Source: Thalia democratica
Taxonomy: Eukaryota
Reading direction: 5' to 3'
NCBI GenBank assembly: GCA_965202585.1
Contig: OZ241832.1
Span: 31,868,001-31,932,000 of the forward strand
Length of the DNA: 64,000 bases
The notes beneath the pieces were generated by a model, which saw only the letters and a list, made by a program, of their open reading frames with translations, was not told where the DNA came from and made no database searches. Positions within the stretch are counted from its first letter, which is position 1. Every line of letters starts with the position of its first letter. A program made the position numbers and the translations under genes. Of this stretch, positions 1 to 64,000 are shown one piece after another.

Positions 1-50
1 AAAAGAATAATATAAAAAAGCTATTTGAAAATTTTTCAAAAGTGTTAAAA

Positions 51-82
51 ACGTCCCTTCGTGCATATTAGACTCTTACCCC
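51..82. mobile_element. Right terminus fragment of the 'TGCACGA' MITE family
   Basis: cccttcgtgcatattagactcttaccc matches the right ends of copies at ~5585-5605 and ~53746-53770. Confidence 0.4.
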
Positions 83-1102
83 AAATAATTATACAAAAAT
101 GTATTGACTAGTTACACTAAATTTAAAAACTTACTAAAGACTTGAAGTTTTCAGAAAGCATTTCTGTTTTTTTTTAAATAAATGCTGTTTAAAAATGAGT
201 TTAGTCAGGGGTCAAAAAAAGAGCAATTTTAAAACCTTTAAAAACATATTTTTTACTATTTTTATTATAAAACAAAACAGGCAATAGAATATTATCTATA
301 GATAATACAACTATTTTCTTGAAAACATAAATATACCAAACTACTTAATTCAAAATTACTAATTGCCTGACCAGTTTTCTCAGTTAGACAAATGATGGGT
401 TCGATATTTTCAAGAAAACTTTTTGTAATTCCTGAGCAAGTTTTCTTAAAAAAATTAGTATTTATTTAAATGACTGTGGTAATCATTAAAAGTAAAATAT
501 TTTTAACCAAAATGCTTTAAAATAAGAAATAATACACACTATTAATCGGTAAATATTAATTTAAAAGTGTTATTGTAAGTTTTAAGACAAAAACTTTTCT
601 TTGTTGTCTTAAAAAGGTAAGTTTTTAGTTGAAAAGTTAATTGCAAGCCTAAGATTTTCATTGTGCTTTGCCAACCCCTGTACTATACTTGCATTTATTT
701 TATTACTACACTATCACATAAAAACCTTAATTCTTTTAAAATTTTCTAGTAGTTGAGTAATTAAAAATTCTTTGTGGTATCATGAATTTTGGTCTATTAA
801 AAAAGTTGTCAGTTTTGGAAGGAATTGTAATATTTCTAAACCATTTAAAGTAAACTAGTAAAACGAATTATTTTGTGTACATAACAGTTTGTTTTGATGT
901 TCAATAGGGCTTTTCTTACTCATATCTTTAGGATTTAAGATATTATTACTTTTATTGTAGTTTATAACTATTGCTATACTAAAAATAGTATCATATCTCA
1001 CTAATTATAAGAAGACATTTAGATTTAAATGAAACAGTTTGTATACATAAAAATACAAAGCTTTTATGCTTACTGAACTATAATCAACCATAGAGTTTAA
1101 CT

Positions 1103-1472
1103 CAGGGTTTCCTAAACTTTTTTTCAAATTGCCCCATTTAAAAAATTTAAAAAAGCTATGGCCCCCTTCAAGGAGATTACTCAAAAAACTACCATTAAAA
1201 ATACCTAAGACCTTTTTTTTCTGTTCATCAACAACTCCAGAATATCTAGTGTAAATTTCAAAACTACAATTAAATTCACCTAAGACCTTTTTGTTTTGTT
1301 TTGCTGTTACTCAACAACTTCAGAAAATCTAGTGTAAGTTTCAAATTATGACCTCCTGGCCTCTCTGTGGCTCCTTAACTGTACATGCCCTCCTCCTTTG
1401 GCCCCTTTGCTGCTCATGGCCCGCTGAGTATCTTCTTATCTGAGCGCACTTGGTCCACTTTAAGAAACCCTG
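1103..1472. mobile_element. Non-autonomous hAT (Buster/Charlie-like) MITE
   Basis: TIRs cagggtttcctaaa / tttaagaaaccctg (13/14); degenerate 8-bp flanks gtttaact / ctgtaact; internal ~60-bp direct repeat. Confidence 0.65.
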
Positions 1473-2021
1473 CTGTAACTTTACCATCTAGTCTGGGGTG
1501 AGCAAAGAAAACATTGTTGAAAGTCTACAGAGTGTAAGCATGGGCTTTGTATGCCATGTGACAAGCTCAAGTTAGCAAAGGTTTGATTTGATACCAACTT
1601 GATATTGATCATTAAACTACAAGCTTTTGATAGACTGAGACCTGGGTTTTATTATTATGGAAACTTATAAGCCAGTCACAACCAAAAAATTTACTGTAAA
1701 ATTACCATAACTATTAAAATAATTATAATATTTACTTATTTAAAATTTAAGTAAGTTAAGTTTTGCAATTTAACCTTGTTAATATTTTTTGAAAGGCATT
1801 TAAAGCAGCAGTGTTGTAAGATCAAACCCACTACTTCATACATCTTTTATGGTAAAATAGAAAACATTATTTCTCTTCCATCTACAATAATAAACTTTTT
1901 ACAAAACTCTAGCAAGTAAGTTACATCATGACGTGTAATTCTTCATGCCCCTTTAAAATTAACAAACTAACATACAAAAAAAATATTTTTTTTAAGGTAG
2001 AAAAACATCAGAAGGACTCAC

Positions 2022-2099
2022 TCTCCCCTCTGCAAAGATAAACGTTTTCTAAGGGTCAAGCAAGTGAGTTTGAGCTCATCATGTGTTATTCCACCTGCC
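2022..2099 (-). CDS. Candidate internal exon of an unidentified gene (AGGITHDELKLTCLTLRKRLSLQRG)
   Basis: taattag acceptor and consensus GA|gtgagt donor; only the phase-2 frame is open, matching the phase of the candidate exon at 2412-2428. Confidence 0.4.
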
Positions 2100-2411
2100 C
2101 TAATTACATGATTTGTGATATAATTACTACTTTAACCTAATCAAAACAGGTTTGTCTTATATAAAAAAAAATTACTGTGAATAATCACCTGATATATAGA
2201 AATTTAAATAGCTTTAAAGTTGTAAAAATTTGTGGAAATTTGATTTCTCATATACTAGATATTTATTTTACAAATATAACAGCTTTAGGTAGGGGTTTAC
2301 CCTCATATAACATAGTTATAGTCTTTCTTTGGTCATTTTTATTTTTTTCATTTGGTAATAAACTATATTTTCTTAGAGTGAACCACTGTTTTTAAGTTTT
2401 TTTTTGTATAC

Positions 2412-2428
2412 GTGTCGGCGTCGGGCAT
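2412..2428 (-). CDS. Candidate first coding exon (MPDAD-T) of an unidentified gene running toward the left edge
   Basis: ATG CCC GAC GCC GAC AC|gtatac inside a small CpG-rich island; phase 2 joins the 2022-2099 exon. Confidence 0.3.
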
Positions 2429-5237
2429 GTGGTTTGATCTTGCGATGTTTAACTCAGCGAGTTTTAAAAGAGGTCTATCGGTTTATAAAATTAGATTATA
2501 GTGTATAACATTTTAATAAGATAGTAAACATCTTAGGTTTAATTAAAACCATTTTTCTACTCAAAATTTTCACTAAATTTACTAAATTTAAAAAGTCTAC
2601 TAGGTTATGCTAACAATATACAACTAATTTATCTATATAATAAAACACTAATTGTAGCTTGTGTTGAGTATTTTATAACGTTCATTGTTAAAAAACACAA
2701 AAAAAACAATACGATTGTATTTACTCATATATTATAGTTCATCTTAAACAAAAGAATGCTGTAAAAAGTAAATATTATTATCTTGTGATAAAGAAAAATA
2801 TAGCTATTGAGCTTAAAAAATTTATAAATTTAGAAAAATATGTACTCTATCTATTTTAATTTATAACAAATAAGTTACCTCTTATTTGTTTACTAATATT
2901 AAAACATACACAAAAACTTAAAAAAACTAAAAAAATCTATAAAATTAACAAAATACCTAAAAGTAAGCAAATTATTTTTGATAATATACGTTTTATATTA
3001 AAATTAAGCAGTTTTGTTTATTTTACAAAATATGTTACCGTTTAAAATAACAGTTTATAGTAAAAAAAATCTTAACTATAATCATAAAAATTTCAAGTTT
3101 TTATGCTTCTATAAAATATAAAGTTTTATTTTTATCATAGTGAAACTCAAAAGTATAGCCTATCCGTTGTATTTTGCTATAAAATGTATTAAAACTTAAA
3201 AACATAAAGAATATATTAAATTTATTTTTTAATACATTGTTTGTAGACAGTTATAAAAACAGCATTACTAAGAATAATAAATCATACATTTAACTTTTGA
3301 TTTATTTTATAAGAGCGGTTAAAAATTAAATTTGTATAATTCAATTACAATTCAAAATAATTAAGCTTCAATAAAAACTCTTAAAATTGAAACATAGGTT
3401 ATAGAGTTTTTGTTGTATCTGTTAAACAATATTATCATATACAGTATTTTCCAACAAAAATTTCTAAATAAAAAAAGTTACTAATTCACTTTACTTTTAT
3501 AAGTTCCGTAAATACAGTTTTTTTAAGAAATGAATGCAAATGTATTAATTTTAAAAAATCACTAAAGAACAATTTGTTATTTAGAACTATCAGTTTTTAT
3601 TTTTTAATGAAATATCTGTGTTACACGATTCAGTATTTACAGTTTCGTCAAAAAATCTTAAAAGTGTTATAAAAATATTGTTTTTTTAGTTCAGTTGAAC
3701 CAGCTTTTTTACTCGAGCTTTTACCAGATTTATCCTAAAAGTAATACAAAGTAAATATGTTTTTCCACTTGCTGTAGGTGCACAAGAAAAAGGTGAAATA
3801 AATTCAATTTGAGAAACGATATATGACAATTATGGCGCTCGACCCTACGTATTTTAAGCTATCGTTATTGTGACGACTGCGATAAGAAGGACGTCAATAA
3901 TGCAGAACTTCATTCTTTTTACGTAGTTCCTCTCTCTTTCAAAGACTGTTTGTTGAGTATTTTGAAAGGATTGAAAGTAACGAGAGAGCAAAGTATAACT
4001 TCTATAAGCTATAAAGTTTTCGCAAGTTAAGTTATATCAAATCAATAATCTGATAAATACATGGAGATTAATTTTCTAAAAAAATATTGTTGACGCGCTA
4101 GGACCGCGGCTAAGAAAGTTACAATGACAACGCAGACGACTCAAACTCAAGCTGATTTGGAATAAAAAGAAACTTTCTTAAACGTCAACTTTTTCTTGAA
4201 ATCAAGTACAAACTCGATCAGAACTCTGCAGAGCAAAATAAAAAGTGTGTTGACCGGTTTTTGAGCTGATATTGATTTTTGCTGTCTGACTCTATAAGCG
4301 GTGTGTTAGTATTGTTTTATTCTGAATTTTAACTCTTGTTGGATGAATTGTTCAAAGGGAACTCACTGTTTTTCAATTTAAATTCGTTAAAACTACTATG
4401 GCTGTGATGGCGAGCGACTGTAAACATAAAAGCAGAATAGACACAATTTCAAACATGTTCATGGAAAATATTAGTTTTAATTGCTTTCCCCAACAGCGAT
4501 GCTGAAAGGTTGCAACCAACAAATTAAAAGCACATACCTCGACTAAACTCATTTTTATGAGTACAAAATGCGATTAACAAGCGTCTTGTTAAGGTTTTTA
4601 CCATCTAAACTATACCAATTTGCTTCTAAGCTTTTTTTTATTTTTTTATTTATAACACGACAATGAAAGTGACTATTATTTACGTGAAAGGAATTTAAAA
4701 TTGTTTTATTACTTTATTATCTGTTCTGAATACAGTAAAACTCATGAAAGGCTATTAGTAAAACAATACCTTACAAATATATTAAATTATTTAGTACGTG
4801 TAAATTAAAGCTTCTATTTTATTTCGCTAATAATGAGTTCATACTTTTTTTAATGAAATTTGTAGCAAGATTTAACAACTGTGGTATAGCTAAGTTATAA
4901 AAAAATAACTTAAAGTTTTAAACTTTGTGTAGAGTTAATTTGTTAACAAACTATTTATAGAAACAAAATATTTATTGTTAAAACTAAACTATTATAAAAA
5001 GTTTTTGATTATATTCTGATTAAAATATAGTATAAATTAATTGAAAAAAGCTTCTTTATAAAAATGTAAAAAAACTTTAATCACTATTTATTTTAAACAG
5101 TATTTTAAGCAATATAATAAATATCTAATCGTCTATTTAGTTTTTTTTCTTTATTGAACTTATTATTTAGCAAACAGACGAGCTAGTATAACTTTAAGCC
5201 TAATAAAAAAAAAGTCTTTAACAATCTGCAAAAAAAC

Positions 5238-5605
5238 GGGTAGGCGTCAAATATGCACGAAGACACTTTTTCACGACTTCAATTTTGCATAAGAGGTCAC
5301 TTTTGAACAAAGACGCTTTTGCAATAGTTGAAGCGTTTTCATTTAAATTTTTTTTTATTAATTTATTTTTATTATTTATTATTTTTTTGTTTTTTATATT
5401 AACTACTTTTTCTTCTTATTATTTTTTCAATCACTTTCACTGTTTCTCCTAACCTTAACCAATTTGTCGATGTTTTTATTATAGTTTTAATTATAATTAT
5501 TCTTATTTCTTTTTGTTTTATTTATTCTAATCTCGTGCAAAAATGACCCTTTATGTAAAAGTGACTCTTCGTGCAAAAGTGTCTTCGTGCATATTTGACC
5601 CGTCC
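5238..5605. mobile_element. MITE, 'TGCACGA' subterminal-repeat family
   Basis: Inverted termini gtcaaatatgcacgaagacactttt / aaaagtgtcttcgtgcatatttgac around a T-rich interior. Confidence 0.75.
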
Positions 5606-5806
5606 ACAAAATACACATTTCAAGTAAAGGTGCAAAAGTTTAGCTTACGTGATAAATAACGATTGTTTTCGTGCTTATAAAAAGTTATGTTGATGTTTTA
5701 AATAACTTAACAGTTTTTCACAATAACTTGTACTTGTTTTCAAAAAGAACATAACACTTTCATTTTAATTTTCAATGCAAGCTTAATTAGCAACGTTTGT
5801 GCATTG

Positions 5807-6143
5807 GGGTAGACGTTTTATTATTTTATTTATTTTAATTAAGTATGTACTTAAAGTTATAATAAACGTGAATTCGAGTTTAAAGTAAAAAAAAATGACT
5901 GATAAAAGTTATCATAAAAAAATAATAAATAAAAAGCTGTAAATTAATTAATCAAAAAAAAAGTTACCGACCGAGGGTAAGGGTTAGGGGTAACAGTTAT
6001 AGATAAAAAATAGATGAGATTAATAAAAAATTTAACTCGTGAAAATATCTCTCCTACGCAAAATAGTCTGCACGTTCAAAAGTGTCTTCGTGCAAAAGTA
6101 TATTCGTGCATTTTGTCCCCTCGTGAAAATTTGACAGCTACCC
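5807..6143. mobile_element. MITE, 'TGCACGA' family with internal GGGTAAGGGTTAGGGGTAACAG core
   Basis: Ends gggtagacgt / gacagctaccc; tcgtgca repeats at the right end; core at ~5965-5997. Confidence 0.6.
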
Positions 6144-8502
6144 AATTTAATTATATTTTACTTAAAATGTTTGCAAACTAATCATGTTTGTTTTATCTAT
6201 TTTATTTACGTCTCCATTGTATATATTTATGGTAGCTTTTATACATCAATTCAACTATTAAAAAGAAAAAAAAATTGAAATAGGAAAACATGCAAGTATA
6301 ATGAGCTAATAACTTCTAATTTGTGTATATTACTTTATTTACATAAGTTAAGTTTACGGTAAACTTTATGTATTATTATTTTTGACTTAGTTTTTGTTGG
6401 TTTTGTTTTTGTTAAAATAAAAAGTAATTTCCATATTAATATTTAATTTTAACCTATTTAATTTTTGTTTTAATCAAAAAAACACTTTTGTTCTTTCAAT
6501 AATAAATAATTTACTAATTTTCCTAAAAAAAATCATTAAAACTTTTTTGTTTGCTTAAAAAAAAAAAACTTTAAATATTTAGTGATAATTTCTGTTTATA
6601 TTTATATTTTTATGTCTTTTTTTAATTTATAACTTTTATTTATTTTTTTTTTGCAAAAAGTAAATAAATAATTGTTCATGTACTATCTATTTTTTATAAA
6701 AACTAGCATAACTTTGTCTCGTCTACAACTATGTTCTGTTTTTATAAAAAGTATAAGCGTTTCAAATAGTATACAAGAAGTAGTTGATACTAGTAAGTTT
6801 TTAAAATAAAAGCACTGTTATTAAAAGTTATAAGTATATTGTTGGTAAGTATTTAAACGAGCTGTTTAAAGTTACGTACCGAAAAAAAAATATTTTGTTA
6901 TACTAATTTTTCATCAAGTTTTTATAATAAGTAAAAAATAAACATCATTAACAGGGTGTCTCTATCAGCAATGTACTTATCATTCTAACTTAAAAACATT
7001 TTTGTGTTTACTTTTGAAATTCTAAATTTAATAGTCTTGGTTTTATTTAAAACTCTTAACTTAGACGTATGCTTTAAAATGTTTTATATATACTTATAAA
7101 TTTTTCGAATTCTTAGTTATAGAATAAAACTTAGTTTTAAGGTTCAAAACTTAAGTTCTTTCTTTAAATAGTTTTTACTATTAAAAAAGTGTATTCAAAT
7201 ATTAAGTCCAAACTAAAATCTAAAAACTTTTGTTAAGCAGACTCGCAGGTAGGTTTTGAAAAATATTTCTAAAAACTTAAAAAATTTTTATATAAAATGT
7301 AACAAGTATTTTTTGATTTAAACGAAAAGCTGTATGTTATGTAATTATTTAATATTTTGTTTTTAATAGTCTACCCACATGTTGATTTATTTTCAATAAG
7401 ACAATAATAAATAAATTTAAGTGAAAATAGAAGATTTTTTAACATTTTTTTTTATACGTAAAAGCTTCCATGCTTTATTCAAATCAAAAACAACTGATAT
7501 TAATATATACTTTCTTTGTTAGTCATCAATGTTTAATAGAAAACCTTTTAGAAGACTTTATATGAAATATTTATTTCTTAAACGTGAACAATATATTAGA
7601 CAAAAAGACAAAGAAGTTTTTGAATACGTTTATAGGTTATAATAAAAGTGTTATAGAAAACATTTACTTATTATTGTTTTCATTATTGTTTTATTACTAA
7701 GACTATATTTACTGTTCTACAAGTAGTATAAGTTATTTAAAGATGTTTTGTTTTTAAATCAATATTTTGTTACTAAAAAAAATACTTTTAATTTTTAAAC
7801 GGATAAAGTTTTTAAGCTCCACAAGTAAGTCGAAAACCTTTTTGAACAATGAATAAAAACTTGTCAGCAAACTAGCAACTTATTTTTAATTTGTGTATAA
7901 ATTAAAGCATTTATAATTAAATATCAAAATCAATAATTTAAGTTTGTTGTTTACTGTTTATATGAGAAGAACTGTGGTTACGAACAAGAAAAAAAAAACT
8001 GTTATTTAAATGTTTAAGCTATGTGTCAACAAAACATTAGACATAACATTAAAAGTGTTTTGATGAATTTTACGATTATTAACTAAAAAAGTTAGTTTAA
8101 ACTTGTAATAAACATAAAAAGTTGTTAGATTTAGAGAAAATGTTATTAATAAGTTGCAAGCATTTTCCGTATTTAGTTTACAAAATATCTGGGAAATAAT
8201 TTAATTTGATATTCTTAGAAAAATAAGCTATTTATTACTAATTTTTACTAAATTATAGTATGTAAGTAGAGTCAATTAATGCTTACGTCAAGGCTTTATG
8301 TGGAACAAACTTAATATCATTAAAAGTAAAAGTTCTGTTTTATACACATTTAAACTTTGAAAACTCGAATTTTTTAAATATGTTTTTAGTAACAAAGTGT
8401 CAACTCAGTATTATATCAGTACATATTTCAATAAACAAAGTTAAAATAACAGATTTGTTGTTATATTGTGAAGCTTAAGCTGGGCATAACATTAAACTGT
8501 TC

Positions 8503-8555
8503 TAGTGTACGACACTGTAACCGAAAGGTTTTTTCGTGCACCAGGTCCTTGGGCC
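8503..8555 (+). repeat. Dispersed hairpin repeat (GAAA stem-loop plus GGTC-CTTG-GACC hairpin), copy 1 of 6
   Basis: Related copies at 17949-18001(-), 38877-38928(+), ~39235-39289(-), ~40254-40300(+), 52197-52249(-). Confidence 0.75.
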
Positions 8556-9185
8556 AATTTTTTTGAGCGTTTTTTGTCGTTGAAGAAACAATATAATATA
8601 ACCTATTATTTTTAATTAAAATAATAAAACTCGTTTAAATAACTATAGTTTTTTTAATTTCAAGTTATATAAGTTTCAAAATTTTGTTTTGAATATTCCA
8701 CCCACGTATTTTTTTTTACTTTTGAAAATGTAAATAATAAACAAATTAAAATATAAATAAAAGAAACTTTGTAAAAAAAGACACTTTATATATTTCTTAA
8801 GTATTCTATTTGATTTTGATAGAAAATTTTAAAGTTTTGCTTTCTTTTTTCATGCTTTGATAGAATAGATCAGAATAATAAATAAAATAGTATAAAAGAA
8901 AAAAGAATATTTAACATTAAAAATAAAGTATTAAAAAATATTTAAAAAACCCTTGGTTGCCGAAATTTGTTTTTAGTTTTGAAATCATTTTAAACAAATT
9001 TAACAAGCTAGATTACTAATTATCATTTTAATATGCAAATTTAAAATATAAGAGTGTTAACTTATAATAAAGAAATTTTTATATTTTAAAGAAAACTTTT
9101 AAAGCAAATGTTTACATACTTAAATTAATTCACTTAAACTAAACGTCAATAATTTTACAAACGATATCACAGGTATTTCCCTAAT

Positions 9186-10043
9186 ATGAAATTGCTTCTC
9201 CTTCTCGCTTCATTGACCGCTATGACGTGCAGTTTGCCGGCTGGCAGAGTTCCCACCGTTGAAGAGTTCAGAAAATTTCTGCAGCAGCACGAAAAAAAAG
9301 CGGGAAACGTCGACAAGCGGGCTTCCCTGCTGCACGGGGAGCCGAACAAAATGGCGTTTAAAAACCGAATGAGGGCCGGAAGCGCGAAACCTCGACTCAA
9401 AAAAGTGCACACATTCGATCTTCGAAATGACCAGAAGCTAATCATTGATCGAAAAAACAGTTATCTGAAGCCGATACCTGATCTTTTTCCTCATCACGGA
9501 TCGGCTCCCAAGATCGACAATTCCTACTTGCACATGATGCCGTGGAAGGACGATGGAAAGACGAAGAAAAAGTTCGGATCATTCCGAGTTCGAACCAAAC
9601 CAGCTGACGGAATGAAAGATCATAAAAGCCGAGATTATCAGCACATCGGGTCCTCACTTTCAACTTACGAAGATCCTCGGGACAGAATGCTGGTGGCACT
9701 GAAACATGTCTACGGCAACGACATTCCCGAGTATTACAGGAGAAAATACAACATACAGGCGGACGGTAGAAAGGAGAATAATGTTTTGGTCGAAGTACCA
9801 AGCGGTTATAAAATTCCAAGTAATTGGCGAAAAGACGCAGTGGCTGATAACATGCCAGCTAAAAAGTTTCCTAATGATAAAGTTTTAAAGGAGAAAAAAC
9901 GCGGTAAACGTAGAAATGATAAAAACAAAAACCAGTTAGGAAAGTCAAACAAGAAGCAAAAGAAAAGATCAAATAGAAAGCAAAACAATAAAACAGACAA
10001 AAATCGTAAGAAGAAGAAATACAAAAAGTCGAATAAAACTTAA
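9186..10043 (+). CDS. Secreted Lys/Arg-rich protein, paralog A, N-terminal ORF (285 aa)
   Basis: Hydrophobic signal peptide MKLLLLLASLTAMTCS; VDKR dibasic site; close paralog at 42096-43754(-); intronless; no family recognised. Confidence 0.85.
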   Translation: MKLLLLLASLTAMTCSLPAGRVPTVEEFRKFLQQHEKKAGNVDKRASLLHGEPNKMAFKNRMRAGSAKPRLKKVHTFDLRNDQKLIIDRKNSYLKPIPDLFPHHGSAPKIDNSYLHMMPWKDDGKTKKKFGSFRVRTKPADGMKDHKSRDYQHIGSSLSTYEDPRDRMLVALKHVYGNDIPEYYRRKYNIQADGRKENNVLVEVPSGYKIPSNWRKDAVADNMPAKKFPNDKVLKEKKRGKRRNDKNKNQLGKSNKKQKKRSNRKQNNKTDKNRKKKKYKKSNKT

Positions 10044-10046
10044 AAT

Positions 10047-13000
10047 ATGAAAGTGAAAACAAAAGACATAAAGATTTCGAACATAGAATCTAAATTTGAA
10101 AAAATGCCGATAAAAGACGCTAGAAATGCTGCTGCCGTTAAAGATTTTTATGCTGCCAAAGAGGCAATGAAGGATTCTGCTGCTGCCAGAAACGCAATGA
10201 AGGATTCTGTTGTTGCTAGAAATGCAATGAAGGATTCTGCTGCTGCCAGAAATGCAATGAAGGATTCTGCTGTTGCCAGAAATGCAATGAAGGATTCTGC
10301 TGTTGCCAGAGACGCAATAAAGGATTCTGTTGTTGCCAGAAATGCAATGAAGGATTCTGCTGCTGCCAGAAATGCAATGAAGGATTCTGCTGTTGCCAGA
10401 AACGCACTGAAGGATTCTGCTGCTGCCAGAAACGCAATGAAGGATTCTGCTGTTGCCAGAAATGCAATGAAGGATTCTGCTGTTGCCAGAAACGCACTGA
10501 AGGATTCTGCTGCTGCCAGAAACGCAATGAAGGATTCTGCTGTCGCCAGAAACGCAATGAAGGATTCTGCTGCTGCCAGAAATGCAATGAAGGATTCTGC
10601 TGTTGCCAGAAATGCAATGAAGGATTCTGCTGTTGCCAGAAATGCAATGAAGGATTCTGCTGTTGCCAGAAACGCAATGAAGGATTCTGCTGCTGCCAGA
10701 AATGCAATGAAGGATTCTGCTGTTGCCAGAAACGCAATGAAGGATTCTGCTGTTGCCAGAAACGCAATGAAGGATTCTGCTGTTGCCAGAAACGCAATGA
10801 AGGATTCTGTTGTTGCCAGAAACGCAATGAAGGATTCTGCTGTTGCCAGAAACGCGATGAAGGATTCTGCTGCTGCCAGAAATGCAATGAAGGATTCTGT
10901 TGTTGCCAGAAACGCAATGAAGGATTCTGCTGTTGCCAGAAACGCGATGAAGGATTCTGCTGCTGCCAGAAATGCAATGAAGGATTCTGCTGTTGCCAGA
11001 AATGCAATGAAGGATTCTGCTGTTGCCAGAAATGCAATGAAGGATTCTGCTGTTGCCAGAAACGCAATGAAGGATTCTGCTGCTGCCAGAAACGCAATGA
11101 AGGACTCTGCTGCTGCTAGAGACGCAATGAAGGATTCTGCTGTTGCCAGAGACGCAATGAAGGATTCTGCTGTTGCCAGAAATGCAATGAAGGATTCTGC
11201 TGCTGCCAGAAATGCAATGAAGGATTCTGCTGTTGCCAGAAACGCAATGAAGGATTCTGCTGTTGCCAGAAACGCACTGAAGGATTCTGCTGCTGCCAGA
11301 AATGCAATGAAGGATTCTGCTGCTGCCAGAAATGCAATGAAGGATTCTGCTGTTGCCAGAAATGCAATGAAGGATTCTGCTGTTGCCAGAAATGCAATGA
11401 AGGATTCTGCTGCTTCCAGAAACGCAATGAAGGATTCTGCTGTTGCCAGAAACGCAATGAAGGATTCTGCTGTTGCCAGAAACGCAATGAAGGATTCTGT
11501 TGTTGCCAGAAACGCAATGAAGGATTCTGCTGTTGCCAGAAACGCAATGAAGGATTCTGTTGTTGCCAGAAACGCAATGAAGGATTCTGCTGTTGCCAGA
11601 AACGCGATGAAGGATTCTGCTGCTGCTAGAGACGCAATGAAGGATTCTGCTGTTGCCAGAAATGCAATGAAGGATTCTGCTGTTGCCAGAAACGCAATGA
11701 AGGATTCTGTTGTTGCCAGAAATGCAATGAAGGATTCTGCTGTTGCCAGAAACGCAATGAAGGATTCTGTTGTTGCCAGAAACGCAATGAAGGATTCTGC
11801 TGTTGCCAGAAACGCAATGAAGGATTCTGTTGTTGCCAGAAACGCAATGAAGGATTCTGCTGTTGCCAGAAACGCAATGAAGGATTCTGTTGTTGCCAGA
11901 AACGCAATGAAGGATTCTGCTGTTGCCAGAAACGCGATGAAGGATTCTGCTGCTGCTAGAGACGCAATGAAGGATTCTGCTGTTGCCAGAGACGCAATGA
12001 AGGATTCTGCTGTTGCCAGAAATGCAATGAAGGATTCTGCTGCTGCCAGAAATGCAATGAAGGATTCTGCTGTTGCCAGAAACGCAATGAAGGATTCTGC
12101 TGTTGCCAGAAACGCACTGAAGGATTCTGCTGCTGCCAGAAATGCAATGAAGGATTCTGCTGCTGCTAGAGACGCAATGAAGGATTCTGCTGTTGCCAGA
12201 GACGCAATGAAGGATTCTGCTGTTGCCAGAAATGCAATGAAGGATTCTGCTGCTGCCAGAAATGCAATGAAGGATTCTGCTGTTGCCAGAAACGCAATGA
12301 AGGATTCTGCTGTTGCCAGAAACGCACTGAAGGATTCTGCTGCTGCCAGAAATGCAATGAAGGATTCTGCTGCTGCCAGAAATGCAATGAAGGATTCTGC
12401 TGTTGCCAGAAATGCAATGAAGGATTCTGCTGTTGCCAGAAATGCAATGAAGGATTCTGCTGCTTCCAGAAACGCAATGAAGGATTCTGCTGTTGCCAGA
12501 AACGCAATGAAGGATTCTGTTGTTGCCAGAAACGCACTGAAGGATTCTGCTGTTGCCAGAAATGCAATGAAGGATTCTGCTGCTGCTAGAGACGCAATGA
12601 AGGATTCTGCTGTTGCCAGAGACGCAATGAAGGATTCTGCTGTTGCCAGAAATGCAATGAAGGATTCTGCTGCTGCCAGAAATGCAATGAAGGATTCTGC
12701 TGTTGCCAGAAACGCAATGAAGGATTCTGCTGTTGCCAGAAACGCACTGAAGGATTCTGCTGCTGCCAGAAATGCAATGAAGGACTCTGCTGCTGCTAGA
12801 GACGCAATGAAGGATTCTGCTGTTGCCAGAGACGCAATGAAGGATTCTGCTGTTGCCAGAAATGCAATGAAGGATTCTGCTGCTGCCAGAAATGCAATGA
12901 AGGATTCTGCTGTTGCCAGAAACGCAATGAAGGATTCTGCTGTTGCCAGAAACGCACTGAAGGATTCTGCTGCTGCCAGAAATGCAATGAAGGATTCTGC

Positions 13001-13727
13001 TGCTGCCAGAAATGCAATGAAGGATTCTGCTGTTGCCAGAAATGCAATGAAGGATTCTGCTGTTGCCAGAAATGCAATGAAGGATTCTGCTGCTTCCAGA
13101 AACGCAATGAAGGATTCTGCTGTTGCCAGAAACGCAATGAAGGATTCTGCTGTTGCCAGAAACGCAATGAAGGATTCTGTTGTTGCCAGAAACGCAATGA
13201 AGGATTCTGCTGTTGCCAGAAACGCAATGAAGGATTCTGTTGTTGCCAGAAACGCAATGAAGGATTCTGCTGTTGCCAGAAACGCGATGAAGGATTCTGC
13301 TGCTGCTAGAGACGCAATGAAGGATTCTGCTGTTGCCAGAAATGCAATGAAGGATTCTGCTGTTGCCAGAAACGCAATGAAGGATTCTGCTGTTGCCAGA
13401 AATGCAATGAAGGATTCTGCTGTTGCCAGAAACGCAATGAAGGATTCTGTTGTTGCCAGAAACGCAATGAAGGATTCTGCTGTCGCCAGAAACGCAATGA
13501 AGGATTCTGCTGCTGCTGCCAGAAATGCAATGAAGGATTCTGCTGTTGCCAGAAACGCGATGAAGGATTCTGCTGCTGCTAGAGACGCAATGAAGGATTC
13601 TGCTGTTGCCAGAAATGCAATGAAGGATTCTGCTGTTGCCAGAAATGCAATGAAGGATTCTGCTTCTGCCAGAAACGCAATGAAGGATTCTGCTGCTGCC
13701 AGAAATGCAATGAAGGATAGAAAATAA
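10047..13727 (+). CDS. Repeat-tail ORF of paralog A (1226 aa, ~118 x AMKDSA[V/A]ARN), in frame with 9186-10043 after one TAA
   Basis: Same frame as the upstream ORF; MKVKTKDIKISNIE is contiguous with the body in paralog B; 3'-flank homology with B starts after 13727. Confidence 0.65.
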   Translation: MKVKTKDIKISNIESKFEKMPIKDARNAAAVKDFYAAKEAMKDSAAARNAMKDSVVARNAMKDSAAARNAMKDSAVARNAMKDSAVARDAIKDSVVARNAMKDSAAARNAMKDSAVARNALKDSAAARNAMKDSAVARNAMKDSAVARNALKDSAAARNAMKDSAVARNAMKDSAAARNAMKDSAVARNAMKDSAVARNAMKDSAVARNAMKDSAAARNAMKDSAVARNAMKDSAVARNAMKDSAVARNAMKDSVVARNAMKDSAVARNAMKDSAAARNAMKDSVVARNAMKDSAVARNAMKDSAAARNAMKDSAVARNAMKDSAVARNAMKDSAVARNAMKDSAAARNAMKDSAAARDAMKDSAVARDAMKDSAVARNAMKDSAAARNAMKDSAVARNAMKDSAVARNALKDSAAARNAMKDSAAARNAMKDSAVARNAMKDSAVARNAMKDSAASRNAMKDSAVARNAMKDSAVARNAMKDSVVARNAMKDSAVARNAMKDSVVARNAMKDSAVARNAMKDSAAARDAMKDSAVARNAMKDSAVARNAMKDSVVARNAMKDSAVARNAMKDSVVARNAMKDSAVARNAMKDSVVARNAMKDSAVARNAMKDSVVARNAMKDSAVARNAMKDSAAARDAMKDSAVARDAMKDSAVARNAMKDSAAARNAMKDSAVARNAMKDSAVARNALKDSAAARNAMKDSAAARDAMKDSAVARDAMKDSAVARNAMKDSAAARNAMKDSAVARNAMKDSAVARNALKDSAAARNAMKDSAAARNAMKDSAVARNAMKDSAVARNAMKDSAASRNAMKDSAVARNAMKDSVVARNALKDSAVARNAMKDSAAARDAMKDSAVARDAMKDSAVARNAMKDSAAARNAMKDSAVARNAMKDSAVARNALKDSAAARNAMKDSAAARDAMKDSAVARDAMKDSAVARNAMKDSAAARNAMKDSAVARNAMKDSAVARNALKDSAAARNAMKDSAAARNAMKDSAVARNAMKDSAVARNAMKDSAASRNAMKDSAVARNAMKDSAVARNAMKDSVVARNAMKDSAVARNAMKDSVVARNAMKDSAVARNAMKDSAAARDAMKDSAVARNAMKDSAVARNAMKDSAVARNAMKDSAVARNAMKDSVVARNAMKDSAVARNAMKDSAAAARNAMKDSAVARNAMKDSAAARDAMKDSAVARNAMKDSAVARNAMKDSASARNAMKDSAAARNAMKDRK
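10164..13718 (+). repeat. Coding minisatellite, 30-bp unit gcaatgaaggattctgctgttgccagaaac, ~118 copies with higher-order structure
   Basis: Strict 30-bp register; the only indel is an in-frame 3-bp gct insertion near 13510. Confidence 0.98.
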
Positions 13728-14078
13728 TAAACATATATGTTCAACTAAATAAAAATTAAGATTATTGTGTGAAATAAATTGTTAATAACCGACAAAGTGG
13801 TGAATTGAGTTACGTTACAAAACTTAAATTTATTACTAGCTTAAAAACAAAATTTTACTAAATTTAACGCATTGTGTTTAACTAAAATAATTAAATTTAA
13901 TACTTTTTGTGTGAAGTTTTTTCACGTGAAATACAACCAAATGTCCGACGTAAAATTATATCTTAAACGCAGTATCAGTTTAGCAAGAATTACTTTTGCA
14001 CAGAATGTCTTACCTTTGGTACTCATGCTTACAGTATACATTAATTTTCAGTTTATGTGCAATCCTTAAAATTTAATA

Positions 14079-14322
14079 CATGGGTCACCAGGTATTTGGT
14101 GGTTGCAAAAATTTTCAGAAAATATAATTTTTGTAGGACGCAGTTACACTTCTTAATTTTCATAACAGGTCCAAAATCTTTAATGTAAGTTTTGGATACC
14201 CTGTAAGTTATACTTAAGACTTTCATTTAAAATTTTTTTTAGAACCTCAGAATATGTAGTGTGATTTTTAAAAATTATTTGCCAAATTTGTATTTTCACG
14301 GCCCGCAGTTTACCGACCCCTG
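14079..14322. mobile_element. Degenerate hAT MITE
   Basis: Ends catgggtcacca / accgacccctg; flanks atttaata / gtttgata (6/8); ggcccgcag subterminal motif. Confidence 0.5.
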
Positions 14323-17016
14323 GTTTGATATATAATCAAAGTATTTCTACTTCATGAATTAAACATTTAAAAATTAAAAGTGTTTTTACCTTAAAATAAA
14401 AACTTTTCTTTATCTTGTTTTTAACTGCATTCCCCTGACTCTTATAACTTACTACTTTTTACTGTTGGCGTCTTGTTCGCAACATACTATTTATAATCAA
14501 TTGGTTTTAGACTATAATTACTTATTCTAATTTTCGATGGATTGGTTGGATATTAGTTTAAAATTTTTTTCTGTGAAAACAACTGCTAAAATAAAAAGAA
14601 TGCAAAAAATAAACTCGTGAGGTACGCTTCTCTAAGGTTGATTTATTGTAAATTGGTGAAACTTTGATTTTCTGAAGGTAGCTTTAAAGGTATTGGGTAA
14701 ACACAAGGGCTACTTTGTTAAGTATTGTTTTGTAAATAATTTAGTTTTTTGATAGTTATATAAGTATCATTTCTGGTACTGCAAAACATCAAAAGTATTT
14801 TGTTTAAAAACCTGCATAAAACTTTAAAGAAAAATAAGGTAAGGTTGAAAATGTTTTTGTTTTACCAACACTATATACAACATCAGCCAAAACATTTCAT
14901 ATTGAAAATCCATTAAATTATTTAAGTCAACTTAGTATTAGAACAGAAAGTTATTGTAAAAAACAAGAAAAAAAACTTTTATTTGATATACTTAGCGTAC
15001 TGTTTATTTATTTAACACTAAATTTGGAAACAAAGATTCGTAAGGTATATATATTATTTATCATTAACTAATTTGATATTAAGTCGTTTTTCAAAAAAAA
15101 AATAATTCGACTTAAAAAAATGTTTACAAAATATCCGTTGCTTTACTTACATTTTGAAAGTAGACTTTAAAAAAACATATAAGTTATAAGTACTTATTAC
15201 TCTGTATGCCTATTAAATTTGACTACTTTTACTATATGCCTAACTGACTTAGTATTTAAGTAGTTTTAAAAAAGCAACTATGAAATTGACTAGATAAAGT
15301 CATGATGCACTTTCAAACCACAATAATTTATAAAACCTTAAAATTAAGCTTCAAAGTTTACTGGTTGTTTGACAACAGTTAAGATTCACAAGAAATGGAT
15401 CATACTAATTTTGAAAGTAGGATAAAGCCATTGACAACTGGTGAGGCAGTATTATGGCGTAAAAAAAGTTTTTTATCTATATTTAACAACACTTAATTTA
15501 AATAAGTTGAGATTGAATTTGCAAAACAAATAAGTTAATAGAGAAACACCAAAATATATCAGATAAGTGTATCTATTTATTTTACGTTGCCTTGCGAACT
15601 TATTCGTAACTAATCTAGAAATTTGTTTAATTAAAAAATAAAAACTAAGTTAACTTAATTTAAAAGTTCTACATCTATGTTTTTTTTCAAGTTTGATAAT
15701 CATAAAAATTAAATTGATGAAAATGAACAACTGTCAAAAAATTTGAAAGTAGTATTCAAAAATGCTCGTATAAATATGAAATATGTCATTTAAATTAGTT
15801 TAAACTGTTTTGATTTCAAACTCTCTGTTTGGTCTTATAAAGTATTGATTGAACATTCGATTAAAACAGGATTTTTGCTTGTTTGTAGAAATAAACACCT
15901 TGTTCTACTTGATGACCTTAAAGTCTTCAAATCATGAATACAGTAAGATACATATATACTTCTGTTGACTGTACAAAATGCAAAATTTTAAATGTCGATA
16001 GTAGCAAGTTCATTTTCAAAAGTATTTATTTTTATCAGTTATATCTTATATGAAATTTCAAAAACAAATAATGTTTTATTTCTTCATGTAAAGTTCGTAG
16101 CTTTAAAAATAATTGATTATGTATCATTTTTTATAGCATTTAAATATCTTATTGATACTAGTTCTTGTATTTTTAAAAGCTTACTACTTTTATTATCAAC
16201 TTTAACTACAATAGCTATATAAGCTTTTTAAATTTTTGAAACTGTCATATCAACAAACTTGGTGTTAAACATTTAATTTTGTATTGATAATAAAGTATAT
16301 AAAGTTATTGACTTTATAAAAATTAAAATTATTTTAGATAAAATAGTATTAATTTTTACCAGCATATTAAACAAAAGAGTCCTATGATTAAAAAAAAAAT
16401 TATGTAAAATACTTATACACTAGTTGTTGTATCATGTTATGAAACTAAAAACTTCATGAACAGTATTAAATTTAACGACATACCGAGAACAACAAAAGAC
16501 AAATTTAAATAATGATTTATTGGGATAGTTTTAAAAATTTATCGACAAAATGTTTTACACAATACACTTTACTAAAAAAGTAACACGACAGCTTCATTAA
16601 GTGTAACAATTTTTAATGATTTATTATAAAATTAGCTTAGGAAAAATATTGTTTCAAACTGTTAACTAAATTTAGCTTTTAAAATTAGCGGAGCCATAAA
16701 TAAAATGCTGAAGATTAATGCATGTTAGAAATAAAAATATTCTGATCAATTTTTACGTTGTTAGACTTTATAACATAAAAGAAACTTAAAATTAAAATAA
16801 GAAATTCAATTTTGAGCAGAGTGATATTTTAAACAGCTTTTATAGTAAATAAAACCAGAAATAAAAAAAAAGTCAAAATTTGATTAACTAACCACGAATT
16901 TCAAAAACTAGCATGTAACTTATTTTTACAAAAATCAAAGGGTTGATTAAACTATATGTAAAGTTTTCTAAAATTAAACCAATATCTAAAGTGTAAGACT
17001 TCTCAACACCTTCTAA

Positions 17017-17150
17017 CTACTTGAGCATCTCGTTGAAGCTCCTCCCGATGAGCCACCTCCTCACTTCGCTCGTCCCCGCTCCTATCTCGTACAACTTGGC
17101 GTCTCGCAGGAACCTTCCCGTCGGGTAGTCGTTGATGTACCCGTTTCCTC
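17017..17150 (-). CDS. IVD: IVD exon 10 (last): [44 protein letters not shown]
   Basis: tttttgcag acceptor; IVD-type GAGTSE motif; TAG at 17017-17019. Confidence 0.97.
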
Positions 17151-17573
17151 CTGCAAAAATATAGTTGAAACTAATGTACTGTAAAACAATACTTCCACTT
17201 GTTAATTTTAATTAATTCGTTGATAACAGTGTTGTACACTACATCGTACATGTTGAAAGACACATCAATATATATTTCTCGCGAAAAACAATATTAATTT
17301 TAAGAAAAATTTTTATCAGTTGTTATATCTGCTTTATCATATAGATAAAAAAAAGTACTCATTAGTTTTAATTGTTAGTCGTTTAAATATTCATTTTCTT
17401 CTGCGAAAATGTATTATATAATATTACTTGTAGTAAAAAACTTCAAAACTTGTTATATTTAGTTAATAGTTAATGATAGTATACTCATTTTCTCCTGCGA
17501 AAAAAAGTATTCAACTACATCAGTGTTACTCCGTTTAGTATAATTGCAGTAAAAATAAATAAAATCAGCAAAC

Positions 17574-17751
17574 CTAATAACTGAATGCCATCTAATGCGA
17601 CTTGTGTAGCTGATTCGGCAGCGTACAGTATTATTGCAGCGCAGTCTCTGTTGTTGAACTGTCCCTTATCGCAAGCCCTAGCAACAGTGTACATATAGCT
17701 CCTACATGCGGATAGTTTTGTGAACATGTCCGCCATCTTGCCTTGCAGTAA
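17574..17751 (-). CDS. IVD: IVD exon 9: [60 protein letters not shown]
   Basis: aacag acceptor, G|gtttgc donor, phase 0 to 1; matches the IVD C-terminal helices. Confidence 0.97.
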
Positions 17752-17948
17752 CTGTTTTGTTTGTTTGTTATTTATGATGTTATTTCTTAGTTGTGTTTAT
17801 TTTAATTATCATTTAAAAAAAAAAAACAGCTGATTTTACTTAAAAAAAAGTTTTGCCTTGCAGTAACTGTTATGTATTAATGGTTTATCACATTATATTA
17901 GTTAGATAGTATTGTTATTGAACAAAAAAAAAAAGCGCTAAAATATTT

Positions 17949-18001
17949 GGTCCAAGGACCTGGTGTACGAAAAAACCTTTCGGTTATCGTGTCATACACC
18001 A
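17949..18001 (-). repeat. Dispersed hairpin repeat, copy 2 (best preserved)
   Basis: Reverse complement TGGTGTATGACACGATAACCGAAAGGTTTTTTCGTACACCAGGTCCTTGGACC. Confidence 0.75.
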
Positions 18002-19165
18002 GGAAACATTTTAAAGTCATGTCCAGGACAATAGATGTGTATTTATAAAAAACAAAGTCTTAATTACATTAAAAAAACTAAGAAAAAGGATTAACAAACA
18101 ATCATCTAGCCTTGTAGTTTCTATTATATGTGTTTGTTTTTTTTTTTGATAAATTTGGGGAGATATAATAATTGTATTATACTTAATTTTTATTCAATTA
18201 GTAGAAAAAAATAAAAATATTGTTAGATGGCATATTTTTATTTGTAACATAGCGAACAAACAGTAAGTATGAAAATAATTTAAGTTTTTATTTGTTGTGT
18301 TTAAACAAACAACTGTTTTAACCTTGCAAAAAAAAATAAAAAGATTAAATTTACAAGCTCTAACAAAATAATGTTCCCTATTTGTACTTATAAAGTTCAC
18401 TGTGATAGTATTTTTGTGGTAATTCAAGATTAATTATTTTTATTTCATAAATAACTAACTACCTTTATTTTACCTTCAGTATCTATTCTACACAATTTTT
18501 GCAGAGTATATATTCCTACTCAGTATAGTAATACAATGGCATGAGTAATTAGGTTAAATGAGTTTGTTATGAGATTAGGAATGTAGATGTAAATGTGTTG
18601 TCTAGTTTGAAATAATATAACATAGCTGAAACTTTAAACAAAATTTATGTGTCATACACTTCGTTTAGAATCACGCTCTTTTTAACGAGATTTATTTTGA
18701 AACATCAATGTAGGTAAAACATACAATTAATTGTAAAACTATTCAAATGTTTTAAAGACGTTTGTTTAAATTAAAAAATAAAATTTTAGTAGATTTTATA
18801 AATTAAGTAGTTAAATAAAAAAACTGAAAAGTAAAAAGTGAATTCATAGTTATTTATAAAACTTGTTGGAAGCTTATGTTTTAACCTCATTGATAAGGGT
18901 ACTTAAAAACATACAATAAAATTAAATAACAATAAAACTTGTGCTTACGTAAGACCAAAATTAATAAAAACAAAATATTCCATAAAAAGTATTTTTATTT
19001 ATAAACATAATAACTTTTTTAAAAACCAATTTTAACAGACAGATAATGGTAAATTTTAAAAACCTGAAGTCAGTCAAACTTTAAAAAAAAGTTTTGAATG
19101 TAATATAATTACCTTAGTTATTACTTTTTAAGCCAAATTTTATTTAAGTAGATATAAAAACAAAC

Positions 19166-19247
19166 TTGGAATTCTCCAATTCTTTTACCGAATTGCTTTC
19201 TCTGATGAACATAAGGAAAAGCACAATCCACCACTGCTTGCATTATA
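19166..19247 (-). CDS. IVD: IVD exon 8: IMQAVVDCAFPYVHQRKQFGKRIGEFQ
   Basis: tttttcaag acceptor, CAA|gtttgt donor, phase 2 to 0; R-x-QFG acyl-CoA dehydrogenase motif. Confidence 0.95.
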
Positions 19248-20287
19248 CTTGAAAAATTGAAGTTTTTATTATTAAATTGATGATATACTATTTTTTTTAT
19301 CTAAATAATTTTTTTACCACTGCTTGCATTTTACTTTAAAAAAAGTATTATTTAATGAATCACTTTCAAGTGATAACATTTTAAAGAGTTACTTATATTT
19401 ATTATTCAAAAAACTTAGATTCAATCATTATTATGGAATCATTCTAAAGTTTGTATATTAAATAAAAAGAATTTAAAAAGTTAGTTGTTAAAATGTTTGT
19501 CAAATAAAAACTATTTAAAACGTCGTCTAATTATTTGTTTTGATAAATTGAGTACTTTTTAGATTGTTGTTGATTATCAAATAGCGTAAAATGTTCAATG
19601 AGTTTTAAAATGAAATGTTTAGCATGATACTTTTAATAAACAGTCACAGCTTTAAATTAAAATTTTTACTTTGCAGGTACGCTTAGATAAATAAAAATTA
19701 ATTGTATTTATTTAAAAATTAAATTGTCAATCATTAACTGGTATATTATTCTAAAAAAGAGAATTTTTGTAATTGCAATTGACAAACAAATAAATAAAGC
19801 ATGCAAACAAAATTAAACTAAAAAGTAATCATTTTCTTCAGCAAAAAAAAATATATATGTGAATAATATAAAGACTGAAGTCATTTTAAAACAAACTCTT
19901 ATCAATGAGAGGAAAAAAAACTTTGGAAGGTAAAAAATTGTAAAGCTCAAAGCTCTAAAACTTTCATTTATTTTAAGAACTTTCTGTAATACTTTCAAAT
20001 ACAACCATGTTTATATTTTTTATTTTAAAACAAACTATCTGTTAAACATTTTTACAGAAATGTTACCAACTCAACATATTATAATTTATTATATTAAAAA
20101 TAATTGTGTTTTAATACTACACATACCCGACATATTAAACTGTACTGTATTAGTATTAATTTGTATAGTAATACTACACATACCCGACATATTATATCTC
20201 ATTATATTGTGTTTTAACTTGTTAATACCTACCCGACATATTCGAACTTATTATATTAATGATATTTTAAATACAAATGCCACCAAC

Positions 20288-20381
20288 CCGACGGGGCCTG
20301 CAGATAAAAGAAGCCTCTCAAGGTCCAGACCACTCATCAAAACGTATACTCCGTCATTGTATGGACCCAAGATGTTCGATT
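20288..20381 (-). CDS. IVD: IVD exon 7c (canonical-type alternative): (E)[31 protein letters not shown]
   Basis: 94 bp, caatatag acceptor, GG|gttggt donor, phase 1 to 2, no stops. Confidence 0.92.
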
Positions 20382-21211
20382 CTATATTGATAATTACAAA
20401 TGTAAAATTATAAAAATTAACTGTTAAATAAATCAGTCTGGTTGTTCACATGTATATACAAACACCAAATAATTTACAAACTTTCATTAAAACAATTTTG
20501 CATTACAGTGGGTTACTTTTATAAAGTTCATCTAATTTAAGGTTAAAATTAATTTTAGGAAAATCTCAATTATATTAAGGAACTAATTGAGATTATATTT
20601 TTGGCCTGATTCAGTAATTGTATTGTATGCATCTATTTTATTTATTTATTTACCTAATAGACTTGTTAGGATTTTGACTACTTAAGAAACTTTGTCAAGT
20701 TTTTTATCACAATGGTTGATCCCAGTATCTTGCTATTGGTAATCAACTGATTTATGTTTCCAGTAATATACATATATTTGTAGCAACTATGTTTACAGCT
20801 TAAAAATTTTCCCATAGAATCAGGAGGTGAAAAATAAAAATAACTGTTGTTTTGAAAATCAATGACTTTAATGGTTTGATTTTCTGATACTACTTAAACT
20901 TGATATCTAAACTTTACCTGTACCTAACATTAAGCAACCTTAGAAAAATTTAAATTAAATATAAAAAAGGAAGTAGAAATTAGCCTAACAGTTTGCATAA
21001 TTTTGAGCATATTTGATAATTACTTATATTATTGCAAGTCATACCTTAAGAATTAAGTCGAGTGCGAAATCTAAAAGTTTCAAATTAAAATTAATATGCC
21101 ATTATTTAAAACGAGCAAACTTAAACTGAACTAGTATGCATGCAATGCATGCGGCAATGAACAACAAATGATGTTTCACCAAAGTTATTTTAATCTATGT
21201 TAAATGTTTAC

Positions 21212-21305
21212 CCGACTGGACCTGCTGCTCCGGCCAATCTTTCCAAATCGAGTCCGGTCATCAAAACGTAAACCCCGTTGCCGAGGCCTCCGAGCACATT
21301 TGAGG
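21212..21305 (-). CDS. IVD: IVD exon 7b (alternative): (A)SNVLGGLGNGVYVLMTGLDLERLAGAAGPVG
   Basis: 94 bp, tcttatag acceptor, GG|gtaaac donor, phase 1 to 2, no stops. Confidence 0.9.
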
Positions 21306-22034
21306 CTATAAGATTGAAATACACTTTAACACATTAATGGTCAGGTCATAACTAGAGTTGCCATTGGCAAGTTTTTTATTAAAAGATGAAAAGAGACACT
21401 AGGCATTCATATAAAACTTTTTGGCCTGTATTGGTAATTGTACGTATACATCATCTTTTGTATTTATTTACCCATTAGACTTGTTAGATTTTGACAACTT
21501 TAGAAACTTTGTCAAGCTTTTTATCATAAAGGTTATTCCCAGTACCTTGCTATTGGTGATCAGTTGGCTTATGATTTTAGTGATACACATACATTTAGTA
21601 AAGACTGTACAACTATGGTTATAGCCTAAAAAATTTCGTAGAACCAGGAGATGAAAAACATCAAGGTTATTTTATTTTATCAAAAAACAATGACTTTAGT
21701 AGTTTGCTTTTCGATACTATCTACACTTGACGTCTAAAACTTTATCTGTATCTAATATTAAGCAACCTAAAGAAACTTAGAAAATTTAAAAACTGACATA
21801 TAAAAAAGGAAGTAGAAATTATCCTAACAGTTCGTATAATTTTGCGAATATATGAAAACTATTAATATCATTGCAAGTAAAACCTTAAAAATTAACTTGA
21901 TTGCGAAAGCTATAAGTATCAAACGAAAATTAATGCGCCAATTATTTAAAAACTTAAACTAAATTAATATGGATGCATTGCACAACAAATTATATTCCAC
22001 CAAGCTAATTGCAAATATATATTTTAATTTTTAC

Positions 22035-22128
22035 CCTACTGGACCAGCTGCCCCGCCCAATCTTTCCAAATCGAGACCGGTCATCAGAACATAAACCCCG
22101 TTGCCAACACCTCCGAGCACATTTGAGG
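22035..22128 (-). CDS. IVD: IVD exon 7a (alternative): (A)SNVLGGVGNGVYVLMTGLDLERLGGAAGPVG
   Basis: 94 bp, gttttttag acceptor, GG|gtaaaa donor, phase 1 to 2, no stops. Confidence 0.9.
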
Positions 22129-22245
22129 CTAAAAAACAACTAACTTTAATACATGAATGGTCAGGTCATAATCAGAGTTGCCAGTTTAGCGAAAACAATA
22201 GTTGAAAATGGATTTCAACAATGGAAACAAATGTGCTTGAAAACG

Positions 22246-22276
22246 CCGTTGCCAAGGCCTCCAAGCACATTTGAGG
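22246..22276 (-). pseudogene. IVD: Truncated fourth copy of IVD exon 7 (5' ~31 nt only)
   Basis: ttttatag|CC TCA AAT GTG CTT GGA GGC CTT GGC AAC GG, then homology stops and an in-frame TGA follows. Confidence 0.85.
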
Positions 22277-22979
22277 CTATAAAAAAACACACTTTTTTCA
22301 CGTTTGACTGTTCATGTTTAGAAGTATTGACATATTTACGGCTTTAACCATAAGGGGTATATTGCTTCAACTCATTATTATTTTCTTTTGGTCAAGTTAA
22401 GCGGAAAACAATAGTTGAAAATGAAGAATTTTCAACCAACTTTGGTCAAGATATGGTTTAGCGCAATGAAAAGTACCAAAATCTATATTTATTTTAGTAG
22501 AAGTGAGTGTGAGTTTGTATGTTGGTCAAAAAGTTGTTGTTTTTATTTACGGTTGCAAGAACTTTTGTGCTCCACTTGTTTTGGCAGGAAATATCACTTG
22601 AAAATATTACTTTGACCAATAAAGTGCTAGTACTTGTATATGTTTATCATAGACTGTGAAACTAAATTGTATATAAGGTTTATTGCTTTAATGGAAGTGA
22701 TATATTGTTTTTTCAAAGAAAAGCTGCTTTCAAAGTCTCAATTCAAATTCAAACTGAGTAGTTATAGATTGGTACTTTTAAAAAATTCGTTATCAAAAAT
22801 TAAAACTTTTTTGTATGTTATTGATTAGAACGTTGTTTATTAAAATATTCAAACACTGTTTTTCAATAACAACAAATTTTGTCAATTTATAATTTACAAA
22901 CAAGTGAATTAAGACCTTCAACCACTAATACAAAGGTAACAATAAATTTTTTTTTGGTATATTACTTTATTTAACAAAC

Positions 22980-23111
22980 CAGGAACTTTGCAATCTTCGA
23001 ACACCAGTTCACAGGTATTGCTTCCCCTCATCCCGAGCTTATCGAGTTTCTGATGAGTGCTGAACCCGTCCATTCCCTTCTCCACTATGAACGCTGTGAT
23101 TCCGTGCGGTC
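22980..23111 (-). CDS. IVD: IVD exon 6: [44 protein letters not shown]
   Basis: ttctaag acceptor, G|gtttgt donor, phase 1 to 1; KLG-RGS-T motif. Confidence 0.97.
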
Positions 23112-23559
23112 CTTAGAAAGATGAGATTTGTTACTAACTATCAATGTTAATAATGTTATTTTTATACAAAACAAAGTTCATGCTTATTTGAATCAACTGT
23201 AGATATGGGTGGTCAGAATAAAAAGTTTAACTATTTCAACAAGTAAAATATACTTTCTTTTTTTAAGTTAGTCATATAGAATATATTTTTTACATGATGA
23301 AATGAGTCGTAAGTACTTCTGGCTAACTGACAAACCACAGCGCTGAACTAATCTAGTACATGAAAACAATTGTACCATTTCATTCAACTTTACTTTCGTG
23401 CTGCATTACATTGATAAGCAATTAATAAATCAAAAATTAAAAACTAATTTATTGAAAAAATTTTAATATCTTTATCTGCATCAGTTTTGGCGTCATTATC
23501 TTGATAGTTAATTAATTTATAAAAAATCTAATAAAAAAGATGTAATTATAAAAATGTAC

Positions 23560-23655
23560 CTTTATCCGCATCAGTTTTGGCATACACCACTAATACATCA
23601 GCGTCAGGTCCGTTGGTGATCCAGAACTTGTTGCCGTTAAGAACGTATGAATCAC
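23560..23655 (-). CDS. IVD: IVD exon 5: [32 protein letters not shown]
   Basis: ttttttag acceptor, G|gtacat donor; NG-K-WITNG motif. Confidence 0.97.
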
Positions 23656-23749
23656 CTAAAAAAACAAAAAAAAAATTAAATACATACTATTCAGTACTAA
23701 ACAACAATCACAGCTTGTTTTAATTTGTTTATTCTTAATACTTATATAA

Positions 23750-24100
23750 ATGTTTTTGGCAAACTTTCTCCAGGTTTTTTAAAATACACATTTTTGGGTA
23801 TAATCTTAGTTTTAAGTTAAGTTTGAGGTAAAAAACATTGAAAAGATACTGTAAAGCTACTTAAAATGTGTTTTTAAATAGAAAAATTTTTGATTATGAC
23901 AATTTTTTTTTATCTATATGGTAGATTTTTTGTGTCGAATCAAAATTTTTCTACTTACCATGTGAGCATTGTTTAAAATTCCAGGCTTTCCAGGCTTTTT
24001 TTTTTCAAAATTTCTTAAGTTCCAGGTTTTTTCGCCTAAATTGTCAAACTCCATTTATTTTCTAAGCTATTCTAGGTTTCCAAGTATTTTGATATTCCTG
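23750..24100. mobile_element. Partial copy of the 'CCAGGTTTT' MITE family
   Basis: Interior matches 29450-29853 (atactgtaaa..cttaaaatgtg; atggtagattttttgtgtc); termini unclear. Confidence 0.5.
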
Positions 24101-24342
24101 TTATATATGCATAGCAATTTAAAATTCATTGCATTGTTCTTATAATTCATTATACAATGATTCACATTGAAATAATTTACGTTCTATCAATTACATACTA
24201 TTCAGTACTCATCAACACGAATGATTTACCTAAATATAAACAAACGTTCAGTACTCATGAATAAACATGGCAGAAGTTGTTTGAATTTTTTTTTGTCATT
24301 TAAAAATACATGACAATTACCTTATTTATTTATTTATTATTA

Positions 24343-25075
24343 CAGTAGACTACCGCTTAAGTACGCACTTTTTTTGGTACGCATCACGCCTTAAGTACGC
24401 ACTTATCAAGAAAGGTAGAATGTCCAACCTGCTGAGTTAGCCTAAGACTTTCACAAATTTTAAACTAGGGTGAGTAATCCTTAGTAGTCTAAGTGGCATG
24501 AAATTGCGACAGTCCTATTATTAAATGTTAATAAACTAAATACTTATGTAGTGGTTGCAGAAAAGTGAAAAGAATAATGATATTTGAGCTGTAATGCTAA
24601 CAAATAAATAAATCTACATGACAAAACTAAAAACCTACAAATACAACATAGCTAAGTCATAACTTAATTTAGATGTACACACATTGATGTTTTCAAAATG
24701 TTTGGTAAACATAATTTAGTTTGGTACTTTACCTATAACAAAACAAAATATGGCTTAATATTCTTTTCTATACCATTGACTGACATTGACTTTCTATTTT
24801 AATGGTATGTATTAATTATGTAGAAACGTTTTATAGACTTAATAAATCATTTTAAAATCTAATAAAAAGTTTTACAGATTAGAATTATGTATTAAATGTT
24901 ATTTAAAATAAAAAGACTTATTTATTTGGTTTAATTATTTAATGGCTAGTTGTAAGAAAGAAAACAAACAACTTGAGTTCATATAATACTATGTCTTCAA
25001 AAAGTACGCACTACCCATGCTAAGTACGCACTTTTTGGTCGGGTTCAATTTGCGTACTTAAGCGGTAGTGTACTG
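24343..25075. mobile_element. Non-autonomous Tc1/mariner-pogo-type element
   Basis: 25-bp TIRs cagtagactaccgcttaagtacgca / tgcgtacttaagcggtagtgtactg (24/25), TA on both sides, repeated aagtacgcac motifs. Confidence 0.9.
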
Positions 25076-25290
25076 TATTATTATTATTATGTATATACAG
25101 ATAACAGTAAACTTGTCATTCGCATCAAGTTGGCTAACTATTTATATTATACAACTTACATTGTATCTTGTATCATTTCATTATTCTTTTTATTCATCAT
25201 ACAAATATGTTATCCCTTGTTATTTATATAATTTATTTATTCTTACTATATACATTATTATACATACAAGGTATGCATAATATACTAATA

Positions 25291-26047
25291 CGGGGTGGCC
25301 ACTAATTTTTGGCAAACTGTCTCCAGGTTTTTAAATTTTCCTCCAGGTTTTTGAAAGTACATACTTTTTTTGATAGCTTTTTGTATCAAATTAATCTGAA
25401 GTTAAAAAAGGTGTTTTTTGATATAATTAAACTACTTAAACGATACGTTTTTACTATTACTTAATATTTATTTTATTATAGAACTGGTTATTATATAACT
25501 TATATTAGAACTAATTAAAGCCCTTAAAAATAGTTAAACCAACTAAATGATACTTATTACAGCTACTTTAAATAAACTAGCCACACCTAATGACTTATAC
25601 TATAAAGTTAAGATTTTTTACAGCTGCTATAAATACTTTATGCATAAAACATTGCATAAAACATTTTTATTTAAATCTGCTCTTAAATTTTTCTTGCTCT
25701 TAGTTTTCTCTTAACTAAACTTTATCAAGTTGAACTAGTCAGAAATAGGTTCTTTTTGACTGACTTTACATGACACTGGAAACAATAGAAATGCAAGTTA
25801 AAAACAAGCTTTATTAACTAAAGTATAAACTTGACTAAAATTTATCATTTACTAATTGAAAACTTGTAGTAGAACTTTTTTTAATTCAAAAAAGGACAAA
25901 GTTCACAATATTTATTTAACGAAGTTGTTTAAAAACTTTAATTTATTTAAATTCTAGGTTTTTTCACGAGTTTGTACAAAATTCAAGGTTTTTCCAGGTT
26001 TTTTTTTTCGAAATTTTTAAAGTTCCAGGTTTTTTTTTGCCACCCTG
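25291..26047. mobile_element. MITE, 'CCAGGTTTT' family
   Basis: Ends cggggtggc / gccaccctg flanked by TA; ccaggtttt subterminal repeats. Confidence 0.7.
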
Positions 26048-26256
26048 TAAATTTGAAAATACCATGTATTCTAAATCAAAACAGCTACAACTTTGTAAAA
26101 AACTAGCATTGGTTTATCATTAGTTTTTTAACTAGCCAATATAAGTGTGAACTGTTAAGAATACATAAAGTAAAACATTTAAAAAACATTAATATGGACT
26201 TGATAAACTTAATGTCTAAACTATGTGAAAAGAATATTGTTCCTCACTATCTAAAT

Positions 26257-26549
26257 CAGCAATTCTTAAACTGGGGTAAATTTACCCCTAACGGTAAATT
26301 CCCTTCTTTTAGGGGGTAAATTTTCTTTTATACATGTTATGTAAATTAATGTTTATTTATTGTATTTGTAGTTTATTAGTCAGTTTTTAATTGCAATTTT
26401 TTAAAGTTAAATAAACTTTTTAATTTTTATATCTAATAAGCTTATATACAATCTAGTTTTTCCCTCAAAATTAAAAATTATTCTGTAGGTTGGGGGTAAG
26501 TTTGGTAAAATCTCTCAAAATGAGGTAAGGATGAAAAAAAGAACCACTG
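26257..26549. mobile_element. hAT (Buster/Charlie-like) MITE
   Basis: Ends cagcaattct / agaaccactg; 8-bp TSD atctaaat / atctagat (7/8). Confidence 0.75.
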
Positions 26550-29449
26550 ATCTAGATGATGTGCACATAACTTAATCGTACGATAAAATAAAATCTGATA
26601 TAATTGCATTGTCTTGTGTTTAATTAATGTCATAAACTGTATTTTTACACAGCTTCAAATTACTTATAACGATGCAGAATCTGCTAATTAAGCAATTAGT
26701 TATTACAGAAATTATAAATAAATATTTATTTCGAAAAAAAATCAACGATTTACGATCAACTACGTCACAAGTTGCTTCAAGTGTAAATTTTTATAACATT
26801 TTAAAAAACTTAGTTTAAAATCTAACTCTCGAAAGATATCAACTAAGGTGCTTAAAAACTGGGTCAATGAAAAATTCTGCTAAAGTATGTCGGCCTGGAC
26901 TTGCTTGTGCCGCGAGGTCTCTGTCTACCGAAAGCTTGTTGGTCTGGTGATCAAACCTTTACTTAAATTTGAGCTTATAAACTAGGGATATAAAAACTGC
27001 GGCCCGAGATGTACTTAAGAACAAAAAATGATTTCTAACATATATAATTTAAATGTTTGGTTTAACCTTAGAGTTGGGCTCTTAGTTTATTAATTATTAA
27101 AGCTTTAATATTGCATATGTTATCAAACTTTTGGTTTTAAACAATATGACAGCGGCTCATAGATTTATTTTCTAAAACTATGCTGCCCGCGAGCAACTTT
27201 TTATATAAAAAACTGACTTTATAAAAATTTTATAAAAATTGAATCTTAGCCTACAAAGGCTGTCAACCTATTGTTTTATAAGTATAACCTTTGAAATAAA
27301 ACATGAAGCATTCAACTTTCGTTTTCTTTTTTCAGTTGGAAAATAAAAGCATTTGTTATTTTCTGGGAATATTTTTAACACCTGTGCACATTCTAAGATT
27401 TGATTTAGGAATCAATAAATTTGAATATGTTTTTTTTTTAAATGCTCTGGGCTTGCTTTTACAACTTACTTTTGAGGTTTCAAAAAAATTCTAAAACTTA
27501 TGCTTTACTACAGGCAGCAAATTGAAATAAATATCAATTAATATATCTTTAAAATTTATAAGTCAAAACAGTAAAAAGCTTTGTAGTATTAAACTAAATG
27601 ATTCATTAAAACTTAAATTTGCCTGTTACAAAAAAATCCAAAAAGCTTGAAGTTTCTAAAAAACTAGGATTTATCAACAATTTTCTACTTAGCCTGAATG
27701 AGGAATAAAATTTTTAGAATCTACTAAAAGTTACACATTATTTTCATACGTTTTAAATTTCGAAGTAAAACTTGACCAAATAAAAAAATATTTTTACTCG
27801 TGAAAACAATTTTTATTAATGAAACTATTTAACCAATAATTCAACCAATCTTGGTCATTTGTAAATGCTTTATTGTTGGCAGAACATATTATTAAGATGG
27901 TCATAAATGTCAGATGCATGGTTAAAACATTAACACTGAAGTCAATTCAAATTTAAGAGACATATATCTAAATAAAAATATAAAGTCGTTTTTACTTGTG
28001 AAAAGGAATCATATTGATTAATTTTATTTTAACACTTTCATATTGCTAATTTTGATTACATGCACATACCCTCAATTTGAGTGAGTATTTGTTTAATAAA
28101 TATGTAGTTATAAATACTGTGTTTCCACAGCTTTAAATTTAAATTTTTATACCCGCTAACGTCATATAAGAATTCTTGCTAATTGCTAATTTAATATTTA
28201 TGTTTAAAAATTAAAATCGATGATTTTTCATTACCTACGTCACAAAATTCCTCAAATGTATTATTTTTTATAAACATCTTAAGAAATGTTGAATATCAAT
28301 TTTGAAGAAATAATGACTAAGAGTTGCTTAAAATATTCTCGAACAACATTTAATTTACACTGTTAGTATATTATTAGACTTTTTTTTAATCTAAAATAGA
28401 CTAAATTACCAGTGCTATCTTTGAATAACATAAAAATAGAACAATTACTTAGTAAATGCTGTAATAGAGCACATTTTTCCAAATAAAACAAAAAATAAAT
28501 TTCTTCAAAATTAATATAAGTGAATCTAAATATCCATTCAGGTGTAAATTTATGCTTTCAGCTTATTTTGTACTATAGCTCAATTTTTAAAGCATAAACT
28601 ACCATACCACATAAATCATTTTTGATTTAATATAATCAACAGTTCGAAAGGTTAGGAACTTTTACAACAGTGAGTAATAAAAAATATTTTATTTGAACTA
28701 TATACATTATTTAAAACGTTTTAAAACATGTTTATAAGTTTTACATACAATTTAACTTTAATAAAAAGGCAAGTAAATCTGAATAATTTCAAAGTTATAC
28801 TAAAACTTAATCAAATTCACCAAGTATTTAAAACGCTTTGCGACAAGTATCTTATGAACTAAAATTAACAAGCTGCCATAAAGTTTGATCATACCGCTTT
28901 GATCATCAGACCACAGCGTTCCGGAGTTTGTTTCAAGTTTTTGGATGTTTCGGAGTTTATGTAAGTTTCAAAATAAGAGTTAACGTTATTTTATGGCTAT
29001 AATATCATTACCACACATCTTACTTTGAAATTTTTAAAACGAGAGCTAATCATGTATAGTAGATTATATTTGTAAAGCAATTCAGTTTTTATAAGATAAA
29101 ACTGGCCTGAATTTGAGGAGTCGAAATAACGAAATTTTAGTAAAACAATTAGCGTGTATTTTTAAAAAGTTTTTAATAGATAGGGTACGAAGCAATCATA
29201 ATACAACATAATATAATAAATATATATAATATTTTGATTTTAAGGAAACTTTTAGATTCTCGAAAGTTGATGTTTAAAGCTAAGCAATCATTTTTTTGTG
29301 CAAAAGCAACTTAAACTATTTGTCAAGGACTTTCGCAACAAACATTTTTTTTTGTTCGAGGGACAATATTTATTTGGCGGAAAAAATTGTCAGGCTCTAT
29401 ATTTTCAGCCAAATGTATGAACTACTTGATGTGCGTAGAGAAACATAAA

Positions 29450-29853
29450 GAGGGTTGCTAAAGATTTAAAAAAAAAAATTTCCAGGTCTTCTGAATTTCT
29501 TCCAGGTTTAAAAAAACAAGTTTATGGTCTATTCTTATTATAAATTAAATTTGAGGTAAAAAAAATGGATTTAGATAGTATAAAAACGTTGAAAACATAC
29601 TGTAAAAGTGCTTAAAATGTGCTTTATAATAGAAAAATATTTAGTGATACAAAAAATTTTTGGTGATGACAAAGAATTTTTATCTACATGGTAGATTTTT
29701 TGTGTCAAATTCTAACTTACTTATGATGTAAAAATGGCCTACAGTTCCAGGTTTTTCCGTATTTTTTAGTGATTTTTGTTGAAAATTCCAGTTTTTTTTT
29801 TAATTTCTCAATTTCCAGTTTTTTTTAGAATTCCAGGTTTTTTGGCAACCCTA
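29450..29853. mobile_element. MITE, 'CCAGGTTTT' family
   Basis: Ends gagggttgc / ggcaacccta; ccaggttt repeats. Confidence 0.65.
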
Positions 29854-29929
29854 TTAACATGAAAATAATAACCAATGAACTATTCTTATTTTTATGTTTA
29901 TTTATTTACTTTATATAAACACAAATAAC

Positions 29930-30023
29930 CTTGCTTGTCGGCTTTCAGTTTCATTGAAACGACATCCGACCCCGATCCTGGTTCCGACATTGCTAGCGCC
30001 CCCATGTGCTCACCACTGATCAA
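29930..30023 (-). CDS. IVD: IVD exon 4: [31 protein letters not shown](G)
   Basis: tttacag acceptor, G|gttatt donor; ALAMSEP-SGSD FAD-binding motif. Confidence 0.97.
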
Positions 30024-30340
30024 CTGTAAATAGTTTTAATTGTTATATATTTCTCACTGCTGATCAGCTGTAAACTGTTTTAATTATTATATATTTCTCA
30101 CTGCTGATCAGCTGTAAACTGTTTTAATTATTATATATTTCTCACTGCTGATCAGCTGTAAACTGTTTTAATTATTATATATTTCTCACTGCTGATCACT
30201 GTAAACAGTTTTAATTATTATATATTTCTCATTGCTGATCACTGTAAACAGTTTTAATTATTACATATTCCTCATTGCTGATCACTGTAAACAATTTTAA
30301 TTATTACATATTTTCGCCTCTGATCAGCTGTAAACATTTT
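30009..30340. repeat. 43-44-bp minisatellite (8 copies) built from the exon 4 splice acceptor
   Basis: Unit ctcactgctgatcagctgtaaactgttttaattattatatattt; the first copy is the real exon/intron junction. Confidence 0.93.
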
Positions 30341-30520
30341 TGTTTTTTGGGTAATTTCATAAAAGTTTTAATTAAGCTGAGGTGTCTGTGCTAGATAAAA
30401 ATCAATTAAAGCTGAGCTCAGAGTAGCATTTAATAAAGAATGCCTGTTTGAAACAAGAAACTTTTTTACAACTATCTAAGTATCAAAAACATAGCAACAT
30501 AATCAAAACAATCAACCTAC

Positions 30521-30690
30521 TTTGGGCAGGTACTTTTCCTTCTGTTCCGGCGTGGCGTGCCTGACCAGCTGATTGACGCACAAGTTGCTGTGAGCTCCGT
30601 ACGATAATGCGATTGATGCCGACACACGGGACATTTCCTCCATGACAATGCAGTGCTCGAATATTCCCATACCGGTACCTCCGTCAGATT
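30521..30690 (-). CDS. IVD: IVD exon 3: [57 protein letters not shown]
   Basis: catacag acceptor, AAA|gtaggt donor; [11 protein letters not shown] is IVD-diagnostic. Confidence 0.97.
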
Positions 30691-30971
30691 CTGTATGAAT
30701 GAAAATATGTTATACTAAATGTATGTTTTACTTAATATTACTACTTTTATCACTTGTTTTTATAAAACCTATTTTCGAATTTTCCCACACCAGTACCTCC
30801 GTCATATTTATTTTTCATTAGTTAATTATATTATTTATTTTTTGAATGCCTCCATCTCTCTGTCTGATTTTGTTTAAATTAAAAATAATTTGTTAATATA
30901 AAAAACCTCAGTCTTAACAATTAATTAAAAAAACTAAATTATTTGAGTAAGAGTTAAAAATTGGTGCTGAG

Positions 30972-32729
30972 TAGTGATGTACCGGACCCACAATTTCGGG
31001 TCCGGCCGGACCCGGATCCGGACTTTTTTTTCAAATTAGAATCCGGCCGGACCCGGATCCGGACTTTTTTTTCAAACTAGAATCCGGCCGGAACCGGATC
31101 CGGACTTTTTTTCAAATTAGAGTCCGGCCGGAACCGGATCCGGACTTTTTTTTCAAATTAGAATCCGGCCGGATCCGGATATCAGACAAAAATGGCAATA
31201 TCCGGCCGAACCCGGACCCGGATAGTGAGTGCGGTGCATTACTAGAATAAACTAGCCTGAGTCAGAATGAGGTTTTTAGAAACTGAAAAAAAAAGAACTT
31301 TAATCTAATAATAAGTAGAACAGCTAGCCCCAAAGTTTACAAATTTAGGTGTTATTTACAATTAAAAATCTGAAATCAAGTTCTTGAACAAAATACACTA
31401 GAAAATTACAAAATATTCAAAACTGGATCAGCTCAAACTTATTCAAAATCTAAAAGAAAACTAGCCTGAGTTTTTATATAAAACTAAACTAGCCTGAGGC
31501 AGTCCAAGATTTTCTAAAATTCCCAAAATTTTTTAAACTAGTAGGGTTGCCACTGTTTAAGTCAATAAAACTAGCTAGAGTGGGTATAAACAAGCCTGAG
31601 TAAGAATGAGGTTTTTAAAAACTGAAAAAATTACTTTAATCTAATAATCAGTAGAACAGCTAGCAAAGGTTGACAATTTGGTAGCAAAGTTGTGGACTGA
31701 TTGTGGTACACTTAACTTATTATACTACCCATCATAGTTAAATCCTACCTTATCTAATTAATATCTAACAAACACTAAATTCTAACTGAGACTACTTTCT
31801 ATAATCAGACACGACAGTTTTGAGTGATGAATCTTTTATATAAAACACAACAAGAAATACTAGCATAAAGAAAATTATTAATTACTTTGGTAACACTTTA
31901 AAAACTGGAAGCTATTTAAATCTATATCAAAAGACTTAAAACAAAAATTAAAAATTAAATAAAACTATTCGTAAACAAGAAACTGTAAAATCTTTAATAA
32001 ACTATTAAACTATAAACCTGGATTAAATATTTAAACAATTAAACACCTGTTGAAATATTCTTTTTTAAAACAAAACACTACTTACAATAAGCATTCAAAA
32101 AAACGTTCAAGATATTTTCTTGCTTCAAGCTACACGCCAAACTAACTATCTGCTTACATATAAACTGCCTGTCATGTTCTGATGTTTTGTTGCATCAGTA
32201 TTTAGTTTGAAACATTTCGTCATATGATTCTCATTGGCTCGTACATTCAACCGTATTAACTCTAAATATTCTCTGAGCTCAACTTATACTTAACTTAACT
32301 AACAATAAATAATGCAAGTATTCCAAAGTTTTCAGTTTTATAACATATGTAAAGAGTTGCATTTCATGAAATGTTTAATTCATAATTTAAATGTAAACAA
32401 ATGTAAATTAGTCACGTTTAGAAAATGAGCCAATCACGGTAGGTGTTTAATTTTAACTGACGAAAATAACTCTTATTAATTTACACAGGGTTTGTTTTTG
32501 AAAAATACTTTTTAGTATGCTCTTTTTTACTAACTAGATCCGGGTCCGGCCGGATCTCTGTTAGGATCCGGCCGGACCCGGATCCGGACTTTTTTTTCAA
32601 ATTAGAATCCGGCCGGAACCGGATCCGGACTTTTTTTTCAAATTAGAATCCGGCCGGATCCGGATATCAGACAAAAATGGCAATATCCGGCCGGACCCGG
32701 ACCCGGATAGTGAGTCCGGTACATCACTA
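30972..32729. mobile_element. Composite non-autonomous hAT element with CCGG-rich arrays, in IVD intron 2
   Basis: Perfect 16-bp TIRs tagtgatgtaccggac / gtccggtacatcacta; perfect 8-bp TSD gtgctgag; internal degenerate right end at 31227-31242. Confidence 0.92.
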
Positions 32730-33461
32730 GTGCTGAGTTCAATCTGAGTCTACGCAATAATTGTTTATAAGCAAGTGTGGTAAAAATATTCAAACTTTAG
32801 AACACAGTCTTTAGGAATACTAGGTTTTTATAAAAAGATCGCTTTTAAAGTCAGCTACCTCTAAATTATTCTATCAACTAAGTGTCTACATTATGAGTTT
32901 AAATGTCTTGCTCTTGTAAAGCTTTTAAAATTTAGTTCAAAGCAACCTTTTCATAAAAACCTAGTATAATATATCACTTTCTAAATTTAATATTAAAAAT
33001 TTTAAAAAAAAGTTTTGATTTTTTATTATTTTATGCTGTACACTGCGAGATGCTATTTTTTACAGTAAAAATAAAGTAGTTTCACTCGTTGAGTTAAGTT
33101 GATAAATAATATTTATTTTATATTTATGCATCAATAGAGAGAAAGGGTAACTTTTAGTTGAGCATAAAAAAGAACAAAAAAATGAAAACGAAACAATAGA
33201 TCTTTATCTGATTTAAAAACGTACCATGATTGTAAAAAATATTAAGTTAAATGTATAAAAACTAACAGCTTTAAAAAAAAAATTCAAACAAGTCCAAGAA
33301 AAAAAAAAGAGTCTGAGCTGGTATGAATTAAGCTGAGTGGTTAACAATTTTGTACTAATTATCATTTCCGAACAAAATGTTTAAAACAATTAAAAATAAA
33401 TTTATTTAAATTAAAAAGGTAATTTTTACTATAGATAAACTTGACTTCATATTGATCTAAC

Positions 33462-33724
33462 CAGTGGTCATGAACCTTTTTAAAATCTGAGTACAGTAAA
33501 TTACTACAAAATTATTTCTCTGCACACTAAACTATAAAAATAAAATTTCTTAAATAAAAAAAAAATATTCTTTATGTGTGTTTAGTGTTTCAATATATAA
33601 ATAACATGAACTATTAAATTATGTTATGACTAACTTTTTATAATCAAAAATTACCAAAAAAGCACTACCTAAAAAAATATCTTCACCCTTAATAAATTTT
33701 TGGTGCAAACTGCGAAGACCACTG
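33462..33724. mobile_element. Degenerate hAT-like MITE
   Basis: Ends cagtggtc / gaccactg; TSD not conserved. Confidence 0.4.
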
Positions 33725-34046
33725 TTTTAAAATATATAATAGAGTACACCTTTGGTGTAAATATATGAAATAATTTCATATAATTTATGCATTTAAAAAA
33801 TAAGTTATAGAATACTATTTTACAGATTATAATAGACATATGTTAAAAGTCAGCAGTTTAAATAGAAGTAATAAAAAAAACATTTTAATAGATGTTAGTA
33901 GTAAACTAGTATACAAAATAGTAATTTACAAAATTTGTTAATTGAGTGAAACAATGCTTTATAAATAAACTCTTAAATCAATAAATTTGTTTTAGTAAAC
34001 TAGCAGTGTTTTTACAAAAAAAAATCAATTTTCAGTTTCAACAAAC

Positions 34047-34188
34047 CAGGAGCAGTGATTCCTAACAGTCCCATCTCGCCAAGCTTCAGCCAGAAATCTC
34101 TCATTTGCACAAATGTGTTGTCCCTGTCAATGATGTCAGCGTGGGGTTGCAACTCGTCAGCACAAAACCTTCTGATGGAACTTCTCAA
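34047..34188 (-). CDS. IVD: IVD exon 2: LRSSIRRFCADELQPHADIIDRDNTFVQMRDFWLKLGEMGLLGITAP
   Basis: ttttaccag acceptor, G|gtttgt donor; W-KLG-MGLLGIT motif. Confidence 0.96.
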
Positions 34189-36291
34189 CTGGTAAAAAAC
34201 AGTAGATAATAAATAATAAGTAGGAAATAATACATAAAAAAGAATAAATACATTATAAATACAACATCAATTGAAAAGTATTTTAAAATGTTATAATGGT
34301 CATTTAAAAAAGATAAACTACTTAAACTTCTATAGTTCTATAAGGATGTGAATGCAGGAACATCATTATATTATTTCTCACACTAATAAATATATTTAAG
34401 ATAATAATAATATATATTATATAATTCAGACAGTTTTTTAGTAACTCTACTATTTATATCAGAAGGACTTTCTTATAGATACTGATTCTAATGGAACTGC
34501 ATGAAAAACAAGTATAAGTACAAAAGTATTTTGAAAAATAGTTATTTACACTACAGCGGTCAATTCTAAAAGATTTTTTGGTAATTAAATTACTTAAGTA
34601 AAAGGTATTTTTTACTTGAACTTTTCAACTGCATAAAATAATAAGCTTCAGTAGAAATTCAAAAGAAAAATGTTTATTTAAAAAATATAACAGACAAATT
34701 TGACTACTTGTTTAAATAATACTAATATACTGACTGTTTTTTTCAGTTTGAAAATAATTAGATTCAGTTAAAATATTTTACAGTTATTTAGTTTGTTATA
34801 AATGTCAATTGAAATAGTTACTGATCTTATTGCTAATAATGCTGATTATACTGCTATTCTGATTAAACTTAATTAAGGGCATAGTGGGGTAAAACACTTT
34901 TTTGAAATATAATCTTATTTTCTATAGTTTTTACTAAGCTACAAGATACTTTTTACAGATTACAAAAGTTCAAAATAAATTTTAGATATAGCCAGTCAAT
35001 GTCAGAGGCAGCAATAGGATCCTTATGGGAAGCACAAACTAAAACAGCAAATAACTAGAAATCACTAAAAATCTATCTTCTCCTACGTTTTTTGAGATAA
35101 CTACCTCAAATTTTCAGGAGATGTTCCTTGCAGTATTTAGAAAATTCTGTCTTATTTTTTTCTCTCTTATCAAATTTCTCTCTTATCAAATATCTCTCTT
35201 GACAAAATTTTAAAAAATTAAAAAACTAAAACATTATAATAAGGAAAAAAAAATGTCTTTTTGTTTATTTTTAATATATAATTTATATTTTTTAATTTTC
35301 TTTAAATTCTATAATTATACTTTTAATTTGATACTTAAAAAATACTTCCATTTTCAAAGAGTTACTTTACTTTACTTATGAGTCTTAAACAAAAAACAAA
35401 AATATATACTGTACTAGTTTATTCATAGCATAAAGAAATATTATTTTTCACATCTGTTTTCTTGTTGTGCAGATAAGATCTGTAACCAAGTTTTTCAGCC
35501 TGATTCAGTTTAAAACATGTTTATTTTTATGTTCATAATTTACATTGATAGTTTTGAATAGTTCTAATAAATTGTGTACTAACATGTACAATGAAACTAT
35601 AGTAATGCTTGCTTATGCATGAAAACTGTTTGCTGAAAATCTAGTGTACACCGATTTTTGTTTACTGATTTATGGTGCAAGGCTTTTTAAAAAGTAGGTA
35701 CGACAATATGCTACCAAGAAAATTAACAAAGCAAAATCAACTTCAATAAGAAATCAAATAAAAGGCGCAAGAAGCTTATCAAACTAAAAGTTCCAGTTTA
35801 AAGTTAGATAACAGACTACAACATTCAAGAAACATATGTATATTTGAAAAGTATAATTTAATAATAATAACAAAAAATCAAAAACTAAATTTATACATTT
35901 TGAGTATAAATTCAAAGAAAGAAGCTGAGCTAAGCAATATAACATTACTGTTTCAAAATTAGTTCATCAGTTACATTGTGATTTTAAAGTAAATTAAAAT
36001 ACTTCAATTTTTTATATATAATTTTATTAAATTATTAAAAAAGACTTGAAATAAACTTAAATGTAACTAAAAACAATTCTACACATTTATTTGATATAAT
36101 AAAAGAAAGTTTTATAATAATAGTAGATAACTAATACAAATATAAACAACTAAATTAAATTTAAACTTATTAGAAAAACTAATTTATAATTTCTAAATTG
36201 TAATAACATATAATTAAACTGATTATGTCAACAAATACCAACTATGACAAATATTTTAATTATAATTTAAAAAGGTATTTAAAAAACCAAC

Positions 36292-36438
36292 TTCTTTTTG
36301 TTCATCGCTGAATCCAAGCAGGTCGTCATCCAGGCCAATGCCAGCCGTGCTGTACTTTTTCACATAAATGGAAGCCGCAAACCTGTTCATCGGCTGGCAG
36401 TTTGCACAAAACTTCAATGCCCTCTGTAGCACTTTCAT
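36292..36438 (-). CDS. IVD: IVD exon 1 with mitochondrial presequence: MKVLQRALKFCANCQPMNRFAASIYVKKYSTAGIGLDDDLLGFSDEQKE
   Basis: ATG at 36438; basic N-terminus lacking acidic residues; GAA|gttggt donor in phase 0. Confidence 0.9.
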
Positions 36439-39400
36439 TTTCAATTATTAAAATCTGTGAGTGTTGTTATAATCTTCTGACATGTTTTAGTTAGTTTTAT
36501 GAAAGGTCATTGATATTTGTTAACAGTTTTGTTGATGTAAAAGGTGTTTAAGCAAACTAAAGTACAGCAGTTTGGTAACATATTTGATGTGAATATTTTT
36601 TACTGAATTTAAATAGATTTTAAATCAAATAGATTAGTATAAACTTAATATAAAAAGATTAGTATAAATATATTAGTATAAATTGAAATTAAATAGATTA
36701 GTATAAACAGAAGTGTTTCAAAACTGTAGAATTAAGTTTTGTTTTGGGATTTGTTAAAAAAAAATTTAGAAGTTTTAAACTTTTGTTATTTTAATTTTAA
36801 AACAGGGGCTTTAATTTTATTGATATCCAGATGATAATTAAGAGAAATACATATCAATAGTATTTGTTTATCTTTTTTTATCTATTTAAAATAAAAGTAG
36901 TTTCTTTATTATTATTCTAGTATTAATTATTTAAATATATGTGCCTACAGTATCAATTTTAATTATTGAACCTACACTAAAGTTTAAGTGTGTCATTCGA
37001 AATTATTTACTTATTCAATGTTTGAGGCATAATAGTCATTGTGAGTTTTTTAAAACTACTTTGAATGTCATCAAGCTAGACTTATTTTTATAAAAATATC
37101 AAAAAATAATAATAACAGCCTAAACCTTACTTTTTGTCACAAAATTACTAAAAAATACTAAAATATGATCAAGAAAAATATCCATACTAGCCTGAGTTAT
37201 CCTGAGCATGTGAAAACCCAGTAGAAAGGTTTAATAATTTAAAAACTTAGACATATACAAATTTTTATAACATTTTGTGCAGTAAGTTGGTCTAAAATCT
37301 TCATAAGTAGTATTATTCATCTGCTTATGGAGCAAGAACTTATGGTGAACATTTTAAGTTGTGATGTTTGAACTTTAGAATTGTTAAGAAGTGTTGTTCA
37401 GACACAGCTACTACATTGCTGTAGAATTTCAAGTTATTAAAAAAATTATTTAAATTCAGAATTAAATTATATTTTATTGCATAATGAGACTGGTGTTTAT
37501 CTACCCTTTGAAAGGAGTTAAAGGGGTAAGTCAAGTTACATATGATGAAATTTGCTTGTTTTTGCACAACTTTATTGTTAAATTGGGGAAAACATATATA
37601 ATTATGTTTTTTCGCTTAAATAACTGCACTCTACTATCCCCCAAAAAAAGTGTATTTTATTAGTGCACGAGCCACATTTAAGGTTTGGTAAACTACTAAG
37701 ATGTAAGGTATAAATTTACAAATTTTTTTTTTATATCTTTTATTAAAGCAAATATATAATAAATAAATTGGCATTTGAAACAAGTTTTAAACTTTTGATG
37801 AGCTTAATGATTTTGAGTCAAAGTTACAAAACAATTCAATATCTGACAATTCAATTTGTTTTTTCTACTTACAGTATTTCGTAATTTAAATTCTTATTTT
37901 TATAAACCTAAATAATTCTAATTAAATATTCAACAGCTGATCGTGAGTTAACTTTGGTGGCAGTGATCACATGATTGGATTTTTGGTGTGATTTTTTTTG
38001 TTGTAGCACCTGTGAACACAATTAAATTGGGGATTTGAGTTTCATGATTTTTTCACACTTAGAGGTTTTTAGTGTTGAGATTTTAACTTTGTGAGTGTTT
38101 GCCAAATTAAGTGTCACCAAGGGATTTTTTTTGAGTTAAATAGATAGTTTTTTATTTAATTTTAATTTTTTTGGTTAGTTAAGTTTTTATTTTAAATGGG
38201 GAGGTAGAATTACAGTTTATGATAAATTGCTTGCTTGACCTTTCAAAAACCTTTATTGTTGTAGAGGGAAAAGTAAGTCTGATGCTTTTCAACCATAAAA
38301 AAAATCCAATAATTCAAATTCTTTAAGAAATGTTGAAGGGTCACAACTCAAAAAGTAATTTATATTGAAAAAAATTATAAATAATAATTGTTTGTCTTAC
38401 TTGTGTACACAAAAAACTTTTATTTTTTGAGAAAGTTTAAATATTTTTGAGACATTTAGAAAATACTATATTCTAAAACTTACCTATCAAAAAATATTTA
38501 AAATTTTGCAAATAAGAAAAAAATGGCTTGTAGATAAGACCTAAATACAAATTTTTTTTAAGAATTTGAATTGTGGTGCATCCCAAATTACACCTAAATA
38601 TGAACCAATGGTTTTGTTTTGTATGTTGCAACATTAGCTTTAAGGTTGCAATGGGTTTGCATTTTAACATTCAGCGTTAAACTTGTTAAGGATTAGAATT
38701 AATTACAGGAGAGTAAATTTAAGTTTGAAAAAAATTTTAGATTTAAAATATTTTTTTTTTACTCATAACAAAATAAGATAATAAAAAGTTAAGTAAGACT
38801 AACTTAGATAATAAGACTTACTTAAAGAAATTAAAAAAAGAACTATTGTACTGAACAAGACGTTAAAATGTATCCGTGGTGTGCGACCCGATAATCGAAA
38901 GGTTTTTGTGCATCAGGATTCAGGTCCTACGACAAAATATTTAAGCGTCTTTTTTTTTCCTTCAATAAACTTTAATAGTGAAGGGTAAGATTTCTGATAA
39001 AAGTTTTGATTTGTTATTTTTTAAATAGGTAAGCAATCGGCACGGTAGCCTTTTTTAAGTCGCGTCGCGGGCTTTATTTTTCAGAAATTACATCTTTGCG
39101 GGTCTCTGTTATTTTATAACAATTGTAAAAATCAATAAAAAATGCTGTTTCAAACCAAAAAGGATGAAGTAATCAATTTTAGAGCACTTGTATAGTTTGT
39201 TTAGCGACAAATACGCGATAAAAAAGTTTGTGTTAAGGACCTGGTGGCTGGCGTACATTAAGACCTTTTAGTTATCGAGTAATACACCATTTGGATAGCT
39301 TTTAAAGCTTTTAATGTCTTGTGTAGGACAATTTAAAAGTATGAGTAAAATAAAGAGCCTGGTTACAAATTTTCCTTTTTTTCAGTATGTTTTTACCTAA

Positions 39401-42095
39401 AAAGTAACTCGCGGGCAGTAGATTTTGGCTTTAGCGTTGCACAAAGCCTGCAGGCCATAGATTACCAAACTTAACTCTATTGATTTATTTCTAAATTAAT
39501 ACTTGAATTAAAACTTTGATTATAAACATAATTTATGAAAAACAAAAAAAAAAGTAAGTACTGCTATACTAAACAAAAGAGTTATAGAGTAAAATTTACT
39601 CAGTCAATTAAACTTTTTTGGTCTTATATTAAACATATAAAATAAGATAATTAATTTGACATTAACTAAAAACGAACAAAGAACTTAACCGTTAACAAAC
39701 ATATAAGATGCTTTAAATTTTGGCAAACTGCTGGTGCTGCATTTAAAAGCAAAAATTTCAGGCCTGCTACGTATATTTTACCTAAAAATGTATTTTTAAA
39801 AACAAATTTTTGGTGGTAAAAATTTACTTTTCAGCTCGAAATTCCAAAACCATTATTTTACTATCGCTTATTTTATTGCATTGTAGTTTTAAAGTAGCAT
39901 ATATAAAATTATATTTAACATTATTTTTTTAATAGCTGTGGTCAGCGAGAATTTAAAAAAAATTCTGTCAGCGATTTATAAGTTTTTGCTCATCACTGTT
40001 TTAATATAGTTTAAACTTTATTTATTGAGCCTTAATTTAATATAATAAAATAAGCATTTTAGAATACTGACATAAACCAATTTTTTTAAACTTATTTATT
40101 TTCAACGTTTTAAAATTCTGATAATAATAAACTATTTAAGTGTTTAACAATTTACTTATGACTACCAAACTTTAAAGAAAGCTATAGGTATGGAAATACT
40201 TTTCACTTTGATTTATTATTTTTTTAAGCTCATTATAGTAAATTTAAGCATGTAGTCCACGACACTATGACTGAGAGATATTTTTGTACACAAGGTCCTT
40301 AGACATTTTTTTTGAGTATTTTCGTTTGTGTTCAACAAACCTTTTATGTTTTTAGTCACTTTTAACTACATAAGTTTTCATACAAGTCACAAAAATATTG
40401 GAAAGCCAAAAAAAAATTCAATAATGGTTTTCTGGTATATTCAATAGTTTATTTATGAACATTTTTGTATTGCATCTTTATTATATAGTCATTTAAAATT
40501 GCTTAGTTAAGTATCAATAAATACTATAATTATCAAAATTGCGTTAACATTATCTCACGTGTCACCCATATAAAAGTATGCTATTTTAAACTTTGTTTTT
40601 TAAGTTTATGTAAGTCTAAATATCATAAAGCTGTTATTAAGTAACTAATTGAACTTCGTCCATAAAATATTTAAAAGTTATAAAAAAACTATATATTGAT
40701 GCATTATGAATTTATTTTTTACTAACTAACTATAAGTTTTCAAATATTCTAACCACTTTTGCACAAAACTTTGGATAAGATTATATTTAATCGTACCTAA
40801 AGTAAAACTCATTGTTACACTCAAATTTTTTTCGAGGTTTTTAGTAAAAATACTTTTGTTTTTGTATAACTTATCATAATTATACTTTATTTTCTAGTAA
40901 AATAAAAGTTATTAAAATTGTTTTAATAAACAAATTGAAGCTGTTCTGAATACTTTTTACGTTTCAAAACTTATTTCAAAAAAAAAAAAAAAAACTCAGA
41001 ATGCGTAGTAGTTGTTAAATTATAATCTTTTGTAAGAAATATATGTAAAGCAACTTAGTGCTGCTAATTATACAATAAAAATTTTTATACAAATTCAATA
41101 CCTTAAGTTTTTTTTCTTGAAAAATAACTAAATCATTACACAGTTTAGTACTCCTTTGAACACTTTAGTATCAATATTTTAATTGTTTGAAGTTCTACAT
41201 ATAACTTATAGTTCTGAAAATAATAGTTTCGTTTTAAAACGTCTTTATACTATTAAACAATATTTTTATTCTATACTGTAGTTGCTTATAAAATTAATAA
41301 AAAAATATAACTGCAATGTTTTAGACAAAGCAAAACTTCTTCGCGATTCGTAACTTTCGCAACTTTTGGTTGAGCGAATGGGTCTTTCATAAAAACAATT
41401 ATTAATTTAAGCTTTTTGTTTTTTAATATATTTTTTACTGCGAAAGATTAGGGTTCATGGCTTAAGCCTAAAAACCAACGGTTGTAGATGCTAGATTGCG
41501 AACGAAATACGTGAAAAAAAAGGTAAATTATAAGAATCAGGGGTGTTTAGTTAAAAACAAGGGTATGAAGGTCATTTTGTTAAAGTTTAAAATTAAGTAT
41601 ACTTTCTTTTGAATTTAAGGAAATCAATAGATTAATAAAAATGTTGGGGTTGTGTAATATATATTAAAGTTAAAAACTAAGTGTATAGTGAAGCATAAAG
41701 ACAAAGGATATCTGTGCAAAAGTAAAATCCTTGGTAAACTGACACTAACCCGTTTAAGATGTGAGTTTACTTTAGAGCTTTAACTGTATCTTAACATAAA
41801 AAACTTTACACAAAATAAGTTTTAATCTTATTGTCTATGTTGAACATAGTCTAAAATACGTTATACAAATTTAGTTTTAAGTTTAATAGTTAGAGTTAAA
41901 TACAGTGCGTAAAACTTTATACAACTTAAGTTTTAGGTTTAGTTGCTAAAATTAAACATAGAAACCAAAAAGTTTCAATTCTAATTCAGTCGTAAACTTT
42001 AGTTTTCATAATAAATATAAATTAATTCTTTGTCGGTTACAAATAGTTAGTTTTTGGAAAAAAGTTGATTTTAATTAAGTTTAAACAAATCATTG

Positions 42096-43754
42096 TTATT
42101 TTTTTTCCTTTATTCCATCTCTGGCAGCAAAAGAATCTCTCGCGTCTTTTTTTATTATGTTTTTAACTTTAGTTTCTATGTTTGATATTTTTATGTCTTT
42201 TGTTTTAACCTTCATATTTTTATTTTGTTTCGAATTTTTGTTTTTCTTTCTGTTTTGAATTTTTCTTGTTCTCTTGTTTTTCATTTTGTTTTGCTTTTTA
42301 TTTTGCTTTTTGTTTAGTTTTTTCCTTAGTTTTTTGTATTTTTTTAAGTTTCGTTTTCTGTTTTGCTTTTTTTTCTGCCTTTTATTTTGCTTCTTTTTTG
42401 ACTTTTTAAACTGCTTTCTCTTTTTGTTATTCTTGCGCTTACCAATACCTTTTTCTCTTAAAATTTTCTCCTTTTTTACTGGCAAGTCATCTTTCGCTAA
42501 ACCGTTCGGAATCTCAGAATCGGGATCCGCTATAACCACTCCAAACCCGTGTTGAGAATGAAGCAAATTCTTCTTCCTACCGTCAGCAGCTATGCCTTTC
42601 TGCCAATGTGCAGGCATCATACCGGAGTGATGACGTCTTCTGGCAAGCAGCAGTTTGCGGTAAAGATCATCGTGCGTGTTCGTCATCATGTACGGCATGT
42701 AGTGGTAATCTTGTTTTTTCCTTTGTTTCTTGTCTTGCTTTATATTTTGAATTTTGTTTCGTTTTTTGTTTTGTTTTTTGTTTTGCTTTCTGTTTTCATT
42801 ATCTTTACGCTTAACATATTTTTCCTTCCTCAACATTTTATCACTCGGTAATTTTTTTGCTGGCGTGTTACCAGCTACCGCGTCTTTTCGCCAATTACTT
42901 GGAATCTCAAAACCACTTGGCACTTCGACCAAAATATTACTCTCATTTCGACTGTCTGACGGTATGTTGTACTTATTCCTGTAATATTCGGGAATGTTGG
43001 AACCACTCGGCACTTGGACTAATCTGCGACCACCGTTGCTACCCGAATAAAACATTTCCTTGCTTGGACGGACGAGTTCAGGCAGGTCATTTCCGTTATC
43101 GCGATTCTGTTGGAACTCCGATTTTTTGTGATGCGGGTTCGCGTTTCCGTGAGCGTTTGCAAGCGGACCATCGCCTCTCGGGACCGGCTCGACCGAAAGA
43201 GAATCTCCAGCGGAATCTTTTAATTTCTTCTTCGGCTTGACTTGACTGCTATTGCTACGCGGATTCAAATTGTAGTTTTTACTGTTTGACAGTCTGAGGG
43301 TTGGTTCAATGACGTCATTTCTGTTATCGTGAGCTAAGTTGGCCATGGTTCGAACTCGGAATGATCTGAACTGTTTCTTCGTCTTTTCGTCGTCTTTCCA
43401 CGGCATCATGTGCAAGTAGGAATTGTCGATCTTAGGAGCCGTTCCGTGATGAAGAAAAAGATCAGGTATCGGCTTGAGATAATTGTTTTTTTGATCGATG
43501 ATTAGCTTTTGGTCACCTCGAAGATATTTATGAACTTTTCTGAGTCGAGGCTTCGCGCTTCCGGCCCTCATTCGGTTTTCAAACGCCATTTTGTTCGGCT
43601 CTCCGTGCAGCAGGGAAGCCCGCTTGTCGACGTTTCCCGCGTTTTTTTCGTGCTGTTGCAGAAGTTTTCTGAACTCTTCAACGGTCGGAACTTTGCCAGC
43701 CGGCAAACCGCAGGCCAGAGCGATCAGTGAAGCGAGAATGAGAATCAGTTTCAT
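42096..43754 (-). CDS. Secreted Lys/Arg-rich protein, paralog B (552 aa, intact)
   Basis: Signal peptide MKLILILASLIALACG; first ~135 aa roughly 80% identical to paralog A by eye; KKQNKK low-complexity tracts; intronless. Confidence 0.88.
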   Translation of the reverse strand: MKLILILASLIALACGLPAGKVPTVEEFRKLLQQHEKNAGNVDKRASLLHGEPNKMAFENRMRAGSAKPRLRKVHKYLRGDQKLIIDQKNNYLKPIPDLFLHHGTAPKIDNSYLHMMPWKDDEKTKKQFRSFRVRTMANLAHDNRNDVIEPTLRLSNSKNYNLNPRSNSSQVKPKKKLKDSAGDSLSVEPVPRGDGPLANAHGNANPHHKKSEFQQNRDNGNDLPELVRPSKEMFYSGSNGGRRLVQVPSGSNIPEYYRNKYNIPSDSRNESNILVEVPSGFEIPSNWRKDAVAGNTPAKKLPSDKMLRKEKYVKRKDNENRKQNKKQNKKRNKIQNIKQDKKQRKKQDYHYMPYMMTNTHDDLYRKLLLARRRHHSGMMPAHWQKGIAADGRKKNLLHSQHGFGVVIADPDSEIPNGLAKDDLPVKKEKILREKGIGKRKNNKKRKQFKKSKKKQNKRQKKKQNRKRNLKKYKKLRKKLNKKQNKKQNKMKNKRTRKIQNRKKNKNSKQNKNMKVKTKDIKISNIETKVKNIIKKDARDSFAARDGIKEKK

Positions 43755-45424
43755 GTTTGGGAAATACCTGTGATTTCGTTTGTAAAGTTTCGACGTTTAA
43801 TTTGATATAAATGTAGAAATGAATTTCAAAACTTTTCTGTAAACCATAAAGTTTCCTTTTTTTAAGTAATAACTTCATTATTTTTTAGTGATACAAAAAC
43901 CGATGAGCTTTTCAAAAAAGTTTGAAATATTATAAAAATGTTTATTAGAAATTCAACAACTAATTGTAGTTTAAGTATTTTTTAATATTTAATTTCTAAA
44001 ATTATTTTGTTTAACTTTTTAAATTTTACACTATTTTTAATTATTTTATTTATCTGTTTTACTTATATCTAACACAGAATAAAAACAGTGATAATTCTAA
44101 ATGATATTAATTTTTCTGTCTAAATAAAGTAGAAGACACAAAATATATATAGCGTACCTTTTACGTGACAAAGTTTCTTTTATTTCTACTTTACTTTGTT
44201 TTTTTTTTAATTAAAAAGAAATATGTGGGTGGAATATTTAAAACAAAATTTCAAAACTTGCTGAAAAATTGACTTTTGGCACAGATTAAAAAAGTTTAAT
44301 AACTTATATAAGCTTTGTTCTTTTTATTGAAAATAACAGTTTATGTTTTATAATATAACAACAAATCTATAAAAACATTAAGTTAAATATAAATTGATCT
44401 AAGTGTAAGTTCGTACACTTTTACTTGAAAAATATTGTTTAGACGCTAAGTTTCAAAAATTTTATAACTTTAAAATACATAATTTTTATTTATAACAGAA
44501 ATAAGTTAATTGCATTTATGCCATGACGTTATCAACAAACCGATTCTATTTACATACTATAACCCGAAAAAATTGTTTACAACTGAGTTTATGTTTTTAA
44601 TAGGTAAAATTTTTTTTTGTTTAGATATGAATGTAAACTTATTCTTAAAAAAGATTTTTACTTATTTTAAAACAAAACTGTCTGCCAGTCTAATATTCTT
44701 TATTATTTATTACAAGCTTAAAGCACCATTTTTTTCATTTAAAGTTATTTAAGTTAGCAAAATTTATTTATTGTTTTAGATAAAATTATTAGTTTTTACT
44801 AGTTTAAGTATTTTAAGAAATTACTTATAATCACAGTTTTTCTCGTCTTAAAACTTAACAACAAAGATAAAGTTTTAACTTAATTGTATAATTATAAGTG
44901 TTGTTATTTTTATGCAAATTTGAAACAATTTGTAAAATTGCAAATAATTAATTTATTATTAATCATTAAATTTATTATTAATTTTTGAAAAGGTATAAGA
45001 CTTATTTTTAGAAATTTTAACTTTTCTCCGTTTTCACAGTACTATTTTATTTTCAGTTTAAAAACCAAAAACAACAGAAAAACTTCTTAAAATAGTTTAT
45101 ACTGCTTTTAAAACAGTGATACTTTTTTATAACAATTTATTATACAAAATTATATAAAAAAATAAGTTATCAATTTTTTAAAGTACTGTTGTTTATTTTA
45201 CGAAAAAAAGTTTCAAATCTATTTTCTTAGTTTTTTATACGTTTTTGACTAAAAAGGAAAACATATAATAGTATCAATATTTCTGACTTGAATAAAGAGT
45301 GCAAGCTTTTTCAGACAAAAATTAAAATTATTAAAGTATTTCTACTTTTACTTAAGTTTATATTTTATTACCTCTAATAAAATAACAAATTGGTATACTA
45401 TTCAAAATAAAGTATCAAAAATTT

Positions 45425-46095
45425 GGGTAGCTGTCTAACTTGATAAAATTGCACGAAGACACTTTTGCACGAGCAGACAATTTTGCACGGAGACATTTTT
45501 GCACGGGTTGAATTGTTTTTTTTTTTAGTTTTTGATTAATTGTAATTTCTAAGTTTTTTTATTTAACTTTTTTTACTATCACTGTTTCCCCTAACTCTTA
45601 CAAGGGTCGGTAACTTGTTTTTTTAATAAAATTTTGGTTTTTTAAATTGTTTTTTATTTTTATTACTACTTTTTTTTTTAATTATTATTAGTTTATTTTT
45701 TACTATAACTGTTACCCCTAACCCTCAGTCGGTAGCTTTTTTTTCTTTTAAATTAATTAATTTTTATCTATTAATTTTTTCTAAACAATTTTTACTAGTT
45801 GTTTTTTATATTTATTTTTACTATTACTGTTACCCCTAACCCTTACCCTCGGTCAGTAACTTTTATATTTTAATTAATTTATCTTTTAGTTTTTTTTTTG
45901 TTTTTGTTTTTGTATATATCTTTTTTCAGTTTTTTTTTCTCTCGTGCAAAAATGATCCTCCGTGCAAAATTGACCCTCGCTGCAAAATTGTCTACGTGAA
46001 ATTTGTTCTCTCGTGCAAATTTGTCTCGGTGCAAAAGTATACTTGTGCAGTTTTGTGCCCTCGTGCAGTTTAGTAACCTCGTGAATTTAAGACCT
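45425..46095. mobile_element. Long MITE, 'TGCACGA' family with three GTTACCCCTAACCCTTACCCTCGGT cores
   Basis: Left end gggtagctgtc is the reverse complement of the 6133-6143 end; tgcacg arrays left, cgtgca arrays right. Confidence 0.8.
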
Positions 46096-49000
46096 CTTCT
46101 CCAAAAATTTTACGTAACATATAGCTTTTTGTTTAAAGTTTAAACCACAATTTTTTTTTATATAAAGAACTCTTAAATATGGAAAAAGATTCTGAAAAAC
46201 TGAGATTTTTGAATTTTTAGATTTTGCCTTCCATTAGGAACCTATTGAACTTTATGGCTTTGCTCTTTATATTTCAAGTGTCATAGCCCCTTTATACGTT
46301 TAAATCAAAGAAGGTTCAGTGTTCAAGTCCTCACAATATTTTAGCATAATATTAACAGTCTTAAGTTTCATTTCAACTCAACAAATCTCTTACTTTTGGC
46401 TAATTTGTTCCTTGCCCACCCACGGTCTTTCTCTAGTTCCATGAAAGACAAATCTTATTTCGGTTGGGCAAGGAACAAAGTAATAAAATCAATAACACAA
46501 AAACACTTAAACAGTTTGTATTAAAAAACTTTTCACGTATATGTACAACTTGAGTTAAAACTTTTTTTGTAAAAAACAAAGAAAGTCCCTAAACTGTATA
46601 TTATCAATTTGATTATAAGAAAGCAGTCAATATAGTTGATATGTTTGCTACCTCTCGTTTAGTTATGTGCTAGATACGTCAAAAGTGTCTGTACTAATGA
46701 ATACAGTTAAATAAAATTGTTATTATTTTCAAAAACCAACTGTAATCTACTAAATAAGATTTTTAGATTTGTAACTTGTAATATTTGAATAATATAATAT
46801 AGTTTTTAATGGTAAGTTTTAGATTTCACAGATAAGTACTAAAGTTTCAAAAACAAAAATTTAGTTTACTTTAAAAGTTCATAGTTAAAAAAAATATAAA
46901 TATACATATGTAATATGGATATGTTCAAGGTATTTTTTACAAAAATATAAAAATCTTACATTCAAAGTTTTTTTAGTATACTTTGTATTTTGAAGAAATA
47001 TTTTTAAGTTAATATTGCAAATAAAGATAGCAGGAAGTTAATAAATTTATTTTAAGTTACTATAAAAGTTTGATGAAAGTTTGGTAAAAAAATATGTTTA
47101 TTCTTAATTAAATATAATTTTATACACCCCATATTAATATTTACTAACAGTGTTTTATATACTTATTAATTTTAATAACAGTGTAACAGCTTTAATAACT
47201 TCAGTTGCAGATTAAATGCATTTTATAACACTTTATTTATTTTGTGCCCATTTACAAAAACAATTGATAGATTTTGCAGAAGTCCAGCTTTTTATTAGAT
47301 TACTAATTAGAGTTAAAAAAATTCTTATTAGTAAAGATTTGATTTTTATAAAGTAGTTATAAAAGTGTTTTTATCTTATTTATACAAAACAAAAACAAAT
47401 TTATTAGTCAAAAACTTTTTCTAAACTTAGTTAAAAAAACAATTTAAGTATTTTAATTACAAAAGCTTAATGTATTGTAAAAATTTAAAACTAAGTTGTA
47501 AATTTGTAAATATTATTTTTACTTTGTTTTAGTTTACATTTGTTTTTGATCATATTATACGCTTTATAACTTTTCCTGTTTATACTTACTAAGAGAATAC
47601 TCTAACAAATTAACTACCAGTATTTACAAAAAAAAACTTTACAGTATATGTATAACTATTAGTGTTTTTTGACACCAAATGTATACTATAAATGTTTATT
47701 TATGTTTATTAAACATACAGTAAATTTATACTTTTTAGTCAAAAAACAGACTAATAATTTACAAATATAGCTGCAATATGCTTGCAAATTTCAACTTTAC
47801 AAATTTTTTGATCTTATAAAATCATCATTCTCAGTAAAGAGTGATAAAAAAAGGGTTTTTACATATTTTCGAATGTTGTTGTGGAAAATATAACGACCAA
47901 CTCTTACAATAACAGTTGTAAGTTTTTATGTTATTCAACAACCTTAAACACATTCGTGCCGAATTTTAATCAACCGAACTGTTTATCAATTTAAGATAGA
48001 GCTTGAGTGTTTAATATGACATTTCATGATTGTACTTGGTTTGTTGTTTAAATTTTAATTGCAGATAATTTTTTCAACTTATACATGTTTTTATGCATTT
48101 GAAAATTGCTTTTTAAAAATTGAGTTTTTTATTTGAAGTTTTGTCTTACTATATTTTTTGTTTGTAAATAATTTTTGTTAAGTTAACAAACTAATAATTT
48201 AATAAAACAGTAATACGTTATCTTAACAAATAACTCGAGTTTAAAACTTTACAATAAGTATCAAAGAATACCGTAATTTTTTTTTTTTCTCAAAATTTTG
48301 ATTATATCAGCATAAAAAAACGAAAATAAATATTTTAAATGTACATAATAATTTTTTTTTGGTTCTTTAATCAACATTATTTAGCTATGCTTAAAAGCGA
48401 TTTATAAAAATGTTTCGACGAAATCAAAAAAAAAAGCTGTAAAAGTGAAAAATAAAAGTAGCATTTTATTTAGCAGTTTATTCACATAATTTCATAGTTT
48501 TGAAAACAAGCCTTAACAAAATAACTGTTAGAAATTATTGCGGTATGGTTATAACAGTGGCTGGAAACTAATCTGAAACTTTTATGGTTACTTGTTCAAA
48601 AATAATCATCAAAAGTTTACTAAACAATACGTTTTTTGTTTTGTAGTAAAGAATTTTGTATTATAATATAGTTTACGATTTCAAGGACTTTCTTAACATT
48701 TTTACCGCATTATTTTAATTTTTTTCCTACATTTATAAACTTGAAACTTGAGAATATCATGGTTTTACAAACTAACCTTAATTGCAAAGTAGTAAAATTA
48801 AGTGTTTTTTTAATCCAAGTAATTTAGAATATTTTTTAGATTAAGTTTAGCAGCGTAAATGTTAAAAATAAAACACAACTATTCTTTTGTAGAAAAAATA
48901 TGCCTGCCTAATGTAGAAGTTTTGCAATTTTGTTACGTGTTTGTTGTCTTGTTTTATAGTCTACTTTTGGCAATTTTCTAGAGGTTTAATGCTTAACACG

Positions 49001-51177
49001 TTAAAGTTTGTTTAAAACAGTCTTACCTGTGTATATCCATACAGACTTATTCGGTCTAGTTAAAATTTATTATTTTTTTAAAAAGAAATAAATAAAGTGC
49101 ACTAAATCACATTTTATTTAGAAAACTAATACACCGACGAAAATAAATTTTGAATCTATAAACTTATACTAGTTATGATAAAATATATTAAGTTGTGCAA
49201 AAGCTTTTACTTACATCGTCTAAAAAGTTTCGGATACTTACATATTTTTTATACTTACATATATATTTTAGATACATATCCTGTCCATTTGAAAACTTTT
49301 CATTCTTTCACCTTATGTTTACTTATATTATAATTTTTTTTGATAAAGCTTTTGTGGATTTACTGCTTGAATTTAAATTTTTATGCGACCATAATTTACA
49401 AAAAACGTTTAAACTTATTTAAAAGACACATAAAAAATGTCACAGTATACTTAAAATCTTTCATACTAAAATATACTTTTAAAATAGAAATTAATGGTAA
49501 AATAAAAGTTTGAAATTTCACGAATTCTGATAAGAATTTTCATTGTAAGCTAATCTGTTTTTTATAGTTTTCTAACTAGTTTTTTTTCAATTTTTTGGCA
49601 TTTCGTTAAAAATAAAACTTAGATGACTTTTAATCATTTTTGACAAGAAATTAAATTTGTAAGGCTTTAAGAAAATAACATGAAAAGTATTCCTTCAACA
49701 TTTCAGTTTGAATAATTTAAGTTCTTTTTTTAATGATTGTCTTTTCTAAATTATGAAACGAACAATTAATTAAAAAAAAAACTGCTTTTAAAAAGTTATT
49801 ACTACTCACAAGTGACGTTAAAATATATCTAGATAGCTCAAATTTTAAGCTTTAAATATTTGAAGTTCTTTTACAGGAAATTATTGAAAAAACAAATTTT
49901 AGTTTTGGTCGTAACCTTTTAAAAATTATACTACGTAAGACTGAAACATTGCTAGCAGTAATGGTTTTTGTTTTTTGTGCTTCTAATGGCTTTAAACATT
50001 TGTTTTTCTAAAAGGCTTTAAGTTAAAAACTACCAATAACTACTTGCTTAGTTTATATCAAAAGTATAAAATTAGCTTTTTAAACAATAGATGACTAAAG
50101 TGTTAAATAGAATTTCTTAAAGCTTGCCCTACTAAATAACAAAAATGTTATACCTGTACAAATAATTAATTTATTTTAGTTTGTTATCATAATAAAGATT
50201 ACTGTCATATTAAGCAAGAAAAAGAAGCCTTGCAATGATATATTGTGGTTTAGACATAACAGTTACAACAGTGTGATCCAATATTTATATAATTGTACCT
50301 TTGAAAGTTGTCTTCAGTTTAAGAAGTATTGAAGGTTCTTTTTAACTGTTAAATAGCTTAAATAGGGTAAATAAAAGATGTTACTAAAAATATCTAAAGC
50401 TATCTTAGTGGTTAGAACTTTTTAAGTGCTTTTAAGTAGAACAATAGAATTATAAATACTTAATACATTCGTTATTTCCGAATACTGTTATAACATTTGT
50501 GAAACATATTTAATAAACCAAAAATATGATAAAACTTAAGTTTCTTTTTAATGAAAAAAAATTTAAGCAATCAAAGTTATTTTACGGAAGTCTTATTTCA
50601 CAGTTTGACCAACAGAGAGTTCTGCAATAATATTTTAAGTTTTTAATGTTTTTTAAGTTCTATACTCAATGTTTATGTATAAGCATGTATAAAACAGAAT
50701 ATACAGTCTGTTGAAATTTAGTTACATTAAAATTTGCCGAATTAGTTGTCGAACAAAGGTAGACAAAATAATGTTTTTTTAACTGCAATGTTTCTTAAAA
50801 TGTTTAATTTTTAGATTGTATGTAATTGCACATACAGCTTACATACAAAAAGTTTTTATTTTTTAATATGCGTTACGTATACATTTTTGATGTTTTAAAC
50901 GGTAACTATAAATTATAGTTTTTTATACTTGAAACTTTTATAATATACACTACTATTATATGTTTTCGTTCTAAGAAAACAAATAGAGAGATCTCAACTA
51001 CTGGAGGAGAAATACTGGACGAGTTCTTTGACCAAAACTTAGTTTTAAAAATAAATTCTTGAAAGAACAAATTCATAACATACATTACTATTAACTTTTC
51101 GTATTTTGATACTGTTTTCTTTACTAATGTAAAAGCATATCTGAAAAACTTTATTGTATGTTTTATTAAACAAAAGT

Positions 51178-51570
51178 TGGAACAGGTCAAAACCGCACAA
51201 TTACAAAACTGCACGAGGGCACAAAGTTGTACGAAGATACTTTTGTATGAAGACAAATTTGCACAACAGGATAAAATTGCACGAAGAAAAATTTGCACCA
51301 AGAGTCAATTTTGCACGAGTTACAACTTTTTCTGCACGCAGGGTAATTTTTGCAAGAGAGTAAAAAAAAAGCTAAAAAAAAAAAAATTAAAATATAAATT
51401 GATAGAAAAACAAAACGTTACTGACCGAAGGTAAGGTTTAGTTTAGGAGTAACAGTGATAGTAAAAAAAGAAACTATTATTAGAAAAAACAAGAAAATAA
51501 ATAAAAATAAACTAATTACTAAGAAAAAATAAAGCTACCGACCGAGGGTAAGGTTTAGGGGTAACATTGT
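51178..51570. mobile_element. Partial MITE, 'TGCACGA' family
   Basis: tgcacga array 51180-51340 and two ACCGA..GGTAAGG..TTAGG cores; ORFs here are not credible. Confidence 0.7.
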
Positions 51571-53177
51571 TAGTAAAATTAAAATTGATAAAAATATTTT
51601 TGTTGATTAAATTAGCCCAAAGCCTTGCTTAAGTATAATACGTTACAGTAAAATTACATACAAGTAAAAATATCAATTAAGTTTTATTTTGCAATACTTT
51701 TTCCCTAGTGCTAATAAAAAAATCTTTTTATGTGGTTTAAGTCGTGACAAGATATAGCAAACGTAACATTTTAGCTTTAAAGTTTTAATTTTCATTTTAA
51801 TTTTTGAATTACAGGTTAAGCTCACATCAAAAAATAACTTACGTATTTTTTGAAATTACACCTATGTTTTTGGAAATAAAAAGTATATTTTGTACATGTT
51901 TATTTGGTGTAAAACTATAGTATAAACTTCATTTACATTTTTTAAGCATAAATTAGTTTTCTTAATCTCTATTTTATAATTTACTTCGTATTAACCTAAA
52001 TATATGCTAAAAACTATTTACAAAAACAACTTAACCAACTTATTTAACTCAATAAATACGGATGTACGCCAAATATACGAAGTGTAGAGACTTTTTAAAA
52101 CAAAGTAGCGTTTTTATTATGAATGGAACTAGTTATACATATTATTTTTATAATAATATTGTTTATTAAACGATAAAAAAAGTGCTCAAAAAGTTTGGTC
52201 TAAGGACCTAGTGTACAAATAAACCTTTCGGTAATCGAGTCGTACACCACATGCGTATAAAGTTTCTTACGAGCTATTACACATATTTTTTTATACATTT
52301 AAATATTTTAATCTTTAGTAAAAAAACAATCAGTTAAACGAAGTTCAATTAATTATAAGTTATATATTAGTTATAAGTGCAATTAGTTATAAACCATTAT
52401 AAGAAAATAAAGATTTTTTGTGAATTGGAACTACCGCAATTACTTATTGTTAAATGGTATATCATATGGCTCTGCTATAAAATTTTTGTCATTGATGTTG
52501 TTTAAGAACTTAAGTAGTACAGATAAGTATAAAATATTAAAGTAAATAAGCATACGTTTAACAAAAGTTTAAAAGAGTTCTTAGTTCAATTTCTTTTTTT
52601 TTGGTGTTTTAAAATCATTAAAGCTTTTTTTTTGTAGGACTTATCTAAATTTAAGACAATCTGTTTTCATGCAAAATTAAATTGCAGTAGTAGTTGAAAC
52701 TAGGCTATAAAATATTTAAGTAAAGACATTCAACAACAAAGCATCACTTAAATTTTTATGTTAAAGTAAGTCAAACTTTTTGAATATTTCTTAATTACTT
52801 ATAAATCAATGTTGTTTGCTGTTAAGTTACATTTGTAAGCTATATTTTATACTATGTCTTAAACTGATATTTTCTTTATGTGTAACAATCTTTTACTTAT
52901 AACCGAAAAAAAGTAGTTCTTCATGGCATTTCTTATTCTTTGAGTTTACATTTTTAAAGATTGTACTAAAAATATTATTTACACATTATAAATATCTTGT
53001 AAAATGTCTTATGTACCGAAACATTTAAATTATCAAATGCTGGAATAAATCAAATATAAGGGCGAAGATAGTATAAAAACAAAAGCACGCCGATTACAAA
53101 CTTTGTTTATAATTGCAACATTTAAAACAGCTATTGCAACTATAACTTTCAAAGTAGACTTAAATTACTTAAAAATG

Positions 53178-53770
53178 GTAGGACCCTAATATGCATGAAG
53201 GGTCACTTTTGCACTAATGGACATTTTTGCAAGGGTTGAACATTTTTTTAATTTTTTTTAAAAGTTTTTTATTTTAATTTTTCATTTATCTTATATTTCA
53301 TATCACTGTTACCTCAACCCTTACCCTCGGTTAGTAACTTTTTTTGTTCTTTTTTTTTAATAAGTTTACTTTTTGTTTATCAATAATTTTTATTTGTTAT
53401 TTTGTCTTTTTTATTTTTCTATCTTTGTTACCTCTAACCCTTTACCTTCGGTCGGTAACTAGTTTTTATTCTTTTTTGTTTTTTCTATTAATTATTTAAT
53501 TTTTATTTTTGTCTTTTTATTATTAATTTTTATTTAATTTTTTATTTTTTTATTTTTACTGTCATTGTTACCCCTAACCCTTACGCTCGGTCAAAAAGTT
53601 ATTTAACCTTCCTTATTGTACTTTATTAATTTTTATTCTAATCTATATTTTAGTTTTTTTTTTACAATATATTTTTTTGATTTTTATATATTACTTTCGT
53701 GCATAAGTGACACTCCGTGCAAAAATATCTTTGCGCAAATTTTTCCCTTCGTGCATATTTAAATCGTTCT
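53178..53770. mobile_element. MITE, 'TGCACGA' family
   Basis: taatatgcatgaagggtcacttttgcac ... cccttcgtgcatattta; three internal cores. Confidence 0.75.
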
Positions 53771-56700
53771 CCTTGATAAACCTACTAAAATTTTATTACT
53801 TTGTGAATACTTATACTTATTATAACATTTAAGTTTAAAAAAAATTAAGTACATTTTAGTCAATTTTTTAGTTTATTTCATAATACTTATAATGAGAAAA
53901 ATTAAAAAAGAAGTCTGTTTTTGTTAATTCTATTAATAAAAACTTTCTCTCTTACTTAACAATAGTAAGCTATATGTACGATGAAACATAAATCAAAGGA
54001 AGAAATTTAAACAAGTAAGATTTGAGTGTAAAATAAAACAATATTAAAACTTTTATTTTAAAGTACCTTCACTCATTTTTGAGCTACATTGTTTATATTT
54101 TGAATATTTTCACAAAATTTTCCGTGTTATTTCAAAGCAATCAGCTATACGTACAGCGGTTTAAACAATAAAACTTGTGAAAATTGAAATAAAGCTTTGA
54201 CATTTATTTTAAAAAACATTCATTCACGTAATTGGTACATTGGTTGTTTTTTGATTATAGATAATTTTCTTACAATAAATTCGTGTTTTTATATATTACT
54301 ATAATGTTGTGTTATGTAACTTTGAAGTTTTAGTTTTGTTTTAAAGTTTTAAAATTTTAATTAAAGTACTTTTACTCTTAAAAATGTAGTTTTTAAAAAT
54401 AAAACTTTATTATCAAACCTTTGTCTTGTCAAATTTAAATATTTGTATTAAAAATTTTGTTCAATTAACGTTATGCAAAAAGCATTTATCCAATGATAGA
54501 TAAATCGTAAAAGTAGTTGTATACTCTGAATACATTCTTAATTAAAAACCTCTACAAATAACTTTTGATGTTGAGTATGTTGCAAATTAACCAGTTTCAG
54601 TTTGCACTGATTGTTTTTATGTTTTGTACGAAAGATGATCTGATACGTTAAGAAAGCTTTTTTATCAAAAAAGTATAATAAAGTTTAAAGTATAACACTG
54701 TAGATTTAAATAAAATACATATAATTTCTGTAACTAAAAAAAACTTTTTACAGAAACGAAAAAAGTCAAAATATTTAGAACAACAGTTATTGTGGCTTCC
54801 ATGACGTTTTAAACTTGCTTTAAGCAGTTTTTTAGACTGGCATTGTGTTAAACTTACATGACCACTTACCATCTGCTTTGTTTTTATGAAAACACGAAAA
54901 GAAACACCCTTAAACAATGGTTAAAAAATATCGAAAAACAAAAATTTTTTTTATAATTAATTAAGAGTGTCAATTTATATTGAGTTTTAAAATTTCATTA
55001 AAAAAATTCAAATGGTGTTAGTTATATTTTTACAAAACTAATTGTTTTACATTCAAAGCTATTTTTAACCTGCTCGTTCTTAGTTGTATAGTTTGGAATA
55101 TATAGTCGTGTGCAAAATCAGAAACTTTTTTTTTGTACCTCTAAGTTATATTGCAAAGTGCCGTAGTTTTCAATACAACTAATTTTTAACTATAAAATAA
55201 AAGAAGCTTTAATATTTGTTGTGCCTCTAACTTATAGTTCAAAATGCCGTAATTTTCTAATCATTTTACAACTAATTTTCAACTTAAAAGCACAAATTTT
55301 TTTAACTTGTAACTTGTGTTATTTGAAACTTTTTTACTAAACTACAACACTATTACCTGTTTTAAAAATGTATTTTGATGATGTAAAATTTTTTGGAGCG
55401 CTTTTGCTACTTAGTTTAAAACATGAACAATTAAGTTTCAAAGTTTTAATAAGCATGATATTTCTTGAAATTAAAGTTAATCTGTATTAAAAATAAAGTA
55501 TAAAACATTTAAATTTTCAATTTATTCGTAGACTTGCTTTATCTTCCTAAACTTCCATACTAAATTGAATTTTGTTTTATGCTTAATAAATCACATAAAA
55601 CTTTTCCAAGAACAAACAAACTTAGAAAATGTAATTAATTGTTACTAAGCTTAATTCTACAAAGAAATTACCATTAAAAGTTTCATTTAAGCACTATAGT
55701 TTAAATATTTTTTTTCAACCAAAAAGGTTTTTTATGTAACAAAATAGTAATTCTCTAAGATAATAATTCAATTTGTTGGTAAAATTATAAGTTTATATAA
55801 CTTTATATCTTTTCGTTAATTGAATTTTTTCTAGTCTACATAATTTTTTTTTTAATTTTTTAAGAATACATAAAACTTCATAGTTTAGTATAGTTTAACT
55901 TTTTAATTGGTCATTTGTACAATTTTATTCGAAACTGTTAGAATAAATTGAAACTAATGCTAATTAACTACATAATCATAATTTATTTAAGTTTTGAAAG
56001 TACAATTATTAAGATGTAGTAGCATCTTAAATTTATGTAAAAATATCATTAATGATATGAAGTACTTATGTTTTATATACTAAATAGTTTTTATCTAATC
56101 AATTGGTTTTTGAGCAACTAATAATTTAGAATTTTAAACTTAAATAAGAAATAATGTTGACTGATTCAATTTTAGTAGGGTCTTTAAAGTAATTTTCAAA
56201 TAAAAAAGACACGTTTTGAATCTTGAAGAGTCACTACTATAAATTAAAAGCTTGATGACGACTAAAGTGTTTTTATTAAGACATTGAAGTAGTTCTGTTT
56301 TAAATTTGTTAAACTTTTGTTGGTTTTTGAATAGAGTTTAGATAAATACTTTACAATCACAAAAAAAAAACTATTATAAAAAGTGTTTTCCAAAAGAAAT
56401 TTATTCAGCAACAACTTTACTCAATAATTAATTTACACTTTTGATGTTTTTTAATCAACCGATATAGCCACTTTTTTAATGTTTTTAATTAGATAAAGTA
56501 TTTTCTATATTGATAACTTGCATTTATTAAACGTTAAAGTTTAAAAACATTAAATAAAAAACAAAAATTACGAAGTTTAATTTTTTAAACAGCCTTTTAA
56601 AGAAGAGATAGGAAATATTTAAAATATATATTACTTTTTTTTTATAAAGCTTGTACAAAAAATTAATACTGACTATGTTATAACAAAACTTTTCTGTTTT

Positions 56701-57946
56701 ACTATAAGTTTTAGGTAGAAAAGTATAAAATCATTAGTTATAAATTATAAAAAAATAAAAAGAAATATTTTGAAGAATGTTGTACAATTTAACGTCTTTT
56801 TCAATTCGATTTAAACATTTCACTTACGTAATGTTTATGTAATTTTTTCAAGTCGAACTTTAGTTTCACTTGCTTGATTGTATTAGCTTAGTCAACCAAA
56901 ATATGTAAAACCAAAGCATTAGTTGACCCTTAAGTGTTGCTTTAAATATTTTTTAGCAGTTATTTATACGATAGATTTTTTGTTCTATATTTATATGACT
57001 ACTAATTATCAAATGTTAAAAAACTTAAAACATCAAAAGAAACATTTTCATATTTTTTTATAATAATTTATAACAAACTATAGTTAAGCAATAATCAATA
57101 TATAAAACAGATTTTCTTTATAAAAAATTACATTAACATTATTTATAATATTTTTGAGCTCTTAATGACAAAAAGTTTCAAATTACAACTTTTTGAATTG
57201 TTTTATGGATAAGTGTTAAAACTCTTTATAAATATATAAAAGTTATTACAAACTAGTCTGAGGTTTTACAGCTTTCTTATGTGATATAAAATTGGAAGGT
57301 TTAGTTATTGTAAATTTTTAGAAATATCTATTTTTTGTTTTCACTTATACGAATAAAATTCATAAAGATTTTGGTATAATATTTCCAAAACTTCCTCAGC
57401 ATAAAAGAATATATTTTATTAAAAAAAAAAACATATATTTCTATATTTATTAAAAATGCTGATGTTTTTTAAATCAACTATAATCACGTAAAATGAAATA
57501 TTTCTTAAAATTAGTATTAATGTAGCTAGTAAAACATATCAATATGTTAAAAGCAGAATGTAGGTAGTTAATGTTACTCTTATCTAATATAATATTGTAA
57601 TAAAACAAATATTGTTTGAAAGCAGAAATAATTTATGTTCTGAATTTTAAAAAACAGGTCATTTAAAAAAATAAAATTTTTCCTTCTAAAAAGAAAACTT
57701 AAGATATAAAGTATGTAAAATTTATCTAAAGCAGTTTGTATAAAACCAGCAAATTTATTCTATCATTTAAAACTTTATTTACAAGTGAAGAATAAACAAG
57801 CAATTTTTTTATATTAAAATTCTTCTGAACTTATTATAAAACAGTTTTAAAAAGTTTGATATACTTTTATAACCAGATAAATGTAAAAGTACTTATGTGT
57901 GCAAGGAAGTTTATTGAATACTAAAAAAGCAAACATGTTATAAAAG

Positions 57947-58147
57947 GGACACGTTCAAAATCCACCCGCGATCAAAATCCACCCAGTCAAATTTGAGAAC
58001 CGCTTACCGATCGATGGTATGGGTTAGGGGTAACAGTGATAGTGAAAAAAAAATATAAAAAAAATAATGAAAAAATTCATAAAAACATATAAAATTAATT
58101 AATAGATAAAGAAAAAATTGGGTGGATTTTGAATGCGGGTTGATTTT
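57947..58147. mobile_element. Small MITE with AATCCACCC inverted repeats and the same internal core
   Basis: tcaaaatccaccc / gggtggattttga; accgatcgatggtatgggttaggggtaacagtgatagt. Confidence 0.6.
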
Positions 58148-60172
58148 AATAGTATAACGTTATAAAAAAAAACATATGCTGTTAGAAATTATTTAATTCA
58201 ACATATTCAAGTTTATATGTAGACTGTTAGGTAACAAAGTTTCATAACGCTCAAATAGTAAATAAAACTATTTGCTAAATTTAACTTTTTAATACAAAAA
58301 TTTGTATAAAGCCACCATGAGTGTCAAATCTTTAGTAAACTCATTTTTAATCCATTCTGTAGTGACTTTTACATAATACATATAAGCTAATATGTATTTT
58401 GGAATAAGTTATGTAAACTGCTAATTTATCTTGTTTTGTATTTTACGATATATTAAGTGTTAGGCAAAAAAGTTTCATAAATTAGCTTGTTGAGATAGTT
58501 TTAAATTTATTTTAAATTAAGTTCCAGGATTCTTTATAATAAAAAAATATTTAATGTATATTTTTAAGAGATTTTGAATCTAATTATATAATTTGTTTGT
58601 AAAATTGCAATTCAATGTAAATACTCATAAAATAAACATTTCTTTGTTAAAATATCGCTTAAGAAAAAAAACATTAAGCTGGTAAAACCTTGTATTTAAC
58701 GTTTATAATTTTTTTATAGAAGTAAAATCTTACTTTTTTTTCTATACAAAGTTTTCATACCGGAACTTTGAAAGTGCTTTTGTTGTTATGTCAGAGTAAT
58801 ACTTAGTCATAATATCTGTTTTGATTAAACAAAACATTATTATTGAAGCACATAATAGAAACAATTCAAAAGTTTTAAGTATTTAAATTAAAACATAAAG
58901 CTATGGTTTAGTTACAGTTTTAAACCGGTAAAGTTTGACATATTAAAATAGTTTATACTGTTTCAAGTTAAAAAATACTTAAAAACGAGATTATTCTGTT
59001 ACAAAAACAATTATCAAAAAAGTTACAAAGACACAATAACAAATAAGTCAAGTAAAAACGTAATTGATTTAAATGTAAATACATTAAAATTAGTCTTATA
59101 GAAGCCTATTCATCATCCAAAAAACTTTTAAATAAATTTAAATTATTTTTCAATAAAATTTTAACTAAAGTACATCTATATTTAAAGCAAAAACAACGTT
59201 GCTAGTATTAACTCAATTGTCAAATCGAAATAATAAGTAGTTTAGGTTGAAAGTAATTTTATTCATATTTAAACATTTTAGAAAAGTTTTATGCACACCT
59301 TTTCTAGTATCTAATAGACATGAAATAACATAAAATCTGTTCTTTACTTCTTAAACTACAAAACTTTATTTTAATAATAGACTTACAACTATACCCAGCT
59401 ACTACAGTTTCATAAACTTTCACATAAACAACATTTTACAAAACTTTTAGCAGAAACATTTAGATAGATTATTAACATTTTTAATAGTAACTTAAAGTTT
59501 TTTTTTTGGACGACTGTTTTTTTATATATGTGTATATACTTTTAAACGAACTTTGTTCACCATAAAAAACTAAACATTTATCCCGTATATGGTTTCAGAA
59601 ATTGTTGTAAAACACATATCAATCAATTGATTACTTTAGCTTCAACAATTGTCGTGTATTACAAGATAATTTTCAATAAGAATACGTTCTAACATTTAAA
59701 CAACCAATTTTTGAATGTAAGACAAAAAAGTATAAACATTTTAAAGCACGTTTAACGTACGTATTAGATACAATGTTTACATTTTGATTGCACATATTGT
59801 TGTTTCAACGTATGCACGTTTATTATGTAAACTAATGTTATATTATACAATATTATGTTAATAAACTTGTTTCAGAGCATTGTGCAACTTGATCGATTAT
59901 ATTTTCCCTTGGATTTTAACTTATGTAAGCTTTGATAATAAAAATACCATTTTTTTAATGATTCGGTAAAAAATGTTAGTAAATACTCTTGTTACCTAGT
60001 ACTTTTTTCTAAAAAATGTAAGGAAAAGATTGTTATTTAAAGTTTTTAAGAAAATAGTTAGCTCTTATTCTAATAAGTCTTTAATAACTCGACACACAAA
60101 CACTTAAAAAATTTTTTGCAATCAAATGTTTCTTCAAATTTTGTAAACTGATTTACTTCTGCTTTTCTAAAT

Positions 60173-61946
60173 CAGCGCTTCCAAAAGTGGGCGATTTAAG
60201 TAAGTCGGGGGGCAAATTTTAATAAAGGGGCGAAAGGGGGGGCGATAGTTAGTAAGGGGGCGAATGGGGGGCAATTTTATAATTTTGGCCAGTCATAGAA
60301 TTTTTACTTTCTATCTTGGAAGTTTACTAATTTTAGCTTGCCATTAAATATTTGATCCAGAGGTAAAACTTTAACAAAAAAGTCCATTTTGTTTACGTAT
60401 AGTATAGATTTCATTTTAAACATGTAGATAAGAATGTAGAGTTTTTCAGAAAACGTCGAGATGACAGAAAAAAAAAGGGTAAAATTACAAACTTGTTCAA
60501 GAAATCTACACATAGTATTGAAGATGGACAACTATCTTGTTTTTATCTGTCTTTCATAGTTGCTAAACAAGGACTGCCTCACACCATTGGAGAGAAAAAC
60601 GTTTATTCCTGTCTTAAAAACAGTTCTGGAAAAGTCATTCATTATAAAAACACTAGTAATGTTTTACGTTCTATTCCTTTAAGCTACAACACTGTGAAAA
60701 GACGTATAGATGAAATGTCAGCATGTGTTGAACAAAAGTTAGTTCGCATGATGTGCAATAATTTTTTTTCGATGCAGGTTAACGAGTCACTTTGCCGAAA
60801 AATAAATGTATTTTTCTTGTTTGCGTGCGTTAAATAGTTGATGATACAACATACGAAGAACTAGCGTTCTCCCAACCAATGGAAACGCATAGCACAAGAA
60901 GGTTTGTGTTTGAAAAATTAAAAATATTTTGAAGTAAACAAAATATTTTCAAAACATCCTATTGGGATTGTAACAAATGGTGCTCCGTTTATGATAGGAA
61001 AGTGTTGTGAATTAATCACATATTACAAAGAGTTAAACCCTGATACATTTACTACTCATTGCGTTATACATCGCCAACATTTAGTTACAAAAATTTTGAG
61101 CGTCCGTTTGATTGACTTATTAAACTTTGTGATAAAAGATGTCAACAAAATAAAAAGGCATGCTTTACAAAGTCGTCTGTTTAAACAGCTGTGCAATGAC
61201 AATGATGAGGCTTTTGATAAGTTGATAATGTACACAGAAGTGAAATGGTTACCAAAAGGATTCTGTTTAAAAAAGTTTTTGGCTGTTTTTTTATCAGTTA
61301 TGATTTTTTTCCTCAAAAGGATAAGATTATGACAGACAATCTAGTTAAAATAAAAATAGACATGTGAGACTTATATGGTAAGATGAACAATCGGAACAAA
61401 ACTTTACAAAGTAAAAACTTGAATCTTTTAAAAGTCAAAAGTAAGATAACCAGATTCAGAAACCAACTTAAATTGTATGAAAAAAAATTCAAAAATAATC
61501 AGTTTTCACAGTTTGCAAGACTGGAAAACTTGAAACTTTAAATAAATATAGCTTTAATGTGATATTGATAAACGGTTTACTGACGTTTTTCAATTAAACG
61601 TCCCGAAGCAGATCTTTTTGAAGTTAGTATTGACTTACAAAAACTTTTTCAGACTTACCAACTGACCTTGAACTTAAAGTTAATTTTTCCAAAGAACTAT
61701 ATGAAAGCTTTTGGACTAAACAAAAACTAAGGCAAAAGTATCCAATCATTTGGGAGGAAGTTAGACTGTTGTTTATAGCTTTTCCTTCTAGCTATGTTGT
61801 TCAGAAGCTTTCATTTCAGTTATAACTTTAGCAAAAGATATAATCTAGATATTTACAAAAGAGGTGACTTGAGGCTTTACTTGACTGATTTAGAACCAGG
61901 TATAGAAAAACTTGCAAGCAGTCATAAAGCTCATCCTTCACATTAG
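60173..61946 (+). mobile_element. Decayed hAT transposon (Buster/Charlie-type transposase pseudogene)
   Basis: Left end cagcgcttccaaaagtg with ggggcga subterminal repeats; fragments PHTIGE, PLS-NTVKRRI, CVIHRQHL, TEVKWL, RGDLRL-LT-LEP and terminal AHPSH*; several frameshifts; right TIR not found. Confidence 0.88.
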
Positions 61947-64000
61947 ATTAGGCTTCAGTTGCAGACATTATTTTTCGTAAGGTTTCAATTTTAGTTGATT
62001 TTTTTAAAGGTTTCTTATTTAAGCTGGTTTGTATTTAAGTAGTCTTTTTATAACAAAAAATTTATAAAGTTATTTATTTTACCACAGGTTTGCTTGATGC
62101 CTAATGACTATTAATTACGGTAGATTTCCTCTTGAGTTTGCAATTTTTTTGGGTAAAATTATTATAAATTCTTAAAATTAACTTAAATAAAATATACAAC
62201 TAAGTATTTATAAAACAAAAAAATTATTATAGTTAATATCTTATATAGATCAATCTTTTTAATGAATATTTATTTTATGTTTTAGTGGATTTTACGTTTA
62301 TTCATAACATTATTGCATTATAACATATTGAAACTTGCCATTTAATAAAAAAAATGATAATGCATATTTGAGTTCGCACTTTTTGATTTTGTTCAAAGTG
62401 CAAATTCAAGCGAAAATCAACTGTATTTATTGAGTCGTTTATGTTTTAAAGTTGTTAATAGTTATGTTTTGACTTGGTTAATTTTGTAGTTTATATTTGT
62501 CGTTTTACATCACATTAAAAGTTTTTATAGCATAGTAAATAAAATACTTTTTTAAAGATATTTTTTTAAAGATAAAGATAGTTTAAAGATTTAATTGACA
62601 TATATTTGTTATTACTTGTTTAATCTGTATAAGTAAAAAAAGTAATATTCTAAACCATTAAAGTTTTTGATTCAAAAAAGATTTTTTGCCTTTAAAAAAC
62701 TTTAGATTTGAGGTCTGTATTTGAAATGACTTTAACTATTTCACTAAAAAGATTCTTAATATCAGTTTTATTTTCTATCTTGATTTGTTATTGTTAAAAA
62801 ATCTGTATATTAAGGAACATTAAACTATTAGTACAACTGTTTTTTGTTTTATGTTCAATAAAAATATTTTGACAGTAAAATATGTTGTTTATTTAAATAT
62901 TTTAACCCTAGCTTTTGGTGTTTCACTATTTTCCCCTGTTAATTTATTATAGTTTGATAGCTAGGAATAAATTCTTTTTGTACAGATTTAAATAATCCAT
63001 CAAAAAAACTGCTAGTTACAAAACAAAATTTTAATCTAATAAAATTCTTTTTAATTGATTACTTCCTGTTCACAAAATTAAATGTAAAACCTTTTATTTA
63101 TTTTAAATTTAAATAAAAAAAACAGAAAATTTTTAGGATTAAGGTTCAGTTTTTTAAAGGTTATTCCAAGTCAAATACTGTTCTTTTACAAAACATATAG
63201 TTTAAAAAATTGAAAATTAAATTAACAACTAAATTGCTTACAATATCTTTTAGCATAGAAATTAATAATTTTTCTGCATTACAGAAGCTATCAATAAAAC
63301 CATGTATCATGTGAGATAATCAACCAGTCGTTCAAATTTCCTAAAACTAGATCAGCAATGGTGTTTAAATAAATTTATGTGTAAAATAAGCTGTTCATTC
63401 TTTTGTAGTTTTTTAATATATGGTAAAATAATTTTAGAATATGTCTACTTATAAAATAATTTAAGTTTATTGTGCGACTTAAATAAGTTACTTAGCATTC
63501 ACTTCTAAATGTCCGAAAATCTTTATATAAGAGATTATTATAGTGTCAGGTTTCAATTAAGATTTTCGATGGGTAACGTACGGTCCAGATCCAGTCAAAT
63601 TCGGCCCGCTAAGTAACTTGAAAATTACTTGTGCAAAACAAATAAAATTTAGCATTTAGCTTTTTGATATTTTGAAATACGCTTTCAATTTGGTTTTCAG
63701 TTCACAATAGTACTTCCCAGATCACAATACTAGTAAACCAACTTATTAAAAATTTGCTCGAATTTTTTATTTTCTTTTATGTTAGTTTTTTAAATTATGC
63801 AGCCCGCAAGTACATTTTTTTAACAAGTCGACACTAGAAATGATTTTTTAGTAAAAATGACTCGCTGACTGCAAAAGTTGTCCACAACTAACCTAAAGGC
63901 TTCATTAGTTTCAAAACAATTCATATTTAAACAGAATTGATTACAGATTACAAAAGACATTTTTGGATCTGATAATTCTTGACGGAGTATTTAAGTATTA

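Follow-up and report, generated by a model that had tools for sequence, protein, structure and literature searches.

The window (the whole 64,000-nucleotide stretch of DNA analysed) carries on its minus strand a gene of the acyl-CoA dehydrogenase family, which we read from sequence similarity, the position of the catalytic glutamate and a Gly374/Ala375 pair as that of isovaleryl-CoA dehydrogenase (IVD), the textbook single-function enzyme of leucine catabolism. Searches by tblastn with IVD homologues together with frame translations recovered exons 2–6 and 8–10 and did not locate exon 1. Between the constitutive exons 6 and 8 lie three full-length versions of exon 7, which we term 7a, 7b, and 7c, and a truncated fourth. 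Residues are numbered as in mature human IVD, and GG-type denotes exons with small residues at positions 257 and 258. The features, in the direction of transcription, are as follows:

17020–34188, minus strand: the remaining IVD gene as far as located (tblastn/translation)
~34054–34188, minus strand: IVD exon 2 (tblastn/translation)
~30518–30691, minus strand: IVD exon 3 (tblastn/translation)
~29928–30032, minus strand: IVD exon 4 (tblastn/translation)
~23558–23656, minus strand: IVD exon 5 (tblastn/translation)
22980–23114, minus strand: IVD exon 6, constitutive, upstream of the cluster; 5' end at 23114 taken from a loose end of an RNA contig, last base 22980; RNA joint 22980>20381 in the RNA runs X7, X3, and X4; translation matches IVD
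22241–22295, minus strand: truncated fourth exon-7 copy, comprising the acceptor region and ~36 nt from the start of an exon like 7a/7b (22241–22276); repeat family D4
22035–22128, minus strand: exon 7a, GG-type (Thr249, Gly257, Gly258), 94 nt, AG/GT; groups with the GG-type exons of the related contigs L003 and L004
20630–22270, minus strand: two ~820-bp tandem duplication units (about 20630–21450 and 21450–22270) with 7b and 7a and their flanking intron; direct repeats
21212–21305, minus strand: exon 7b, GG-type (Thr249, Ala257, Gly258), 94 nt, AG/GT
20288–20381, minus strand: exon 7c, canonical type (Ser249, Leu257, Leu258), 94 nt, AG/GT; the copy present in mRNA
19166–19247, minus strand: IVD exon 8, constitutive, downstream of the cluster; RNA joints 20288>19247 and 19166>17751
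~17575–17751, minus strand: IVD exon 9 (tblastn/translation)
~17020–17151, minus strand: IVD exon 10, holding the stop codon (tblastn/translation)

Exons 6–9 are 72–78% identical to named animal IVDs, with about equal similarity to those of fish, insects, and corals, and in the PDB exon 7c finds its best matches exclusively among IVD structures. The exon peptides match acyl-CoA dehydrogenase models, the NCBIfam matches at the level of single exons being generic only, and open reading frames of the related organisms carry PF02771, PF02770, and PF00441. Exon 10 reads YEIGAGTSE and thus has the IVD-type IGAGT motif (Gly374/Ala375), and the catalytic base is at helix G (Glu254), i.e., at the position used by IVD rather than that of MCAD. 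The 802-Mb genome has a single IVD locus, and its only exon-7 copies are these three. It contains about 11 acyl-CoA dehydrogenase loci, which is about the human number (11 genes) and gives no hint of a lost paralogue for which the GG-type isoform might stand in.

Each of the exons 7a, 7b, and 7c is 94 nt long, has AG before and GT after it on the minus strand, and is open only when read on in frame from exon 6; the original prediction of three such exons held in coordinates, splice sites, and frames alike. At the nucleotide level 7a and 7b are identical at 84/94 positions, 7a and 7c at 49/94, and 7b and 7c at 54/94, with the encoded peptides differing at exon residues 3, 6–9, 16, and 24–26. 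The 7a peptide begins SNVLGGVGNG and ends ...MTGLDLERLGGAAGPV, while that of 7b begins SNVLGGLGNG and ends ...MTGLDLERLAGAAGPV. The introns between the copies measure 729 and 830 nt. Within the ~820-bp tandem units the intron sequence is 79–90% identical between the 7a and 7b units, and the direct repeat families D1–D3, D8, D9, D11, and D14–D17 recur there at a spacing of 817–839 nt with 71–90% identity. DNA contigs from the same organism that are identical to the window contain 7b (20966–21481) and 7a (21467–22234) at single-copy depth (about 35–50), and the second haplotype is represented by separate DNA contigs with ~8–10% divergence in introns and structural differences in the repeat; 7a and 7b are thus not collapsed alleles.

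The truncated fourth copy, which did not figure in the original prediction, lies 148 nt upstream of 7a and is 85% identical to its 5' end. The homology stops after ~36 nt of exon (22241–22276), the translation reading ASNVLGGLGNGV and then unrelated residues, and the RNA depth over it is about 0–2.

The three full-length copies have the organization expected of a mutually exclusive cluster, viz., neighbouring homologous exons that agree in length and phase and lie between common flanking exons, with every variant possessing AG/GT splice sites and an open frame. When the exons are joined and translated, exon 6 followed by one copy, whether 7a, 7b, or 7c, and exons 8–10 stays open to the natural stop, and skipping of exon 7 or the joint inclusion of two or three copies produces a premature stop, which bears out the predicted one-of-three logic; because the exon is 94 nt long, the translatable transcripts are those with exactly one copy. 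How the choice would be enforced is a separate matter, and we found no case for steric hindrance, U2/U12 incompatibility, or competing RNA pairing. Steric exclusion can be set aside, because the copies are separated by introns of 729 and 830 nt in the window and of 338 nt and ~1.8 kb in L003 and L004, respectively. All exon-7 donors in the window and the relatives are GT-type, with no U12 consensus among them. An inverted-repeat search of the cluster for docking and selector pairs returned just AT-rich matches of low complementarity, and a blastn comparison of L003 with L004 revealed no conserved block between their introns. Hence, of the earlier proposal that the copies are too far apart for steric exclusion and that NMD or RNA pairing enforces the choice, the argument from distance stands, and that from RNA pairing finds no convincing or conserved structure. 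Frame disruption, presumably followed by NMD, is the only mechanism of exclusivity for which the sequence offers support.

Exon 7c aligns to residues 234–263 of mature human IVD (1IVH), equivalent to precursor residues 266–295, which places the catalytic Glu254 (E286) at exon residue 21 and Leu258 (L290) at exon residue 25; the cassette does cover the catalytic helix, as had been claimed. The motif GLDLERL, with its glutamate aligned to Glu254, is present in 7a, 7b, and 7c. Cryo-EM of human IVD has E286 as the catalytic base, M280 and D284 hydrogen-bonding the CoA adenine, R287 clamping CoA, L127 and L290 forming a barrier that limits the length of the acyl chain, and Gly374/Ala375 making room for the branched chain (PMC12369846). 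Among M280, D284, E286, R287, L127, and L290, all but L127 fall in exon 7. The Met, Asp, Glu, and Arg that provide the CoA contacts and the base are kept in every copy, whereas the Leu258 barrier on the pocket floor is present in 7c and absent from 7a and 7b, in which Leu258 is replaced by Gly and residue 257 is Gly (7a) or Ala (7b). Position 258 is Leu in 127/127 other IVD proteins fetched, from bacteria to vertebrates, and position 257 in these 127 is V, I, T, or M. The isoforms with 7a or 7b would accordingly be IVD paralogue-like variants and not canonical IVD. To the extent that a single paper on the human structure allows, a GG-type isoform is predicted to be catalytically competent and to combine a deeper pocket with a shift in substrate range.

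Both exon types recur in other organisms. A small open reading frame around 7b, used as a query, led via a 36-aa ORF (P0151, ending ...MTGLDLERLGGAAGPIG) to L003, a 112-kb contig of another assembly, and a search with exon 9 led to L004, a 574-kb contig of a third assembly, and to the more distant L005 and L006; among protein representatives, exon 9 matched mostly short genomic ORF fragments. The two nearer relatives have the following exons, all of 94 nt with AG/GT:

L003: GG-type exon at 10014–10107; canonical VL-type exon at 10446–10539
L004: GG-type exon at 7151–7244; canonical VL-type exon at 9026–9119

In both, a single GG-type exon lies upstream of the canonical one, in the same order as in the window, and exons 3–10 are collinear with those of the window; the comparison with related species that had been suggested as a check thus returned the same pair of types in the same arrangement. 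L005 and L006 have one canonical copy each. The states that distinguish the types are common to the three organisms, viz., Thr249 with Gly257-Gly258-Ala259-Ala260 against Ser249 with (Leu/Val)257-Leu258, 7b differing in its Ala257. A tree of codon positions 1 and 2 unites the four GG-type exons with moderate support (UFboot 77, aLRT 94; 30 codons), and the protein-level tree of 30 residues is uninformative. The simplest history consistent with these sequences is one old duplication that gave rise to the GG and canonical types, followed by a recent second duplication of the GG-type exon in the lineage of the window.

The exons of the relatives bear clear marks of purifying selection, in the GG and canonical variants alike. 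Between L003 and L004 blastn aligns exons only, the introns being unalignable. The GG-type exon differs between them at 18 nt and two amino acids, giving a dN/dS of 0.034 at a dS of 1.13, as against 0.077 for the canonical exon and 0.013 for exon 6, and such conservation of the GG-type exon did not occur once in 50,000 neutral simulations (P<2e-5). The comparison of the window with L003 has saturated synonymous sites (pS 0.74–0.89), yet 25/30 residues of the GG-type exon are identical, including positions 10–29. Within the window, of the 10 differences between 7a and 7b 8 are synonymous and 2 non-synonymous, for a dN/dS of 0.074 and a neutral P of 0.0016. The GG-type exons have 50–57% GC compared to about 22–28% in the introns. 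A constraint so similar to that on constitutive exons argues that 7a and 7b are real coding exons and is hard to reconcile with untranslated relics.

The RNA presents a one-sided picture. Exon 9, as the query of a search among sequencing runs, matched four marine metatranscriptomes (X3–X6) and X7, a 47-Mb contig set with the same organism label as the DNA runs; with the whole 4.2-kb stretch as the query, only DNA-like runs were found. X7 is transcriptome-like, with a depth of 440–1300 over exons and 0–24 over introns. Mapping covered 17560–23130, and the data are assembled contigs, from which rare isoforms drop out, of a few bulk samples. In X7 the joints 22980>20381 (exon 6 to 7c), 20288>19247 (7c to exon 8), and 19166>17751 (exon 8 to exon 9) have depths of 956.6, 577.2, and 858.7, respectively, and the joints in RNA place the end of exon 6 at 22980 and the start of exon 8 at 19247. 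X3 contains a 308-nt spliced contig running from exon 6 through 7c and exon 8 to exon 9, X4 has the joint of exon 6 to 7c, and the loose contig ends beside exon 8 in X4, X6, and X7 are of the 7c type. The depth over 7a is 0 in the assembled contigs of all five RNA runs, and that over 7b is 0 in the four metatranscriptomes; in X7 the 7b bins have depths of 7.1 and 4.6, compared to 440–950 for 7c, which is consistent with low-depth unspliced contigs at 21340–21678. Among the joints listed for the assembled contigs of X7 and the four metatranscriptomes, none connects 7a or 7b to exon 6 or exon 8. Exon 7c is the default, accounting for roughly at least 99% of the bulk RNA in these assembled contigs, and it is the copy found alone in mature mRNA, 7a and 7b being unseen in the five runs of assembled bulk contigs, which drop rare variants.

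Searches further afield gave the same result. A profile assembled on an insect scaffold from the exon peptides of the window and of the GG type found no GG-type product among the best 120 of 7048 IVDs, and pattern scans of JGI metagenome contigs gave 0 matches to the GG-type exon and 0 to a spliced junction of a GG-type exon with exon 8. The original prediction had named the splicing-in of only one copy as the observation that would speak against it, and this is the pattern in the available RNA (assembled contigs, few bulk samples), in which all exon-7 joints listed are those of 7c. Of the mutually exclusive three-way use that it put forward, the 7c part is directly seen in these joints; for 7a and 7b, which have none among the joints listed for the assembled contigs of the five runs, it is selection that argues for a coding role. 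Of the three acceptors that of 7a is the richest in pyrimidines, and its donor is GTAAAA, yet 7a is skipped in bulk RNA, and 7c has a weaker-looking GTTGGT donor, yet is used. As the apparently good splice sites of 7a go unused in bulk RNA, an active repression has to be assumed, and this comparison of the appearance of the sites with their use suggests that the GG-type exons are actively repressed in most cells.

Several other explanations of these data deserve consideration. The best of them, though in our estimate an unlikely one, is that the cluster is two-way, with one GG-type copy (7a or 7b) in use and the other a young, intact, but decaying duplicate. The relatives manage with a single GG-type exon, 7b has Ala257 where 7a and both relatives have Gly, and with only 10 differences between the copies, the selection test does not speak strongly against one neutral lineage (roughly P~0.14 if 5 of the changes fell on a neutral copy). 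However, when the relatives are used to polarise the changes, 7a and 7b come out with one derived replacement apiece (Leu240Val and Gly257Ala, respectively) and roughly four synonymous changes each, and both keep AG/GT and the reading frame.

That 7c alone is functional, with 7a and 7b as unused duplicated pseudo-exons that happen to be still intact, is less probable again. All the RNA evidence is of 7c, the truncated fourth copy indicates that the region does make dead duplicates, and the 89% identity of the 7a and 7b exons is not far above the 79–90% of the flanking intron. The selection tests strongly disfavour this account: length, phase, and splice sites of the GG-type exon are kept in three organisms despite saturated synonymous sites and unalignable introns (dN/dS 0.034), the 8 synonymous to 2 non-synonymous differences between 7a and 7b depart from neutrality (P=0.0016), and a GC content of 55–57% is maintained in the GG-type exon within an AT-rich genome.

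Still more improbable is that the GG-type exons are regulatory poison exons, the inclusion of which alongside 7c would shift the frame and lower the output of IVD via NMD, with no protein made from them. Double inclusion does produce premature stops, and no productive GG-type isoform was seen in the RNA contigs or among the best 120 of 7048 IVDs. A poison exon, however, has no need of a conserved protein, and the results are hard to square with one because the constraint acts on the protein sequence: it is at the amino-acid level, with synonymous change saturated, and the catalytic and CoA-binding residues are kept exactly. Finally, the possibility that the copies are an artefact of assembly or haplotype, to which a highly heterozygous sample with a second haplotype about 8–10% diverged in introns and different in repeat structure might have lent itself, is effectively refuted by the window-identical, single-copy DNA contigs over 7a and 7b with the other haplotype separate, and by the same two-type arrangement in two other organisms.

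The explanation that we prefer, with a probability of roughly 0.62, is that the locus is a conserved cluster of alternative exons in which 7c is the default and 7a and 7b are used rarely or conditionally and probably alter the substrate range. Its separate parts differ in strength. That the cluster is functional, under the heavy dominance of one default exon, is very probable, and that the GG-type exons are translated somewhere is quite likely; the three-way use is something that we infer from their evolution. We thus propose that the single IVD gene of this marine animal contains a tandem-duplicated cluster of alternative exons, of the mutually exclusive type, for helix G, which supplies the CoA-adenine contacts Met248 and Asp252, the catalytic base Glu254, Arg255, and, with Leu258, half of the barrier that closes the acyl pocket from below. 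The canonical type (7c; Ser249, Leu/Val257, Leu258) and the derived GG type (Thr249, Gly/Ala257, Gly258, Ala259, Ala260) would go back to an old duplication and have both persisted, their order unchanged, in at least three deeply diverged organisms, and in the genome of the window the GG-type exon would have been duplicated again into 7a and 7b, with a truncated piece left over. Transcripts without exactly one copy would acquire premature stops and presumably be removed by NMD, and the GG-type exons might be used rarely or in particular cells, stages, or conditions. The resulting isoform would retain an intact catalytic machinery over an opened pocket floor, and its range might thereby be shifted to other acyl-CoAs, probably longer or bulkier ones.

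A bolder version, which we offer tentatively as one that may well prove wrong, is that one IVD gene yields two (here three) enzymes of different acyl-chain specificity through the swapping of the catalytic-helix exon. The GG-type isoforms might act on longer or bulkier acyl-CoAs depending on tissue, stage, or diet, as an old, clade-wide metabolic adaptation of marine animals, with 7a (Gly257) and 7b (Ala257) possibly sub-specialising. The specificity of IVD has been attributed to a few residues, Leu258 among them, and here a natural exon deletes the Leu258 barrier and keeps the base and the CoA contacts; maintained by selection, the GG-type exon is a ready-made experiment on the chain-length specificity of acyl-CoA dehydrogenases. 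The locus also holds a caution for annotation, in that its alternative exons do not appear in bulk RNA assemblies and could be recognised only through comparative tests of selection.

The origin of mutually exclusive exons by tandem exon duplication is already well known, and the case of IVD is apparently unreported in the literature searched. Full-text searches found no report of a mutually exclusive exon cassette in IVD, and none that joined an acyl-CoA dehydrogenase to tandem exon duplication with mutually exclusive exons. Articles that combine mutually exclusive exons with acyl-CoA dehydrogenases did not, by title or abstract, deal with such a cassette. The impression behind the original prediction that none had been described is borne out to this extent. 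Relative to canonical IVD (human 1IVH, 8SGR, and 9JQ3-5), 7c matches residues 234–263 including Glu254 and Leu258, and exon 10 has the IGAGT motif (Gly374/Ala375) where MCAD has Tyr-Glu; 7a and 7b depart from it in their Gly/Ala at 257 and Gly at 258.

The cluster resembles the general class of tandem-duplication clusters (the Kondrashov and Koonin type, e.g., Drosophila Dscam1, mrp, 14-3-3zeta, and Mhc, or vertebrate PKM 9/10) in its neighbouring homologous exons, which match one another in length and phase, and also in an exon length that is not a multiple of 3, such that single inclusion alone is productive. It differs from them in that no docking/selector structure was detected in it and in that usage is extremely skewed to 7c in the RNA searched. 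Clusters of this class with more than two variants, as here, are reported to be typical of invertebrates (PMC8373072). The gene for ACSL6 offers a parallel in metabolism, in which alternative homologous exons are reported to exchange a substrate-gating segment, the fatty-acid gate-domain (PMC1543647); it too is an acyl-CoA-metabolising enzyme with a swapped exon, although its fold is unrelated.

The closest analogue is ACOX1, a member of the same acyl-CoA dehydrogenase/oxidase superfamily, in which the tandem-duplicated homologous exons 3a and 3b are used one per transcript and give isoforms that differ in substrate specificity (PMC3791418), an event for which several origins in animals are reported (PMC8373072). 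For both isoforms of ACOX1 there is documentation from RNA, protein, and a disease mutation, in contrast to 7a and 7b, which are unseen in the RNA searched. ACOX1 also differs from the IVD cluster in being another gene, with another part of the fold exchanged and another compartment involved, whereas in IVD the swap includes the helix of the catalytic base. If our reading is correct, IVD would be the second case in this superfamily, after ACOX1 3a/3b, of splicing widening the range of substrates.

Over the exon 7 cluster of the isovaleryl-CoA dehydrogenase (IVD) gene, haplotypes were compared across window 17560-23130 in sequencing runs X1, X2, and X8. The organism A DNA sample is heterozygous, with a second haplotype that is about 8-10% diverged in the introns, carries indels, and displays a different arrangement of the repeat unit (joints 21730>20909 and 21320>22183). 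Only this second haplotype is present, at full depth, in the run labelled organism B, which could reflect a polymorphism shared by the two organisms, a hybrid origin, or a problem with the labelling or with the species boundary.

Repeats of two kinds lie in introns of the gene:

17940-18001, ultra-high-copy repeat (by contig depth), intron between IVD exons 8 and 9
30957-31261 and 32484-32796, Ser/Gly/Arg/Pro-rich translating repeat in several copies, IVD introns 2-3

In the DNA runs, the former has a summed contig depth of about 640,000-930,000, as against about 100-400 elsewhere, with hundreds of loose ends leading into A/T-rich flanks; it also occurs in the RNA-like run (depth ~457). The latter, whose translation includes the strings …KKKSGSGSGRILI… and …RIRVRPDP…, is probably a dispersed element.

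The IVD gene is itself flanked by two paralogous genes, inverted relative to each other, which code for Lys-rich, secreted-looking proteins with near-identical, signal-peptide-like N-termini (MKL(L/I)L(L/I)LASL...):

9186-13727, + strand, first paralogue
42096-43754, - strand, second paralogue

The first is interrupted by one stop (10044-10046), beyond which lies a 1226-aa ORF comprised of >100 tandem 10-residue repeats (ARNAMKDSA[AV]), accounting for the GC-rich block at 10-14 kb of the window.

Elsewhere in the genome, we recovered a further acyl-CoA dehydrogenase gene:

G000:C6:45505394-45505834, intron-less, 439-aa open frame

Here PF00441 is matched full-length and in one piece, unlike in the ~10 other acyl-CoA dehydrogenase loci of this genome, which are exon-split; the gene could be a retrogene, a horizontal acquisition, or contamination.

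Finally, in L005, the IVD locus of a more distant organism, the equivalents of exons 7 and 8 are contiguous (8937-9293), with one canonical exon 7 copy and no intervening intron; hence, the intron 3' of IVD exon 7 is not universal.
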